Positions 1 to 64,000 of a DNA stretch of 64,000 nucleotides are shown piece after piece; the first letter of the stretch is position 1; the number at the start of each line of letters is the position of its first letter. The notes beneath the pieces are model-generated. The model worked only from the letters and a program-made list of their open reading frames with translations, was not told the DNA's origin and did no database searches. The DNA comes from Tubulanus polymorphus (taxonomy: Eukaryota; Animalia; Nemertea). Made by a program: the position numbers and the translations under genes. Where the stretch lies: the NCBI RefSeq assembly GCF_964204645.1, contig NC_134027.1, positions 14,974,485 through 15,038,484 of the forward strand, given 5' to 3'.

Positions 1-1539
1 TCTCATATAATCAAAGACCAACCTTAAGGACTAATTCATTTTGTCTTTCCACAAAATCAAAGATTTATGATGGTTTGAACTAACCAGTGCTGAATGCTTT
101 ATAATCGCGTATCACAGCAAATACAAAACAAAAATCATAAAATTCCACAATTCCAGCACTATACCATACTGTATCAAAGGATTAAATCCATTATAATGAT
201 ACACAAATTGATATTCTTCCTATTCAATATTGTTCATATTGCCCTTTCAACAAGCTTAATTCATGAATACTTAAAGGCCAAGTTAAATGGAAGTCCAAAA
301 CCCACCGGGTGGTACTTGAGATTTGCAGTGCAGGCCACATCCCACTAGCAACTAGCAAGCGGTAGTTGTTAATAATGTTTACTGGAACACATCTGGCTCA
401 CACCAGTATCACAGTGATGAATAAAAAATATTGCAACCACAAAAAATCTTTACCGCGAATAATCAACAGAAACGCCATCTACCGACTAATGAGGTGCTAT
501 GATGAAAACCTTTAGGTGAAACGACGATAATTTACACATTTCACAGCGCACTGCGGGGCTCGACCTACCATCGAGCATGAATGTGAAGCCAATGTTTTTC
601 CGTCTGGACCTAGGATCGAGCATGAACTTAAAATTAATTAGAGTTAATTAGAATTCACTAGAATTCATTTTGTAGATGTTTTTTGATAAGAATTCCTCCA
701 GTAATAATCGATTTGAAAATAAAATCTGTATTTCAATTTATTCAATTTTTGTTCCATTTTGATGAAATTTTCACACATTGTTACTGATGAGTTTACTTGA
801 TATATAAATTTTCAGTTTGATACAACTTTCAGGTAAAAAGTTTTTTAACCCCCCAAAATTACGCACTAGAGAGCTGCAACTCTTTTGTTTATAAAGGTTT
901 ATGACAACAAGTCACTGTGCTCTCAGTGGTGAGGTGGATGACTTCTCCCAGCTTGTCATTCAAAGATTTGAAAATTTGAAGAATGTAATAAGTAAATTGC
1001 TAATTTATGCATGAAGGAGGGCTTAAACGAAATTTTAAGCCATAGATGTGACTATATTACATGTTTACATATATTCCTGGCAAAAAGGAGGGTCCAAATT
1101 GGTTAACTGACAGAAATACTAGGGAAATACCAGTATCAACCACCGGAGCTCTTAACAGCTCCGTGGGTTCAGAGATACTGCTATGTTTGACAGGGATGGG
1201 CCTTTCATACTCAAAGTCGGCCTTTAAATTGGGCTCTTAGCTACTCAGCTACTCAAAAACTTTAATCTTCAAATCACAGAAGTACTACATTGCATACAGG
1301 GTTTCACAGTACATTTGATGTAGATATTTTGAACAGGAAAGTACAACGCAATCTCTAAATTATTCAGGATAAGAACAGCCACCATGGAAAACAAACCAAA
1401 ATAATAAGGTTGACTGCTTCAGAGTGACTGCTTTTTAATGTATACTACTGGAAAAATAGCCATTATTGTTAATTGTGTAATGTTCCCTTAATGAAAATAA
1501 AGGACCAATGGTCCAGTGGCACACCAAACTGTAAAGTAA

Positions 1540-2098
1540 ACTAGGTGTCCAGGAACACCATGCCCACTTGGAAAGTGGTTTCAAATGCTCAATCTAACAA
1601 TTTTAATATTCAATGCCCCCTGGTGACCATATACAAAAGCCAATGGCCTTGAAACTCACCACAATCATAGAACATGTCAGCAGCTACAATTTAGCAATTG
1701 GTTTTGATAATAATATATGCCTCGGTACCAATAAAATATGAAAATACTAAGTTATTCTACTATTCAACGCCCCCTGGTGGCCATATGCAATACCAAATAA
1801 CCTTGACATTCACCACAATCATAGAAAATGTCATGAACTACAATTTAGCAATTGATTATGGTAACAAAATATGCTTATGTACCAATATATTAAGGAAATA
1901 CTAAGTTATTTTACTATTCAACGCCCCCTGGTGACCATAAATAATAATCAGTGACCTTGAAACTCAATACAATCACAGACCTTTTCATGAGCTACAACTT
2001 TGCAATTGATTGTGTTAACAAAATAATCATAGGTACGAATATAATATCAAAATACTAAGTTATTGTATAAATCAACGCCCCCCTGGTGGCCATATTAA
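1540..2098 (+). mobile_element. Non-autonomous Helentron-like element, family T, with ~154-bp internal tandem units; truncated by the element at 2099
   Basis: Starts actaggtgtccaggaacaccatgcccacttgg, like the copies at 2621 and 41883. Four units of caacgccccctggtg...ctcaccacaatcatagaa...aatactaagttatt. Confidence 0.7.
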
Positions 2099-5000
2099 AT
2101 AAATTGCCCATGGGCAAAGTGTGGTTTACCTTGAAAGCTAGTGGTTGTTTGGAGTAAGGGCATTGCTTGAAAAATCTTTTTAATTAGTGACTTCAAAGTT
2201 CCACAAGTTTGCATTGTATTTTATCTTTCTTAAAGAATTATTTTGTAGTCAAGTAAGACCAAAGATATACATTTGGTTACGGTCCATGTCCAAAAGTTTG
2301 TAGAGTACAGGTAGGCGTGGCAGGGAAATTATTTTATATTTTCCAAAAAAATTATTTTTCACAATATGAAAAAAATATTCAAATAAGGCCATCCCAAAAT
2401 AATTGTCTGTTTGCCGCAACACCGACTCAACTTTTCAGGATGAGTCGGTAGGTAAGAAAAAATTTTTTTTGCTTAATTTTTGGGCAAAAAAATTATCTTT
2501 TTACATGGAAACAATATCGCAAAGAACATCTACGTTGTGCACGGGAAATTTGTCTAATAGCGTACATTTCGAGAATTATTCTAAAATTATAACTTCGTCC
2601 AGAGCGTCATCTCTGTGTTAACTAGGGGTCCAGGGACACCATGCCCACTTGGGAAGTGGTTCCAAATGCTCAACAATCTAACAATTTCAATATTCAACGC
2701 CCCCTGGTGACATATACAGAATCCAATGACCTTGACACTCACCACAATCATAGAACATGTCAGCAGCTACGATTTTGTGATCGATTGTGATAACAAAATA
2801 TGCCTCGTTTAACTTTAATATGGAAATACTAGGTTATTCTACTATTCAACGCCCCCTGGTGACCATATTCAAAACCCAATGACCTTGGAACTCACCACAA
2901 TCATAGAACATGTCACGAACTATAACTTTGTAATTGATCATGGTAACAAAATATGCCTAGGTACCAATATAATAAGGAAATACTAAGTTATTCTACTATT
3001 CAACGCCCCCTGGTGACCATATAGAATAAGTAATGGCCTTAAAACTTGCCACAATCATAGATGATGTCATGAGCTATAACTTTGCAATTGATTGTGGTTA
3101 CAAAATATGCATTGATACGAATATAATATAGAAATACTAAGATATTGCATTATTCAACGCCCCCTGGTGGCCTTATACAAAAACCAATGACCTTGAAACT
3201 CACCACAATCATAGAACACGTTATGAGCTACAACTTTCTAAATGATTGTGGTAACAAAATACGCTTAGGTATCAATATAAAGTGGAAAAACTTTTTCCCA
3301 CTTACGAACGAGTACTGCTGACACCAAGATGGCCGCCAATTGCGTCATAATTGGCTGATGAAAAATACCTAACTCAGGTATAAAACCATATCAATGAGAA
3401 ATGATAAACCAGTAGGAAGATACAGGACTCAGAATTTGGGCCAAAATTAACATTTTTGGGCACTAAAAAGGTCATAGGACGGCCATCTTGAGTCCGATCG
3501 ACCCAATTTTTGTTATGCTGATGGGCCCTGGGGGAATTCACATATTCCGAAAGATCAAGGTAATTGATCAATTTGGCGAACACCAATGGCTGCCAGTCGG
3601 CCATCTTCAATCTGACAGGGCCAGTTTTTGGGCTGAAGATGTGTCTAGGGTAGATACATGTGTAACCCAAATATCAAGACATTACCTTGAAGCGTCTTCA
3701 ATACTTCCCAAAATAACTGGATTCCGTCTACGGACGGACGAAAAGTGAACGCAATAGCCCGCTGGGACTAAAGTCCCAAGTGGGCTAAAAACCAATGACC
3801 TTGAAACTCACCACAATCATAGAACACGTTATGAGCTACAACTTTCTAAATGATTGTGGTAACAAAATACGCTTAGGTATCAATATAATGTGGAAAAACT
3901 TTTTCCCACTTACAAACGAGTACTGCTGACACCAAGATGGCCGCTAATTGCGTCATAATTGGCTGATGAAAAATACCTGTCTCAGGTATAAAACATCCCT
4001 TTCCAAAGAATAACCATCACAAATTGCAATGAGAAATGATAAACCAGTAGGAAGCTACAGGACTCAGAATTTGGGCCAAAATTAACATTTTTGGGCACTA
4101 AAAAGGTCATAGGACGGCCATCTTGAGTCCGATCGACCCAATTTTTGTAATGCTGATGGGCCCTGGGTAATTCACATATATCCGAAAGATCAAGGTAATT
4201 GATCAAAGCGTCTTCAAAATGTCCCTCAAAAAGTTCAAAAATGTGTAAAAAGTGCTGATTTTGGCGAACAACAATGGCTGCCAGTCGGCCATCTTGAATC
4301 TGACAGTTTTTGGGCTGAAGATGTTTCTAGGGTAGATACATGTGTAACCCAAATATCAAGACATTACCTTGAAGCGTCTTCAAAACTTCCCAAAATAACT
4401 GAATCCCGTCTATGGACGAATGGACGGATGACGGACGAAAAGTGAACACAATAGCCTGCTGGGACTAAAGTCCCAAGTGGGCTAAAAATGAAAGAGTACA
4501 TTGAATATGTGGCGCTTTTACATTACCAGCTTTGATATAGTCACTATGAGAATGAATGGCAGCTTATTGGAACACTGCCAGTTTCCTGGAAAACTTAAAT
4601 TAGGCCACATTGACAAGGCATGTTTTCACACGATGCACACTTGAATTCAAACATATATAATACGTAGCTCATACGTAGGCAGTGGGTCGGTCGGCCGTTT
4701 TTTTATCAAAAATAAAATTTATTTCAATGAATCCCAGAAAAAAAGTTTTCACTCGGTACCTTTGAAGTCGGGTCGGTCGGGTTACGGCAAACAGACCATT
4801 AATATGGGATGGCCTAAAATTCATATGATGTCACATATCAAAGGGTGGCTGAATATTGGGTCATGGAAGCCTCTTCCAATGTTGGCCGCGGAAGTTAAAA
4901 TACCGGTACAGAAGAAATCAGTTATTAGATCGTTTTAAATCCTGGAATTTACGACTACAATATTCAGACCTCGACCTATACTTTTAGTTTGCTGTTTAAT

Positions 5001-5696
5001 ATTTTCAGGCCACAAGAAATTACAATTTATTACAAATTTTATCAAACAGAAAACACAGCGCTCATCTTCTGCTACTATTATTCAGCCTATTTTCATGTCA
5101 AACGCGCACGCGTTACAGCATCACCTTGAGTAGTGTACTGTACGAGCTTGTGTGTGTGTCGTGTAGCACTCTGCGCGCACAGGTGGAAGCCTCGTGTAAG
5201 TGATTGTTCGCTTACACTTCAATGTCAATCAAAACAATCACCGGGTATTAAAATGAAACAATACCTATGGCGGATGTGTGAAATAATAACATCCTCACCA
5301 GCAATGTGCATTTAAAATTTGCACGTATACGGCACCTAGTCCAATGAAACGTTCGCCATTCTATGGCTTTCCCATAGTTATTTTAGTAGCGCCGGAATTC
5401 CCCGTATATCCCAAAAACAGCCAATCCCATTCGCTCGTAGAGACGACACCCCCCAATCGAGGTAATTGCAATTTTATACGCGAGAGCTAAGAATTTTCCC
5501 GCCAAAAACAGTTTTTCGTAGAATTTTTACTCAGTTGACCATGTCATCGACGGAGGTTCGCCATGTGTTCAATCGCATCGAGTATACGTCGTTTAAGCCG
5601 AGAACCAATGAAACAAATGCTCACATAAAAAAACGTACCGCGATTTTACATGAATTGGCTCAACGCCAACATCATATCGCTGACAAAGGTAAACCA
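2099..5696 (-). mobile_element. Non-autonomous Helentron/Helitron2-like (HINE) element, family H, with a nested family-T insertion
   Basis: Same sequence as 22575-24300 apart from the nested insert. Subterminal inverted repeats tggtttacctt/aaggtaaacca and a terminal palindrome ttgcccatgggcaa; no TSD. Confidence 0.75.
2621..4483 (+). mobile_element. Family-T tandem-array element nested in the family-H element, with an internal partial duplication (~3181-3790 repeated at ~3791-4483)
   Basis: The empty site cttaaaaatgaaa is visible in the copy near 23104. 5' gcccacttggga and 3' tcccaagtgggc are inverted repeats; 3' hairpin gggactaaagtccc; ~153-bp units. Confidence 0.8.
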
Positions 5697-6976
5697 AAAA
5701 TTAGTCAAATAGATTCTTATTTTATTGAAAGAAATTCTACTGAACACAGATTTTGAAATGAATTATGTGTCGATTGATCCAGACGAAATAATTACAGATA
5801 AATCAACTGACGATCAACAAGGTGGAGTTTTCATTTATCTTCGGATAATTTGTCTACCCCTGATGATACAAGCATTTTCGCGACATCTTTTGAAACCTCA
5901 ACGCTTTATCTGCGCGCATCAATTAGTCGGCCTCAGTCGATTTTCATGCCATCTGACCTCTTTCCACCTGTAATTAAGCAATCTAATGTACGAATTACTC
6001 AGTTATGTAATATAATAGAGGAGTGAAAGAAAGTATAATAAATATTCAAATCATGCGTTTGTCGTGAAACATCTATTACTACTGTCTCGCAGAGCATAGA
6101 CACTAACCGTTAAGCCATGTGGAATTGGTATTTTAAGGGCTATTCGGTTTGCTCCAAAACAAGTCTCTGATAAACTTTTAAAAGCTTCATATCAAGGGTA
6201 TATCGTAGGACTCTTGATGCCCGTGAATTATCATCCCATAATAACAATGAATCCAATTCTGCATGTACACTAGCACGACTGATTACTGATCCAAATATCA
6301 TAAATATGACATTAGAAAAAAACTATTACACAAAACGTCAAGTACTTACAGCATCTGAGACGCTTAATTTGAAACGTGCACTTGCACACTGTGGTTTAAA
6401 TATATTCCCACCAGCTGCAAGAATCAGCAAAGGAATTGAAGACCGTAGTGACCAGTTCATTCCACGATTAATAGCTGAAAAGAAAGTAATCGAAATAAAT
6501 AGTCGTATACATAGGTGTTAACCAGTCCCTTACTAACTACTAAAGCTTTCCAATGGCTCTACACACTACATTAAGGGCCTAAATCTATTCTAGGCATATC
6601 CCCCAAAAAGCTAGGCATTAGGCAAGTAGGTAGCCAACAATGATCATTGCTTTGCCAAGTACCCATTTGCTATCATATGTACTCATATCATTGCACCATC
6701 CAGTGGGAAGGTAACCTTAACTGCAGTTAGACCAAGAAATCATGTCTAACATTCCCTGGTTAGTGGATACTCACCTTAAATTGCATAAACTCTGCTGTCA
6801 TTGTCATCGATCCGAGTCGTCAAGTGAACGCGGAAGTAAAATTCCATAGGAAAATCCCTACCATTCCTGTCCATATTACGTTGATTTGAGCCAGAAATCT
6901 TCAGGAAATGTAGCCAATGTAAATTGATTTACCAATAGAATTAATCAACTGACTCATTTTAGGGATCATAGTTTAT

Positions 6977-7692
6977 CAGGGATGAGAACGCCGACCTGTA
7001 AAATCCGCGGGTTATTTTTCTTGAGTGACAAACGCGAACCAGCTGACGGCGCAGTTGTCAGCACTAGCGAGCGCAAACGGCGCGAAGCTATTTCGGGGGG
7101 GTTTGGGGGCCCTCCCCCAAGAAAATTTTAGAAATTAAATACGTTTTCCGAGCACTTACAGCGATCTTGAACCCATGAACGACTATTATATTTTGGAAGG
7201 TAATGGCTAGTTCCAATGTGGTACATCCTCATTTGATGACATTCAGCATCTCATGCATTACGGGTCGAGCCCTGAATTATTGCAGTAAAAATGCGCCGAT
7301 GAATGCTCACTAAAAATCATCACCAAGTAGTGTATAATATCCGAAAGCGTTCGCCACACACACGCAGCAACAGTAAGTAGACCTATATACATTACTACTG
7401 TTGCTGTGCGTGCGTGTCTGCAACCGATCGATAAAATACATAGGCTACACACTCATCGTAGTACAAATGTACATACAAAATCACTGTGTTGCAATGAATA
7501 TGCATTGAAATAAAACAGGCACTGAACGCTTTTACGGTTCACCTGATTACCGATCGCGCCGGACCAATTGAGTGAGATCATCACCCCCCCCCCCCATACT
7601 TTTACATCATTTTTGGACTATTTGGAAAATTGATATTTTTCAATACTGAAATCCGCGGGAAACCGCGGATCCGCGGGGAATTCTCATCCCTG
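6977..7692. mobile_element. MITE (non-autonomous DNA transposon)
   Basis: TIRs cagggatgagaa / ttctcatccctg, flanked on both sides by gtttat (6-bp TSD). Confidence 0.75.
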
Positions 7693-8825
7693 GTTTATTA
7701 AAGTCCTAAAACTCGCCATAAATTTGCGATAAATTTAAGCTGAAAATGATTTCAACCATCCGCCATCATGGCTGCATATTGTCCGCAGTAAATGACGGAT
7801 CCTAAACTGGTTACCGGTCTCTATCTTCAATTAGAGACCAGTTGTGCCCATCCTCCATTTTACATTTTCGATGCATGTCAAATAAGGTCAAACATGTAAA
7901 GTAGCAAATTACTTCCTGGTTAAGATGGCGTCTCTTCGAATCTGCTTAGCTTAGAGCGATATCAAAATTGCCCTTTACAATGGACGGAAAGACATTAATT
8001 GCTGTAAGTATCATATAAATCCGCTGATAATTTACCTGGTACTCGGAATACAAACTAACAAGGATCGAAATCTAATCAAAGGTGAGCTCTGTCACTGAAT
8101 ACAGAACATTCTGAAGGAACAGGGGACATCATTTCTATATCTACCGTTCGTGAGATGTATTTAGTGAATTGATGTTTTAATACAGGGTCGTAAAATGACT
8201 ATATTTACTATCTGAATAAAGTTTACAATTGTTAAACTCCTTAGTGCTATGTGAGATCAGATATTTGGATCCACCTCAGCCTCAGCCTGATTTCCTGATA
8301 CAGACAGCAAGTTGGGACAGTCAAATTAAGAGACTTGGTCAAGACAAGTTACTCAGATCACTGGAAATTCGCAATATCCTCTCTCCTCATGGACCACACA
8401 ATGTCAATGTTGACTTTGCTAGAAATCGATTATAAATTCATCACAACCAATTCTTTTTCACTGAATTCAATATTTATTGTTCACTTCTGGTACAAAATCT
8501 TGTTCAGCCCCTGACAAGAGAATAAGCAATGACACTACGTATTTCATGACATAGAACAGTAGTTTTTTTTTTTCATCGACAAATTGGGACGATCCTGATA
8601 TCCCTGATTTGATAAATAGTGTCTTTAGATTCATAAAGACTATGTCTCGACCAGACAGATAATCCAATAACAATTCAAATTGAAAGCTCGCTAGTTATTC
8701 ACAGAATCCAGCTCTTAAAACCTCATCAGTTTATCAGATCATGAGCAGTGGAGAAATAAAGTACTCAACATCTTGGCGCAGCGGCGCTTGCTGATGTAAC
8801 TGACGACAACGACAGTAATTGGGAA

Positions 8826-8883
8826 AGTGGGCTTTCATACCAGAGGACGAGAGGACGAGACACCACTCATCACCACAAGTAAT
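8826..8883 (+). repeat. Left terminal inverted repeat of the Polinton
   Basis: agtgggctttcataccagaggacgagaggacgagacaccactcatcaccacaagtaat is the exact reverse complement of 27128-27185. Confidence 0.95.
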
Positions 8884-8898
8884 TTTTTTTCCTAATAA

Positions 8899-11800
8899 AT
8901 GGGGGAGAATGAACACCAGCCAGAAAACAATGTTAATAAAAATCAATATTATTGCCAATATTGTAAAAAAATACGTCGATACATCTTATAAAACACGACA
9001 TGAAAAAACTGCAAATCATTTAAAAAATGTAATAGATTTTGAAACACCAGAAAATTCCAATGAAAGAAAAGAAAGATTAGAAAATATGAATGTGGATGAA
9101 ATAAAATGTGAAGTTTGTAATGAATTTATAGTAAAAAGGAATTATAATAGACATCTCGAATCACAAAAACACCATCAAAATTTGAGTAATAATGTTTTAG
9201 GAAAAGATTATTTCGATGATAAACCTCAAAAAGTAAAAAAACCAACTTCAAAAACTAAATCCATTTAAAATAAACCTTACATGGAAAATGTTAGAAATTA
9301 TATTGATTCACTAGAAATAAAAGATACAATTGAAATTTTAGAAACATAACATAGTAAAATTGGTCCTGCAGCTATTATATTTAGATTTTTTAAAGGTACA
9401 ACAATAGAAGATTATAGTAAATTTAATGAAATAATAGAAAAAATACTAGATTTGATAACAGATGTTGAATATCCAAAAATTAGTATCTCTGGGAAAGTAC
9501 GTTTTATAAAGTCAGAAGAAAAAATGGATTATAATATTCAAACACACTCTGAAGAAATAATTTCAAAAACACAAATAAAAGAGAAGTTAGAAAAAATATT
9601 TAATGAATTTAAACGTCATATTGAAGAAAGATATTTTGAGGGTTCTGGCTTAACATTGAATGAAATTATATATTTAGATTTAAATGTTTACAATACAAAA
9701 AGGAATAAAACATCAAAAAGTAATAAAATGTTTAAAAATGATTCAAACTTTACAACAGAAAAGGATATTAAAGCATCATCTTATATTAAATTACCATTTA
9801 CAACAAAAGCAGTAATAAATGTTCAAAATGAAGATAATAAATGTTTTCTATGGTCAATTATTAGTTGTTTACACCCAACAGAAGATATGACGCATAGTTT
9901 TAGAATAACAAATTACCGGAAATATGAAACATTATATAAAATTGATCAATATCCAGTAACTATAAAAATGATTCCTAAAATAGAAAAAGTTAATAATTTA
10001 AAAATAAATGTATTCGAATTAATGCAATTACCAAAGACAAAAGGTGAAAATATTAAAGATTATACATTGGAAGCTTTATATTCAACAGAATATTATGATG
10101 ATGAAAATGCTATAGATTTGTTATATTACAAAAAAAGATGAAAATGAACATTATATGTGGTTAAAACAAATTGATTTATTCTTTAGAACAGAAAGTGATC
10201 ATCATCATAAAATTTATCTATGTAGAAAATGTTTATCTAAATTTATGACTGAGAATACATTATTAAAACATAAAGAATTATGTGATAATAAAGAATTTTG
10301 TAAATTAATAATGCCAACAGAAAAAGATTATAAATTGAAATTTACTAATCATAAATTTAAGAATATTGTTCCATTTGTAATTTATGGGGATTTTGAATCG
10401 TTGAATAAAGAATTAACTGATCAAGATAGAAAAGAAATATATAACAAAAAGCAATTTCTAAAATCAATGGACAAAGGAAATGAATTAAATGAAGACATAA
10501 TTCAAGACCCACCAATCATAAATACAATTAAAAAAGTTCATCAAAGAGCTGCTGCTTATGGAATTTATATAAAATCAAATTATCCTGAATTATATGAAAG
10601 TCAATATATTTCTTTTAGAGGTGAAGATGTAGTTAATGATTTTTGTAACAAAATGATTGAATTAGAAAGTGATTTTGCAAAATTATTAAACAAAAATAAA
10701 AGAATAGTTATGACAAAAGAAGATGAAATTGATTTTAATTATGCAACTCATTGTTGTTATTGTGAAAAACGTTTTTATTCATTTGATAAAAAAGTTAGAG
10801 ATCATGATCATTTAAATTCAAAATATCGTGAAGCTGCTCATGAAGATTGTAATTTACAAGCTAAAAAAGTTAATTTCGTACCAATATTATTTCATAATTT
10901 ATCAGGTTATGATACCCATCTATTTATAAAACAATTATCAAGGGAATTGGGCACAATTAATCAAGAAATAGAAGAATATAATGCTATGAATGGTGTAAAT
11001 GTAAGAAAATATGATTTTAAACTATTAGCTAAAACATCTGAAAATTATATTTCATTTCAATTTGGTTGCATTAGATTTTTAGATTCTTATAGATTTCTAG
11101 CAAGTTCATTAGATAATTTATCAAAAAGTTTAGTTGATAATGATTTTGTTATAACTCGATACTATTATCCAAATGAACAAGATTTCAAATTATTGAGATA
11201 TAAAGGCGCAATTCCTTATTCATTTTATAAAACACACAATGATTTTAATGTAACAGAATTATTAAAAGATCAATTTTATGATCAATTAAAAGAGGAGTAT
11301 GTGAAAGACGATGTGTTTAATAGAACATTAAATATTTGGAACCATTTTAAGATGAAAAATCATGGTGAATTAGTTGATTTATATTTAAAAATCAGATGTT
11401 ATGATATTGGCTGACATATTTGAAAAATTTAGAGAAGTTAATTTGAATCATTTTAATGTTGATCCTTGTTATTGCTACTCTAGTCCTGGTTTAACCTGGC
11501 AATGTGGTTTAAAATACACAAATGTAGAATTAGATTTATTAAAAGAACCAGACATGGTTTTATTATTTGAAAAATCAATTAGAGGTGGAATTAGTGGTGT
11601 TATGGGAGATAGATATTTTAAAGCAAATGATGAATATAAATTATTATATATTGACGCCAATAATTTATATGGCTGGGCAATGATGCAACCCCAACCATAC
11701 AAAAATTTAATATTAACAGAAGTTGAAAATGATGATAAAACTGATTGGGAAAGCGCAATTGCGAGTTTAAAAGATGAAGCACCAATTGGTTATTTCTTTG

Positions 11801-13980
11801 TAGTTGATTTAGAATATCCTGAAAATATAAAGTTTAAAACAAGAAACTTACCTTATTGCCCAGAACATTTAACTGTAGATGACAGTTATTTAAGTGAATA
11901 TCAGAAGAAAATAAAACCGAAAGATCATGTTTTTACAGAAAAATTAATACTTACTCAAAATAATAAATATAATTATATTGTTCATTATAGAATGTTAAAA
12001 TTTTATCTAAAACAAGGAATGAAATTAAAGAAAGTACATAGATATATTGAATTTAATCAATCGAAGTGGTTAGAAAAATATATAGATTTTAATACTCAAC
12101 AGAGAACCATATCAAAAACAGATTTTGAAAAAGATTTCTTCAAATTAATGAACAATAGTTTTTATGGTAAAACATGTGAAAAAACTAGAAATAGAAATGA
12201 TATTGAATTAGTAAATAATTCTGAAAGATTAAGACATTTACAATCAAGTCCTAGACATTTAGGAAATAAAAGATTTGAAGATTATTTAACAGCAGTTAAA
12301 TTAAAAAGAACGTCAATGAAATTTAATAAACCTATATTCATTGGTTCAACTGTTTTAGAAGTATCAAAATTATTAATGTATGATTTTTATTATAATGTTT
12401 TACAACCACTTTTTGGGGAAAAGCATATTGAAATATTATATTTTGATTCTGTAACAGCTGACACCCCAATATTATTAAAATGTAATGATAAAATATTGAT
12501 AAGAAGAATTTCAGAAATAATTCCAAAACAAAATCAATGTTATATTTCATATGGTGAAAAAGAATTAATACAAATAAATGGATTAATGGATGTTTGGACA
12601 AGAAATGGATGGAAAAAATTAAAGAATATTATTAGGCATAAAACAAATAAGAAAATCTATAGAGTTAGAACTAAATTAGGGTTTGTAGATATTACAGAAG
12701 ACCATAGTTTAATTAAACGAAATGGTGATGAAATAAAACCAACTGATATAAAAATTGGAGATGAGTTATTACATAAAAGATTTTTCCAATGAATGAATCA
12801 TATGTCATTTGATGAAATAATTGATAATATTTATAACATAGAACCCGAAACATTAGAAGAAAAAGAATATTTTATCAAAGGATTTTTCATGGGTGATGGT
12901 TCAGCAGGCGTGTATAATTATGTTTGGGGTAATAAATATTGTTGGTATTTATGCAATCAAGACTTAAAATTATTAGAAAGAATTAAGAAATTCTGTGAAG
13001 AAGTTTATTCACATAAAACATTCCAAATCATAGATGTTATGAAATCATCGCAATGTTATAGAATACATGTGAATAATCCTAAAGATTTTGCTATAAAATA
13101 TAATGATGAATTCTATATTCATGCAATAGTGAAAAGTAATACTTCAACAAAAGAAAAGATAGTACCAGATTATGTATTAAATGCAAAAAAATAATTTAAG
13201 AAAGTGGTTCTTCATTGGATTCTATGCCACAGATGGCACTAAAAAATTTACAAAGGATAAAAAGACAAAAGATAAAAAACATTTGCACAGAAAGGAAAAG
13301 TTGCTATATCAGGATTAAATATATTATGCAGTTCATTAGGATTTAATATGAATATAGAATTAATTAAATCTAAACCAAATTGTTTTAATTTAAGGCATGT
13401 AGAAAAAGAATTAACAGAAGAAGTTAAAGATTTATTTGAAATATACAACCCAACAGATTATGCTTATGATTTATCAACAGATGATGGAACATTCAATTCT
13501 GGGTTCCCATTAATCCAAAAAAATACCGACAGTTACATACTAAAAATCAAGACAAATGACATAACAAAAGACTTAAAAACATTAAACCATCATTTTGATT
13601 TTAGCAATTATCCCAAAGATCATGAACTATTTAGCAATGATAATAAAAAGATTCCTGGTAAGTTTAAAGATGAATTAGGGGGTGATGAAATGATTGAATT
13701 TGTTGGGATAAGAAGTAAAATGTATAGTTACAGAACAAAAGATCATGAAGCTAAAAAGTTTAAAGGAATAACAAAACATGTGGTTGATAAACATATAGAA
13801 TTTCAAGATTATATAAAGTGTTTATATAAATCAATTGTAATGAAACACAAAATGAATTGTTTAAGATCAGAAGATCACGAGATGTACATTAATGAAGTTG
13901 AAAAAACTAGTTTGAATCCATTTGATGATAAAAGGCATATTTTAGATGATGGTATAAAAACATTACCTTATGGCCATTAA
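8899..13980 (+). pseudogene. polB: Protein-primed family B DNA polymerase (pPolB) with N-terminal zinc fingers, a vOTU-like segment, an exonuclease with an HNH/EndoVII-like insert, and an intein; disrupted
   Basis: Joined from ORFs 8819, 9452, 10155, 11401, 12793 and 13348 across frameshifts in A-runs and in-frame stops; likely start is the ATG at 8899 (MGENEHQ...YYCQYC). Motifs: Exo I IYGDFES, Exo II FHNLSGYD, FLDSYRF, motif A YIDANNLYG, motif B KLMNNSFYGK, motif C YFD/TDS (split by the intein), GKFKDE, SKMY, KGI, FDDKR. Confidence 0.95.
12448..13524 (+). mobile_element. Intein (Hint splicing domain plus LAGLIDADG homing endonuclease) in pPolB motif C
   Basis: 1077 nt, net in frame between YFD and TDS. 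Block A SVTADTPILL; block B VDITEDHSLI; block C FIKGFFMGDGS; block E WFFIGFYATDG (in a shifted frame, 13205-13237); block F AYDLSTDDGTF; block G LIQKN|T. Confidence 0.93.
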
Positions 13981-15304
13981 AACATAAAATCAATATCATC
14001 ATACTCGAAATCACTATTGGCTTCTTCATTTTCATTTAATTGTTCTTGTATAATTTGTTTAGGTTCTTCTTCCATTTCATTTTTCTCATTTAAATAAAGT
14101 TCTATCTTGTTCCACATTTCATCTCGCTCTCTTTGTTTCTTTTTGTTTGTTAATTCGTCAAATGGAATTATAATATCTATGTTTAAATAATTTACAATCT
14201 TAATTAAAAAGAATTCATAATTAATTGAATCTGTTATTCTATTTCTCAAATGATACATTAATATTTGTTTAAATATTTTTTTTATATTTACCATATCTTC
14301 TTCTGTTAATTTAGGTTTTTCATAATAATCGTTAAATAATAAATATAAATACATTTTCTTTTCTTTTGTGTTAAATGTTTATGGAATAATTGTTTTTATA
14401 ATATCTTTTTTAGTTATTTCACCATTTTTATTTTCTATTATTTTCATTTTTTCAAGCCATTGCATATATTCTGGTGTATGATCTTCTATAGAAAATATTT
14501 TAAAAATTTCATCTAGATAATTTAATTTTGGTTCTATGAGAAAATTTCTAGTTTTTTCTTCACCCCATAAATTCTTTTGCCATCCACAATAAACACAAAA
14601 TAACACAGTACCTTCTTGTCTTAAGGTCGCGTAATTACATTGTGGGCATTTTCGTTTATAATTTATTGGTAATAGATCTTCATTAAGCTCTTGGTATTTT
14701 CTTACGTTTTCTTTATGTTTTATTGTTCTATTATGTAGATTTGAATTACTTGTTGTAATAATCAATTTACAATATTTACAATAATATGTTTTTCTTGTTA
14801 ATTCATTATATTGTTTTTCTAACTATTCAACTGTTTCTTTATTATCTGGTAACGTTTTCCCATATTTTATTTTTTCTAATAAATTATTTTTTCTTTCATT
14901 GAATTCAGTTTCAAATTTATTAGAAATTTTATCTATATGTGCTTTACGAAATTGATGATTCAATCTTCTATATTTTCAGGGCTATATTTCATTCGACAAG
15001 GCTCACAGAAATGATCTTTTATATTATCCTTATCATAGAATAAGAAAGGTCTTTTACAAATAACTTCAGGTTCAACTTCAGCAGAATTACTATTACTTTC
15101 GTTACTATCAACATTAGCCGTTGCGCCATTAATTTTACACTTCTCTGAATGTTTTTTAACATAATTTCTTGAAAATAATTTATTACATTTTGGACAGTTT
15201 AGTTTAGGGGGTTTATAATTTTCATCATGTTTTTTCATATGTCGAGCCATATTACTTTTTCTTAGAAGTTCACCACAAATTTCGCATGGTATCTTCTCAT
15301 CCAT
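13977..15304 (-). pseudogene. Multi zinc-finger protein fused to a poxvirus VLTF3(A2)-like transcription-factor domain; disrupted
   Basis: ORFs starting at 15304, 14765 and 14354 join across frameshifts and stops. N-terminal CxxC...H fingers, then CPQC...G..FCVYCG, and a C-terminal F...INYEFFLIKIVNYL...D.MWNKI pattern typical of VLTF3-like proteins. Confidence 0.65.
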
Positions 15305-15360
15305 TTATTAGGGGAAAAAATTACTAGTGGTGATGAGGTAATTTTTTTATGTTATAAATA

Positions 15361-16121
15361 ATGGTAGAATTAAAAGAATACAGAATATTTGTTGATTCTA
15401 GAAAACTTACAAATTATAATTCACATAATTTATTAGTTCAATTAGATAGAGAATTCAAGAATTGTGTAGATTTAAAATTAGTTAATATAAGTTTATGTAA
15501 TTCTTTTTATAATATATCGGATAAAACTATTGAACATAGAGCCTTTTTAATTTTTGATAAAGGTAAAAATGAATGGTCCTATATATATTTAAAACCGGGG
15601 TTATATAATTTAGATACATTAGCACAAGAAATTAATAGAAAAGCCTGGCACAAATTAGGTAGTAGTTCTGGGTTTAGTATTAGATTTTTAAAAAGTGATA
15701 GTTCTGATAGAATAAAGATAAGGTTGTCTAATAGTGAAAAACATAAATTTATGGTAAAAAAACCTATAGCTAAACTGTTAGGAATTCTTCCAGATATATC
15801 TTTTAAAAATATTGATGCTGTTACACCAAACTTAATACCTTACACACATTTTTATATTTATTGCAATTTAATCGATCCTACAAAAACATTCGAAGCAACT
15901 AAAGATATAACTTGTAATTCTGGTTTACTAAACATTTTACCATTGAAGAATGTTAAAGAATTAGGAACGCAAATAAATTATAATTTAACAGAATGTGATT
16001 TCAAACCATGCATTCCTCGTTTAATAATTTTAGATTAGAAATTAGAAATCACAATGGTTACTTAATTGATTTAAATAATTTCCCTGTAATTTATGAATTA
16101 GTTATAAGATGTACAGAGTAA
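15361..16121 (+). pseudogene. Minor capsid protein (penton, single jelly-roll), C-terminal frameshift
   Basis: IFVDSR...YNI...PGLYN...FYIYCNLI...LLNILP. The shifted frame continues as FRLEIRNHNGYLIDLNNFPVIYELVI, a typical minor-capsid C-terminus. Confidence 0.75.
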
Positions 16122-16137
16122 TTTTTTCACTATATAA

Positions 16138-16392
16138 ATGAATATAACTGTTGGACCGAGTATATGTTTTGGGTTTGATTTTAAACATGGTAAAGAAATG
16201 AGAATTAAACTAAATGATGTAATTACTGATATAAAAAGTAAATCATTTAACAATGCATCAATGATTAATAAAGAAAACTATAATATAGAAAAAGTAATTG
16301 ATTTAATCAAATCACCTTTAGAATATTATGAATTAAATGAAGATGGAATTATTGATGATATTAAAAACATAATGAAACAAATGTTGAATTAA
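16138..16392 (+). CDS. Polinton hypothetical protein (84 aa)
   Basis: Intact ORF preceded by the element's TAATTTTTT...ATAAATG motif. Confidence 0.65.
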   Translation: MNITVGPSICFGFDFKHGKEMRIKLNDVITDIKSKSFNNASMINKENYNIEKVIDLIKSPLEYYELNEDGIIDDIKNIMKQMLN

Positions 16393-16445
16393 TCATCACT
16401 AAGATAACTAAATATTTTGATGATAGTAATTTTTTTGATGAATAA

Positions 16446-16664
16446 ATGAGTGATAATAAGTGGATAATAACTGGATTATATAATGGAGCATTACTATCAG
16501 TTGGAACTGTTGGTTATTCAATGGTATTAAAAGTATTTAAAATGGGAAGTGTTAATGTTGATAGATTTGATATAAATGATATCTTAAAATTAACATTAGC
16601 AGTTACTTTATCCAATTTAACTATTGATTATTTGGAAAAACAAAAATATATTCCTCCCATATAA
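16446..16664 (+). CDS. Small Polinton membrane-type protein (72 aa)
   Basis: Two hydrophobic segments; shared start motif. Confidence 0.7.
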   Translation: MSDNKWIITGLYNGALLSVGTVGYSMVLKVFKMGSVNVDRFDINDILKLTLAVTLSNLTIDYLEKQKYIPPI

Positions 16665-16688
16665 ATGTGTAATTATTTTACTAAATAA

Positions 16689-17111
16689 ATGGCTTCTGTA
16701 ATTATAACTATTATAGGATCGGCAATTGTTAACGCTTTAGCATTTACTGGTGGTGGATATTTATTTAAGCATATTGATAAAAATGGATCATTAACAGAAC
16801 AAAAAAGACATAACTTAGCATTAGAGAAATACAATAAAGCAGCAGAAGAATACAGAGAAAAACGACAAAACTATATGGATTATATTAACAAGGAATTATA
16901 TGATCAGAAGATTTCACATAGAGATTTTCAATCAGTTGATGATGCAATGAGTTTATATAACGCGGTAACCAATAAAGAAAAATTACATCTATACAAACCT
17001 AAATTATCAGATTATTATACCCCAAGTAAAGAACAACAGAAATATGAAATAATATGGATTTTAGGTGGAACAGTTATTGTTATATTTGTAGCATATAAAT
17101 TTACTAATTAG
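16689..17111 (+). CDS. Polinton protein with N- and C-terminal hydrophobic helices (140 aa)
   Basis: MASVIITIIGSAIVNALAFTGGGYLF...EQKRHNLALEK; C-terminal TM helix; shared start motif. Confidence 0.75.
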   Translation: MASVIITIIGSAIVNALAFTGGGYLFKHIDKNGSLTEQKRHNLALEKYNKAAEEYREKRQNYMDYINKELYDQKISHRDFQSVDDAMSLYNAVTNKEKLHLYKPKLSDYYTPSKEQQKYEIIWILGGTVIVIFVAYKFTN

Positions 17112-17130
17112 TAATTTTTTTTCTAAATAA

Positions 17131-17589
17131 ATGGAAGATAAAGTTGATAGTATTGATATTATTCCTCATGATATAAATAAAACTAAATTAAAAACATATT
17201 AAGAAAAACAAATATTAGAATTTGAAAATGACTTAAAGATAAAAAAGAAAAAATATTTAAAAAGTAAAATTATATATTATCTTATTATTAGTGGTTCGGT
17301 TACAATTAGTTCTGTAATAACATTTCTCGCAATATTCAGTCCATTAACACCTTTAGCTATATCAATTGGTGTATTAGGATTAAGTTCAAGTGTTTTAACT
17401 GGTATAAGTTCAAAATTAAATATAAAAAGTAATAAAGAAAAAATTAAAACTAATATAAAAGAAATTAATAAATTAAAGAATGCACTAGGTTATATAAGTT
17501 TGAATGGTCATATTACAGTTGAAGAACAAGATAAATTATTAAAAGAATTAATAAATTATAAATTTTTTAATTATATAAATGGCAGATAG
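17131..17589 (+). pseudogene. Two-TM coiled-coil Polinton protein with one premature stop (17200-17202)
   Basis: ATAAATG start. Reads MEDKVDSID...*EKQILEFE...IIYYLIISGSVTISSVITFLAIFSPLTPLAISIGVLGLSSSVL; not in the supplied ORF track. Confidence 0.65.
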
Positions 17590-18929
17590 TTTTCCAAAAG
17601 CTTTCCAATATAATAAATCAATTAAATATAATATTCCAGCAATAGATTTTAATAAAGATATTACATATAGAAATGAAGTTTTAGATTCATTAACTAATTT
17701 AGAAATTTATGTTACTGAAACTAATAATTTTAATGCAAAGATGGAAAATATATTTCATGTATATTTAATTAATTTTAAAAAATTGAAAGATGAAAAACAA
17801 TGGTTATTAAAATCTAATATAAAGTTTTGGCAGAACCAATTAAATTTTGCTGTTTATTGTGCAACAACAGGATGTGGAATTAGTTGGAATGATCATTTGA
17901 ATAATTCTAAATATAAATTAATTCAAAGTTTATTTAGATTTCATACATACTTTCAAATCAGAATAATATTAAATGAATTAGAGTATGCTTTACCAGGATC
18001 TAGATATTTTAAAGAAATTTGTAATGAATTTAATATAGATATAAATAATTCTGATTTTAGAACAAAAATTGGAACAATAAGATCACTTCCTTGCCCTAAA
18101 AAGATTGCAGAATATTGTGCACTTCCCATACCATCTAATAGTTTATATAATATCTATAGTAATAAATTAGGTGGTAAAATAGAAACTAAGGATTTAGAAA
18201 CATTCAATTTCAATAAATTACCGACATTTTATGATAATTCAAAACAAGAAAACAATAATGGTTGGGTTTATTTCATTTTAGAAATAATAATGAAGGTTTT
18301 ACAAAATCAGGTATACAAAGAATAAATCAATCTATTAGAACTTATTTGATATGTATTTTAGGTGCGCAAGTTGAAACAATATCCCCAATAATTGGAAATT
18401 TAAATACATCATTTGATACACAGAAACAATTCAAAGTATTATTTGAAGATTCTATTCATAATGATAAAAATAGATCGATTCCAGAAAACATTGTAAGATA
18501 TCAAAATTATTTAGATAAATCACATATTAGATTAAATTATTGTATAGGCCCTAATCTATTAATTATTTCTAATGATTTAGTATTAAAGAGGGAAATATAA
18601 TTGGTTATAATAATCTAATTAAAACTGCAACAATAAATAATTCATTTGGATTGAATGATATAAATAAAAAGATTATTACTGCTCCAAAATTAATGGAAGG
18701 TGAAAAAAATAAAAAACACATTCAATCAACAGAAACTAAAACTAATAATATCAAATTAAATAATGATTCTAAAATAAAAGATTAAAATACATCAGAAGAT
18801 ATAAAAACTGATAACATTCAGTATGAAATAATTAAACTAAATGATGATAATAAATCCCATGAAAATACTAAATTAGCTTTAACTTGTATAGGAATTGTAA
18901 TCGGAGGAATATTATATTTTAGATTTTAA
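17579..18929 (+). pseudogene. Polinton protein of unknown function (WQNQLNFAVYCATTGCGIS motif), frameshifted, C-terminal TM
   Basis: ORFs 17579 and 18262 plus a shifted tail ending in a hydrophobic helix (LALTCIGIVIGGILYF). Confidence 0.65.
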
Positions 18930-18939
18930 TTTTTTTATT

Positions 18940-20382
18940 ATGTTAATGGAAGAAGGTGGAGAAGATTATGAAATGGAAGGCATGGGAAATAATGATGATG
19001 CCAATACAAACGATGATGATTATATGACTGCTGATACTAATATTGATAATGATAATGATACAACATATAATTCTAATTTAGCAGATAGTGGTTCTAAAGC
19101 CCCATCAACAGATGAATTTGATAGAAGAACTAGGTCGAGAATACCTCCTGAAAATTTAAATCAAGGTTTAGAAAGAGAAAATTTTGAAAATTATGAATTT
19201 ATGTATGATTTTCAACGTGTATTTAAAGATTCTGGATATAATATAAATAATAGAGGCGCCAGACTTTTAGTACAAGATTTAAAGTTTTTAGATGGTGAAT
19301 ATTATTATCGTGTGAAAGAAAAATCGGATTATTATATTAATATCTCTAATAAAAATCAAGACAAAATAATAGCAAAATCAACTTTGCTTAAGTCTGACTC
19401 ATTACTATCTAGAATTAAGAGAATAAGAAATAGTAATGAAATAGAAGATGTAACACAAGAAGAAATAAATCAAAATAAAAGAGTATTTAAACGAAGAATT
19501 AATAAATTATTTGAAACAATCAAAGATAATCCAAAAACAGAAACAACTTCTGAACAGAATATAACTTCCAAAACTAGTAAACTTAAATCAAATAAAGTTC
19601 CAATTGAAAAACTTTTACCAAATGGATTAATTGATGCAACAGACCAACAATTAGAAGATTTAAATAATATATTTTCTGAAAAAGCAATAAGATAAAATTG
19701 CGCATGATAAAAGTATAAGAGATTTAAAAATAGAACTTTAGAAGATGAATTATTTAAATCAAGAAAAGAATCGGAACAACTAAAATTAGATAGAGATAAT
19801 AAAGTTATTGAAGAAATCGAATTTAAAAAAAGAAATGCATATTTAGAAAAAGAAATTGATGATTTAGAATATAACATAGAATTACAAAAAGAAGAAATTA
19901 AATTATTATTAAAATCATATGATTATTATATTAATAGATTAAAAGTTATTTTTAAAGATTTATTGATAAAACCAAATTCTGAAATATCATTGAAAGATAG
20001 AATAAAGTTATTATTTAAATTAGAAGGAATAACAATTCTTTCAATTCTAACAGCTGTAACTATGTTATTTACAACAATTGGTTTAGCAATATCAAATGCT
20101 TTAAAATCTACTCCTACTCCAAATAAACCAGATAAACCCCCAGATAATAATTCTATACAAGATAAAGTTAAGGATGGTTTAAAGAAATGAGCAAAATATT
20201 TATGGGAACTATCTAAAAAATCTGCTGCAGCTTTACCAGGAGTTATTGCATCAATTGTTGGTTTTATATTGAAATCTGCAGGAAATATTCTTAACTTTGC
20301 TGCTGAACATATTATTTTATTCTTAATTACAGTTGTAAGTGCTATTATTTTTGGGCTAGTGAATATGATTAAAAATAAATGA
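18940..20382 (+). pseudogene. Large acidic/coiled-coil Polinton protein with C-terminal hydrophobic helices; disrupted
   Basis: ORFs 18940 and 19963 and downstream read-through: LFKLEGITILSILTAVTMLF...KKSAAALPGVIASIVGFIL. Confidence 0.65.
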
Positions 20383-20402
20383 TTAATTTTTTTGTTAAAT
20401 AA

Positions 20403-21650
20403 ATGAGTGGGAGTTATATAAGTCCTTCTAAGATTTCTAGAATATCTAATGCTATTAAAGCAGAAAGATCTCATCATATAATTACTCATAATCCTTCAAA
20501 TATTAATCCCGATGAAACTTTATATGTTAGAATTCCTAGATTAACACAAAATACTTTTTATGTTCCAAATAGTATTTATTTATCAGCCGATATAAAAGTA
20601 ACCGGTCATGATAATAATTATGTTGTCGATAATGTTGGAAGATATTTGATTAAAAAATTAACTATAAAGATTGGACCAGAAACAGTTTTCTCATTAGATG
20701 ATTATAATTTATTTATGCATTATAAAGATTTATGGTTAACTAAAGAAAATAGAAATAATATGATATTTCAAGGCATCCAATCAGAAAACCATAATAAATT
20801 AAGATCAGGAGCTAATGACGCAATAGTAACTCGTGCCACTGATAATTTGATTAAAAAGATTTATGGAAGCAAATATAAAATTCCATTAGACTTTGAATTG
20901 ATAAATAATAATGCACCTTTACATAAATACGCAATTCAAGAAGATATTATATTTGAGATAACATTTGCTCCTGTAAATGAAATTGTATTATCTAGCGTTG
21001 TTTAAGATATGGGTTATAAATTATCAAATATATGTTTAGAATATGACACAGTAACTAATGAAAATATTGCTAGCACAATTCAAACTCAATACAATCAAGG
21101 ATTTTCATTATTATATGATTATATTGATAAATTTAAAACTGTAACTATTAATGCAAATGATGAAATAATTAATGAGAATATTAACTTCCCAAGAAGATCT
21201 ATTAAAGGTATATTAATATCTTTTACCATTGCAACATATACTAATGGCGCAATAAATGTTGATAATTATTATAATCCTGAAATAACAAAAGTAGAAATAA
21301 CTATCGAAGGAATAGCAAATAAATAATTTTGTCAAGGAATGAGAATGATAGATCAATGGCCAGAAATTAGAAAACATTTTATGAATGAAAAAGTAAAATC
21401 ATTTGAAAATTGTAATATTAATCAAATTGATTATTATACCGGTAATAAACATGCATTATGGTTAGATTTTAGAACAACAGAGGATAATTCATTACATGGT
21501 TCTGGAAAAAAATTACAAAACACTAAAGATGGAATACAATTATTCATGACAAAGAAAAAAGGGAGCCTAAATTTCAAAATGCATATTTATATTATATCTG
21601 ACGCGCAATTAAATATTATAAATTCACAATTAGATAGTATTCAATATTAG
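20403..21650 (+). pseudogene. Major capsid protein (double jelly-roll), two in-frame stops
   Basis: ORFs 20403, 21009 and 21339 are all in one frame (~415 aa): HNPSNINPDETLYVRIP, DNVGRYLIKKL, NINFPRRSIKGIL, YYNPEITKVEITIEG, ALWLDFRT...HGSG, IISDAQLNI. Confidence 0.8.
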
Positions 21651-21680
21651 AAATATAAAGTTAAAATTAAGGATATATAA

Positions 21681-24529
21681 ATGGGTGGTAAAAAAACTCC
21701 TAATACTAAAGAACAATATTTAAGAAATTTATATTACAACCCCAAGTTCGGTTGCTTATTCTTCTACCAAAAATATATGGCGTCAAGTAAAACAAGATAA
21801 ATTAGATAAGATAATCCCACAAAATTTAGTTAAATATAAAGATATAAATGAATTTATGTTAGAACAACCAACATACACAACACATAAAAAAATTGTTAGA
21901 AAATATAAAACTCGTAAAACTATGGTAAGTTATGTAGATCAACAGTGGCAAGGAGATTTAATTGATATGAAAAATGTTAAGAAAGATAATGATGATTATT
22001 GGTGGTTATTGAATATAATTGATATTTTTAGTCGTTATGTATGGAGTTTCCCACTTTATAGAAAAGATGCTGTACAAACATCAAATGTTTTAAGAAAATT
22101 TCTTTCAGATGATAAACTAAAACCAGAAAAAATACAATTTGATGATGGAAAAGAGTTTGATAATTCACTTGTTCATGAACTCTTAGATAATCATAATATT
22201 AAATATTTTTCAACAAAATCGGATAAAAAAGCAGCAGTTGTTGAACGATTTAATAGAACATTAAGAACAAGAATGTGGAAATATTTTACAGCAAATAATA
22301 CTTTTAAATGGATTGATGTTTTACCAAAATTGATAGAAGGATATAATAATTCTTATCATTCTTCTATTGGAATGAAACCTATTGATGCTAGAAAACCTGA
22401 AAATGCTGAAATTGTTTGGAATAATTTATATGGAGCATTTCTTGTAGATGATTTTGGTGAACCTAAATTTAAAGTTGGTCAAAATGTTAGAATTTCTAAG
22501 TATAAAAAGATATTTGACAAAGGATACGATCGAAATTTTACTAGGGAAATATATAAATAAAAAAGGTAATAACAATAAATTGCCCATGGGCAAAGTGTGG
22601 TTTACCTTGAAAGCTAGATGTTGTTTGGAATAAGGGCATTGCTTGAAAAATCTTTTCAATTCCTGACCTCAAAGTTCCACAGTTTATATCGAATTTTATC
22701 TTTCTTAAAGAATTATTTTGTAGTCAAATAAGACCAAAGATATACATTTGTTTACGGTCACAAAATTTTGTAGGGTACAGGTAGGCGCGGCAGGGAAACT
22801 ATTTTATATTTTCAAAAAAATATGTTTCAAAATATGAAAAAATATTCAAATAAGTCCATCCCAAAATAATTGTCTGTTTGCCGTAACACCGACTCAACTT
22901 TTCAGGATGAGTCGGTAGGTAGGTAGAACTTTTTTTTTGCAAAATTTTTGGGAAAAAAAAACAAATTTTTTATCTTTGGGCTTTTTTAAATGGAAACAAT
23001 ATTGCAAAAGAATCATCTACGTTGTGCACGGGAAATTTGTCTAATAGCGTAGATTTAAAGAATTATTCTAAAATTATAACTTTGTCCAGAGCATCATCTC
23101 CGTCTTAAAAATGAAACAGTACATTGAATATGTGCGCGGTTTTACGTTACCAGCTTTGATATAGTCACTATGAGAATGAATGCCAGCTTATTGGAACACT
23201 GCCAGTTTCCTGGAAAACTTAAACTAAGCCACATGTCAAGGCATGTTTTCACACGATGCACACTTGAATTCAAACATACGTAGCTCGTCGGCAGTGGGTC
23301 GGCCGTTTTTATCAAAAATAAAATTTATTTCAATGAATCTCAGAAAAAAGTTTTCACTTGGTACCTTTGAAGTCGGTCAGTCGGGTTACGGCAAACAGAC
23401 AATTATTTTGGGATGGTCTAAAATTCATATGATGTCACATATCAGAGGGTGGCTGAATATTGGGTCTTGGAAACCTTTCCCAATGTTGGCCACGGAAGCT
23501 AAAATACTGGTCAGAAGAAATCGGCTATTAGATCGTTTTAAATCCTGGAATTTACCACTACAATATTCAGACCTCGACAGACCTTATAGTTTGCTGCTTA
23601 GTATTTTCAGGTCATAAGAAATTACAATTTATTACAAATTCTATCGAACAGAAAACACAGCGCTCATCTTCTGCTACGATTATTCAGCCTATTTTCATGT
23701 CAAACGTGCACACGTTACAGCATCACCCTTAGTAGTGTACTGTACGAGCTTAAGTGTGTGTGTGTGGTGTAGCACTCCGTGCGCATGTGGAGGCCTCGTG
23801 TAAGTGAATATTCGCTTTCACCTCAATTTCAATCAAAACAATCACCGGGTATTAAAATGAAACAATACCTATGGCGGATGTGTGAAATAATTACATCCTC
23901 ACCAGCAATGAGCATTTGAAATTCGCACGTATTCGGCACCTAGTCCAATGAAACGTACACCATTCTATGGCTTTCCCATGATTATTTTAGTAGCGCCGGA
24001 ATTCCACGTATATCCCAAAAACAGCCAATCACATTCGCTCGTAGAGACGACGCCCCCCAATCGAGGTCATTGCAATTTTATACACGAGAGCTAAGAATTT
24101 TCCCGCCAAAAACAGTTTTTCGTAGAATTTTAACTCAGTTGACCATGTCATCGACGGACGTTCGCCATGTCTTCAATCGCATCGTTTATACGTCGTTTAA
24201 GCCGAGGACCAATGAAACAAATGCTCACATAAAAAAACGTACCGCAATTTTACATGAATTGGCTCAATGCCAACATCATATCGCTGACAAAGGTAAACCA
24301 ACAAAACCATATGTCTATAAATTAGAAGATTTAGATGGTGAAGAAGTTGATGGCTACTTTTACGAAGAAGAATTAAGTTTAACTGCTAAAACTCTAGAAC
24401 AAGAATATAAAATTGAAAAAGTATTAAAAACAAAAACTATAAGAAAAAAAATATTCTTTAGTAAAATGGGTTGGATGGCCAGATAAATTTAATGAATGGA
24501 TATTATCAAGTAAAATTAAAAATATATAA
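21681..24529 (+). pseudogene. Retroviral-like (rve, DDE) integrase with C-terminal chromodomain, split by a 1726-bp insertion
   Basis: WQGDLIDM, IDIFSRY, QFDDGKEF, VERFNRTLR. Resumes at 24301 as TKPYVYKLEDLDGEEVDGYFYEEEL...YKIEKVL...VKWVGWPDKFNEWI (chromodomain). Confidence 0.92.
22575..24300 (-). mobile_element. Family-H Helentron-like non-autonomous element inserted into the Polinton integrase
   Basis: Removing it restores aag gta ata aca|aca aaa cca (KVIT|TKP). A|A (TT) target, no TSD, subterminal inverted repeats plus terminal palindrome; second copy at 2099-5696. Confidence 0.85.
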
Positions 24530-25138
24530 ATGAATAAGGAATTATTTATATTTGAGCCTCATAATATGTTAATTTCTGGCGTAACAAATTGTGGAAAAAC
24601 TTATTTTATATTAAATTTATTAGAAACTGTTTATGAAAACTATTTTGATAATATAGTATTATTTTGTCCAACATATGAATTTAATCAAACTTATGATAGA
24701 TATATTACTAGAAATAATAAATTTATTATATTAGATCCTAAAACAGTAAAAGAAAATTTAGATAATTGTATAAAAATAGCAATTGATATTTATAAAGGAT
24801 CAAATACATTATTTATCATAGATGATTGCGCAAATTTACATGATTCAAAAGTTAGAGAAAGTGAGTTATGCTATTTAGCTTTTTCTGGCAGACATTTTGG
24901 GATAACAACTTGGGTTTTAAATCAAAAATATAATTCAATTGTTAAAGACTTTAGAGAAAACATTAGATTTCTAGTTTTATTCTACAATAAAGATAGAAAA
25001 TCGATGAAAAATGCACTTGAGGAAAATGATATTATTCCACATGATTCACATAATGAATATATGGATAAGTTGAAAGATATTAAAAAATCAAAATTACTAT
25101 TTAGATTACAACACCCATTTAAATATGAATTTATTTAA
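24530..25138 (+). CDS. A32/FtsK-HerA-like DNA packaging ATPase
   Basis: Walker A GVTNCGKT, Walker B FIIDD, GRH and NQ motifs; intact 202-aa ORF. Confidence 0.92.
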   Translation: MNKELFIFEPHNMLISGVTNCGKTYFILNLLETVYENYFDNIVLFCPTYEFNQTYDRYITRNNKFIILDPKTVKENLDNCIKIAIDIYKGSNTLFIIDDCANLHDSKVRESELCYLAFSGRHFGITTWVLNQKYNSIVKDFRENIRFLVLFYNKDRKSMKNALEENDIIPHDSHNEYMDKLKDIKKSKLLFRLQHPFKYEFI

Positions 25139-25412
25139 ATTCAACTAGCTTGTTAATCTAGTTGAATTCTAGTTACATTCTAGTTGAATTCTAGTTATTG
25201 GTAGTTGTAACAAAAATCAACTAGATTAAACAATATTTTAACTAGCTTGTTAATCTAGTTTAATTCTAGTTACATTCTAGTTGAATTCTAGTTGTTAGTA
25301 GTTGAAACAAAAATCAACTAGATTTAACAAGAAATAAACAAAAACAACAATATTTCAACTAGCTTGTTAATCTAGTTGAATTCTAGTTACATTCTAGTTG
25401 AATTCTAGTTGC
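25139..25412. repeat. Intergenic tandem/palindromic repeat block (three ~100-bp units rich in CTAG and GAATTC)
   Basis: caactagcttgttaatctagttgaattctagttacattctagttgaattctagtt occurs near 25142, 25239 and 25355. Confidence 0.85.
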
Positions 25413-25442
25413 AACATCACAACTAATTTTTTTGTTATATAA

Positions 25443-26048
25443 ATGGTAGGTGAAAAGAAAATAAAATCTAAAAATGGTGATGTTCCAATTGAAAAAACTT
25501 TAGATGATTTAGGAATAACAGAAAACAAATTAATTCCAGATGATGGTGCTTTAAATAATGTTACAACAAATAATAATTATGAATATTATCTTTACTGTAA
25601 ACATCAATTAGAAATATTAATAGCATCTGGAAAATGTAAAAATTTTGTCGGTAAAAATTTAACTTATAATGAATTAGATACAATGAAATCAGATGAAATT
25701 ATTAGATTATTTAAGATTTATGAAGCCGCGAGAACAGCTAGAATTAAAGACGCGATATCAGAAAATGTAGTAAAAGGTTATAGTAAATTATGTAATTATA
25801 TACTACCAATTGAAGATGAAAATAGATTATATTCCGATTTAAAAAATGATTATTTAGTTATGACTGAATTAAATAAATGGATTGGATATTTATCATTTCA
25901 ATTAGGTGGATTTATGACATTATTATCAACTGGGGTTATAACATTTTCAAATATTGAAAGTAAAAATTTTTCTATAATAAATGAGCGAGGTGGAAGAAGT
26001 GAAGGAATTAACTGTGAAGAAAAAACCGAGATCACAGAAACAAATTGA
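25443..26048 (+). CDS. Polinton hypothetical protein (201 aa)
   Basis: Intact ORF; shared start motif; C-terminal hydrophobic segment. Confidence 0.7.
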   Translation: MVGEKKIKSKNGDVPIEKTLDDLGITENKLIPDDGALNNVTTNNNYEYYLYCKHQLEILIASGKCKNFVGKNLTYNELDTMKSDEIIRLFKIYEAARTARIKDAISENVVKGYSKLCNYILPIEDENRLYSDLKNDYLVMTELNKWIGYLSFQLGGFMTLLSTGVITFSNIESKNFSIINERGGRSEGINCEEKTEITETN

Positions 26049-26391
26049 ATGGTCTCGGAAATTAGGAATTAAATCACAAGAATATAAAAAAGCTGTAAAA
26101 GAAAATGTTAATATAAGTAATAAAAATGTTAATAAAAATGGTGAAAATATTGTTATTTCTAATCCTTCTAATGATAGAATATTTGATAAATGTCTATATT
26201 TTACAGTTGGATTTGTAATTGTATTCATTTTGATTGGGTGTAATTGGTATAAGAAATCAAATAAAATTCATGGTATTAATAATTCTGAAACAAATGCTAT
26301 CAAAAATGAAAATACTTCTGATATTCCAAAATTGACAATAAAAAAATGGATGAATATTTTAAAAAAGCAAAAAAATTATTTTTTTAATTAA
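25981..26391 (+). CDS. Polinton hypothetical protein with a basic N-terminus and one TM helix
   Basis: KKKPRSQKQIEWSRKLG; TM LYFTVGFVIVFILIG; ATAAATG start. Confidence 0.65.
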   Translation: MSEVEEVKELTVKKKPRSQKQIEWSRKLGIKSQEYKKAVKENVNISNKNVNKNGENIVISNPSNDRIFDKCLYFTVGFVIVFILIGCNWYKKSNKIHGINNSETNAIKNENTSDIPKLTIKKWMNILKKQKNYFFN

Positions 26392-26494
26392 TTGAATTCC
26401 CACTACTTTTGTCTATCTATGCGGAGCAATTAAATTGTCCAGATAAGTCATTTCGGATTCTTGATATTCATTTTTTTATTATTTTATTAATTAT

Positions 26495-26818
26495 TTAGTC
26501 AACAACTTCTAAATCATGATGCCCATCTTCATTTTTTCCATGATAGATTATTTTAAATCCTTCTAAACCTTTTAATTCATCTGTACTCAATGAAACCCAT
26601 TTATCAGGTAAAAATACTTTAAATTCTCGCGATGTACTAACATTGCAGTAGCTTAAATTAGCTGATACTTTCTCTCTATATTTAGTTTTTATCTTTTCTA
26701 ATTTCAATATTTTATGTTCAATTTCTTTTGTAACATCAACTAACTTTATTTCAAATTGTTTTTTTGCTGGTTTTATTCTGTTATTTATTGTTGCTAAGAA
26801 TGCTTTTCTATCTCCCAT
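26495..26818 (-). CDS. Polinton hypothetical protein (107 aa) reading inward from the right end
   Basis: Intact ORF preceded by catcaccacaagtaatttgttttccttataaATG. Confidence 0.7.
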   Translation of the reverse strand: MGDRKAFLATINNRIKPAKKQFEIKLVDVTKEIEHKILKLEKIKTKYREKVSANLSYCNVSTSREFKVFLPDKWVSLSTDELKGLEGFKIIYHGKNEDGHHDLEVVD

Positions 26819-27127
26819 TTATAAGGAAAACAAATTACTTGTGGTGATGGGTGGGGATTACTTCCCCCTGTATATAACAAACACGCTAATAACCGTTCTC
26901 ACCCAAGCCTCACAGCATCTATTTATCTGGGCACAGTTTACACGCAATCACTGTACTACAGTAATAGCACACGCGTTAATAACCGTTCTCAGTAGAGACT
27001 CACTGTATCGATCTATCCACGCGCAGCTGTTGTTACGCACACTCACTGTATATGTGTACCACAGAGCAATCGTCCGTTCTCACTAGAGCCTAGCTGTGAT
27101 GAGTGGTGTCTCATACTCAATTGAATT

Positions 27128-27185
27128 ATTACTTGTGGTGATGAGTGGTGTCTCGTCCTCTCGTCCTCTGGTATGAAAGCCCACT
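27128..27185 (-). repeat. Right terminal inverted repeat of the Polinton
   Basis: Exact reverse complement of 8826-8883. Confidence 0.95.
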
Positions 27186-27453
27186 TAATGGTTCAGAATC
27201 CATTTTTCAAACTTACCTTAATGCATTGCAATCTATTCTTTTCATGTTGAGCTAATTAGATACACATTACTTCAATTTCTTAAAACATCCTACGAGTTGG
27301 GACTCACAAACTCATCACTAAAACGCTCACAATAATCTACAATAGATAATCAATATAGTGATTGTGAAATAGCACTCATATTCAATGTTCACATTTTTAC
27401 GAAGTAAGTAAGTAGGTGAAATTACCTTGTTGATGTCATTATTTTCACTGGAT

Positions 27454-28504
27454 CAACTGCTTCATCTAGCATTAAAAAAGGGCAGGGTGCTGATTTCAAA
27501 TAAGGGCATTTTTGTGCGTACTTCCATCGGACCAAGGGCACATAATAACGCGGTCACGTCTGTTTTAGGGGCAAACTGCAATGTTCCCTATTGCATAGAA
27601 TCGAGGTACCCCCTACTACAATTGAGGACTAGAAACTATGTTTAACTCTGATTTTGCCATGAGTGACACACTTAACCACAGTACATCCTTACACCTATGC
27701 CTGTCAATGAAGAAAAGTTAATCTATAAAGGGCTTTCAAAATGATTTGGAAAATCAGTTGCAGACAAAAAAATTGCAGAAAAAAGCAATCTCAAGTAGTA
27801 AATACAGCGACAAAGAGCCAGCAATAGTGTATAGGCCTACATGAAATTGCATATTTTTAATCTTAGAAATATCAAATTAATTGGTTTAAATTGATAGTGT
27901 TAGTGATTGGCAAGTAACTGTTGATAATTGGTACGCAGCCAGCTTAAGAACACATTATTGCTATTAGGCTACTCAAACTAATTGTCTGTGCGAGTCTCTC
28001 TGTCAGTTCACCGAACAAAGTTTTTCACCTTGTATATATAAAATTTGTCTAATAGTCTAGATAAAAAGATCCAGAGCATCACGATGTGTTCAAAACGAAA
28101 CAATCCAGCTTTACAACGGCAGTCGCTAGAATGATTGGCAGTAGTTTGGAAGTCAGCCAATATCCTGGAAACTTAAACTAGGCCACGCGTCTGAGGCACG
28201 TTTTCACACGATGCACACTGACTGCAGTACATTTGAATATAACAACTGATCACATGAGCTACTATCGTTGATATCATACGAGATATTTCATAGCCGTCGC
28301 AGGAAACTTACTAACAGTCGGATGCGTCGGCTTATTTTGAAAGCCCTGACTCATTACTCGTGACTGACAAGGGCAGGATGGCGGACCTACGGCAAGTGAT
28401 GAGGGCACAAGGGCGAGCATGGGACACATCTAAAGGGCACAAGGGCGGCTATTTTCGGGGGCGGGGCGGACCGCCCTTCTATTTTTTGGCTAGATGAAGC
28501 ACTG
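27454..28504. mobile_element. Probable non-autonomous TIR DNA transposon
   Basis: tgcttcatctagc near 27458 and gctagatgaagca near 28489, with subterminal aagggca repeats; no clear TSD. Confidence 0.55.
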
Positions 28505-30255
28505 CATTAAGAACAATCAATCAATCGCCTCGAGTGAACCAACAAGTAGCCTCTGCTGCATGGTTCAGTATGTCAGTAGTGGTATAGTAGTATTGTATGT
28601 ATTGTTGTTTCCATCCAGTCCAAATTGCTGATTGACGACCAGTAGGTTTTGACGGCGCTGTCACGCAGCCATCCTGAATTGAATACCGATATTTTCGGTA
28701 CCACACGCTAAACAAGTGCCTGCAGAAGCGTTACCTGGCAGTTTTAATGGAATTTCTTTCTTCATTGACATAAAAAATGACTTTAAAGAGGTCCATGGAA
28801 CGTAAATCGAGACACTGTGTAGGCGGCCATGTTACATTGTTCACGTGACGAAATAGTGAAATCTGATTGGATCCGTAAATTCCGCGGAAGATGGCGGACG
28901 GGCAAAACCTGTCCCTCCCATATTGAATGGGACAGGCAACCAGTCTATGACGGATCCGGACTAATTGTAAGTCTGAATTTGCGATTTACTGTTGAGTTTG
29001 ACGACCGAGGTCGTCCGGTAATTTGTAGGCTTTTTGGGATGTACTTTTGTCAATGGATGACAATGCTTCGCGTTATTCTTGTCGCTGTTTAGACCAGGTA
29101 ATTATGCGGGATCAATTCATAATAGATTACTACACGCAAATTCGAAATTGTCAGGCGCTGAGTTATATTTCTGACAGAATTTAAAATTACGTTTATAAGC
29201 TGTTGGTAGTCGAATCTGAGAGGAGTTACATTTTATGAACAATTTTTGGCTGGAAAGTGGACAATTTATAATAATAATAATAATCAACAGAAATACAAGA
29301 GGGTTTCTGCGAAAGCCGCAGAAACCCTAATAAGGACGGAAAATATCAAGAAGCAAACATCACTGCATGATGATTCATCATGAATAAGGTAGTGGGTTTT
29401 CCCCACTGACTCTCCACGTTCATAGTATGACGCTGATTTCATTTGTATCATACACTGTGTGCGAAGTTTGTCGGTAAGCCGATATATTTTCGTAAATTGA
29501 ACAATTTTCCAAGATTCTAAGATTTACTTCCCGCTTTCCCAATTTCACTGCCTTTCTATAAAATTCACTCCTTTTCACGGCCGCAGTTTCCAAGATAGAC
29601 TGGTTGCCTGTCCCACCCAATATGGGATGAGACCGGTAACCAGTCTATTTCCAAGAAAACTAGGTCACACACGAGGCGCGCTTTTCATATACATACACAG
29701 ATCAATGCACTACATAGCAGCGAGTCTATATGACCATGACGCGCACGTGCATGAATATACGTAAAAAGGCATGTGTTCTCCCGAAACGAAATGTAGTTCC
29801 AACAACAAATAAAAAACTAAATTAATCATTAAACAACGCATTCCGATGAAATTCAATAGGGTTAGAGATTTTATATTAGCATTGGATGTTTTGAAAATTC
29901 CGAAGAGAAACGAAGCCTCGTTTGGAAGTTATTTTGTACCAAAGGAAGAAAGTTTCATATGTGAGAGCAAAAATGGACTTCGCTAAAGCTAAGTCCATAA
30001 AAATCCGATGCTATCAGTAAATCAGCTGTGTGGCGGACACGGAAGTAAATTTCCACTTTTTGAAACCACATTTTCGTCGGATATCTTGAAGCAACGTTAC
30101 TTTACGCATGGGATATCAAAACTAGATGAATCATTGAACATATCGCACTCAGATCGTTATATCATATGCCTTGAGTATCAGTATTCTTGCTAGAAATGAT
30201 ATCAACCTATTCAATCGTGCCGCCATTTTGTTTGTGAAATAATGCGCACCAGCTG

Positions 30256-31177
30256 ATCCACCTGGTTCAATGTTATGACTGTTGTACCAATAATTGAAAA
30301 ATGTGTCGTGGATATACGTGTTTGGATGAGAGATCATCTCTTATTTCTAAATGATTCAAAAACTGAAGTTATTTTATTCTCATCCAAATTCAGAAAAGTG
30401 AATAATGTTTTTAATGGATTATGTGTAGGTGATTCCACAATATTTCTCTCTTCAACAGTACGCAACCTTGGATGTTATTTTGATAGCTTCATGACAATGG
30501 ATAATCATATTAAACATATCTGTAAAGTGGCATCATTTCCATTATACAGAATTAGTAAAATTCGATCATAACTCGATACAGCCACTACTGAAAAGCTGGT
30601 TCATTGTTTTATCACGTCAAGACTAGATTACTGTAACAGTTTATTACTTGGAATTACAGATTATCAAATGTCAAAACTTCAAACCATCCAAAATTCAGCA
30701 GCTAGGTTAATTACTCAAGGTTCTAAATATGACCATATCATCCCTGTTTCATTTAGCTTACATTGGTAACCTGCTTGTAAACGTATACAATTCAAAGTTT
30801 TACTCTTGGTTTTTAAATGTATTCATGGTCTAGCACCTCCTTACCTTAGCAATTTAGTGTCTCTGTATAAACTGAGTCATTAAGGTCAGCTTATATGTTT
30901 AAACTGTCTCATGTGTCATGCAATACAATTTTTTACGGAAATCGAGCTTTTGCTTGCGCTGCCCCTGTTTTATGGAATAATCTACCTTTAACCTTATGTA
31001 CTAGTGATGATATTAATTATTTTAAAACCAATCTTAAAACATTTCTTTTTACTCAGTATTATGATAACTAATGTTTTATTAAAACTATATTATTATCTTA
31101 ATGTATTCATTATTGTAAACCGCCTTGAAATGCAGTGTAAAGCGGTATATAAATAAAATTATTATTTATTTATTATC
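30256..31177 (+). mobile_element. 5'-truncated, decayed LINE (CR1/L2-group RT C-terminus)
   Basis: [44 protein letters not shown]; ends in aataaa plus a (tta)n-like tail. Confidence 0.8.
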
Positions 31178-32319
31178 ATGACGTCATGATGGAAGTCAAA
31201 ACCGGGTCAACACAAATTTTATATAACCAAGATTTTGTGGGGTTTCGTCTTTGAAAGCCTGTAACTACCGAACAAAGCGTCAGATTTTGGCGATATAAAG
31301 TTCTTCCGACTCTAATAGCATTGAATTTTCACATGTGTGATTTTGGACGGTTAAAGATGCTGCATAAAAAAAACGTGCTCGAATAAGTCAAATTTTTGAA
31401 ACTTTATGGTTAATTTCTCAAAAGATATAAAACCCATGGCTTTCAACTTATCAAACCATAAAGAAAAAACAATTACGAAATATATTTTTGCTTAATCCAT
31501 TAATTTCGCCCAGTAGTAGTGAAATTACAGGCTACTGAAATTGCGTTTGAGTGTGCTAAAAATAGCTTTGAGCGTAGTGTATTAAGCATACAAACGATTA
31601 TCCATCGGCCAGACCGTTGACATAGGCTCGCTAACATGAGCCATGAAAGTGCACTTGGTGAGATCGAAACGTCATGTATTCTATATATTTTAGAATGTTC
31701 GAATAAATAAATCTTGTTTTTAAATTCTTTTAATCTGTAGATAGTGGGTTTTTATCTTATTATCCGTTCACCACGTTTGAGTGTGGTTATCGTTCTCAAA
31801 GAGATTTATATCCATGATTTGGGAATCATTTTATTAGCAGATATTGGTAGAGATCTGCAAATAATCAAAGTTAAACTTAGGGGCCCTGACCTATTTCTTT
31901 TTACAGAACTTCATTCACATTACTCTGTATATTAAAACATCAAATAATAACTTGCTGCTCAAGGTTAAGCCAATAAGTCAAAGTAATTGTAAGAATATGC
32001 AAGAAGCTAAGGTTTAAAAGGATTTAAGTTACAAGCCTTTTAAAATATCGACGCATTCTTGAGACTCAATCAAAATTCAAGACCCAATAATTAACTGATT
32101 AAGACAGCATTTCGTACCAAAACTTGTATCCAGTGTCACTTTTTCTATTTCAGGTTATGTGAAAGGGCAATTCCAAAATTCGGTAAGAGCAGCATTCACG
32201 GAGGAAGAAGCTTAACAATGTGAAAAGTTGCATTACTATTAGAATTGATAATGGAGACAACATAAATGAAATTGGGCATTCAAGTTTTTTTTAGGTTTTC
32301 AGGATTTTTTAAGTGCAGA

Positions 32320-32545
32320 GAAAGTTTGGAAAGTACACTCATTGAGTTCATTTCACTAAAAGTGCACTTTAAGTGTTCTTTAAAAGCAGTGCACTTTGTT
32401 CCAATTCAGTGCAGTTTGAGTGTACTTTTTGGGTGCACTTTAGAATAGACTCAAAGTGCACTTTATGGGAAAGTGCACTTTGCTTCAATTCAGTGCACTT
32501 TTGAGTGCACTTTAAAATGCACATTTAAAAAAGTGCACTTTATTT
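32320..32545. repeat. Cluster of short palindromic aagtgcactt repeats
   Basis: Many gtgcac / aaagtgcacttt copies in about 220 bp. Confidence 0.7.
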
Positions 32546-32750
32546 TCATAAGGGGGAGCTACTAAGTAAAAGTAGGCGTTTGAACTCAAAATTGGGATAG
32601 ACATGTATATCGTAGCGGTAAAAAACATGCCAGGGTCACTAAAGTCATGTACAAATCTTGACATACTTAGTGTGAAAAGAATATGGAAAGGTCAAGAGAG
32701 AGACTAACTATACAATTAAACAGCAATAACCCTCATTGCTGAATATATAC

Positions 32751-32917
32751 CTCTGCAGATGTTGAATTAGATTGGTGATCGAAACTTCTTCTTCAATTAT
32801 ATCATATTTTCCATTTCCTTGCATAAGGACTGACTCTAGAATATCTAGTGCGGCCTGAAGAGCTGTAAAATCTGTTGTAGCAACACGACCATGTCTATCT
32901 TTGATGGCATTACACAG
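32751..32917 (-). CDS. ELMO: ELMO/CED-12 exon (167 nt)
   Basis: AG|...|GT. LCNAIKDRHGRVATTDFTALQAALDILESVLMQGNGKYDIIEEEVSITNLIQHLQ matches the ELMO ARM region; phase agrees with the previous exon. Confidence 0.85.
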
Positions 32918-34199
32918 CTAGAATACATAACAATATACCGAGTCAAGCAGCAAGTTACCACAAACAGAGCAAATTGAAATAATAAGGGACCATCCATTTT
33001 GTATGTACACATAGGGGTCGGTGTGATGCATAGACCAACATATAGGTGAGGGCTCGGATCATGGATCGTAGGTCTGGTATGCATCTATTTAGTTTGTACG
33101 AATGACCTCATGGTATGCTCTCACTGTGCAATGAAATACCTTATGTACTTGTTCCTATGGAAGAATGTAAAATAAGTAATGTAAGGCTTTCTAGTATCTG
33201 TAGATGATTCTGTAGATGACTGATTGGGGTATTTTTCAAAAACATATATGAGTTTTCGTAATCAACTTTCAAAACAGTAGCCAGAAGCATGGTGGTTTAT
33301 CATAAGACAATCTCCCAAAATGTTTGATAGTAATTCGCCAAAAGCAAAGTGGTTCACCTTTAGTCCTGGTAAGGCAATTGCCAGTTAACCTAGGCAATGA
33401 ACTCTATCTTCCATATATCTATCATATCCAAAATGCCTAACCATTACCAACTAGAGCTACACCAGCAACACCACTAGGCTGATGAAAATATTCAACCAAA
33501 CAGATAGGGATCAGTAACTTGAAATGAAAAGGGTGAACACAATGCTTCATAAGCCCTGCGGAAGACAAACAGGGTTGCATTCAATCCGGTCAACAAGTTT
33601 TGAAATAATTATAAGCTACCTCAAAAAGGATTGTGATCTTCATGCCATACACTTTGCATCTAAATATGTTGGCCGTGTACTTTAGAATCTGCATCATGTA
33701 GGACAAAAAAGATGTATTTTGTGAATCCAATACGGCCACCAGATGCATGCAAATACAACTGAAATTGCTAGGGATTCTAATGTTACTGCCACATACAATA
33801 TATGTGAAAGTGAATCATGTACTTCAAAAACTGCACCCTGTACAGTGGAAAAGTTAAAATAAAAAGGCTAATATGGCAGCCAATGCTCCTTCTTGATTTC
33901 AACTAAGACCAAAGTTAATTGGTATCATTAGCTGCAAAGCATATCTGTCTAATAAATATTCAGGCACTACTCCAAAAACTGCAACCTTTATTGGGGGTAT
34001 AGTGTAAGCATACAATATATTCAGTCAGCTATTTTGAATGCGAATATTACGAACATCAACAGAGTTCTTAATCTACATATGAAGCGTATGAACCTGAAAA
34101 TATATTCTACTTCAAAAACAATAGAATGGGAACAGTGTATCTTGATTGAATATGGCTATCAGACACCCATCTTTGGTGCCACAAATACCAAAATCAATG

Positions 34200-34700
34200 A
34201 GAAAATGAATACTCTTCGAACTGGATGAAACAGTATGCCTCGGATGCCCCCCAACTCTGCTGGTAAAATATGGGTAACGTGCTCTACACCAATTGAATAT
34301 GTTGATGTCAAACCTGTGTACCAAGTTTGAAAAGAAATTTCTCGAGAAATGAAGACTCTGTCACACTAATGCTGTTTTCAAATGCCGCCCCCTGGTGGCC
34401 AAAATTTATACCACAGTGACCTGAATTTAATTAGGAATACACCTCAGACCATTTCTCAAGAAACAATGGTGAATCGTGCTAACATCTTTTTCATATGCAG
34501 CCCCCTGGTGGCCACAATTTCATTTACAGAAACCTGAATTTTAAAAGAAATCTACCTCAGACCATTTCGTACCTGTGTACTAAGTTTAAAAAAATCTCAA
34601 GGAATGAAGGCTCAATCCTGATAATGTTGTTTTCCGATGCGGTCCCCCTACTGGCCACAATTTAAATTACAGCAACCTGAATTTTGATAAATAATAAACT
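34200..34700 (+). repeat. Degenerate tandem-array element with gccccctggtggcc units
   Basis: Repeated ccccctggtggcca...acctgaattt...acctcagaccattt units. Confidence 0.55.
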
Positions 34701-35453
34701 CAAAGTTGATGGTCGTCTTTTCGTATGTCACTGATGTTACAGTATATGCGCAGCATCATTTCACGAAGATAGGCTGGTGTAACAACAGCTCATCCACCCA
34801 AAAGACAAAAATGACTGTTTGGAAATAACAGATTGGGTTTGACTGATAACAGATTGGGTTGAGACTGATTGGGTTCAGATGCTGTATTGATAAATCACAC
34901 GGTTGTGATTTGATAACATAATCAATTTCATGAAAGAAGCCTATTGTGGATAATCCTAATGATCAAGAGAATAACAATTAAGTTTCCCTAAAGATAATTG
35001 AAAAATGAATTATCAAAGGAAACCACAATGTTTTTCTGAGTTCAGTCACTTCAAGTAGGCTTTTCTTTTCTTTTGCATTTGCAGAAAATGCTAATTGAAA
35101 AGAAGTGAGGTTTAACATATATAATAAGTCACATTCAGACGGACATTACCTTTTTCATAATATATCAAAATTTAATGAGCAGGATATCAGGGATAAATCT
35201 GGTGGCAAGAAACATACCAAGTTTCAGGGCAGATCAATTAGAAAAGGATGCGGGAAAGAAGATATCATTGATAAAAGAATCTGATTACTTCAGCATCTTA
35301 TTCTTTACAAATGCCAATGTTTGATAAGAAAATGTTGTTTTGAGATTATAGAAATCGTGCTTCATATATCAGAGGGCCAGTCAGTACTAACAGAAGGTTT
35401 CAACTAAGATGGTACAACTATAAAAGGTTTAAAAGAATATTTTGTAGACTTAC

Positions 35454-35553
35454 CACTTTAATGAATTTTGGTTCCAGTATATCCCATGAAATTGTACCAT
35501 GATCCATGAGCTCAACAAATGACTTCAGCGTGAAGGCCAAATACTCTCCTGCA
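35454..35553 (-). CDS. ELMO: ELMO/CED-12 exon (100 nt)
   Basis: tttacag|...|gtaagt. AGEYLAFTLKSFVELMDHGTISWDILEPKFIKV contains the ELMO FVELMDHG..SWD signature. Confidence 0.93.
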
Positions 35554-37209
35554 CTGTAAAAGCATGGGTAATAGCAAATAGTCAGGCACATACCTGAAGC
35601 CCTAAACCCATAAACTGCACCAAGTTTTCAAACTAGGTCCAAGGCTTATCATGGTTAGAATTTGTTATTATTGACTAATCTTCACACATGGAGTAAAACT
35701 TTTTTCTTAATTTTCACCAATATTTACTATTAATCAAACTTGCTATGATAACTAATTACCAATATTGTGAGGCAACTTCAAGGGAGCTCGGGTTATAGGA
35801 ACACAATCAGTCATTTGGGTAGATACTAATCATACTTTAAAGGGTACATGTCTGAATATATATGATTTCATCAAACATATGTAGGATATAGTAAAAATCA
35901 AGACACAAGCTTCATACCATGCAGCCAACACCTAGGATAAGATAACATCATGCACATACATGACTATACAGTCCCAACTTATAGTTGCCCCACATTTTAT
36001 CTTTATATATCATTTATCTTGAGCATAGGAACAATAATTAGCAACTCACAAAGCCTTTGGGAGCCCCTGTGTGCTATTACCCAAAACAAACAAAAACAAA
36101 GACATTTATAATAGAGTGAACAACAAATATACATGTGAATGGAAACAAAATTATGAACATCATATCATCTTTCATGAGTTGAAATATCATAAATTCCCAA
36201 AATTTACATTCCTCGTTGGTAAATCACTAGAAATACTCAGACATGACTGACTAGACATGACCCTTTCTTCAGAACTTAATGGCCCAAACAATGTTTTTCC
36301 GGTCTCTAGTCATTGCCAGAGCAAATCTTAAGTGAAGCTCAACCCCAAATAAATGGGCTGCAAAGAAGGGATGGAGAGTGGGACCGTGATCTATTTACCC
36401 ATGGGAAACAAAATCAAACAAAAAACACGAAATTCTGAATATGGATTCTAAATTTACAGTGTATGATTAATCCAGCATCAAAATTAAACATTGGAACTCT
36501 AGAGATTAAGCAAAACTAATAAAAAAGAGTGAAAATTCTATTAAATTGAATTCGAATGATGGGAAAAAACTGACTTTTTACAGATAATTAGATCGAAAAT
36601 AAGGACAGAAAATAGCAAGTAAAAATTTTCCTTTTATTCTAATTATGAATGGAAACGCATACCTATTTTCAACATGAAGTTTTTGGCAGAATTTCAGAGA
36701 ATCTGTGCTCCAAGTAATAAAAAGAACCTGAGATTTCCCCCTTGATTGAATCAAGAAGTTTTATGAGAATCTGTCTATTGACACAATCTCCGTGAAGCAC
36801 TATACATGTTGTAATCACACATAACTGCACGATGATGCATCATGAATATACATGGTAGCGGATTTTCCCCACTGACTCAAATTGATACTCCCCACGTTCA
36901 TGGTGTGACAATTTCATTTATTTCAACATTGTGTAGTTAGAAAGTTTGTTAGAAAATTTACTTTCGTAAATTAAAAAATTTCCAAGATTAACTTCCCCCG
37001 TTCCTAATTTCACTGCCCTTCTATAAAATTCACTACCTTGGCAGTTGAATCATTTGCAGTTTCCAAGAATACTTTAACTAGGCCACATGTGAGGCGCTCT
37101 TTTCATATACATGCAGACCAATACACCACATAGCAGGGAGTCTGTGTGTCACGCATGTGTGTAAAGCATGAATACTCTGATAAGAAATGAAGTTCCAACA
37201 TCAAATAGA

Positions 37210-37493
37210 CATCCTTCCACTGCAGGGATTCGAACCTGATGGCATCACTTCACTCAGCAACAGCACGATCGCCTGCTACAGTAGACTGGGTGCGCAGGTA
37301 CATACGCAACTTTACTGCATGAAACCTTGCGGCACCAATCAGATTGCTCGTTGTACAATCGCTGAGGTAAATTTCAAGGAAGAACTATAGATGGGAAAAC
37401 TCGGGCTAAAATAAAACGGGATCTAGTGTGGCAGGGTTTCGTACCGTGGCAATCTCGATGCCATCAGGTTCGAATCCCTGCTGGGGGAGGATG
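37210..37493. mobile_element. MITE with CAT...ATG ends
   Basis: Imperfect ~36-bp TIR (core cagggattcgaacctgatggcatc / gatgccatcaggttcgaatccctg). Flanks caaataga / caaatagg look like an 8-bp TSD with one mismatch. Confidence 0.7.
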
Positions 37494-38955
37494 CAAATAG
37501 GTAACTAAATTAATAAACAAGCAATGCATTCTGATGAAATTCAATAGGGTTAGAGACTTTATTACTGCATTGAATGTTTTGGAAGTTCCGGAGAGGAACT
37601 ATGCTTCGTTACGAAGTTATTTTGTACCAACGGAAGAAAGTTTCATATGCGATAGTAAAATGGACGTTGCTAAAGCGAAAGTCCATAAAAATTATGATAT
37701 TCTTTGTGGTGTTGACACATATTTAAAAATTCCAAATACTAAAACAATAATTAAAAGACATAGCTGCAAAGCAGCAATAATGGTTATCCACCTTGCTGGT
37801 TAAAATGTCCATACTACGAAACAAACGAAGTTTCATTGCAATCAATCTTGTAAGTTCATGCCACCTAGGGGTCAAAACATGCACTAGTTTGTACATGATA
37901 TCGGCTACTAAGTACAAAGTCCTGATGTATCAAATTTAGTTAAATAGTTTTTGAGGATAATAAAGATAGTCTTTTCACTCCCTAGTCCCTTGCACCATTT
38001 GAGCTATTGATTCAGAAAGGAAGATTTGCTCTCTGATTGGCTTTTTAAAACTGATACCTTTGCATTCAGATTTTTGCAAAAAATACCATGTAAATCTTAA
38101 GGCCTTCTTTTGATAAATTCGGCTTCCTAGGAATTTGAAAATGGATAATGTTTGAATGCATGATTTGTATGCATATATGCTCAGTTGCATAGTGAAAAAG
38201 CTTTTCATCTGGAAACAATGTTATCTCAATTCGCTCCATTTCTATGGCAATAAGGTAGGCTCAGCCTATGGCTGTCTAAATATCAGAATCGTCAGGTATA
38301 AATCTTTCCGGCAAATTTGATACAGATTGGTTTTGAAATAAGGGAGGAGTAGGACTTTGAGGTTCAGTTGTTTGGAATGGCAAAAACTAATAGTGGGTTT
38401 CTCCCTTGCTGATTTAAATGTCATACTAGGAAGCGTAGAATAATTTCATCGAAATCAAGCTCATCAGTGGTTAACGATTTCGAAGGAACACTGTACTGAG
38501 ATAGGGTTTTTGGCGCAGAATCACTTCCCGCGCTTAACAAGCTGCGCATTTCAGTACAGAACTGAATAAGCTGAATAATAACAGAACCGATAGGCATCGA
38601 ATAATTTCTGTGAATGCTTAGTACTGTACTGAAATCCTAATGTGAACGCAGCTATAGGCCAGCCAATTTAGCCAGACAATATATCCAGAAATTAATACGA
38701 CACAAAGAACTAATGTTGTATGAAAACTGATTTGTGAACCTTTTGTCAAGATTGAAGTAATAGTAAGGCGCCAAAACTGATAATCTATTGCTTGGCCATC
38801 ATCCCGGTAATGCCTAGTAATGCATGGACGTTTGTCACATGTTTAGCTCCGCTAAAGTAGATCAAAATATGATGGCCCACTTAAATACAGACAACCCATT
38901 CAATCCAATCCATTCCATTAACTCTAACAGTGTTTGGGTTAAATACCACGCTTAC

Positions 38956-39125
38956 CAGGAACCACTCTCAACCATTTCTACCACCAACTTTAGACCATTC
39001 TTACTAATGAATTCTGCAGCAAATGTAGGATCAGCTGAAAGTGATGCCAAATCTTTCAGAGCACTTAACTTTTCTTCTGTACTGCCATAACTGATTCTCT
39101 CATAAAGACCCTTAGCCATTTTGAG
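38956..39125 (-). CDS. ELMO: ELMO/CED-12 exon (170 nt)
   Basis: ttttacag|...|gtaagc. LKMAKGLYERISYGSTEEKLSALKDLASLSADPTFAAEFISKNGLKLVVEMVESGS. Confidence 0.92.
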
Positions 39126-40232
39126 CTGTAAAATACAAATCAACAAGAAACAAATTATAAGACAGTAAAGCCAATGTGAAAACCACCAAATAGAAATATA
39201 CACATATTTGTCTACTGGTATCAAATCAGCAGAATTAGGGTTTTCAGTAATTGTTCATCCCGTAATTTTTCAGCTTTCATTCCGTAATGCCGTAGAGAAT
39301 CCATGCTCCAAGTAATCAAATAATTGCCCATGGGCAAAGTGTGGTTTACCTTAAAAACTGGAGCCTGTGTGGCAAAGGCATTGCTTATGAAAAATCTTTT
39401 TAATTCATGAATTCAAAGTTCTACTATTTCATTTTATTTTTATGAAATAATTATTTTGTAGTCAAATCAAGACCAAAAATACATTCGTTTACAGTCCACG
39501 TCCAAAATTTTGTAGGCTACAGGTAGGCAGGAAAACTATTTTATAATTGGAAAAATATATTTTTCATTTTCTGCTGTGTATTGCTTTACGTGAATGGAGT
39601 TACAATTTGAAGTTACTTTGAAAATGAGAAGAGTCGGCGCTAAAATTGGCACAGGCAAAGTTTGAGCAGATGGCTAATTAGCATATCAAGGTCATCCATC
39701 TGATTTGAGAAAGAGCTATTTTTCCCAGACTTCAGATTTTTCCCATTCTAACGAGGTCCTTTTTCAAAATTCAGCTTTGTAGGGTTTGGAAAACGGATAA
39801 TGCTCTAATGAATGATTTGTATGAATATATGCTCAGTTGCACAGTCAAAGAGCCTTTGCACTGGAAACCATGTCATTTAAATTCGTTCCATTTGTATAGT
39901 AATAGGCTCAGCCTACGGCTGGCCTAAAAATGGAAATATTTCACTCGTTTCATGGTTATATAGTCGTAGGCCCATAGCGGCTAAGACCAGATTGTCTCGG
40001 AGGCGAAATAAATTAAGTTGAAATTTGAATTTGATTATTAATGATTATTAGAAAGGCACACAAATGCGGTTGAAAGAAAATTGCATGCTAATGAAAATTA
40101 CAGTGGATACTTTGATAACAATGCAATGTAGCTCGAGTAACGATGCAATGTAGTTGTTTACTTTAACTAAGAATTTTGCGGGCTAGACATTTGATGGAAT
40201 AAATCAAAGTCAGATTTCCATCAATATCGGAC

Positions 40233-40902
40233 CCAGGAAGAAAGTCACTCTAAATATTTGGATGGATATATGAAAGCTGTGGGTACTGGAGTGTGTAATG
40301 GGTAGTGTAGTGTGATCTGTGTGCATTTGTGGCCAGCACACAGATCGCATTGTTCAAATTGGGGTTTGGTCCAGGACTCGCGAGATTTTCAACAACACGG
40401 AAGTAACGTGTAATAAATGATTACTTGAATTGCATGACTACCTACCACCCCTCATTATTGTTGGAAAACTAAACGTTCGGCACTGACTAAAAATTTGTAA
40501 TAACATTTTAGAAATGGCCAGAATTTTAACTTAGGTTCTATCTCATTTTTATTTTACAATTGCGATTGGTATAATTTTTTTTTAAACGGCCGTTAAGGCT
40601 TCATGTTTCGTCTGCAATTCACTGAAAATAGTTACACAACTATGCACATTTCAGTGTTTTTGGCAGCTGTACACTCAATCGGCACCGTTCGTGACTAGCT
40701 TCACTGCGGAATTATCATTAATTAACATCGCCATATCACATCATCAACTTATATTGAGCCTTAAAACCCTAACAGCCGAAATAATTGAAATACACACACG
40801 ATTTCTATCATTGAAAATTGAGAGAATGGCCGTGTTTGTGTTCTGCTGCTTCGCGTTAATCCCGCGGGGTGGCGCCACCGCGCGGAGTGGGGCCGATACG
40901 TC
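40233..40902 (+). repeat. Interspersed repeat; near-identical inverted copy at 59787-60455
   Basis: Direct reverse-complement match; ORFs 40691(+) and 59707(-) share MTSFTAELSLINIAISHHQLIL. Confidence 0.85.
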
Positions 40903-41882
40903 AAGCATTGCCATAACTAAACTGGGTTCTTACACTACATTAGATAATTCTATCATATTCAACAACAAAAATAGCGTGTTGTGCCCTAAACATGAAGCCC
41001 ACTAGATGTATTTCAGAAGCATCTTGATGTCATGAGCGTTAGAGATCAATGGAAGAGTTATCATAGTATCACTCTTTTTTGGAACATATTGACATAAGTA
41101 CCCATAGATACAATGAGTAGAGCACATAAATGATCCTTAAATACATCTATGTACTAATAAATCCTAAGCGAGAAATCTTGTTTTTCAAGAGAAAAATATA
41201 TTTCAAGGCACAATGTGATAAAAAAGGTTGGTCCAGATGATTTACTGACACTTATAGGGGTCGATGTGACCCAGTGTAACCCCCCTAAATCGGCCACACC
41301 CAATGAATATACCTAGTTTAGAAGAAATCGCACATCATTTGATCCGTGTAGAGCGTTAACAAGAAATTCACAATGTTTACCTTGGCAGCCATAATGGGTG
41401 AGTGAGAAAGTTTATTTTAGATCGGTCATGGACCTACCCCATTACGGATACCAACTTTAAATGAATTTGCACATTGCTTCCGTGTAGATCGTTAATGAGA
41501 AATTCAAGATGTCCACTGTGGCGGCCATAGTGAAAAATTGCTCCTTTGAATTTTTTTTAAAATGGCCACAAATTTGTTGATTTCTCTTAAATGAACGCGA
41601 TGTTCGAAATTCCATTTCCAAAAGATTTTAGCCACATGATCAAGCTACATTTTGCACATAAACATAGTGGATTGCATAACTTTGTGTCAAAGTCACAACC
41701 TCATTTGTAAGCGAAAATTAAATTTTGGACCCATTAACTCGGGCTTCGCCCGAAATAAAAAATGAGTGGTTTCATTCATCTAGGTCAGACCTAAAATACT
41801 CTTACAATGGACATTTTGCATGATATCATCACTGGTGTCTAATAGGTCTGGTTTTACTTGTACGTGGTACATCAATTTATAA

Positions 41883-43163
41883 ACTAGGGGTCCAGGGACA
41901 CCATGCCCACTTGGAAAGTGGTTCCAAATGCTCAACAATCTAACAATTTCAATATTCAATAACAATTTCAATATTCAACGCCCCTGGTGACCATATACAA
42001 AAACCAATGACCTTGAAACTCACCACAATCATAGAACCTATCAGCAGCTATGATTCGGTAATTGATTGTGATAACAAATTATGCCTCGTTACCAATTTAA
42101 TATGGAAATACTAAGTTATTCTACTATTCAACGCCCCCTGGTGACCATATTCAAAACCCAATGACCTCGAAACTCACCATAATCATAGAACATGTCATGA
42201 ACTATAACTTTGTAATTGATCATGGTAACAAAATATGCCTAGGTACCAATATAATAAGGAAATTCTAAGTTATTCAAATATTCAACGCCCCCTGGTGACC
42301 ATATAGAATAACAAATGGCCTTAAAACTTGCCACAATCATAGATGATGTCATGAGCTACAACTGTGCAATCGATTGTGGTTACAAAATATGCATTGATAC
42401 GAATATAACATAGAAATACTAAGATATTGTATTATTCAATGCCCCCTGGTGGCCATATACAAAAACCAATGACCTTGAAACTCACCACAATCATAGAACA
42501 CGTTATGAGCTACAAGTTTCTAATTGATTGTGGTAACAAAATACACTTAGGTATCAATATAATGTGGAAATACTTTTTCCCACCTACGAATGAGTACTGA
42601 TGATACCAAGATGGCCGCCAATTGCATCATAATTGGCTGATCAAATATACCTGCCTCAGGTATAAAACATCCCTTTTCAAAGAATACCCATCATAAATTG
42701 CAATGAGAAATGGAAAACCAGTAGGGAGCTACAGGACTCGGAATTCGGGCCAAAATTGACATTTTTAAAATAGTGAAGGATGGTCATCTTGAGTCCGATC
42801 GACCCAATGTTATGCTGATGGGCCCTGGAGGGGATTCACATACATCCGAAATATCAAGGTAATTGATCAAAGCGTCTTCAAAATTTCCCTCAAAAAGTTC
42901 AAAAATGTGTAAAAAGTGTGGATTTTGGCGAACAACAATGGCTGCCAGTCGGCCATCTTGATTCTGAGAGGGCCAGTTTTTGGGCTGAAGATGTGTCTAG
43001 GATAGATACATGTGTAACCCATATATCAAGACATTACATTGAAGCGTCTTCACAACTTCCCAAAATAACTGGATTCCGTCTACGAACGGGCACAGACAAA
43101 CGGACGGACGACAGACGAAAAGTGAACGCAATAGCCCGCTGGGACTAAAGTCCCAAGTGGGCT
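41883..43163 (+). mobile_element. Full family-T Helentron-like element with a ~153-bp tandem array
   Basis: Same 5' (actaggggtccagggacacc) and 3' (gggactaaagtcccaagtgggct) ends as 2621-4483. Confidence 0.8.
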
Positions 43164-45723
43164 GGAAATATCCCAAGTAACTTCTTAATTGTGTGGCATT
43201 TACTTATGGCTTTTTACGCGGGATTTGTATAATAAATACCATCACATCGATTGTTGAATGACATGTTCATTAAAATCATAACAAAAACTGATGTCATTAG
43301 TACAATTTTCTGTTTTGATAATTTTCGCTATTTGGATAGTTCTGTAGATTATATGCTATACCGATGGTAATTGACTAGCTATTTGTATCACTGATCGGAT
43401 TGTGAAAATATAGCTTTCATAAAACCAGAACGAAAAAGGAATAAACTGCACTATGTGACTGGATAATGAGCTTAACCATGGAATCAGTAACATTTTTTTA
43501 CAGTCCATGGCTGAAATGATGCTATTAAATAAATCAATGAGAAATACCACCGCCAATTATTACAACGAAAATATAGGAATGAATTCCGAACAAAATCAAA
43601 TCAGCTTGTTCTTGGTCTTATGTAATCTTTTATAAAGTGGATATTTCTAGTAATTCACGCAATTAGGAAAAACTCAATCCTGTAATGCATTTTTCTTTCG
43701 GTTTTAAGTGATTTACAACTTTTACCAAATATGGACCTCATGGTTTGACATTCAAACCATTAAGCATTATGGTATCAACCAAAATTAATTACAATCGGCT
43801 TTTCGTAGAATCCTCATGAAGGTCACAATTTTAGTAATTTGACCTTGGGAGGTTTAAACCTCCCGAAACCAATTTGCAAAATATCGGTCCTCTTTGTCGG
43901 CGACAAGTAGACTATTTAATTGTTATTCATTCAGAAATAAAGATGATGTAATGACTAGTCAGTTTCTATTGTGCACCTGCTGTGATTTGGGCACGAGTAC
44001 CACGATTGAAAGTCGAGATCACAGGCGGATATTGAGCTCTATGGCCTACACATAACATCATAAACTGGTCCGCAAATAAAGTGTTTCGTGGTCTAGATGA
44101 CACATTTGTATTAATTCATGCCGTCAATAAATAATTTTTCAGGTCTTAAGGACCAAAAATTTGTAATATTTTTGATACAAACTGAGAAAGTATCAAAACA
44201 TTTGGGAATGCGTTTTTGAACATACCGACTTGGTTTGTAACAACATATTCATTTTAGTAACTTTTATGTGTCATTTTGTTTAATAGCAAGCCAGTATTCA
44301 ATTATTTCTACTATTCATTGATCATGACTATTTATCATTTATTCATTGAGATCATTATTTACTATCACTACTATACATGATTGTTATTATTTATTATCAT
44401 AATTATCTAATCGACAATAATCAAATACATATATCATTACTGTTCAATTATAAGGCAATATTATTGTATTACGACTTACGTTATTATCATTCATTACAAG
44501 ATACAACTTGTACATTGTATCTTGTATATCTATCTATTTATTATCAGTATTATTAATTATTGTTGTCATCTATTCATAACTACCTCATTATTCATCCATC
44601 ATAATCAGTCATTCATTACTAATCATTATACTTGGACGTTACTCATCCATTGGCACAGTGTTCAACTACTAGGCTGACCATTCCACATATTAATTGCATG
44701 AAAAATTACAAAACATTGTATCATTCATTATCTGTAGGAAAAATTAAGCTAATCTTATAAACTGACAGCTTCACCGTTAATCCATCAGCTTCACTGACCT
44801 TGGGTCAATGGATAAAGAAAACATTCCATCCACAACTGAGACTGATGAAATGTGAGTTCTTGAAATCTGTTGGCTTAGGCCTATACTAACTGTTCCAAAC
44901 TGGATTGCCTCAAAAATGTATCATTAGATTCTGTTCTCAGTTCATTACAAGACAAACATAGCATATATAAAGATAATTACCCTATCTGTTGGCTCAAGAA
45001 TGATAAATCCTTCAGCCTCTTCCATTGCTCAAAGCATGCTAAAAGAGGATATCAATAACCAAACACTAAGTTCACTTCATGATTAACCAGGAAATTATAT
45101 TCATACTTCATATGCTGTGTAATCAGGAAGTTTACAGATAAAAGGTCACAGTACAATTATCTGATAGTGCATTTACAAATGATTCAAAATATATAAAATG
45201 TCAGATATTCTGAAGGTTACATACAACAATATACATTTTTGTTATGGGCTTGTATCAATTATATTTCAGGATTGGCAATTAAGATGATGTATGCTAACTT
45301 GAAGGGGTCAAGGGATAAGTTCTTAACTTCTGGTTAAGAACTTATCCACCAGTTAGTCAACCACTAGTTTAATTCAGTTTCTCAAATCAGTTCCTCAGTC
45401 AGGGTTTGCTAACCAGTGGTTGTAGCTCCTTAACCAGTGGTTAAATCCACTGTATAGCCTCGTTTTTATTGAATCCAGCCTCACTTTGAAATTGATCACA
45501 CATATCATTAAAATGGGGTGATTAAAATTAATAATGACATGAAATTCAAAGAAAAGATAAAACCAATTTCACAGAAAAAAAAATGTCTACGCTATTAATA
45601 CTTGATTGAAAAGTAATATAGCGTGACTTCAATCTGTGGCTCTTTTAAAGTCTTGAGAAGTTCAGCTATAAAGTTTATCCAATCTCTTTCAAAACCAAAC
45701 CTTTTCTCAAACATTCATGCGAA

Positions 45724-47195
45724 TTAGTTGTCGAATAAACACTATAATCCGTGTAAACTGTAGAAAAATGAAGAAATCCCACACTTCGAATTTAAAATTA
45801 TACGATCAAATTTATCATTATAAAAGCACGTTTCGGCTGTTGACTTACAGCCATCATCAGGTGGAATGACCAGAAAAACAAGTAACAAAGCATATAAACT
45901 CACAGGATCTAAAATAGAAGCAGTGTGCCACAACAAAAGTAAACAGATCAAGCAATAGAAACCCTAGAAACCACAGCAATTCTAAACAGTTCAGAGTAAA
46001 AGCAAATTATGTAACTAAGTGAAGTGGACTGAAGAGGATGGCGATAACAGAGTGACACATAGTGACATTAACCCAAATCTAATAAAGAGTTGATGTGTAT
46101 GGATAATAATTGGTTATATGGAGAAAAATCCAGGATTATGTAAGAATGGGAATCCACTTTCCACTGTTCTAGCTGGTTTATTTTTGGAACATGTCGAAAG
46201 TGAAATTCTTCCTCTTTACACCGAAAGTAGACCCAAAATATGGCGACGTTACGTTGATGATATTCTTTGTTTAGTTTCCCCCGATTTTAATGTGAATGGG
46301 TTCTTACATTATTTGAACTCTTTATATCCTACTTTGAATTTCACTTTTGATTGGGAAGAAAATAACTGCATCCAGTTTCTCGATGTACTCATTCATAATT
46401 TCAAAATGAATTTGAAATTCTCTGTATATAGAAAACCGACTAATACTGATTATTTCTTCGAGCCCTACGTATTTGTGATCAAATGTTTTTAGATAAAGAA
46501 ATCAAACATATGGGCCTAAGAACTGCTCTCAAGAAACTAGCCTATCCAGACAAAATTCTGAACAAAGCTTATTTCAAAGCCCGAATCTCTCACTTTGGAG
46601 GTAATGACCTGACCACAAAACGCAGAGCTCAAAAGAATATCATAATCCCGTATTAACCTACTTTGGAACGCTTTAAATCCACATTAAGCACCATCGACAC
46701 TAGATTAGTCTTTCAGTATAATAACAAACTCACTAATGTTCTAACCAAAAATTAACAGTGAGCTAATTGAGTCCGGGGTCTATAAGATACCATGTAAAGA
46801 CTGTAATATGATGTACATCAGCGAAACGGGACGTAATCTTAGTCAGTGTATTAAAGAACACAAAATAGATATCCGCAACCAAAAGCCTGAGAGTGGAATA
46901 GCAAATCATGTCTTTACCACCAATCACCAATTTGACTTTCAGAATTCGAAACTTATTTATCCTTGTAAAGATATTCATAAGAGACACATAGTGGAATCAG
47001 CCCTAATATGTAAACTTTCGAAATCCAATTTATCTACTAATTTAAATACTGTTTTTTCTCCACATAACCAATTATTATCCAGACACATCAACTCTTTATT
47101 AGATTTGGGTTAATGTCACTATGTGTCACTCTGTTATCGCCATCCCCATGTTTGATCGTATAATCTTAAATTCAAAGTGTGGGATTTCTTCATTA
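45724..47195 (+). mobile_element. Penelope-like retroelement (RT + GIY-YIG), 5'-truncated, with an inverted pseudo-LTR
   Basis: GNPLS, WRRYVDDIL, FLDV, YRKPT, GVYKIPC..C...YISETGRNL. 46035-46098 and 45770-45812 are inverted copies of 47082-47195. Confidence 0.88.
45826..45864 (-). ncRNA. Degenerate minimal hammerhead ribozyme motif in the Penelope pLTR
   Basis: Minus strand ccacCTGATGAtggctgtaagtcaacagccGAAACgt; the 3' stem I partner is degraded. Confidence 0.5.
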
Positions 47196-47539
47196 ATGCG
47201 AATATTGATTTAGATGCTCGAATCGCTGTTGTTCAACTCTGTTGTAGCCAAATGCAGGCAATAAATAGAGGACCAATGGTCCAATGGCTCAGCAAACTGT
47301 GTGAAGTAAAAATCTGTCACGCTGTTGGCCTATCGGTATGCAAAAATTGTTCTTAATTAAACAAGAAAAGAATCTATCAACAAGAGCCCTAAGGGGCACA
47401 ATGGCCAGCCTGTCAGATTTGCTTTTTATAAATGATGTAATCTGTGGGTTATATTTATCAATATACACTCCCTGCTCAATGTCATTTACATAGTACAATT
47501 GTGTGTTAACACAGACAGCAGGAGCGAATGTAATATAGA

Positions 47540-48345
47540 AATACTAAGTTATTGTATTGTTCAACGCCCCTGGCGGCCATATACAAAAACCAATGAGCTT
47601 GAAACTCACCAAGATCATAGACCATGTCATGAGCTACAACTTTCCAATTGATTGTGGTAGCAAAATATGCATAGGTACAAATGTAATATAGAAATACTAA
47701 GTTATTGTATTGTTCAACGCCCCCTGGTGGCCATAAACAAAAACCAATGAGCTTGAAACTCACCTCAATCAGAGAACATGTCATGAACTACAACTTTCCA
47801 ATTAATTATGGTAGCAAAATATGCTTAAGTATCAAAATGATGTGGCAAAACTTTTTTTCCACCTACGAATGAGTACTGATGACCCCAAGATGGCCGCCAA
47901 TTGCGTCATAATTGCCTGGTCAAAAATACCCTCTCGGATATAAAAGATCCCTTTCCAAAGAATACCCATTACAAATTGCAATGAAAAATGGCACACCATT
48001 AGAAAGCGACAGGACTCAGAATTCAGGCCAAAATTAACATTTTTGGGAACAAAAAAGGTCACAGGACGGCCATCTTGAGTCCGATCGACCCAATTTTTCT
48101 CATGCTGATGGGCCCTTGGGGGATACAAATATATACGAATGATCAAGGTTATTGATAAAAGTGTCTTCAAAATTTCCCTCGAAAACTTCTAAAATGTGTA
48201 AAAAGTGCTGATTTTGGCGAACAACAATGGCTGCCAGTCGGCCATCTTGAATCTGACAGGGCCAGTTTTTGGCCTGAAGATGTGTCTAGGGTAGATACAC
48301 GTATAACCAAATATCAAGACATTACCTTGAAGCGTCTTCAAAACT
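47540..48345 (+). mobile_element. Partial family-T element
   Basis: Same tandem units and 3' body as 41883-43163. Confidence 0.75.
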
Positions 48346-48749
48346 TTGGAACTCTCACGAACTATCTAGATGGTTATCTCTCGACTCAATAGCTTCAAGA
48401 CCCATCTCAAAACAACTTTGTTCCATGCAGCATACCATTAACTCTCGGAAAGCGAATTGGATTTAACATTTTTTTGGCAGAATAAAATTTGATTGAATTT
48501 GCAATTCGAGCACATGGCTAATTAGCATATCAAGTTCATACACTCGATTTGGGAAAAGCAATTTTTTGCGAACCTTGCGCAATTGTCAAGGATGAATTTT
48601 CTGTAGAGCAAATAAAAATTCCTCCCAAACACCAAATCAACTAAAGATTTCATAGAAATCGATCTTGAAATACGATTTTAAATCTTAAAATAAAACCCGG
48701 AAGTAAAACAATAGATGATACCGCGGGTTCACGTGAACACCTGATTTCT

Positions 48750-49075
48750 CATCTTCACCCGTCAAGGGATTCGAACCCACTGCGCTAAAGCTGTTCGCCG
48801 AACCCCTTGACCTCACGAGTCGTTGGAGTCGTTAATAGCCGACCGAAATCCGGTCGTACCAATCACAGCGCTCGTAACAAACGACAGTAGTCTTCTGTTG
48901 GTTTTCCCGTTAAATGGACCAATCAGCGAAGGTTTTGCCGAACAAGGAAGTATTTCGCAAATCGATATATGACGTCATGCGCAACACCGCCAGTAATGAA
49001 ATCGCGCTTCGTGAGGCCAGGGGGCTGGTGGAAGCGAGTTCGGGAGTGATACCGGACCCCTGGCAAGCGAGGATG
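48750..49075. mobile_element. MITE with CAT...ATG ends and a 9-bp flanking duplication
   Basis: ctgatttct on both sides; a related left end recurs near 49590. Confidence 0.6.
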
Positions 49076-50403
49076 CTGATTTCTGTAAACGAAATGTTGG
49101 TTGTGACAAAATTGTTGAGACGGTTTTAGGTGGTAATTAGTACGGAAACGTAACGACCATGGTCGACTTATTCGATGAAATCAGGCCTATGTGATATCCA
49201 AATTTTGACTTTTTTATTCTCCAGACCTCCCTGATATAGAAATAAAAAATTTTGGTGGTACGAATAGTGCAATTACAGCGCCGATGGCGACAGAGCCGTG
49301 TCAGAGATCGGCGGAGTGAAAATTGCGGAGGTGGACGAACACGAAGAAGTAGGCTATTGAGCTACTTGAATTGCGAAAACTCCTGGCGCGGCCCCGACGC
49401 TTTTCGTTGATTAAGTAATACAAATATCAAGCAATGGGTTTTCACAATCTACCGCTGGTATTTACCGGATTTCAATATCACTCCAAAATTCAAAGAAACC
49501 TCGAAATATCGAACCGCAACACTTTCGGTAGATATCCGCAGCTGCCCAACCGGGAAACTTATTTGTTGATAGCATCGATAGGATCAATCATCTTCTCCCG
49601 TCAAGGGATTCGAACCCACTAAGCTAAAGCCGTGCCAGAATCGGGTCGGGCCAATCACAGCGCTTGTAACAAACCACATTAGGCTTCTGTGGAATTTCCC
49701 AGTAAATGGGCCAATCAGCGAACAAGTAAGCGAAAGCGGAAGTATTGAAGTAATGAAATCACGATAATTCACGTGAACAGCTGCTGATATTTTTAGATAA
49801 ACCAATCACAGGGAAGACACAACTTCCTGATTGGCTGATAAAAATTGAAATTTTCCCGATTTTATTTTCGTGAAAAATGCAGAAAACATTTTTATGAAAG
49901 CCTATTTCAAAATTCTGCTCGCTACGATTCCGAGAATGGATTACGCTTAAATACGTGATTTGTTCGAATATGCCCTCACTTGGCAAGCAAAAGAGCCTTT
50001 TGTGTGGAAACCATGTCATTTAAATTCGCTCCATTTGTATAGTAATAGGCTCAGCCTACGGCTGGCCTAAAAATGGACTCGGTTTTGTTCAGTGTGAACT
50101 TTTAATGAAACTGAGTTTTAACAACAATGAAATCTTCGAATGATTGATTATGGGCATTTTAGCCTCGACTAATGTTTGTAATCTTAATACCTCCGAGAAT
50201 GACATAAAACAACTAAAACTAAGAGAAAGTATGAGTGACTGGTTAAAATACGGTACCCGGTAAAAACTTACTGAGAGCCTGGTCTCATCAGAGGTTTTTC
50301 ATCAATCATACGGACAATAATACATGTAAAACCAATCAGGACAGAAGCTCCACATTCTCAAACTTAAGGGCAGTGCCGGTTGCTGACAAAAATTCCCCAT
50401 GTT

Positions 50404-51570
50404 TAAACAAGCAGCCTATCGGCTGATACGACTCCGCTGTTTTATGATAAGATTTTACAAGGACCACCTACACAGCACTCTCAAGAGTTTAAATCCAGAA
50501 AACGGCTTTTTACAAGTGTGACCTGTATAGCGCCCCAAGACATCAGATTGGCAATATGGCTCAGCAAAATTTAGCCCATGGCCAAAAATATTGACATACT
50601 AAATTTCGTCAAGATAGGATAATAATTGTAGGACAAGTAGCGATTTAAAGATTTTACTAGCAACACCCATACAGAGCCCCCTAGAGAGTAAATTTAGAAA
50701 ACCGCTCTATAAGTTTATAGCCCTTGGCCCATAGTATCGACATACCAAGTTTCGTCAACGTCGGACTATAATTGTAGGACGAATAACGATTTAAAGATTT
50801 TACAAGTGTGACCTGTACAGCGCCCCCAAAGGTCAAATTGGGAAAACGGCTCTATAACATTTTGTCCCTTGGCTGGTAGTATCTATAAACCAAGTTTCGT
50901 CAAGATCGGATTATAATTGTAGGACAAGTAGCGATTTTAAGATTTTACAAGCGCCCCCTAGAGATCAAATTGGGAAAAACAGCTCTACAACTTTTTAGCC
51001 CTTGGCTTGTAGTATCTACATACCAAGTTTCATCAACATTGGACAATAATTGTAGGACAAGTAGCAATTTAAAGATTTTACAAACGCCACCCGTACAGCC
51101 CCCCCTGGAAATCAAATTGGGAAAACGGCTCTATGACTTTTTAGCCCCTGGCTTGTAGTATCTACATACCAAGTTTCATAAACAACGGACAGTAATTGTA
51201 GAACAAGTAGCAGTTTAAAGATTTTACAAGCGCCACCCGTACAGCGCCTCCTAGCGATCAAATTGGGAAAACGGCTCGATAACTTTTAAGCCCTTGGCCC
51301 GTAATATCTACATACCAAGTTTGTCAACATCTGACAATAATTGTAGGACAAGTATCTATTTAAAGATTTTACAAGCACCACCCGTACAACGCCCCCTAGA
51401 TATCAAATTGGGAAAACGGCTCTATATTTTTTAGCCCTTGGCCCAAATTAGCTTCATACCAAGTTTGGTCAAGATTAGAAAAGAACTGTAGCACTAGTAG
51501 CAAATTGAAGCAAAAGTTGATGGACGGACGGATGGAAAGACGACGACAGATAATCACTCTAACCCTAAAA
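50404..51570 (+). repeat. Element with an internal ~145-bp tandem array (~7 units)
   Basis: Repeated aagattttacaag...cagcgccccctag...caaattgggaaaacggctct...ccaagtttc...taattgtaggacaagtagc. Confidence 0.8.
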
Positions 51571-51580
51571 ATAAACTAAT

Positions 51581-52288
51581 AAACAAAGCCTCGAATGCCC
51601 CTGGCCTGAAATTCACCGCCATGTAAAGTTACAGGGTTTGTGGTAAATGAGTTAAGAAATATCATGGCCACAATTATTTCTATAAGAATGATATTAGAGA
51701 ACATGTGTACAAAGTGTAAATAATTTAACAGATGCAGCCTCTAGGTTAATTTCCCCTGATGGCCATAGTTTGAATCGGTCAACAATTGCGGCCTGGAGTA
51801 ATAATTTGAATCGAATCGACCCAATTTTACAAAGGGTTCTGGCCCAAGTGATACCCTACTTGTGTACCAAGTTTGAAAGTAATCGGTCAACAATTGCGGC
51901 CACTAGGCTATTAAGGCAATTTTTCATGCCGGCCCCTGGTGACCATTATTCGAATCGAATTGACCCAATGTTATATAGGATTCGGGGCCAAGTGATACCC
52001 CACTTGTGTACCAGGTTTGAAATGAATCGGTCAACAATTGCGGCCTCTAGGCTGTTATCGTTTTTCATGTTGGCCCCCTGGTGGCCATAATTTTAATCGA
52101 ATCGACCCAATTTTGAATAGAGTTCTGGTCCTAGTGATATCTTACTTGTGTACCAAGTTTGAAAATAATCCGTAAAAAATTGCGGCCTCTAGGCTATAAA
52201 CCGTCGCTTGCAGCGGCGGCCGCAACGTACTCAGACAGGGTAAATCTATATACCCCGTCTCAACTAAAGTTGAGCCGGGGCACAAAAA
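51581..52288 (+). mobile_element. Helentron-like element with ~140-bp tandem units and a 3' hairpin
   Basis: Units aatcgaatcgacccaat...cttgtgtaccaagtttga...attgcggcc; ends ccccgtctcaactaaagttgagccgggg. Confidence 0.65.
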
Positions 52289-54704
52289 GTTTATCGACTG
52301 ACATGGTTTTTAATAGTTTCAGATAGGATTGTTTTTAGTAGGCAAGCATAGGCTAAGTGGGCTAAGCTTAAAAGCAATGTGACTCAAGCATCGTTGTTGT
52401 ATGCAGCAGGCGCTACCTACACCACGGCAGGCGCGACCTACACCATAGCGCGCGTTATTTATTATTGATACACGCTTGATAAATACACTCGGTAAAAGGG
52501 AGAGTATAAGGCAATATTGCCGACGCAACTGTACTGGACGTGCACTTCTCACTGTGCCACAGTAATCAAACTAATATAGATAACCAAGCTCTAAAACAGA
52601 TCGCTATGCGAACGTCCATAAAATAACTTCAATTAATGACAATAAAACAAGTATTCCAATCGTGCATATATCAGACTATCACTAAAAATTCGATGCTCTC
52701 AATCAATCAGCCTTGTTGGGAACAAGGAAGTAAATTGCCGCATTTTAAACCAACATTTCAAAATTAGAACAAGAAACGAAATTCTTAATATGGACTTTCC
52801 TTAATTTACATGAGTGTACGTATGTTTAATCAGCATCAAAATTCAATATTGTTAATCTAGATTAGAGATTATAAGCAAAACAATTGAAAAATAGAGTAAA
52901 CTTTTGATTTAATTCAAACGATGGGAGAAGACTGACTTTTGACAGATAATTAGATTGAAAATAAGGACGTCAAAAAATGTCTTTTCGAATCATGAATGGA
53001 AACGCATAGGCCTATTTATCTTTGGCATGAAGTTTTTGGCAGAATTTCAGAGAATCCGTGCTCCAAGTAATCAAAAAAGCCTAAGATGTCCCCCTTGATT
53101 GACTCCAGAAGTTTTCATGAAAATCTCTTTATTGATACGATCTCCATCACACACAACTGCATGCCGATTCATCATGAATGAACATGGTAGCGGGTTTTCC
53201 CCACTGACTCAAATAGACACTCTCCACGTCCATGGTGTGACGATTTCTAGACACTATGCACGAAGTTTGTTAGACAATTTATTTTCGTAAATTGAACAAT
53301 TTCCAAGATTCACTCCCCTCTTTCCCAATTTTACTGCCCTTTTCACAGCCGGCCGCGACAAAACCTGGCAGTTGAATCATTTGCAGTTTCCAAGAAAACT
53401 CTAACTAGGCCACACACGAGGCACACTTTTTACAGATGGCTGCTCTGGCAGCCATATTTAATGGCCGAAATTCTCTATTTTCAATAGGGGTAGACATCTC
53501 ACCTACCCCAATCCTAACACAAAGATTCATGGAAACCTATCAAGAATTGTAGGCTTTATTGCACGAAAATAAATTCAAAATGGCGGCCCTGGTGGCCATA
53601 TTTGATGGCGGATAACCTCTATTTTCAAAAGGGGTGGACATCTCACCCGCCCCAATCTATGATGGTTGCCCTGGCGATCATGTTTGATGGTTGATAACCT
53701 CCATTTCAAATAGGGGTGAACAACTTACCTGCCCCTATGCTTATACCATGTTTCATGGAAATATTTGAATTATAGGCTGCATTGTGCTAAATAATAAAAC
53801 TCAACATGGCTGCCGGGGCAGCCATATTTGATTACCGACTACCTCCATTTTCGATAGGGAAAATGCATTGAGTTTTTGCACATTTTTCCCAGTAATTCGA
53901 GCTTAAGAGCTGATGGACAAAACCTTCCATATTAATACCAATCTCTACTTCCCTCCTAATAACAGAATATGAGCTGTGTATATCCAGTGGTTACAATTTG
54001 TGACACCAAGAACAGAAAGTTACTCTCACAAGCATTCTATAAGGATCAACATCGTTGATGCTAAAAATTTAGACAAGAGCCCAAAGAGGCACTATGGCCA
54101 GCCTGTCAGCTTTTCATAAAATTGCAAATGGATGCATTCACTGGATTATATTTGACAAAATAAAACTCCCAGCTCAGAGACAATAGTTTACACAATACAT
54201 GTTTTCATAAGTAGCATAGACAGCGACTGGAGCTGACAGGAACAAATACCTCAGATAAATCTTTTCCCTTGGTCTTATTGATTTGGATGTGGAATAGAAT
54301 TGAATTTTCTGAAATTTGTTCAATAAAACAAAATTGAATTGGATTGGATGTTTTATTTGTTCAATAAAGTAAAATTGAATTGGAATTGATGTGATATTTT
54401 TTGCAGAATGAAAATTGATTGAATTTGCAGTTTGAGCACATGGTTAATTAGCATATCAAGGTCATCCATCCGATTTGAGAAAAAGCTATTTATCCCGGAC
54501 TTTGCACAATTGTCAATGACATTTTCTGTAGTGTGTTACGGATGAAACTCCAGGGCCGAAGTACCCAATTCCTTTTCGGATCCAAGCTCCAGGGTCGAAC
54601 AACACCCATAAAACTAACGACGACACCAGACGTATAATATTACAACGTCAAGCATTTATTAAAGTACTGTGGCTGGGACTGACTGTGGTCAGTAAACATA
54701 TATT

Positions 54705-57700
54705 CATATAATATAATAATAATAATAATCTTTATTTTTCGAAGAAATTATAACATATAATATAAGTATATTAATACAAAGTACAAAGTAACTTTAATTA
54801 TTAAATGTCATAATATCAATGAAAGGTGCCCACGAGAAGCAAAGTTGCTTGTAATTATGGGTCACCTAACACACACAGACACACGCAGACACTCTCTCTC
54901 TCTCTCAAACACACACACACATATAGTATTTGTAAATGTAGTCACATTAAACAGTAGGATAAAAATTTAGTAACGGTTAATTATGTCAATTTTGAATTTG
55001 TTTTTTTAACTGCAAAACTGATTTTGATGATTTAAGGTGTTTACCAAGATTCTGCCAGGTGGCGGGAATTGAACAACGGAAGCTTCTATTAATTATACTT
55101 TTAGTATGTTGAGGTATACGAGGGTAATTGCGTTGGCGAGTATAGTAGTTATGGTTATAAGAATTTTTTTTTAAAATATCATTAATTGTTAAAGGAATTA
55201 GATTTTTAGAAAGCAGATGTCCAAATTTCGCAGCTTCAAGCTGGATCATATCTTCAAATTTTATGACATTGAATTTTTTAAATAATAGATTAGTTGGGCT
55301 ATTGTATTTAGCCTTAGCTATAATCCTGATTGCTTTTTTCTGCAGTTTGAAAATCCTATTCTGGTTAAATTTTGAAATTAACGATCCCCAAATTATCAGA
55401 CAATAGTTTATGTGACAATATATATAGCGATTATACAGCATTTTCAGAGTAAAGCATGGTACAAAATGTTTAAGAGAATTCATCAAATAAATATGTTTAG
55501 CTATTTTTTTGCAAATTGAGTTTACATGCGCGTTAAAATTTAAATGCTCATCAATTTCAAGACCAAGAAAGGTAACTGAGTGTGATAAGTTGATCTGGTA
55601 ATCATTTATTTTTATGAAGTTTTGATGGGCTGCTTTTTTAGCATTTTTAGGCTTAAAGAGGACGAGTTTAGTTTTACCTAGGTTTAATGTAAGATTGTTT
55701 GCAGAGAACCAACTATATAGAGTTTTCAAATCATGTGTAAGGTCTTTAAATAATTTCGTGAGTGATTTACCAGTGACGAATATATCAGTGTCATCCGCAA
55801 ATAAAATTGGTTTACACTTTTTCAAACAGAGATACATATCGTTGGTATAAATTAAAAACAAAAGAGGTCCTAGTACAGAGCCTTGCGGAATTCCGTAATT
55901 AAGTGGGTAGACAATAGATTCTGTATTGTCAAATTTTACATACATTTCCCTATTATTTAAATAACTTTCAAACCAGGCTAGTGCCTGTCCCCTTATACCA
56001 TAGGTATAAAGTTTTTTCATTAGAATATTAAGATCAAGACAATCAAATGCTTTACTAAGATCTAGGAAAGCTGCTAGTGTATAACAATTAGTTTCAAACC
56101 CATTAATAATATTGCCAACTAACTCCATAGTAGCATGGCAAGTTGAATGCTCTGGCCTAAAGCCATATTGGCTATTGTACAGAATTGAGTATTTGACTAG
56201 ATAGTTATATAGTCTTTTGTGTACGACCTTCTCCAAAAGCTTTGATACACAAGGTAATAACAATATGGGTCGATAGTTCGAAAATTCTCGATTATCGTCC
56301 TTTTTAAATAATGGAGTTACACAAGCTAATTTAAAATCTTCTGGAACAATACCAGATTCTGAAGACTTGTTAAAAATATCTGCTAGTGGTTTAGATATGT
56401 AAGAACAAATATTCTTCAATAATAAATTATTAATAGAGTCATGTTCAGCAGACTGTTTAGGTTCTAACAACGAGATCAATTTACGTACTTCAATTTCATC
56501 CGTCGGAAACATGTAGAAATTATTGTTCAGGTCTTTTGGCATAAATTTATCAAACTGATCATTATTATTCGACATATCTTTAGAAAGTTTACTTCCAATA
56601 GTACTAAAGTATTTACAGAAACCATTACTTATACGTTGTCTGTCATTGCAGGGTTTACCATTTATATTAAAGTTATCGGGTACACAATTCTTATTGGGGG
56701 TTTTCACTATAATTTCTTTCATTGTTATCCATAATCTACGGCTATTTCTATTAAATTTCAGTAATTTGGAGCTATAAAATTGTTGCTTGGCTTTTCTCTT
56801 GGCGGAGTTGTAAACATTACGATATACAATATAAGATTTAAAACGGGGGTGACTTTCGTCAAGACCTATTACAGATTTATATAATGCATTACATTTATGT
56901 GACGAATTAATAAGTCTCGGGGTCATCCATACCTCTCGGGCATTTACATTATGATTTCGTACACTCTGTTTCGGAGCGTAGAAGTCGATTATACCAATCA
57001 ATGTTTTATTAAAATACATATATGCATCGTTACTGTTTAAACTGTGTAATGGTGACCAGTCAACAGTTGTTAGCGCACGTTTAATAAAATTCAAGTTTCT
57101 TTCAGTAAGATTTCTCTTCATAAAAGTCTCATGTTTTTTGTACAACATATTTTTTTCGATAGATGTAAGGCATGGTAGATGGTCTGACATATGGGCCAAT
57201 AATATTGCTGAAGAAATTTTCCCCTTTATGTCTGTATCAACGTAGACATTATCTATAAGGGTTGCGGTAGTCGAGGTTATCCGCGTAGGTCTTAAAATGG
57301 TTGGATATAAACCATTAGTTAAATTTAAATCAAAAAATTTAGCAGTGTTAGCGTGGTTATCCATCTTGAGATAATCGAGATTTTGATCAGTACCGATTAT
57401 AATTTTTTTGTTTTCTTTTTTGATATTTTCTATGCAGTTTTGATAGTCTTTAATAAACTGGTCTTCACTGGTTCCAGGAATTCTGTATATTTCTCCCACT
57501 ATGATATTATCATCCAATTCTACAAAGCAAGATTCGAATTGGCCAGTTTTAAAAATTCTGAGGTCTTTTCTTTCTACAAATTTTAAATCCTCACGTACAT
57601 AGATGGCGACACCTCCTCCTGTGGTGGTTGTTCAGTGCTCTTCTATGGGTTTATGATAACCTGGTATATTAATTTTGCCTACATTATCATCCGTAATCAA

Positions 57701-58515
57701 AGTTTCACACAACAAGATTAAATGTAGTTTACAGCCTTGGTTTTCTAGTAAATATATTAAATTCCTCAAGTCAGTAAGCTTACTATTGACACTATGGATA
57801 TTTAGTTGTAAAATATTCAGTCTATCATGTGTGAAATTAAATTCACTCGAAACTTTATTTACATCAAGATACGGAAAGTGATTATTTAAAGGATTTTCAT
57901 CCGATTCATCAAAAAAATTGTTAGGGTCATTTTGTATGACCTTCAGTCGGTCACTTATATCAATACTACCGAGACACATTTATGGTCTGAGGTGTCACAA
58001 ACCAAGCCACCTAAATGTCGTTATTAATGTTCGGCTTTTTTGTCTGTTTTTCAGCAGACGGAGGCGTTTCAGACACTGAACGCTGTTTTCGTTTTGAACC
58101 AGCAACCGGCGTAAACGGAGGTTCGATAGTTTCTTTGTTATTATATCGAACAGCTTCGATGAATTGCTGCACTAAAGCTGCCTTGCCCTGGTCATTTAAG
58201 TGTATACCGGTTTTGTCACTCATCAGGTAGTACCGATCGCGGGTACCACCTGAAGGCTGGAAGACGTTATCATTGTTGATGTAAACCATACTGTTTGTTA
58301 CATAGTTTACTGCAATATGTATTTACCGTATTTACAGCCGTATTAAATTCCTTAACAGCAGCCGGATTTCCTGTTTTGGGAATTATGCTCGACAGGTATA
58401 TCTTTGCATTGTCAAAATGTTCATTAACTTTGGCCAATGCTTCGGACACGTTCAACTTAATAATATCTGAATCGGATTTATGACGGTTAACGTCGTTAGT
58501 GCCTAAGTGCAGGTA
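54705..58515 (-). mobile_element. 5'-truncated CR1/L2-group LINE with SGNH-esterase ORF1 remnant and APE-RT ORF2
   Basis: ORF1 pieces LHLGTNDV and GIHLN. ORF2: APE (QLNI, LCET, GGGVAIY, PTR, IDN, SDHLP) and RT (DLSKAFD, GIPQGSVLGPLLF, FADD). (tta)n tail near 54710. Confidence 0.9.
54986..57979 (-). pseudogene. LINE ORF2 endonuclease/reverse transcriptase, broken near 57630
   Basis: 843-aa ORF plus the upstream 115-aa ORF. Confidence 0.88.
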
Positions 58516-59786
58516 CAGTTTATAGGGGTATATAGGTACAGTTTATAGGGGTAAGTCAAGTATAAACACTGAATGATTCACACTGAACAGACTGAAGTCA
58601 GTATACCATATAAACACTATACATACAGTAACTATACAATAACTGTAACACAACTGGGTAACAAGTGCAAATAAAAATATTCCTCCCTCAAACCAAATCA
58701 ACTGTAGACTTCACAGAAATCGATCTTGAAATACAATTTTAGATCTTAAAATAAAACCCGGAAGTAAAACAGTAGACGATACCGCGGGTTCCTGTGAACA
58801 CCTGCTGATCTCGGCGCCTAAGCCAATCATAGAGGAGTCTTTGCTTTCTGATTGGCTTTGTAAAACAGATATTTTTGCGATCAGATTTTCGTGAAAAATC
58901 TCATATAAATTTTAACTTCATAGGGTTTGGAGGAAGGATAATGCTCTAATGAATGATGTGTTTGAATATATGCTCAGTTGCGTAGTCAAAGAGCCTTTGC
59001 TCTCGAAACCATGTCATTTAAATTCACTAAATTTGTATAGTAATAGGCTCAGCCTACCGCTGGCCTAAAAATCAGGAGCCCTTTTAAAATCTAGGTTATT
59101 TTGTACGATATTGGCTAAATATGGTCACTAATGTGTCAAATCAGCCTCTCTTATTATGAACACAGTCCAATAAGAAACTGGAAAATAAATTTACTCATTT
59201 TTGGAAACTGGAAATCAATAGGCAAAATTGCAAATCAAAAAAATTTAGACAAGAGCCCAAAGAGGCACTATGGCCAGCCTGTCAGCTTTTCATAAAATTG
59301 CAAATGAATGCATTCACTGGGTTATATTTGACAAAATAAGACTCCCAGCTCAGAGACAATAATTTACACAATACAATCATGTTTTCATATGTAGCATAGA
59401 CAGCGACTGGAGCTGATAGGAACAAATACCTCAGATAAATCATTTCCCGGGATAATGCTCTAATGAATGATGTTTGAATATATGCTCAGTTGCACAGTCA
59501 AAGAGCCTTTGCTCTCGAAACCATGTCATTTATATTCACTCAATTTGTATAGTAATAGGCTCAGCCTACAGCTGGCCAAAAAATCAGGAGCCCTTTTATA
59601 ATCTAGGTTATTTTGTACGATATTGACTAAATATGGTCACTGATGTGTCAAATCAGCCTCTCTTATTATGAACACAGTCCACTAAGAAACTGGAAAAAAA
59701 ATTTACTCATTTTTGGAAACTGGAAAGCGATAGGCAAATTTGCAAATCAACATTGAGAAATTTTGAAAGGTAGGATAATAACACTG

Positions 59787-60455
59787 GACGTATCGGGCCC
59801 ACTCCGCGCGGATGCGCCACCGCGCGGGATTTACGCGAAGCAGCAAACACAAACATGGCCACTCTCTCAATTTTCAATGATAGAAATCGTGTGTGTATTT
59901 CAATTATTTCGGCTGTTAGGGTTTTAAGGCACAATATAAGTTGATGATGTGATATGGCGATGTTAATTAATGATAATTCCGCAGTGAAGCTAGTCACGAA
60001 CGGTGCCGATTGAGTGTACAGCTGGCAAAAACACTGAAATGTGCATAGTTGTGTAACTATTTGCAGTGAATTGCAGACGAAACATGAAGCCTTAACGGCC
60101 GTTTAAAAAAAAATTATACCAATCGCAATTGTAAAATAAAAATGAGATAGAACCTAAGTTAAAATTCTGGCCATTTCTAAAATGTTATTACAAATTTCTA
60201 GTCAGTGCCGAACGTTTAGTTTTCCAACAATAATGAGGGGTGGTAGGTAGTCATGCATTTCAAGTAATCATTTATTACACGTTACTTCCGTGTTGTTGAA
60301 AATCTCGCGAGTCCAGGACCAAACCCCAATTTGAACAATGCGATCTGTGTGCTGGCCACAAATGCACACAGATCACACTACACTACCCATTAAACACTCC
60401 AGTACCCACAGCTTTCATATATCCATCCAAATATTTAGAGTGTCTTTCTTCCTGG
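59787..60455 (-). repeat. Inverted copy of 40233-40902
   Basis: Reverse-complement match. Confidence 0.85.
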
Positions 60456-60481
60456 ATCGTTTCAAATGAAATATATCTTAC

Positions 60482-60532
60482 CGGAGATTCAGCATGTCGC
60501 AACACACTACCATTTTTTATTTCATAACGATT
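60482..60532 (-). CDS. ELMO: ELMO/CED-12 exon (51 nt)
   Basis: ttttcag|NRYEIKNGSVLRHAESP|gtaag, corresponding to ELMO NRNEIKNGTILRL..SP. Confidence 0.9.
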
Positions 60533-60599
60533 CTGAAAAATATATATCATTCAACATGTTACATAAATTCATCACCGTAAACAGATATCATTCACTATT

Positions 60600-61730
60600 T
60601 CATTTATCCAATCACCTCAATAAGCCAAATGAATATTTTATTCATTCTATTCTTTTAATGTGATTTACTTATGCGTAAACAACATGAATTTATTACAAAG
60701 ATTATGTCACAGTACCCCTCATGGTAACAAGTTTATCTCCTTTGATGCAGTCTCTCTTTTCACTAACATCCCTCCGGAACCTACTTTACATTTTATCAAA
60801 GGTAAACTGCCATTAGAATTGTTAACTGTCTCATTATTCTTTTAGAACCATATGCTAGAAGAGCCTATTTTCAATTTGATGGCATTTTCTTTGAGCAAAT
60901 TAACGATTTCGCTATGGACAACCTCCTTTTGCCCATTTTACATAAAACCATCAATCCATCAAACCTTTTCTTAGAACACATTGAATCTGTGATTTCATAT
61001 CTATATACTGGGTTCGTGCTTCTTCCATGGCTTATGTATGTCGATGACATTTAATGTTTAGTGTCAACTGATTTCAGCCTTGATTCTTTAAAGGCATTTC
61101 TTAATTCCCTTTATGCTTCCTTGAAGTTAACCTTGAGTGGAAAATGATGGAAAAATGCCTTTTTGGATGCTTCTTTCTCATACATAATTTCAATTAGAGA
61201 TCAAGTTTAGGTAGTAAACCTACTAATTGTGAATCCAACCAACATTTCCTTTCATTCACTCCAACTTATCTTAAAGTAGCCGTTTTTCAGGGTATTTTCC
61301 TTCAGCTCATAGGATTTGTGACAAAATCTTTCTAGACTATGAAATTTTACATATTCAAACCATTTCTAAAAAACTTGCATACTCGGAAAAGGATTTAGAG
61401 AAACCCTTCACAAAGCCAAAAAGTATTTTTCTCTCCTTCACAACCCCGTAATCCTCGCCTCGTCAAAGCCTCAAAACAAAATTATAGTCGCTTTTGTAGC
61501 TTGCCTGGATAAATTCTAACCTGTTGTTCGTTAATTAAATACCGACTTAATTTTCAAATATAACAATAAAACTTGTAATTATTGCTCCAATAACAATCTG
61601 AACCCCAATGTCTATTGTAGATGGAGTTAATAAAAATAATTGTTCTGATTATGACCTTTTCTGATGGGGAAACTGTGAGGAATCTTAAGGATCATCTTGA
61701 GGAACATAAACGCGATGTATTTAACTCTTA
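60600..61730 (+). mobile_element. Heavily decayed Penelope-like element
   Basis: FISFDAVSLFTNIP, YVDDI and a GIY-YIG-like GETVRNL remnant, with many frameshifts. Confidence 0.75.
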
Positions 61731-62433
61731 ACTGGTCACGGTCGCCGACTTCGAACATATGAACTCTCACGGTCAACATCGCCGATCGGCGACCCGTGTT
61801 TTTGAGCGGCTGATCTCCGTTTGCTTCAGTTATACAGGGAATCCCACTGCGGAAATGTCATAGACTTCCAGGTTTTTCTGGAGCGAATATCCATTCGTTC
61901 CTATCAAAAATTGACCATTTATCAATACAAACCAAATTTGAAATTGTGAAGATGATGGGCTTCAGCATTTTGGAGATATGATCACTTGGAAAAATTAGTA
62001 ACCTGGCTGAATTCTGGCACAGAATGACTTAAGTGTTAGGCCTAATCAAAATAGCTTAACTTGTTACTTTCCAGCAAGAGTTATTGCGTTTTAACTAAAT
62101 TCATGAACAATATTCAAACGTAGTGTCCAAATTATACCGAGGCTTTTTTCATTTTGATTGTTTCATGTGGCATCCATGTGAAGCTATCTGACACCTATAC
62201 TATACCACAAAACTATCATCTAATAACTGAAGTTGTTAGGCAAAATTCAAAATCATAACCTTTCAATTTCTTTACCAGATTTATAAGTGGTTGACATTGG
62301 CCTATATTTTTGAATTGAGTAAGTCCAAATTTCACTATCATATTCCCTAGGATCGATATGTGAGCGGACACATACGGGCATAATGATCAACCAATACACA
62401 GGATTCGTGCAGCTAAGAGATAACATAACTTAC

Positions 62434-62509
62434 CCGTTCAGTAATGTAATGCTGCTTATTGGTACCTTCAAACCTTAATGCATAATCATCAGGATCAGGT
62501 AACATCCAT
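62434..62509 (-). CDS. ELMO: ELMO/CED-12 exon (76 nt), N-terminal ubiquitin-like/Ras-binding domain
   Basis: tttcag|a WMLPDPDDYALRFEGTNKQHYITER|gtaagt; phases join the downstream exons in frame. Confidence 0.88.
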
Positions 62510-62674
62510 CTGAAAAAAGAAAGGTTCATATAAGCTATACATTTCATTCATTTTCAGGGCCGTCGGAACGGGGGCAGCAGCCGTCCCAGTATTAGTATTT
62601 CTCTATTATATTGGTACCAATGCATATTTTGTTACGACAATCAATTGTTAAGTTGTAGCTCATGACATTTTCTA

Positions 62675-63620
62675 TGTCGGGAATTCCTTGGTATCAAATT
62701 GAACGAGGAACTGACTCAGGTTTCAAACGATAGAAGATATTTATTTACAGCTATATACATACAGAATACGTCGGGACAGCTTGCGTGTCTCTTTCATACT
62801 AACGGTATTTTAAAACAGTTTCAGCCCTATTCAGCCTACAGTGACACTCACGTGATCATGTGATCATAGTAATAAACACACCGTGAAGTCGGCGTAAAAT
62901 GCCGACACTCCCGGCGCTACGAAAATATAAATGTTAGAGCAGTTAAGAAAAACAAATACAACACTTTCAAACTTATTTTCTAACACAATAGATCTCAATT
63001 TGAAAAAATACTTTTATACAAACAACAAATATGTAATATGTCAACGTAATACCAAACATAGTATTAAACAGTGTTAATGCATTATCATTAAATAATACCA
63101 GCATCGAATAGATTTTTTATTTTCTCTGATGCTTTTTTAGCCGATTCTCTTTGTGGTTTATTAGTCAAAACATTTCCTTCTAACCTGATGACCTCGGGGG
63201 AGACGACCTTCGCTGAAGCTGAAACTTCGAGAGGAAACAGCTTCGAAACTGGAAGTATTGTCAACCCATTCGATGTTCTTAGGCTAACTGATCTAACGAA
63301 ACCATCACTGCTTTGTTGTAAGTCAGTAATAACAGCTTACCTCCAACGAGGTCGAGGTAAAAATTCTGACTCGATTAGAACAATATCACCAATTTTCACA
63401 GATCGGCTGCGAACCCCTTTGTGTTTGTGAAATTTTCTCAAAGAAAGATACTCAGATTTCCATCTATCGTGATAATGTTCATCTAAATATGCACGAATCT
63501 TAGATTGACGAGCAAGTTTCGTACTCGTATTTTGTCTAATAGAGTCTGAATCCGAAAGTTCACCTTTTTCAACTTTTGGATATGGTAGAGATGTTATTGA
63601 CCGACCCTGAAATAACAACG
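62675..63620 (-). mobile_element. BEL/Pao LTR retrotransposon 3' remnant with 3' LTR (62675-62907)
   Basis: RWKSEYL..., VKIGDIVLI...PRPRW, DGFVRSV, KLFPLE (C-terminal domain of BEL/Pao pol). PPT-like ccgggag, then TGTCGG...CCGACA. Confidence 0.8.
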
Positions 63621-63624
63621 CCGG

Positions 63625-63910
63625 TTAGTTGTCGAATAAACACTATATTCCATGTATAATGTAGATAAATGAAGAAATCCCACACTTCTAATTTAAAATT
63701 ATACGATCAAATTTATTATTATGAAACCACAACGTTTCGGCTGTTGACTAATGGCCATCATCAGGTGGAATGACCAGAAAACCAAGTAACAAAGCATATA
63801 AACTCACAGGATCTAAAATAGAAGCAGTGTGTCAAAACTAAAGATAAACAGACCAAGCAATAAAACATCAAGGGGTACCGTAGAAACCACAGCAATTCTA
63901 AACAGTTCAC
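63625..63910 (-). mobile_element. Penelope pseudo-LTR copy (matches 45724-45990)
   Basis: Direct sequence similarity to 45724-45990. Confidence 0.8.
63727..63768 (-). ncRNA. Minimal type I hammerhead ribozyme
   Basis: Minus strand ccac-CTGATGA-tggc...gcc-GAAAC-GTT-gtgg, with stem I ccac/gtgg, stem II and the conserved core. Confidence 0.7.
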
Positions 63911-64000
63911 CGTGCAAATGAGCATTCATAGAAATCATGCATTCATGTTGAAGCAAATTAAGTATGGTCTGGCCAAATCAAAAGATCAGTTTGTATATAT

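Follow-up and report, generated by a model that had tools for sequence, protein, structure and literature searches.

A two-part start motif resembling poxvirus late promoters at nearly all genes of a decaying Maverick/Polinton in Tubulanus polymorphus

Nearly all genes of a Maverick/Polinton element in Tubulanus polymorphus begin with the same short motif, which overlaps the ATG and raises the question of which RNA polymerase it is made for. The original prediction held that the motif resembles poxvirus late promoters and that the genes are built for a viral rather than a host RNA polymerase II (Pol II) system. Mimicry of helper promoters is known in protist virophages, and our search of the open-access literature, supplements apart, revealed no account of it in Mavericks of animals. 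The word 'promoter' is absent from the main texts of PMC8502044 and PMC11131425, and 'promoter', 'TAAAT' and 'VLTF' from that of PMC11296320. According to bioRxiv 2026.06.19.733378, a Maverick-Polinton virion has never been seen.

In the present study, we examined the motif in the window, that is, the whole stretch of 64,000 nucleotides that was analysed, and in related loci. We consider it somewhat probable that the motif served as a promoter of late type, read by the RNA polymerase that a co-infecting large DNA virus supplied, and that this virus was most likely poxvirus-like.

The element and its genes

The window contains a Maverick/Polinton in decay, which extends over about 18 kb from one terminal inverted repeat (TIR) to the other (8825-27186; Table 1). 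The target-site duplication of Mavericks/Polintons is 6 bp long; a clean one was not seen at the ends of this element, and one contig in run X2 joins both flanks across the element. The Pfam scan gave no polymerase match to the gene at 8899..13980, which we take to encode the protein-primed type of DNA polymerase B (pPolB) partly on the basis of polymerase motifs. The major capsid protein has up to 78% identity to homologues of about 415 aa (28 homologues, 362-420 aa), and no relatives of it were found in viral contigs. A host repeat (~22565-24298) splits the integrase gene. No cysteine protease was matched among 22 ORFs, which fits a group 2 Maverick, as this element may be, the protease being typical of group 1. 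The element shares its size, TIRs, pPolB, rve integrase, A32 ATPase, and major and minor capsid proteins with known Mavericks/Polintons (Polintoviricetes, 'adintoviruses'; PMC8502044, PMC11131425), and differs from them in the fixed motif at nearly every gene, the intein in motif C of pPolB and the lack of a protease match.

Table 1. Features of the element and its start motifs (positions in the window)
Feature	Position	Strand	Remarks
Left terminal inverted repeat	8825..8883	+	59 bp, 100% complementary to right one
Start motif, pPolB gene	8880..8901	+	CATCACCAC box at 8868 precedes
pPolB gene	8899..13980	+	several pieces; tblastn 42-52% to L006/L029 polymerase ORFs
Intein in pPolB motif C (YFD / TDS)	12448..13524	+	stops interrupt; TIGR01445 33 bits, cut-off 24.5
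Gene with zinc finger and likeness to VLTF3 (late transcription factor 3 of poxviruses)	13977..15304	-	three pieces; PF04947
Start motif, VLTF3-like gene	15302..15323	-	CATCACCAC box at 15327
Variant start motif (TAAATAATG), likely minor capsid gene	15339..15363	+	divergent to 15304 start
Likely minor capsid protein	15361..16038	+	weak DUF5901; putative label
Start motif, 84-aa ORF	16119..16140	+	
84-aa ORF	16138-16392	+	start motif
Start motif, 72-aa ORF	16427..16448	+	
72-aa ORF, conserved	16446-16664	+	start motif
Start motif, 140-aa ORF	16670..16691	+	
140-aa ORF, conserved	16689-17111	+	start motif
Start motif, broken gene at 17131	17112..17133	+	
Broken gene, weak SLATT-like match	17131 to ~17560	+	start motif
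Start motif, broken conserved gene	17560..17581	+	
Broken conserved gene	17579 onward	+	start motif
Near-match start motif, broken conserved gene	18927..18948	+	
Broken conserved gene	18940 to 20382	+	near-match start motif
Start motif, major capsid gene	20384..20405	+	
Major capsid protein gene	20403..21650	+	three pieces; Capsid_N E 1e-3, below cut-off; homologues
Start motif, integrase gene	21662..21683	+	TAAATG, short T tract
rve integrase gene, broken	21681..24486	+	PF00665 E 9e-11, above cut-off
Start motif, ATPase gene	24511..24532	+	TAAATG, short T tract
A32-like packaging ATPase	24530..25138	+	PF04665 E 1e-14
Start motif, 201-aa ORF	25424..25445	+	
201-aa ORF, conserved	starts 25443	+	start motif 304 nt past upstream stop
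Start motif, 136-aa ORF	25962..25983	+	
136-aa ORF	starts 25981	+	start motif within upstream coding sequence
107-aa ORF	26495-26818	-	start motif + CATCACCAC box
Start motif, 107-aa ORF	26816..26837	-	CATCACCAC box at 26841
Right terminal inverted repeat	27128..27186	-	partner of 8825..8883

Position, spacing and conservation of the start motif

We studied 15 starts, namely the 13 listed originally and those at 15361 and 18940. On re-reading of the sequence, ATAAATG spanned the ATG at each of the 13, so that TAAATG stands at 13 of the 15 gene starts. One of them, 15304 on the minus strand, had been assigned to a separate gene of 114 aa and is rather where the broken zinc-finger + VLTF3-like gene begins, which reaches 13977. 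The two exceptions named originally hold in part: 15361 does read TAAATAATG, and 18940 lacks the motif, although a near match precedes its second ATG at 18946.

A TAA lay directly 5' of the ATG at 13/15 starts against 35 of 664 other ATGs of the element (Fisher p 2e-14), or 35 of the 462 that are the first ATG after an in-frame stop (p 2e-12). When a T-run of at least five was added, the counts were 9/15 and 1/664. Over the whole window, the ATAAATG heptamer occurred 46 times against 34.7 +/- 6.4, and 5 of 100 shuffles reached 46; as the heptamer is barely enriched there, the signal is positional. The spacer of 4 to 8 nucleotides in the original motif was incorrect, and appeared because the length of the T-run varies. 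The spacing is fixed, with TAA at -19 and T at -14/-13 in 14/15 starts (T-19 12/15, A-18 13/15, T-14 14/15, T-13 14/15, A-4 14/15, T-3 13/15). The T-run said to precede most starts reached at least five nucleotides at 10/15 only. The base after the ATG was G at eight and A at five of the 13 TAAATG starts, of which seven read AATAAATG, containing AATAAA, and six read TATAAATG.

The TAA is seldom the stop codon of the upstream gene, as had been claimed: at the seven starts measured, the gaps were 19, 20, 24, 30, 53, 99 and 304 nt. One start (25981) lies inside the upstream ORF, and upstream of 8899, 15304, 15361 and 26818 there is no gene in the same orientation.

The motif is conserved in a related locus, L001, with a capsid about 76% identical, where TAAATG stands at 15/15 starts and T at -13 in 14/15. 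All window starts except 8899 have an orthologous start there, and the orthologue of 18940 carries TAAATG. Of these 14 pairs, 11-14 had the same base at each of -19, -18, -14 to -12 and -4 to -1, but only 3-8 did in the flank from -35 to -20. A nucleoside kinase of L001 gave a single match of 37% and is uninformative. Among homology-supported starts, TAAATG was found at 33/37 in one set of loci and at 0/35 in the remaining loci, the starts not being independent because several loci are near-copies. The motif tracks the capsid tree and not the GC content: ten loci with a GC content of 0.30-0.44 had TAA-ATG at 18 of their 20 supported starts, the motif persisting at GC 0.39-0.44, and AT-rich relatives (L015, L018, L025 and L026; GC 0.29-0.31) had it at 0/8. 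In the lineages without the motif, 32/35 starts carry a purine at position -3.

VLTF3-like gene, intein and search for a helper

The VLTF3-like domain matched PF04947 with E 1.8e-6 (28.2 bits, cut-off 25). The predicted model (pLDDT 74.7) had cowpox VLTF3 as its top fold match (prob 1.00, TM 0.66, E 4e-3), with an entomopoxvirus VLTF3 also among the top matches; no fold E-value was 1e-3 or better, and none of the solved structures matched the model. Scores of 37, 32 and 4 bits were obtained for the protein with three pox-type VLTF3s, and negative ones with all four VLTF3s from giant-virus bins; it thus appears closest to the poxvirus-type A2 among these seven comparators. A full scan found five homologues, one of which was rejected as a spurious terpene synthase; word-index searches returned nothing or the query alone. 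The homologue P0030 was assigned to a VLTF3 cluster (Atlas 0.95), and P0029-P0031 did not reach PF04947 at E 0.01. VLTF3 was reported earlier in coral polintoviruses (PMC11131425).

The relatives of the intein sit in the PolB of giant viruses, at the YGD/S site of PolB in 23/42 viral loci, which would imply past co-residence with giant viruses. The two pointers conflict, the intein hinting at non-poxvirus giant viruses and VLTF3 at poxviruses. No Pfam match to an RNA polymerase, or to a TBP-like or VLTF2-like protein, was obtained among the 65 proteins scanned from the element (covered from TIR to TIR) and its relatives, and no capping enzyme, VLTF1 or VLTF2 was found in the element.

A search for the helper gave no convincing candidate. 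The strict motif had 46 single matches in viral contigs, with no stretch containing more than one, and genome-wide counts against the reversed control were 1 vs 1, 15 vs 3, 3 vs 2 and 5 vs 4, and in further genomes 18 vs 10, 74 vs 52, 50 vs 59, 31 vs 32 and 12 vs 5. Four giant-virus bins had TAA-ATG at 9/25, 8/41, 4/22 and 7/21 of their ORF starts, counts biased upward because the bins were chosen through a motif match, and two entomopox-like loci had it at 4/9 and 4/9. TAA-ATG is therefore not specific to poxviruses.

Sense-strand AATAAA is not avoided in the genes (4-6 per kb; 56 vs 57 expected in the window, 65 vs 64 in L001, 62 vs 66 in L003-5), the test having limited power in very AT-rich codons. 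It was depleted in AT-rich relatives without the motif (10 vs 18 expected, 0/500 shuffles), and the TAAATG loci of GC 30-44% had a mild deficit (15 vs 20.7 expected, 29/500). The poxvirus early terminator TTTTTNT seemed significantly depleted (5 vs 10 in L001, 1 vs 7 in L003), but this was rejected as a signal; because depletion is equally strong for A-runs and for the antisense pattern, it reflects a general avoidance of homopolymers.

Which polymerase could read the motif

The likeness to poxvirus late promoters is closer than originally claimed. In vaccinia late promoters (PMC11980589, PMC5294985), TAAAT(G) overlaps the start codon and a T is conserved at -13, 10 nt 5' of TAAAT (PMC11980589), and the element agrees in both, in the T-rich tract around this T and in the G or A after the ATG. 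It differs in using the motif at nearly all genes, polymerase and integrase included, in the additional conserved TA at -19/-18, in that no RNA polymerase, capping enzyme, VLTF1 or VLTF2 was found, and in a transcription start that is predicted. The proposal of viral rather than host transcription is partly borne out by features that the original prediction overlooked, namely the VLTF3-like gene, the giant-virus-type intein, the lack of an RNA polymerase and the tolerance of AATAAA, and stays an inference.

We propose that the fixed two-part motif, a T tract near -14 and TAAAT overlapping the ATG, would act as the promoter signal, and that every gene would be transcribed separately from a start inside the AAA just 5' of the ATG. 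Such a start would leave the T at -3 out of the mRNA, which would explain why this base is fixed although it is poor for scanning ribosomes. Poxviruses make a 5' poly(A) leader by slippage, and such a leader would take the place of T-3 in the mRNA of the element. The VLTF3-like protein would assist in recruiting or tuning the polymerase of the helper. Transcription would take place in the cytoplasm, so that the element would stay silent in the nucleus of its host as long as no helper infects, as is the case for mavirus.

The main alternative, which we think unlikely, is that nuclear host Pol II reads the motif, redirected by the VLTF3-like factor; the virus would then be autonomous, needing no helper and possessing a minimal late switch. 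The element has its own VLTF3-like gene and DNA polymerase and an integrase needing nuclear access, and the many diverged copies of the family in the host's sequencing runs suggest efficient spread. Some large DNA viruses with VLTFs have no RNA polymerase. Mriyaviruses of 35-45 kb carry VLTF2/VLTF3 (bioRxiv 2026.06.19.733378), and demethylation in Amoebidium switched on 32% of adintovirus genes, but not the capsid genes, without an added helper (PMC11244446), which counts against a helper polymerase. However, the VLTF3-like gene and pPolB share the same motif, and thus no clearly host-type early promoter is left to begin the cascade; the sole candidate is the CATCACCAC box at three starts, which L001 lacks. 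The tolerance of AATAAA and the lack of TBP-like or VLTF2-like matches among the proteins scanned also argue against host Pol II, as does vaccinia, in which the viral polymerase itself recognises the TAAA initiator through its subunit Rpo132 (intermediate complex; PMC12917281).

A role in translation, with the in-frame stop and an unstructured T tract permitting re-initiation on long read-through RNAs or blocking N-terminal extensions, is quite improbable. The TAA is in frame with the ATG, and 3/13 neighbouring starts in L001 lie 0-3 nt past the upstream stop, but the stop is TAA at 13/13 motif starts and never TAG or TGA (background TAA 35, TGA 15, TAG 14), and divergent and terminal genes retain the strict -19/-13 spacing. 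Even less credit is due to a 3' signal of the upstream gene, either an AATAAA poly(A) signal or a T-run terminator abutting the next start. The AATAAA within AATAAATG and the T-runs often found shortly 3' of an upstream stop would suit it, but not the six TATAAATG starts, the full motif where no upstream gene ends, or its occurrence 304 nt past the last stop (25443) and inside coding sequence (25981). A by-product of the 76% A+T sequence and of ORF-finder bias, to which the commonness of the heptamer might point, has a practically negligible chance: the enrichment over the AT-rich background is present, at starts, with p < 1e-11 against both the composition-matched and first-after-stop nulls, and the motif follows lineage rather than GC.

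The helper-polymerase reading places the element beside virophages and helper-dependent Polinton-like viruses (PLVs; mavirus/CroV, Sputnik/mimivirus, PgVV/PgV; bioRxiv 2022.07.28.501842), which are also small integrating dsDNA elements with a large-virus promoter motif and no RNA polymerase; their hosts are protists and their mimivirid helpers have been demonstrated experimentally, whereas the present element has an animal host, a poxvirus-type motif and a putative helper. If correct, it would explain the silence of Mavericks in animals, predict infection by a large DNA virus as the trigger and carry virophage biology beyond protists into animals; host Pol II would instead give Polinton VLTF3 its first function. 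PLVs of highly diverged lineages reportedly occur in insect poxvirus occlusion bodies. Similarly Polinton-like, these were proposed as poxvirus hyperparasites in animals (PMC11296320).

The sister lineage L016 has a different layout, with TATA 5-20 nt before the ATG at 10/11 starts and mostly a T tract about 11-14 nt further upstream. The ASFV late promoter (TATTT at -15..-11, TATATA at -1..+5; PMC5294985) is matched by this layout in L016/L017 and not by the motif of the window element. The TATA argues against a Pol II box, because transcripts from so close a box would start inside the ORF, and its variable distance from the ATG fits a transcription start rather than a ribosome signal. We tentatively suggest, with less than even confidence, that animal Mavericks include a whole branch made up of virophages whose helpers are Pokkesviricetes-type viruses, with a poxvirus-like helper for one lineage (T tract + TAAATG), an asfarvirus-like one for its sister (T tract + TATA), and a VLTF3-like factor in both. 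If so, large DNA viruses of invertebrates that await discovery would have left a legible record in these start motifs, and the endogenous Mavericks of animals would form an inducible reserve against viruses. L016 has a weak VLTF3 match (E 6e-4) alongside its different motif; thus, the VLTF3-like factor alone does not explain TAAATG.

Start motif in the window

The start motif, a T tract near -14/-13 followed by TAAATG over the start codon, is a real feature of the element. All 13 ATAAATG sites of the original prediction were present at their coordinates, and TAA-ATG was found at 13 of the 15 gene starts versus 35 of 664 other ATGs of the element (p 2e-14, with the host insertion left out). With the first ATG after a stop codon as the null, the counts were 13/15 and 35/462 (p 2e-12); TAA-ATG plus a T-run occurred at 9/15 starts versus 1/664 other ATGs. 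This enrichment is specific to gene starts; across the whole window, the heptamer count was little above expectation (46 versus 34.7 +/- 6.4). A flexible spacer, N(4-8), had also been proposed; the spacing is instead rigid, with T at -19, A at -18, T at -14/-13, and ATAA at -4 to -1. Two starts depart from the pattern: 15361 has TAAATAATG, and the 18940 gene has only a near match, before 18946. An orthologous start exists for 14 of the 15 in the closest relative, L001 (about 76% capsid identity), and start 8899 was assigned from frame content alone.

A CATCACCAC box was observed at 8868, 15327, 26841, and 27135, which places it in both terminal repeats and just 5' of three starts: pPolB (protein-primed DNA polymerase B), VLTF3-like (poxvirus late transcription factor 3), and 26818. 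The box, absent from L001, may represent another class of promoter or be a copy derived from the terminal repeat.

Features located in the window and in related loci
Feature	Location	Strand	Remarks
Terminal inverted repeat	both ends of 8825-27186		59 bp, perfect
Intein	12448-13524		pPolB motif C
Pox_VLTF3 match	13980-14354	-	above cut-off
Host repeat, 1.7 kb	22565-24298		inside integrase; resembles 4781-5449
Three 97-nt repeats	25140-25450		between ATPase and next gene; short CTAG palindromes abundant
Short repeated blocks	26860-27127		subterminal
Second, partial copy of terminal-repeat sequence	near 27097-27113
881-aa open frame	54986-57979	-	LINE endonuclease/reverse transcriptase-like (label by eye)
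Deoxynucleoside kinase gene	L001 10340-10981	-	PF01712, E 2e-31; own start also TAAATG
Sister Maverick, GC 49%	L016 623-9361, L017		T tract + TATA layout, ASFV-late-like
Weak VLTF3 match	L016 6543-7052		own start without T tract + TATA motif

Conservation among related loci

Capsid alignment yielded 44 metagenome loci. In L001, TAAATG was found at 15/15 gene starts versus 22/389 other ATGs (ORF 7588, a fragment from within a split integrase, was left out of the 15), and comparison of 14 orthologous upstream regions showed that the motif positions were kept and the flanks were not. Considering only starts whose N-termini align to genes of L001 or L016, in each case a locus other than their own, TAA-ATG was present at 33/37 starts in L001-L014, L020, and L021 and at 0/35 starts in 13 other loci, where a purine occupied -3 in 32/35; the two sets were drawn after the capsid starts had been seen, and several loci are near-copies. 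One L031 gene outside these counts has TAA-ATG. The capsid tree covered the 27 loci whose N-terminal capsid frame was usable; in it, L011 joined 14 TAAATG rows on one branch (support 100/98), and L020 and L021 formed a second group, requiring three changes.

Viral promoters and the VLTF3-like factor

In vaccinia late promoters, TAAAT is described as lying over the start codon, mostly with G as the next base, and among the Ts on its 5' side the one ten nucleotides away is conserved (PMC11980589). This T falls at -13 here, and T was found at this position in 14/15 starts of both the window and L001. The polymerase subunit Rpo132 is reported to read TAAA in the intermediate complex of vaccinia (PMC12917281), and the same TAAATG served for gene annotation in salmon gill poxvirus (PMC4542343). 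In the sister lineage, L016 has TATA 5-20 nt 5' of the ATG at 10/11 starts with a T tract upstream, a motif noticed after the fact; ASFV late promoters are described with this layout (PMC5294985). Because giant-virus bins other than poxviruses often carry TAA-ATG too (4/22 to 9/25, biased by bin choice), the helper could be a virus of another kind than a poxvirus. In one giant-virus bin (L059, 998-1504(-)), a gene start is nearly identical to the motif of the element; the 279 kb of this bin contain the strict pattern a single time.

Between 15304 and 13977, three pieces match successive parts of single natural proteins of 446-707 aa, which places the motif at the start of the VLTF3-like gene itself. 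The C-terminal stretch of the protein was predicted with a pLDDT of 74.7, and a fold search with the model returned cowpox and entomopoxvirus VLTF3 first and then mimivirid VLTF3s, with weak E-values. In a scan of 1.8 billion proteins, one hit alone carried the Pfam family; this protein has an A2L zinc ribbon and resembles genes on two contigs of entomopox size, putatively entomopoxviral, at 63% and 50%. No match to RNA polymerase, TBP, or capping enzyme was found among the 65 proteins scanned. VLTF3 is already known in polintoviruses, according to PMC11131425, PMC8502044, and PMC11244446.

Inteins in 42 viral loci share 36-60% identity with the N-terminal part of the pPolB intein. Of these loci, 23 have the intein at the YGD|S site of giant-virus PolB, and 17 lie on GVMAG contigs; among the viral contigs searched, the closest relatives of the pPolB intein occupy the corresponding site in giant-virus PolBs. 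That inteins invade polinton pPolB has been noted in general (PMC11071308).

The motif and the gene content were observed directly, and from them we infer the helper, its polymerase, the compartment, and the site where transcription starts. We lean slightly toward a reading in which each gene would be transcribed separately by the polymerase of a helper virus, starting inside TAAAT, and the VLTF3-like protein would assist that polymerase. Such use would parallel that of Sputnik and mavirus, which are reported to use the late promoters of their helpers (bioRxiv 2022.07.28.501842). The main rival, host Pol II acting with the element's own factor, seems rather unlikely. As a clue to nuclear or cytoplasmic transcription, sense-strand AATAAA was counted, a test of limited power: both the window and its AT-rich relatives have 4-6 per kb, equal to the synonymous-shuffle expectation, and an entomopox-like control likewise has 86 versus 93 expected. 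AATAAA was depleted in AT-rich relatives without the motif (10 versus 18 expected) and mildly deficient in GC-richer TAAATG loci (15 versus 20.7). Depletion of TTTTTNT failed its control and was dropped as a signal. A translation signal fits the motif poorly and is improbable, and a 3' signal, also a poor fit, is more improbable still. That the motif is a by-product of composition fits poorly and is hardly credible; TAA-ATG occurred at 18/20 starts at GC 0.30-0.44 versus 0/8 in the AT-rich L015, L018, L025, and L026, and thus GC fails to explain it.

Helper-promoter mimicry is already known in protist systems. Poxvirus-associated polinton-like viruses are known in insects (PMC11296320), and the term 'promoter' is absent from the main text of that report. 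In the main texts of the open-access literature searched, we found no description of the start motif in animal Mavericks.

State of the element and its host

The interval 8825-27186 is a decayed Maverick/Polinton with a GC content of about 24% versus 37% in the background. Its genes include those for an rve integrase, an A32 ATPase, and a capsid protein, and most of the long ones are broken. The pPolB was named partly by tblastn to relatives and partly by what we take to be polymerase motifs. The flanks look animal, as judged by eye from LINE-like frames, and an animal host is supported by the 881-aa frame and other repeats. Contigs in three public sequencing runs join across the host repeat in the integrase, and the family of the element comprises thousands of diverged contigs in the public runs of one study. 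One contig from run X2 bridges both flanks across the whole element (8803-27185; short side, 31 letters), which suggests an empty allele. Across 8500-27500, the element-to-host-repeat contig depth was about 1-3 in runs X1-X3 and about 0.02 in X4, X2-X4 being one sample.

Follow-up and report, generated by a model that had tools for sequence, protein, structure and literature searches.

What has split the catalytic motif of a mobile-element polymerase in Tubulanus polymorphus, and how did it come to lie there? In the window, by which we mean the whole analyzed stretch of 64,000 nucleotides from NC_134027.1 and to which all coordinates refer, motif C of a protein-primed family-B DNA polymerase (pPolB) is divided between YFD and TDS by 1077 nucleotides, i.e., 359 codons (12448-13524). 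The initial annotation had described an insert that starts with Ser, ends in Lys-Asn before a Thr and is net in frame, and had taken it for a homing-endonuclease intein in a Polinton of an animal genome. The coordinates and junctions are exact, with ILYFD/SVTADTPILL at 12448 and YDLSTDDGTFNSGFPLIQKN/TDSY at the end of the insert at 13524 (here and below, the slash marks the insertion point), and the length is a whole number of codons, yet two stops and two compensating frameshifts lie inside, so that "net in frame" holds for the length only. Such an insert is noteworthy, as the nuclear genomes of animals are to this day described as lacking inteins, the available part of a 2026 preprint calling them unknown there.

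The carrier is a Polinton-type element of ~18 kb, recognizable by its pPolB, retroviral-type (rve) integrase, A32-like packaging ATPase and terminal inverted repeats. The left repeat (59 nucleotides, 8825-8883) is 100% complementary to the right arm (27128-27186), which appears to lack ~12 nucleotides relative to the left end. The left end proper is probably at 8814, and the loose ends of 766 reads of run X5 lie before this position. A 6-bp target-site duplication, a feature of Polinton/Maverick elements, was not seen at the ends, the right one of which appears shortened. On the plus strand, the N-extein of the polymerase (8951-12447) comprises three frame pieces (~8951-10129, 10149-11390 and 11389-12447; tblastn with P0133, 50-70% identity), with motifs A and B in the last of them, and the C-extein (13525-13980), which begins with TDSY, has 79% identity to P0133. 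No Pfam family matched the polymerase pieces alone; the N-extein is 59% identical to P0001, which carries PF03175, and this supports the protein-primed class that had been assigned to the polymerase. The remaining genes include a VLTF3-like piece on the minus strand (13977-14378; PF04947, E=5.3e-6) and, on the plus strand, a probable major capsid protein with stops inside (20403-21650; Capsid_N, weak, E=0.0014), the integrase (21724-22560; PF00665, E=1.3e-10), which is shortened by an inserted host repeat, and the ATPase (24530-25138; PF04665, E=1.1e-14). A host repeat at 23602-24242 is 90-93% identical to flanking sequence at 5000-5638. The cysteine protease, present in most group 1 Polintons and variable elsewhere, had no match among the scanned open reading frames of at least 100 amino acids, a scan that a decayed gene could escape. 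G+C is ~21-26% over most of the Polinton vs 33-42% in the flanks.

Some further features of the element are recorded here for their own sake. The motif AGTAATTTTTTT...AAATAAATG, a candidate viral promoter or translation signal, recurs just upstream of many of the start codons in the Polinton and overlaps the terminal repeat (positions 8878, 15294 in reverse, 16117, 16425, 16669, 17110, 20382, 24509, 25412 and 26811 in reverse), and a 97-nucleotide repeat with internal palindromes is present in three copies between the ATPase and the next gene (25140-25450). Summed contig depth, which is no copy number, reached 23,000-199,000 over the Polinton (8656-22599) in run X1, compared to 855 in the flank bin 7992-8655, while the same Polinton bins gave 0-524 in X2 (flank 116) and 204-1026 in X5 (flank 309); amplified or free Polinton copies, or a different library type, are possible reasons for the X1 values.

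The limits of the insert are fixed by natural empty alleles, as these are uninterrupted at the same spot. The five nearest intein-free polymerases, 70-86% identical to the window N-extein, have a continuous HIEIMYFDTDSYILK at motif C; P0131 (86% identity) and P0132, P0133 and P0135 (70-71%) are all uninterrupted at the insertion site, and exact insertion relative to empty alleles is seen against P0131-P0133 and P0135 as well as in the pair P0119/P0122 described below. The insert, on the plus strand, begins with block A and its initial Ser (12448-12477), followed by block B with the TxxH motif T-E-D-H within VDITEDHSL (12694-12705), a first LAGLIDADG motif (block C, FIKGFFMGDG; 12871-12900), a second one that is aligned in relatives and lies in another frame than the rest of the intein (block E, FFIGFYATDG; 13208-13237), and blocks F and G (13459-13524), which end in GFPLIQKN before the extein +1 Thr. 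Blocks A, B, C, F and G are in frame, block F reads YDL and has its Asp, and motifs A, B, C, E, F and G align with those of uninterrupted relatives. The residues of an Asn-type intein are present in the window copy, namely Ser as the first, Asn as the last and Thr as the extein +1 residue. The penultimate residue is Lys instead of the usual His in the window copy, P0003 and P0119, Ser in P0001 and His in P0158; 44 of 103 rows of relatives retrieved by regular expression end in K-N and 22 of 103 in H-N, with 24 rows being false matches. According to the available text of PMC5874633, absence of the penultimate His is a known intein variation.

Profile searches support the assignment of the insert to the inteins, as a pol-c allele with a LAGLIDADG endonuclease. 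Translated in a single frame, with each stop written as X, it scored 29.2 bits against TIGR01445 (cut-off 24.5), in keeping with the Hint domain expected of it, and E=2.6e-5 against Pfam Intein_splicing (PF14890), which is under the gathering score. No hedgehog Hint family was matched in the Pfam scan of the window, and no hedgehog resemblance was seen at the junctions printed for the top 150 representatives, of which 122 have exteins that match RNA-primed PolB. In total, the window intein found 1919 matches at E<=0.001 among 1.84 billion representatives, and it is 58% identical to the uninterrupted intein of P0001, 43% to those of P0002/P0119 and P0003 and 44% to that of P0158. A PDB sequence search with P0001 gave one match, a weak one to PI-PkoII, and an Atlas search with the P0158 intein returned LAGLIDADG and intein clusters, all <0.9. 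An AlphaFold model of the uninterrupted P0002 (53-row alignment; pLDDT ~82-98 over the intein) has its best PDB matches in endonuclease-inteins of archaea and yeast, namely TliVMA, PhoVMA, PI-PkoII, PI-PfuI and PI-SceI (E 2.7e-15 to 1e-10), and its best viral matches (BFVD) in phycodnavirus, Pandoravirus, Megavirus and Marseillevirus polymerases. The predicted combination of Hint and endonuclease fold is thus a property of the P0002 model, and the window has both LAGLIDADG motifs in its DNA; a single-sequence fold of the window copy reached a pLDDT of 38 and was uninformative.

The window copy makes neither polymerase nor intein protein and is a decayed member of its family only. Within the intein, there is a premature stop at 12790-12792 and, between two cancelling lesions, an out-of-frame stretch at approximately 13190-13275 (both on the plus strand), which has a stop at 13192-13194 and holds the second LAGLIDADG motif; frameshifts near 10130-10150 and 11390 disrupt the polymerase as well. 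Where the window copy is broken, many run X5 reads that stem from other copies differ from it, hence the lesions are not family-wide. P0001, P0003 and P0158 are uninterrupted, and the inteins of the relatives measure 339-354 amino acids. The proposal that polymerase activity depends on splicing is therefore restricted, as a prediction, to these uninterrupted relatives, because the window copy cannot make polymerase at all.

As for the surroundings, three exons of a host ELMO gene lie on the minus strand at 32711-39254, separated by introns of 2.5-3.3 kb (Pfam; human ELMO1, E=2e-11), and a check of 126 short frames on the minus strand gave no additional ELMO exon. A LINE-type endonuclease-reverse transcriptase with an 881-codon open frame occupies 54986-57631 on the minus strand, its nearest Atlas clusters being eukaryotic and most commonly from Arthropoda, which is no more than a lead, and pieces of DUF5641 retroelements lie at 63091-63624. 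Many of the intein relatives sit on contigs of 0.1-1 Mb. The intron-rich ELMO gene and the retroelements indicate that the host of the Polinton is likely an animal, and to this extent the placement in an animal genome given in the initial annotation stands; its physical side is weaker, as no contig or read among those listed joins the Polinton to the ELMO gene.

Where the intein came from can be approached through its relatives. Polinton-type inteins form one clade with an SH-aLRT of 100 in two trees (14 of 14 in the tree of 82 rows, 11 of 11 in that of 60 rows), which is nested in both among the inteins of RNA-primed family-B polymerases. These were quick IQ-TREE searches, with SH-aLRT only and with the root, on which the direction of transfer read from the nesting depends, at the midpoint or on three distant rows; five badly extracted sequences and two near-duplicates were left out of the larger tree, and 15 of 84 full-length representatives entered the smaller one. 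The exact sister group varies between tree runs. Searched as a DNA pattern, the C-terminal GFPLI signature matched 15 IMG/VR contigs, 13 of them named GVMAG, and comparison of sister-group proteins with the GVMAG contigs showed that P0005 is L013 and that P0006 and L025 share 99.7% identity. Between the window intein and GVMAG inteins, identity is 34-37%, and Polinton and giant-virus exteins have no BLAST match to each other better than E=5. Nearly all intein homologues are inserted at YGD/SV. The single archaeal relative ranks 88th of 98 among the window-intein matches, and viral_contigs, searched with P0001 and P0002, yielded no relative. The most likely donor, judged from these comparisons, is a giant-virus PolB; thus, from the earlier suggestion of an RNA-primed viral or archaeal PolB, the viral part is supported, with GVMAG PolB inteins rather than archaeal ones as the nearest. 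The pol-c designation is borne out by the YxD/TDS site given in the available text of PMC549080, with which the homologues and the trees agree.

Several relatives lie outside the polymerase lineage of the window. In P0003, the same intein family is housed by a protein-primed polymerase of a very different kind (PF03175; of the VSR-bearing pPolB2 type by eye), with no BLAST similarity to the window polymerase and with inteins that are 41-46% identical, and it would follow that the intein crossed between polymerase classes. By contrast with the Polinton clade, P0092 represents a second, unrelated pol-c intein lineage in a pPolB that is phage-like by eye, an independent invasion; a single origin of all pPolB-borne inteins was rejected (AU p=2.9e-6). 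P0004, P0321 and P0324, T4-like polymerases by eye, have inteins of the GFPL/GTPL subgroup, to which giant-virus and Polinton inteins belong as well, a hint of intein exchange between phages and giant viruses. Related inteins are found in type II topoisomerase-like proteins (P0043, P0076, P0391 and P0459), and the lineage would therefore have reached a non-polymerase site.

Polymerase copies with and without the intein, for which the initial annotation had suggested a search, were both found among the database relatives. P0119 (plus) and P0122 (minus) have flanks that are 99.7-100% identical and differ by a 339-amino-acid intein and almost nothing else. In the P0158 cluster (136 members), the 15 members listed comprise seven plus alleles, six empty alleles and two that do not cover the site, and seven plus alleles of 1537-1539 amino acids keep full open frames. 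Among the best 120 of 7559 extein matches there are 6 plus and 105 empty alleles, 6 other variants and 3 that end before the site. The intein label is scattered over the polymerase tree: on an N-extein tree of 59 rows, thinned from 128 by removal of near-identical empty alleles and built without the last ten residues, it requires 11 changes for 12 plus rows vs a shuffled mean of 11.1. The trees place the intein family as a clade across several divergent Polinton polymerase lineages, and it is not a one-off. When metagenomes were scanned with P0102, 12 loci matched, all of them to its C-extein only; 6 of the 12 had an empty site and none the intein.

The sequence next to the insertion site bears on how the intein spread. 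Within the large clade, 7 of 9 plus alleles have Cys at position -5, as against 1 of the 92 empty ones, in a Fisher test that ignores relatedness and in which most plus rows are truncated proteins. In the P0158 family, each of the six empty alleles departs from P0158 at 4 of the final 8 N-extein residues and at 0-2 of the 52 preceding ones, with 5-8 differences in the first 20 residues past the site. Flank residues that track the intein, together with its scattered distribution, are likely the mark of homing or gene conversion; selection for escape alleles, the bolder reading, would leave a similar flank pattern. Motif C is normally near-invariant in polymerases. In the large clade, only 22 of the 92 empty alleles keep YMD/TDS, while YMD is present in all nine plus alleles, and altered sites are found in all six empty P0158-family alleles; motif C has 22 variants compared to 7 for motif A and 10 for motif B, a comparison that is biased by the stricter patterns for A and B. 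Separately, we noted that the motif-C Thr is replaced by Cys in 38 of the 105 empty sites among the best extein matches (P0146-P0249), and that TDA and TDG variants occur too. Depth of run X5 over the intein core is ~60% of that in adjacent polymerase bins (206 vs 308-357), which fits a mixture of plus and minus copies and also fits divergence, and no intein-skipping joint is among the 15 joints listed in this run (688 further).

We regard it as very probable that the insert is a decayed pol-c LAGLIDADG intein in a Polinton pPolB, likely in an animal genome, which arrived through what was likely one jump from a giant virus and likely spread by homing. In an intact element, the precursor would splice canonically, with an acyl shift at Ser1 that is helped by the Thr and His of block B, followed by attack of Thr+1 and cyclization of the Asn. 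Splicing would bring the catalytic halves of motif C together again, and replication would therefore depend on it. The freed endonuclease would cut empty motif-C sites wherever other Polinton genomes share the cell, and in repair templated by an intein-plus copy, the intein would be transferred plus a few flank codons. RNA-primed and protein-primed family-B polymerases have very few conserved stretches in common, and YxD/TDS is one of them, which would explain how a jump between polymerase types was possible. The window copy would have integrated with the intein and later decayed together with the whole element.

The same intein and donor could also be reconciled with vertical descent from an early intein-plus Polinton polymerase, followed by many precise losses and no ongoing homing. 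This is very improbable in our estimation. The Polinton inteins are one clade whose tree partly follows the exteins (the window groups with P0102, and the large clade stays together), and a position of P0003 as sister to all other Polinton inteins is not rejected by the AU test (p=0.26), both of which suit vertical inheritance. The 105 empty alleles against 6 plus alleles would, in contrast, demand very many precise losses, and a loss would spare the flank, yet the flank residues track the intein in the proportions given above (7/9 vs 1/92). Both endonuclease motifs are intact in 4 of 4 uninterrupted Polinton inteins checked, which likewise argues against descent without homing, as does the P0003 polymerase, whose intein resembles that of the window (41-46% identity) while the polymerases themselves have no BLAST similarity. 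A non-splicing endonuclease or Hint-like insert, of the HNH/VSR type of pPolB2 or of the hedgehog type, which merely looks like an intein or inactivates the polymerase, would be compatible with the lack of the penultimate His in most members and with a Pfam Intein_splicing score under the gathering score for the window copy, and we give it hardly any credence: Ser1, TxxH, the block-F Asp, the terminal Asn and Thr+1 are all there, the seven plus alleles of 1537-1539 amino acids are fully open even though their catalytic motif is split, no hedgehog Hint match was found, 122 of the top 150 exteins match RNA-primed PolB, and the phage-like pPolB intein of P0092 is a separate lineage (AU p=2.9e-6).

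The location of the element is a distinct matter, as the Polinton could lie outside an animal chromosome, whether as a contaminant, as a mis-joined viral sequence or in an ELMO-bearing eukaryote other than an animal. In its favor, the examined stretch is spanned by none of the listed contigs and reads, no target-site duplication was seen, and ELMO genes also exist outside animals. This explanation is nevertheless very improbable. Reads of run X5, which belongs to a separate study under the same species label, cover 30 of 30 bins of the examined stretch; the loose ends of its 766 reads before 8814 are unlike each other (agreement 0.35), as expected of many insertion sites; and the host repeat of the flank has its 90-93% identical copy inside the Polinton. 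Against it stand also the match of the ELMO exons to human ELMO1, their multi-kilobase introns, the eukaryotic and most often arthropod clusters nearest to the LINE, with the reservation made above, and the DUF5641 pieces.

A bolder extension of the preferred reading is that the intein actively spreads among Polinton copies in animal cells, including the germ line, and thereby drives motif-C escape alleles of the form YxD-[T/C]-D-[S/A/G]. This seems possible and is put forward tentatively, since we would sooner doubt than accept it; it draws its support from the altered motif-C sites of the empty alleles and the number of motif-C variants given above. If true, it would amount to a natural intein gene drive with an arms race in metazoan nuclear DNA, and to a record of Polintons and giant viruses replicating in the same cells. 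Virophages are known to share cells with giant viruses. On the more conservative reading, too, genes have passed from giant viruses to Polintons, a record that is relevant to the question of whether both share cells.

For the absence of inteins from animals, the window provides a concrete exception, albeit one in which an endogenous virus, rather than a cellular gene, carries the intein. The surprise is tempered by the nature of this carrier, by the inteins already known from endogenous viral polymerases of algae, and by the fact that the window copy is dead. With plus and minus alleles that are nearly identical, it becomes testable why animals lack inteins, and since elements with inteins evidently reach such genomes, the barrier may be homing into host genes rather than access. 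The initial annotation knew of no described case, and a literature search likewise found no description of a Polinton intein family, with subscription journals, Repbase entries and bioRxiv supplements outside its scope. The available parts of PMC12220804, PMC3671162, PMC5874633, PMC9939771, PMC5718144 and PMC13768754, and of bioRxiv 10.64898/2026.09.14.751524 and 10.64898/2026.06.19.733378, hold no description of it either. The clade of pol-c inteins in Polintons is thus apparently undescribed so far.

Among known systems, the archaeal PolB pol-c inteins and the solved endonuclease-inteins are far more distant from the Polinton intein than the giant-virus inteins are, with just 10-14% identity in the fold matches. 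The Chilo iridescent virus carries its intein in ribonucleotide reductase. It infects animals (cited in PMC549080, available text), and in contrast to the window insert its intein is of the glutamine type and its carrier is a large insect iridovirus that is not integrated into chromosomes (PMC549080, same part). Archaeal PolB pol-c inteins, PI-PkoII, PI-PfuI and TliVMA have the two-domain fold in common with the P0002 model, and the archaeal pol-c inteins also share the insertion site with the Polinton intein, pol-c being their site as well in the available text of PMC549080.

Within eukaryotic nuclear genomes, intein-bearing viral DNA polymerases have been endogenized in Klebsormidium, Tetrabaena and a labyrinthulomycete, as reported in the available text of PMC10710043. 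Like the window copy, these are inteins inside the polymerase of an endogenous virus; unlike it, they belong to algae and a protist and to virus-like polymerases (PMC10710043). The main text of that study does not mention Polinton, Maverick, metazoa or animal, nor do two of its supplements mention Polinton, Maverick, Metazoa, adintovirus or protein-primed. Closer in terms of the carrier are the nuclease inserts of the HNH and VSR types known from the pPolB2 of Polintons (PMC10748475, PMC11071308, available parts), which, like the window insert, place an endonuclease domain within a Polinton polymerase. These sources report no splicing domain or LAGLIDADG for them in the parts available, in contrast to the whole intein in the catalytic motif of the window polymerase; the text of PMC10748475 has no occurrence of intein or LAGLIDADG, and one supplement none of intein. 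In its available part, PMC11071308 speculated that such inserts stem from intein invasions, and the present family would take intein invasion of Polinton polymerases from this speculation to a documented case with splice residues. The closest likeness is to the Mimivirus PolB intein and other pol-c inteins of Nucleocytoviricota. The Mimivirus intein has the YGD/TDS site, Ser first, Asn last and Thr at +1 (PMC549080, available text), just as the comparison drawn at the outset had stated, and the Polinton intein shares with this group the YxD/TDS site, Ser, Asn, Thr +1, TxxH and LAGLIDADG; the Mimivirus intein measures 351 amino acids (PMC549080), similar to the 339-354 of the uninterrupted Polinton-type relatives. 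The two differ in their carriers, as the window intein sits in the protein-primed polymerase of a Polinton, for which BLAST gave no similarity to giant-virus exteins, and which is borne by an element of 18 kb that integrates and that lies in what is likely an animal chromosome.
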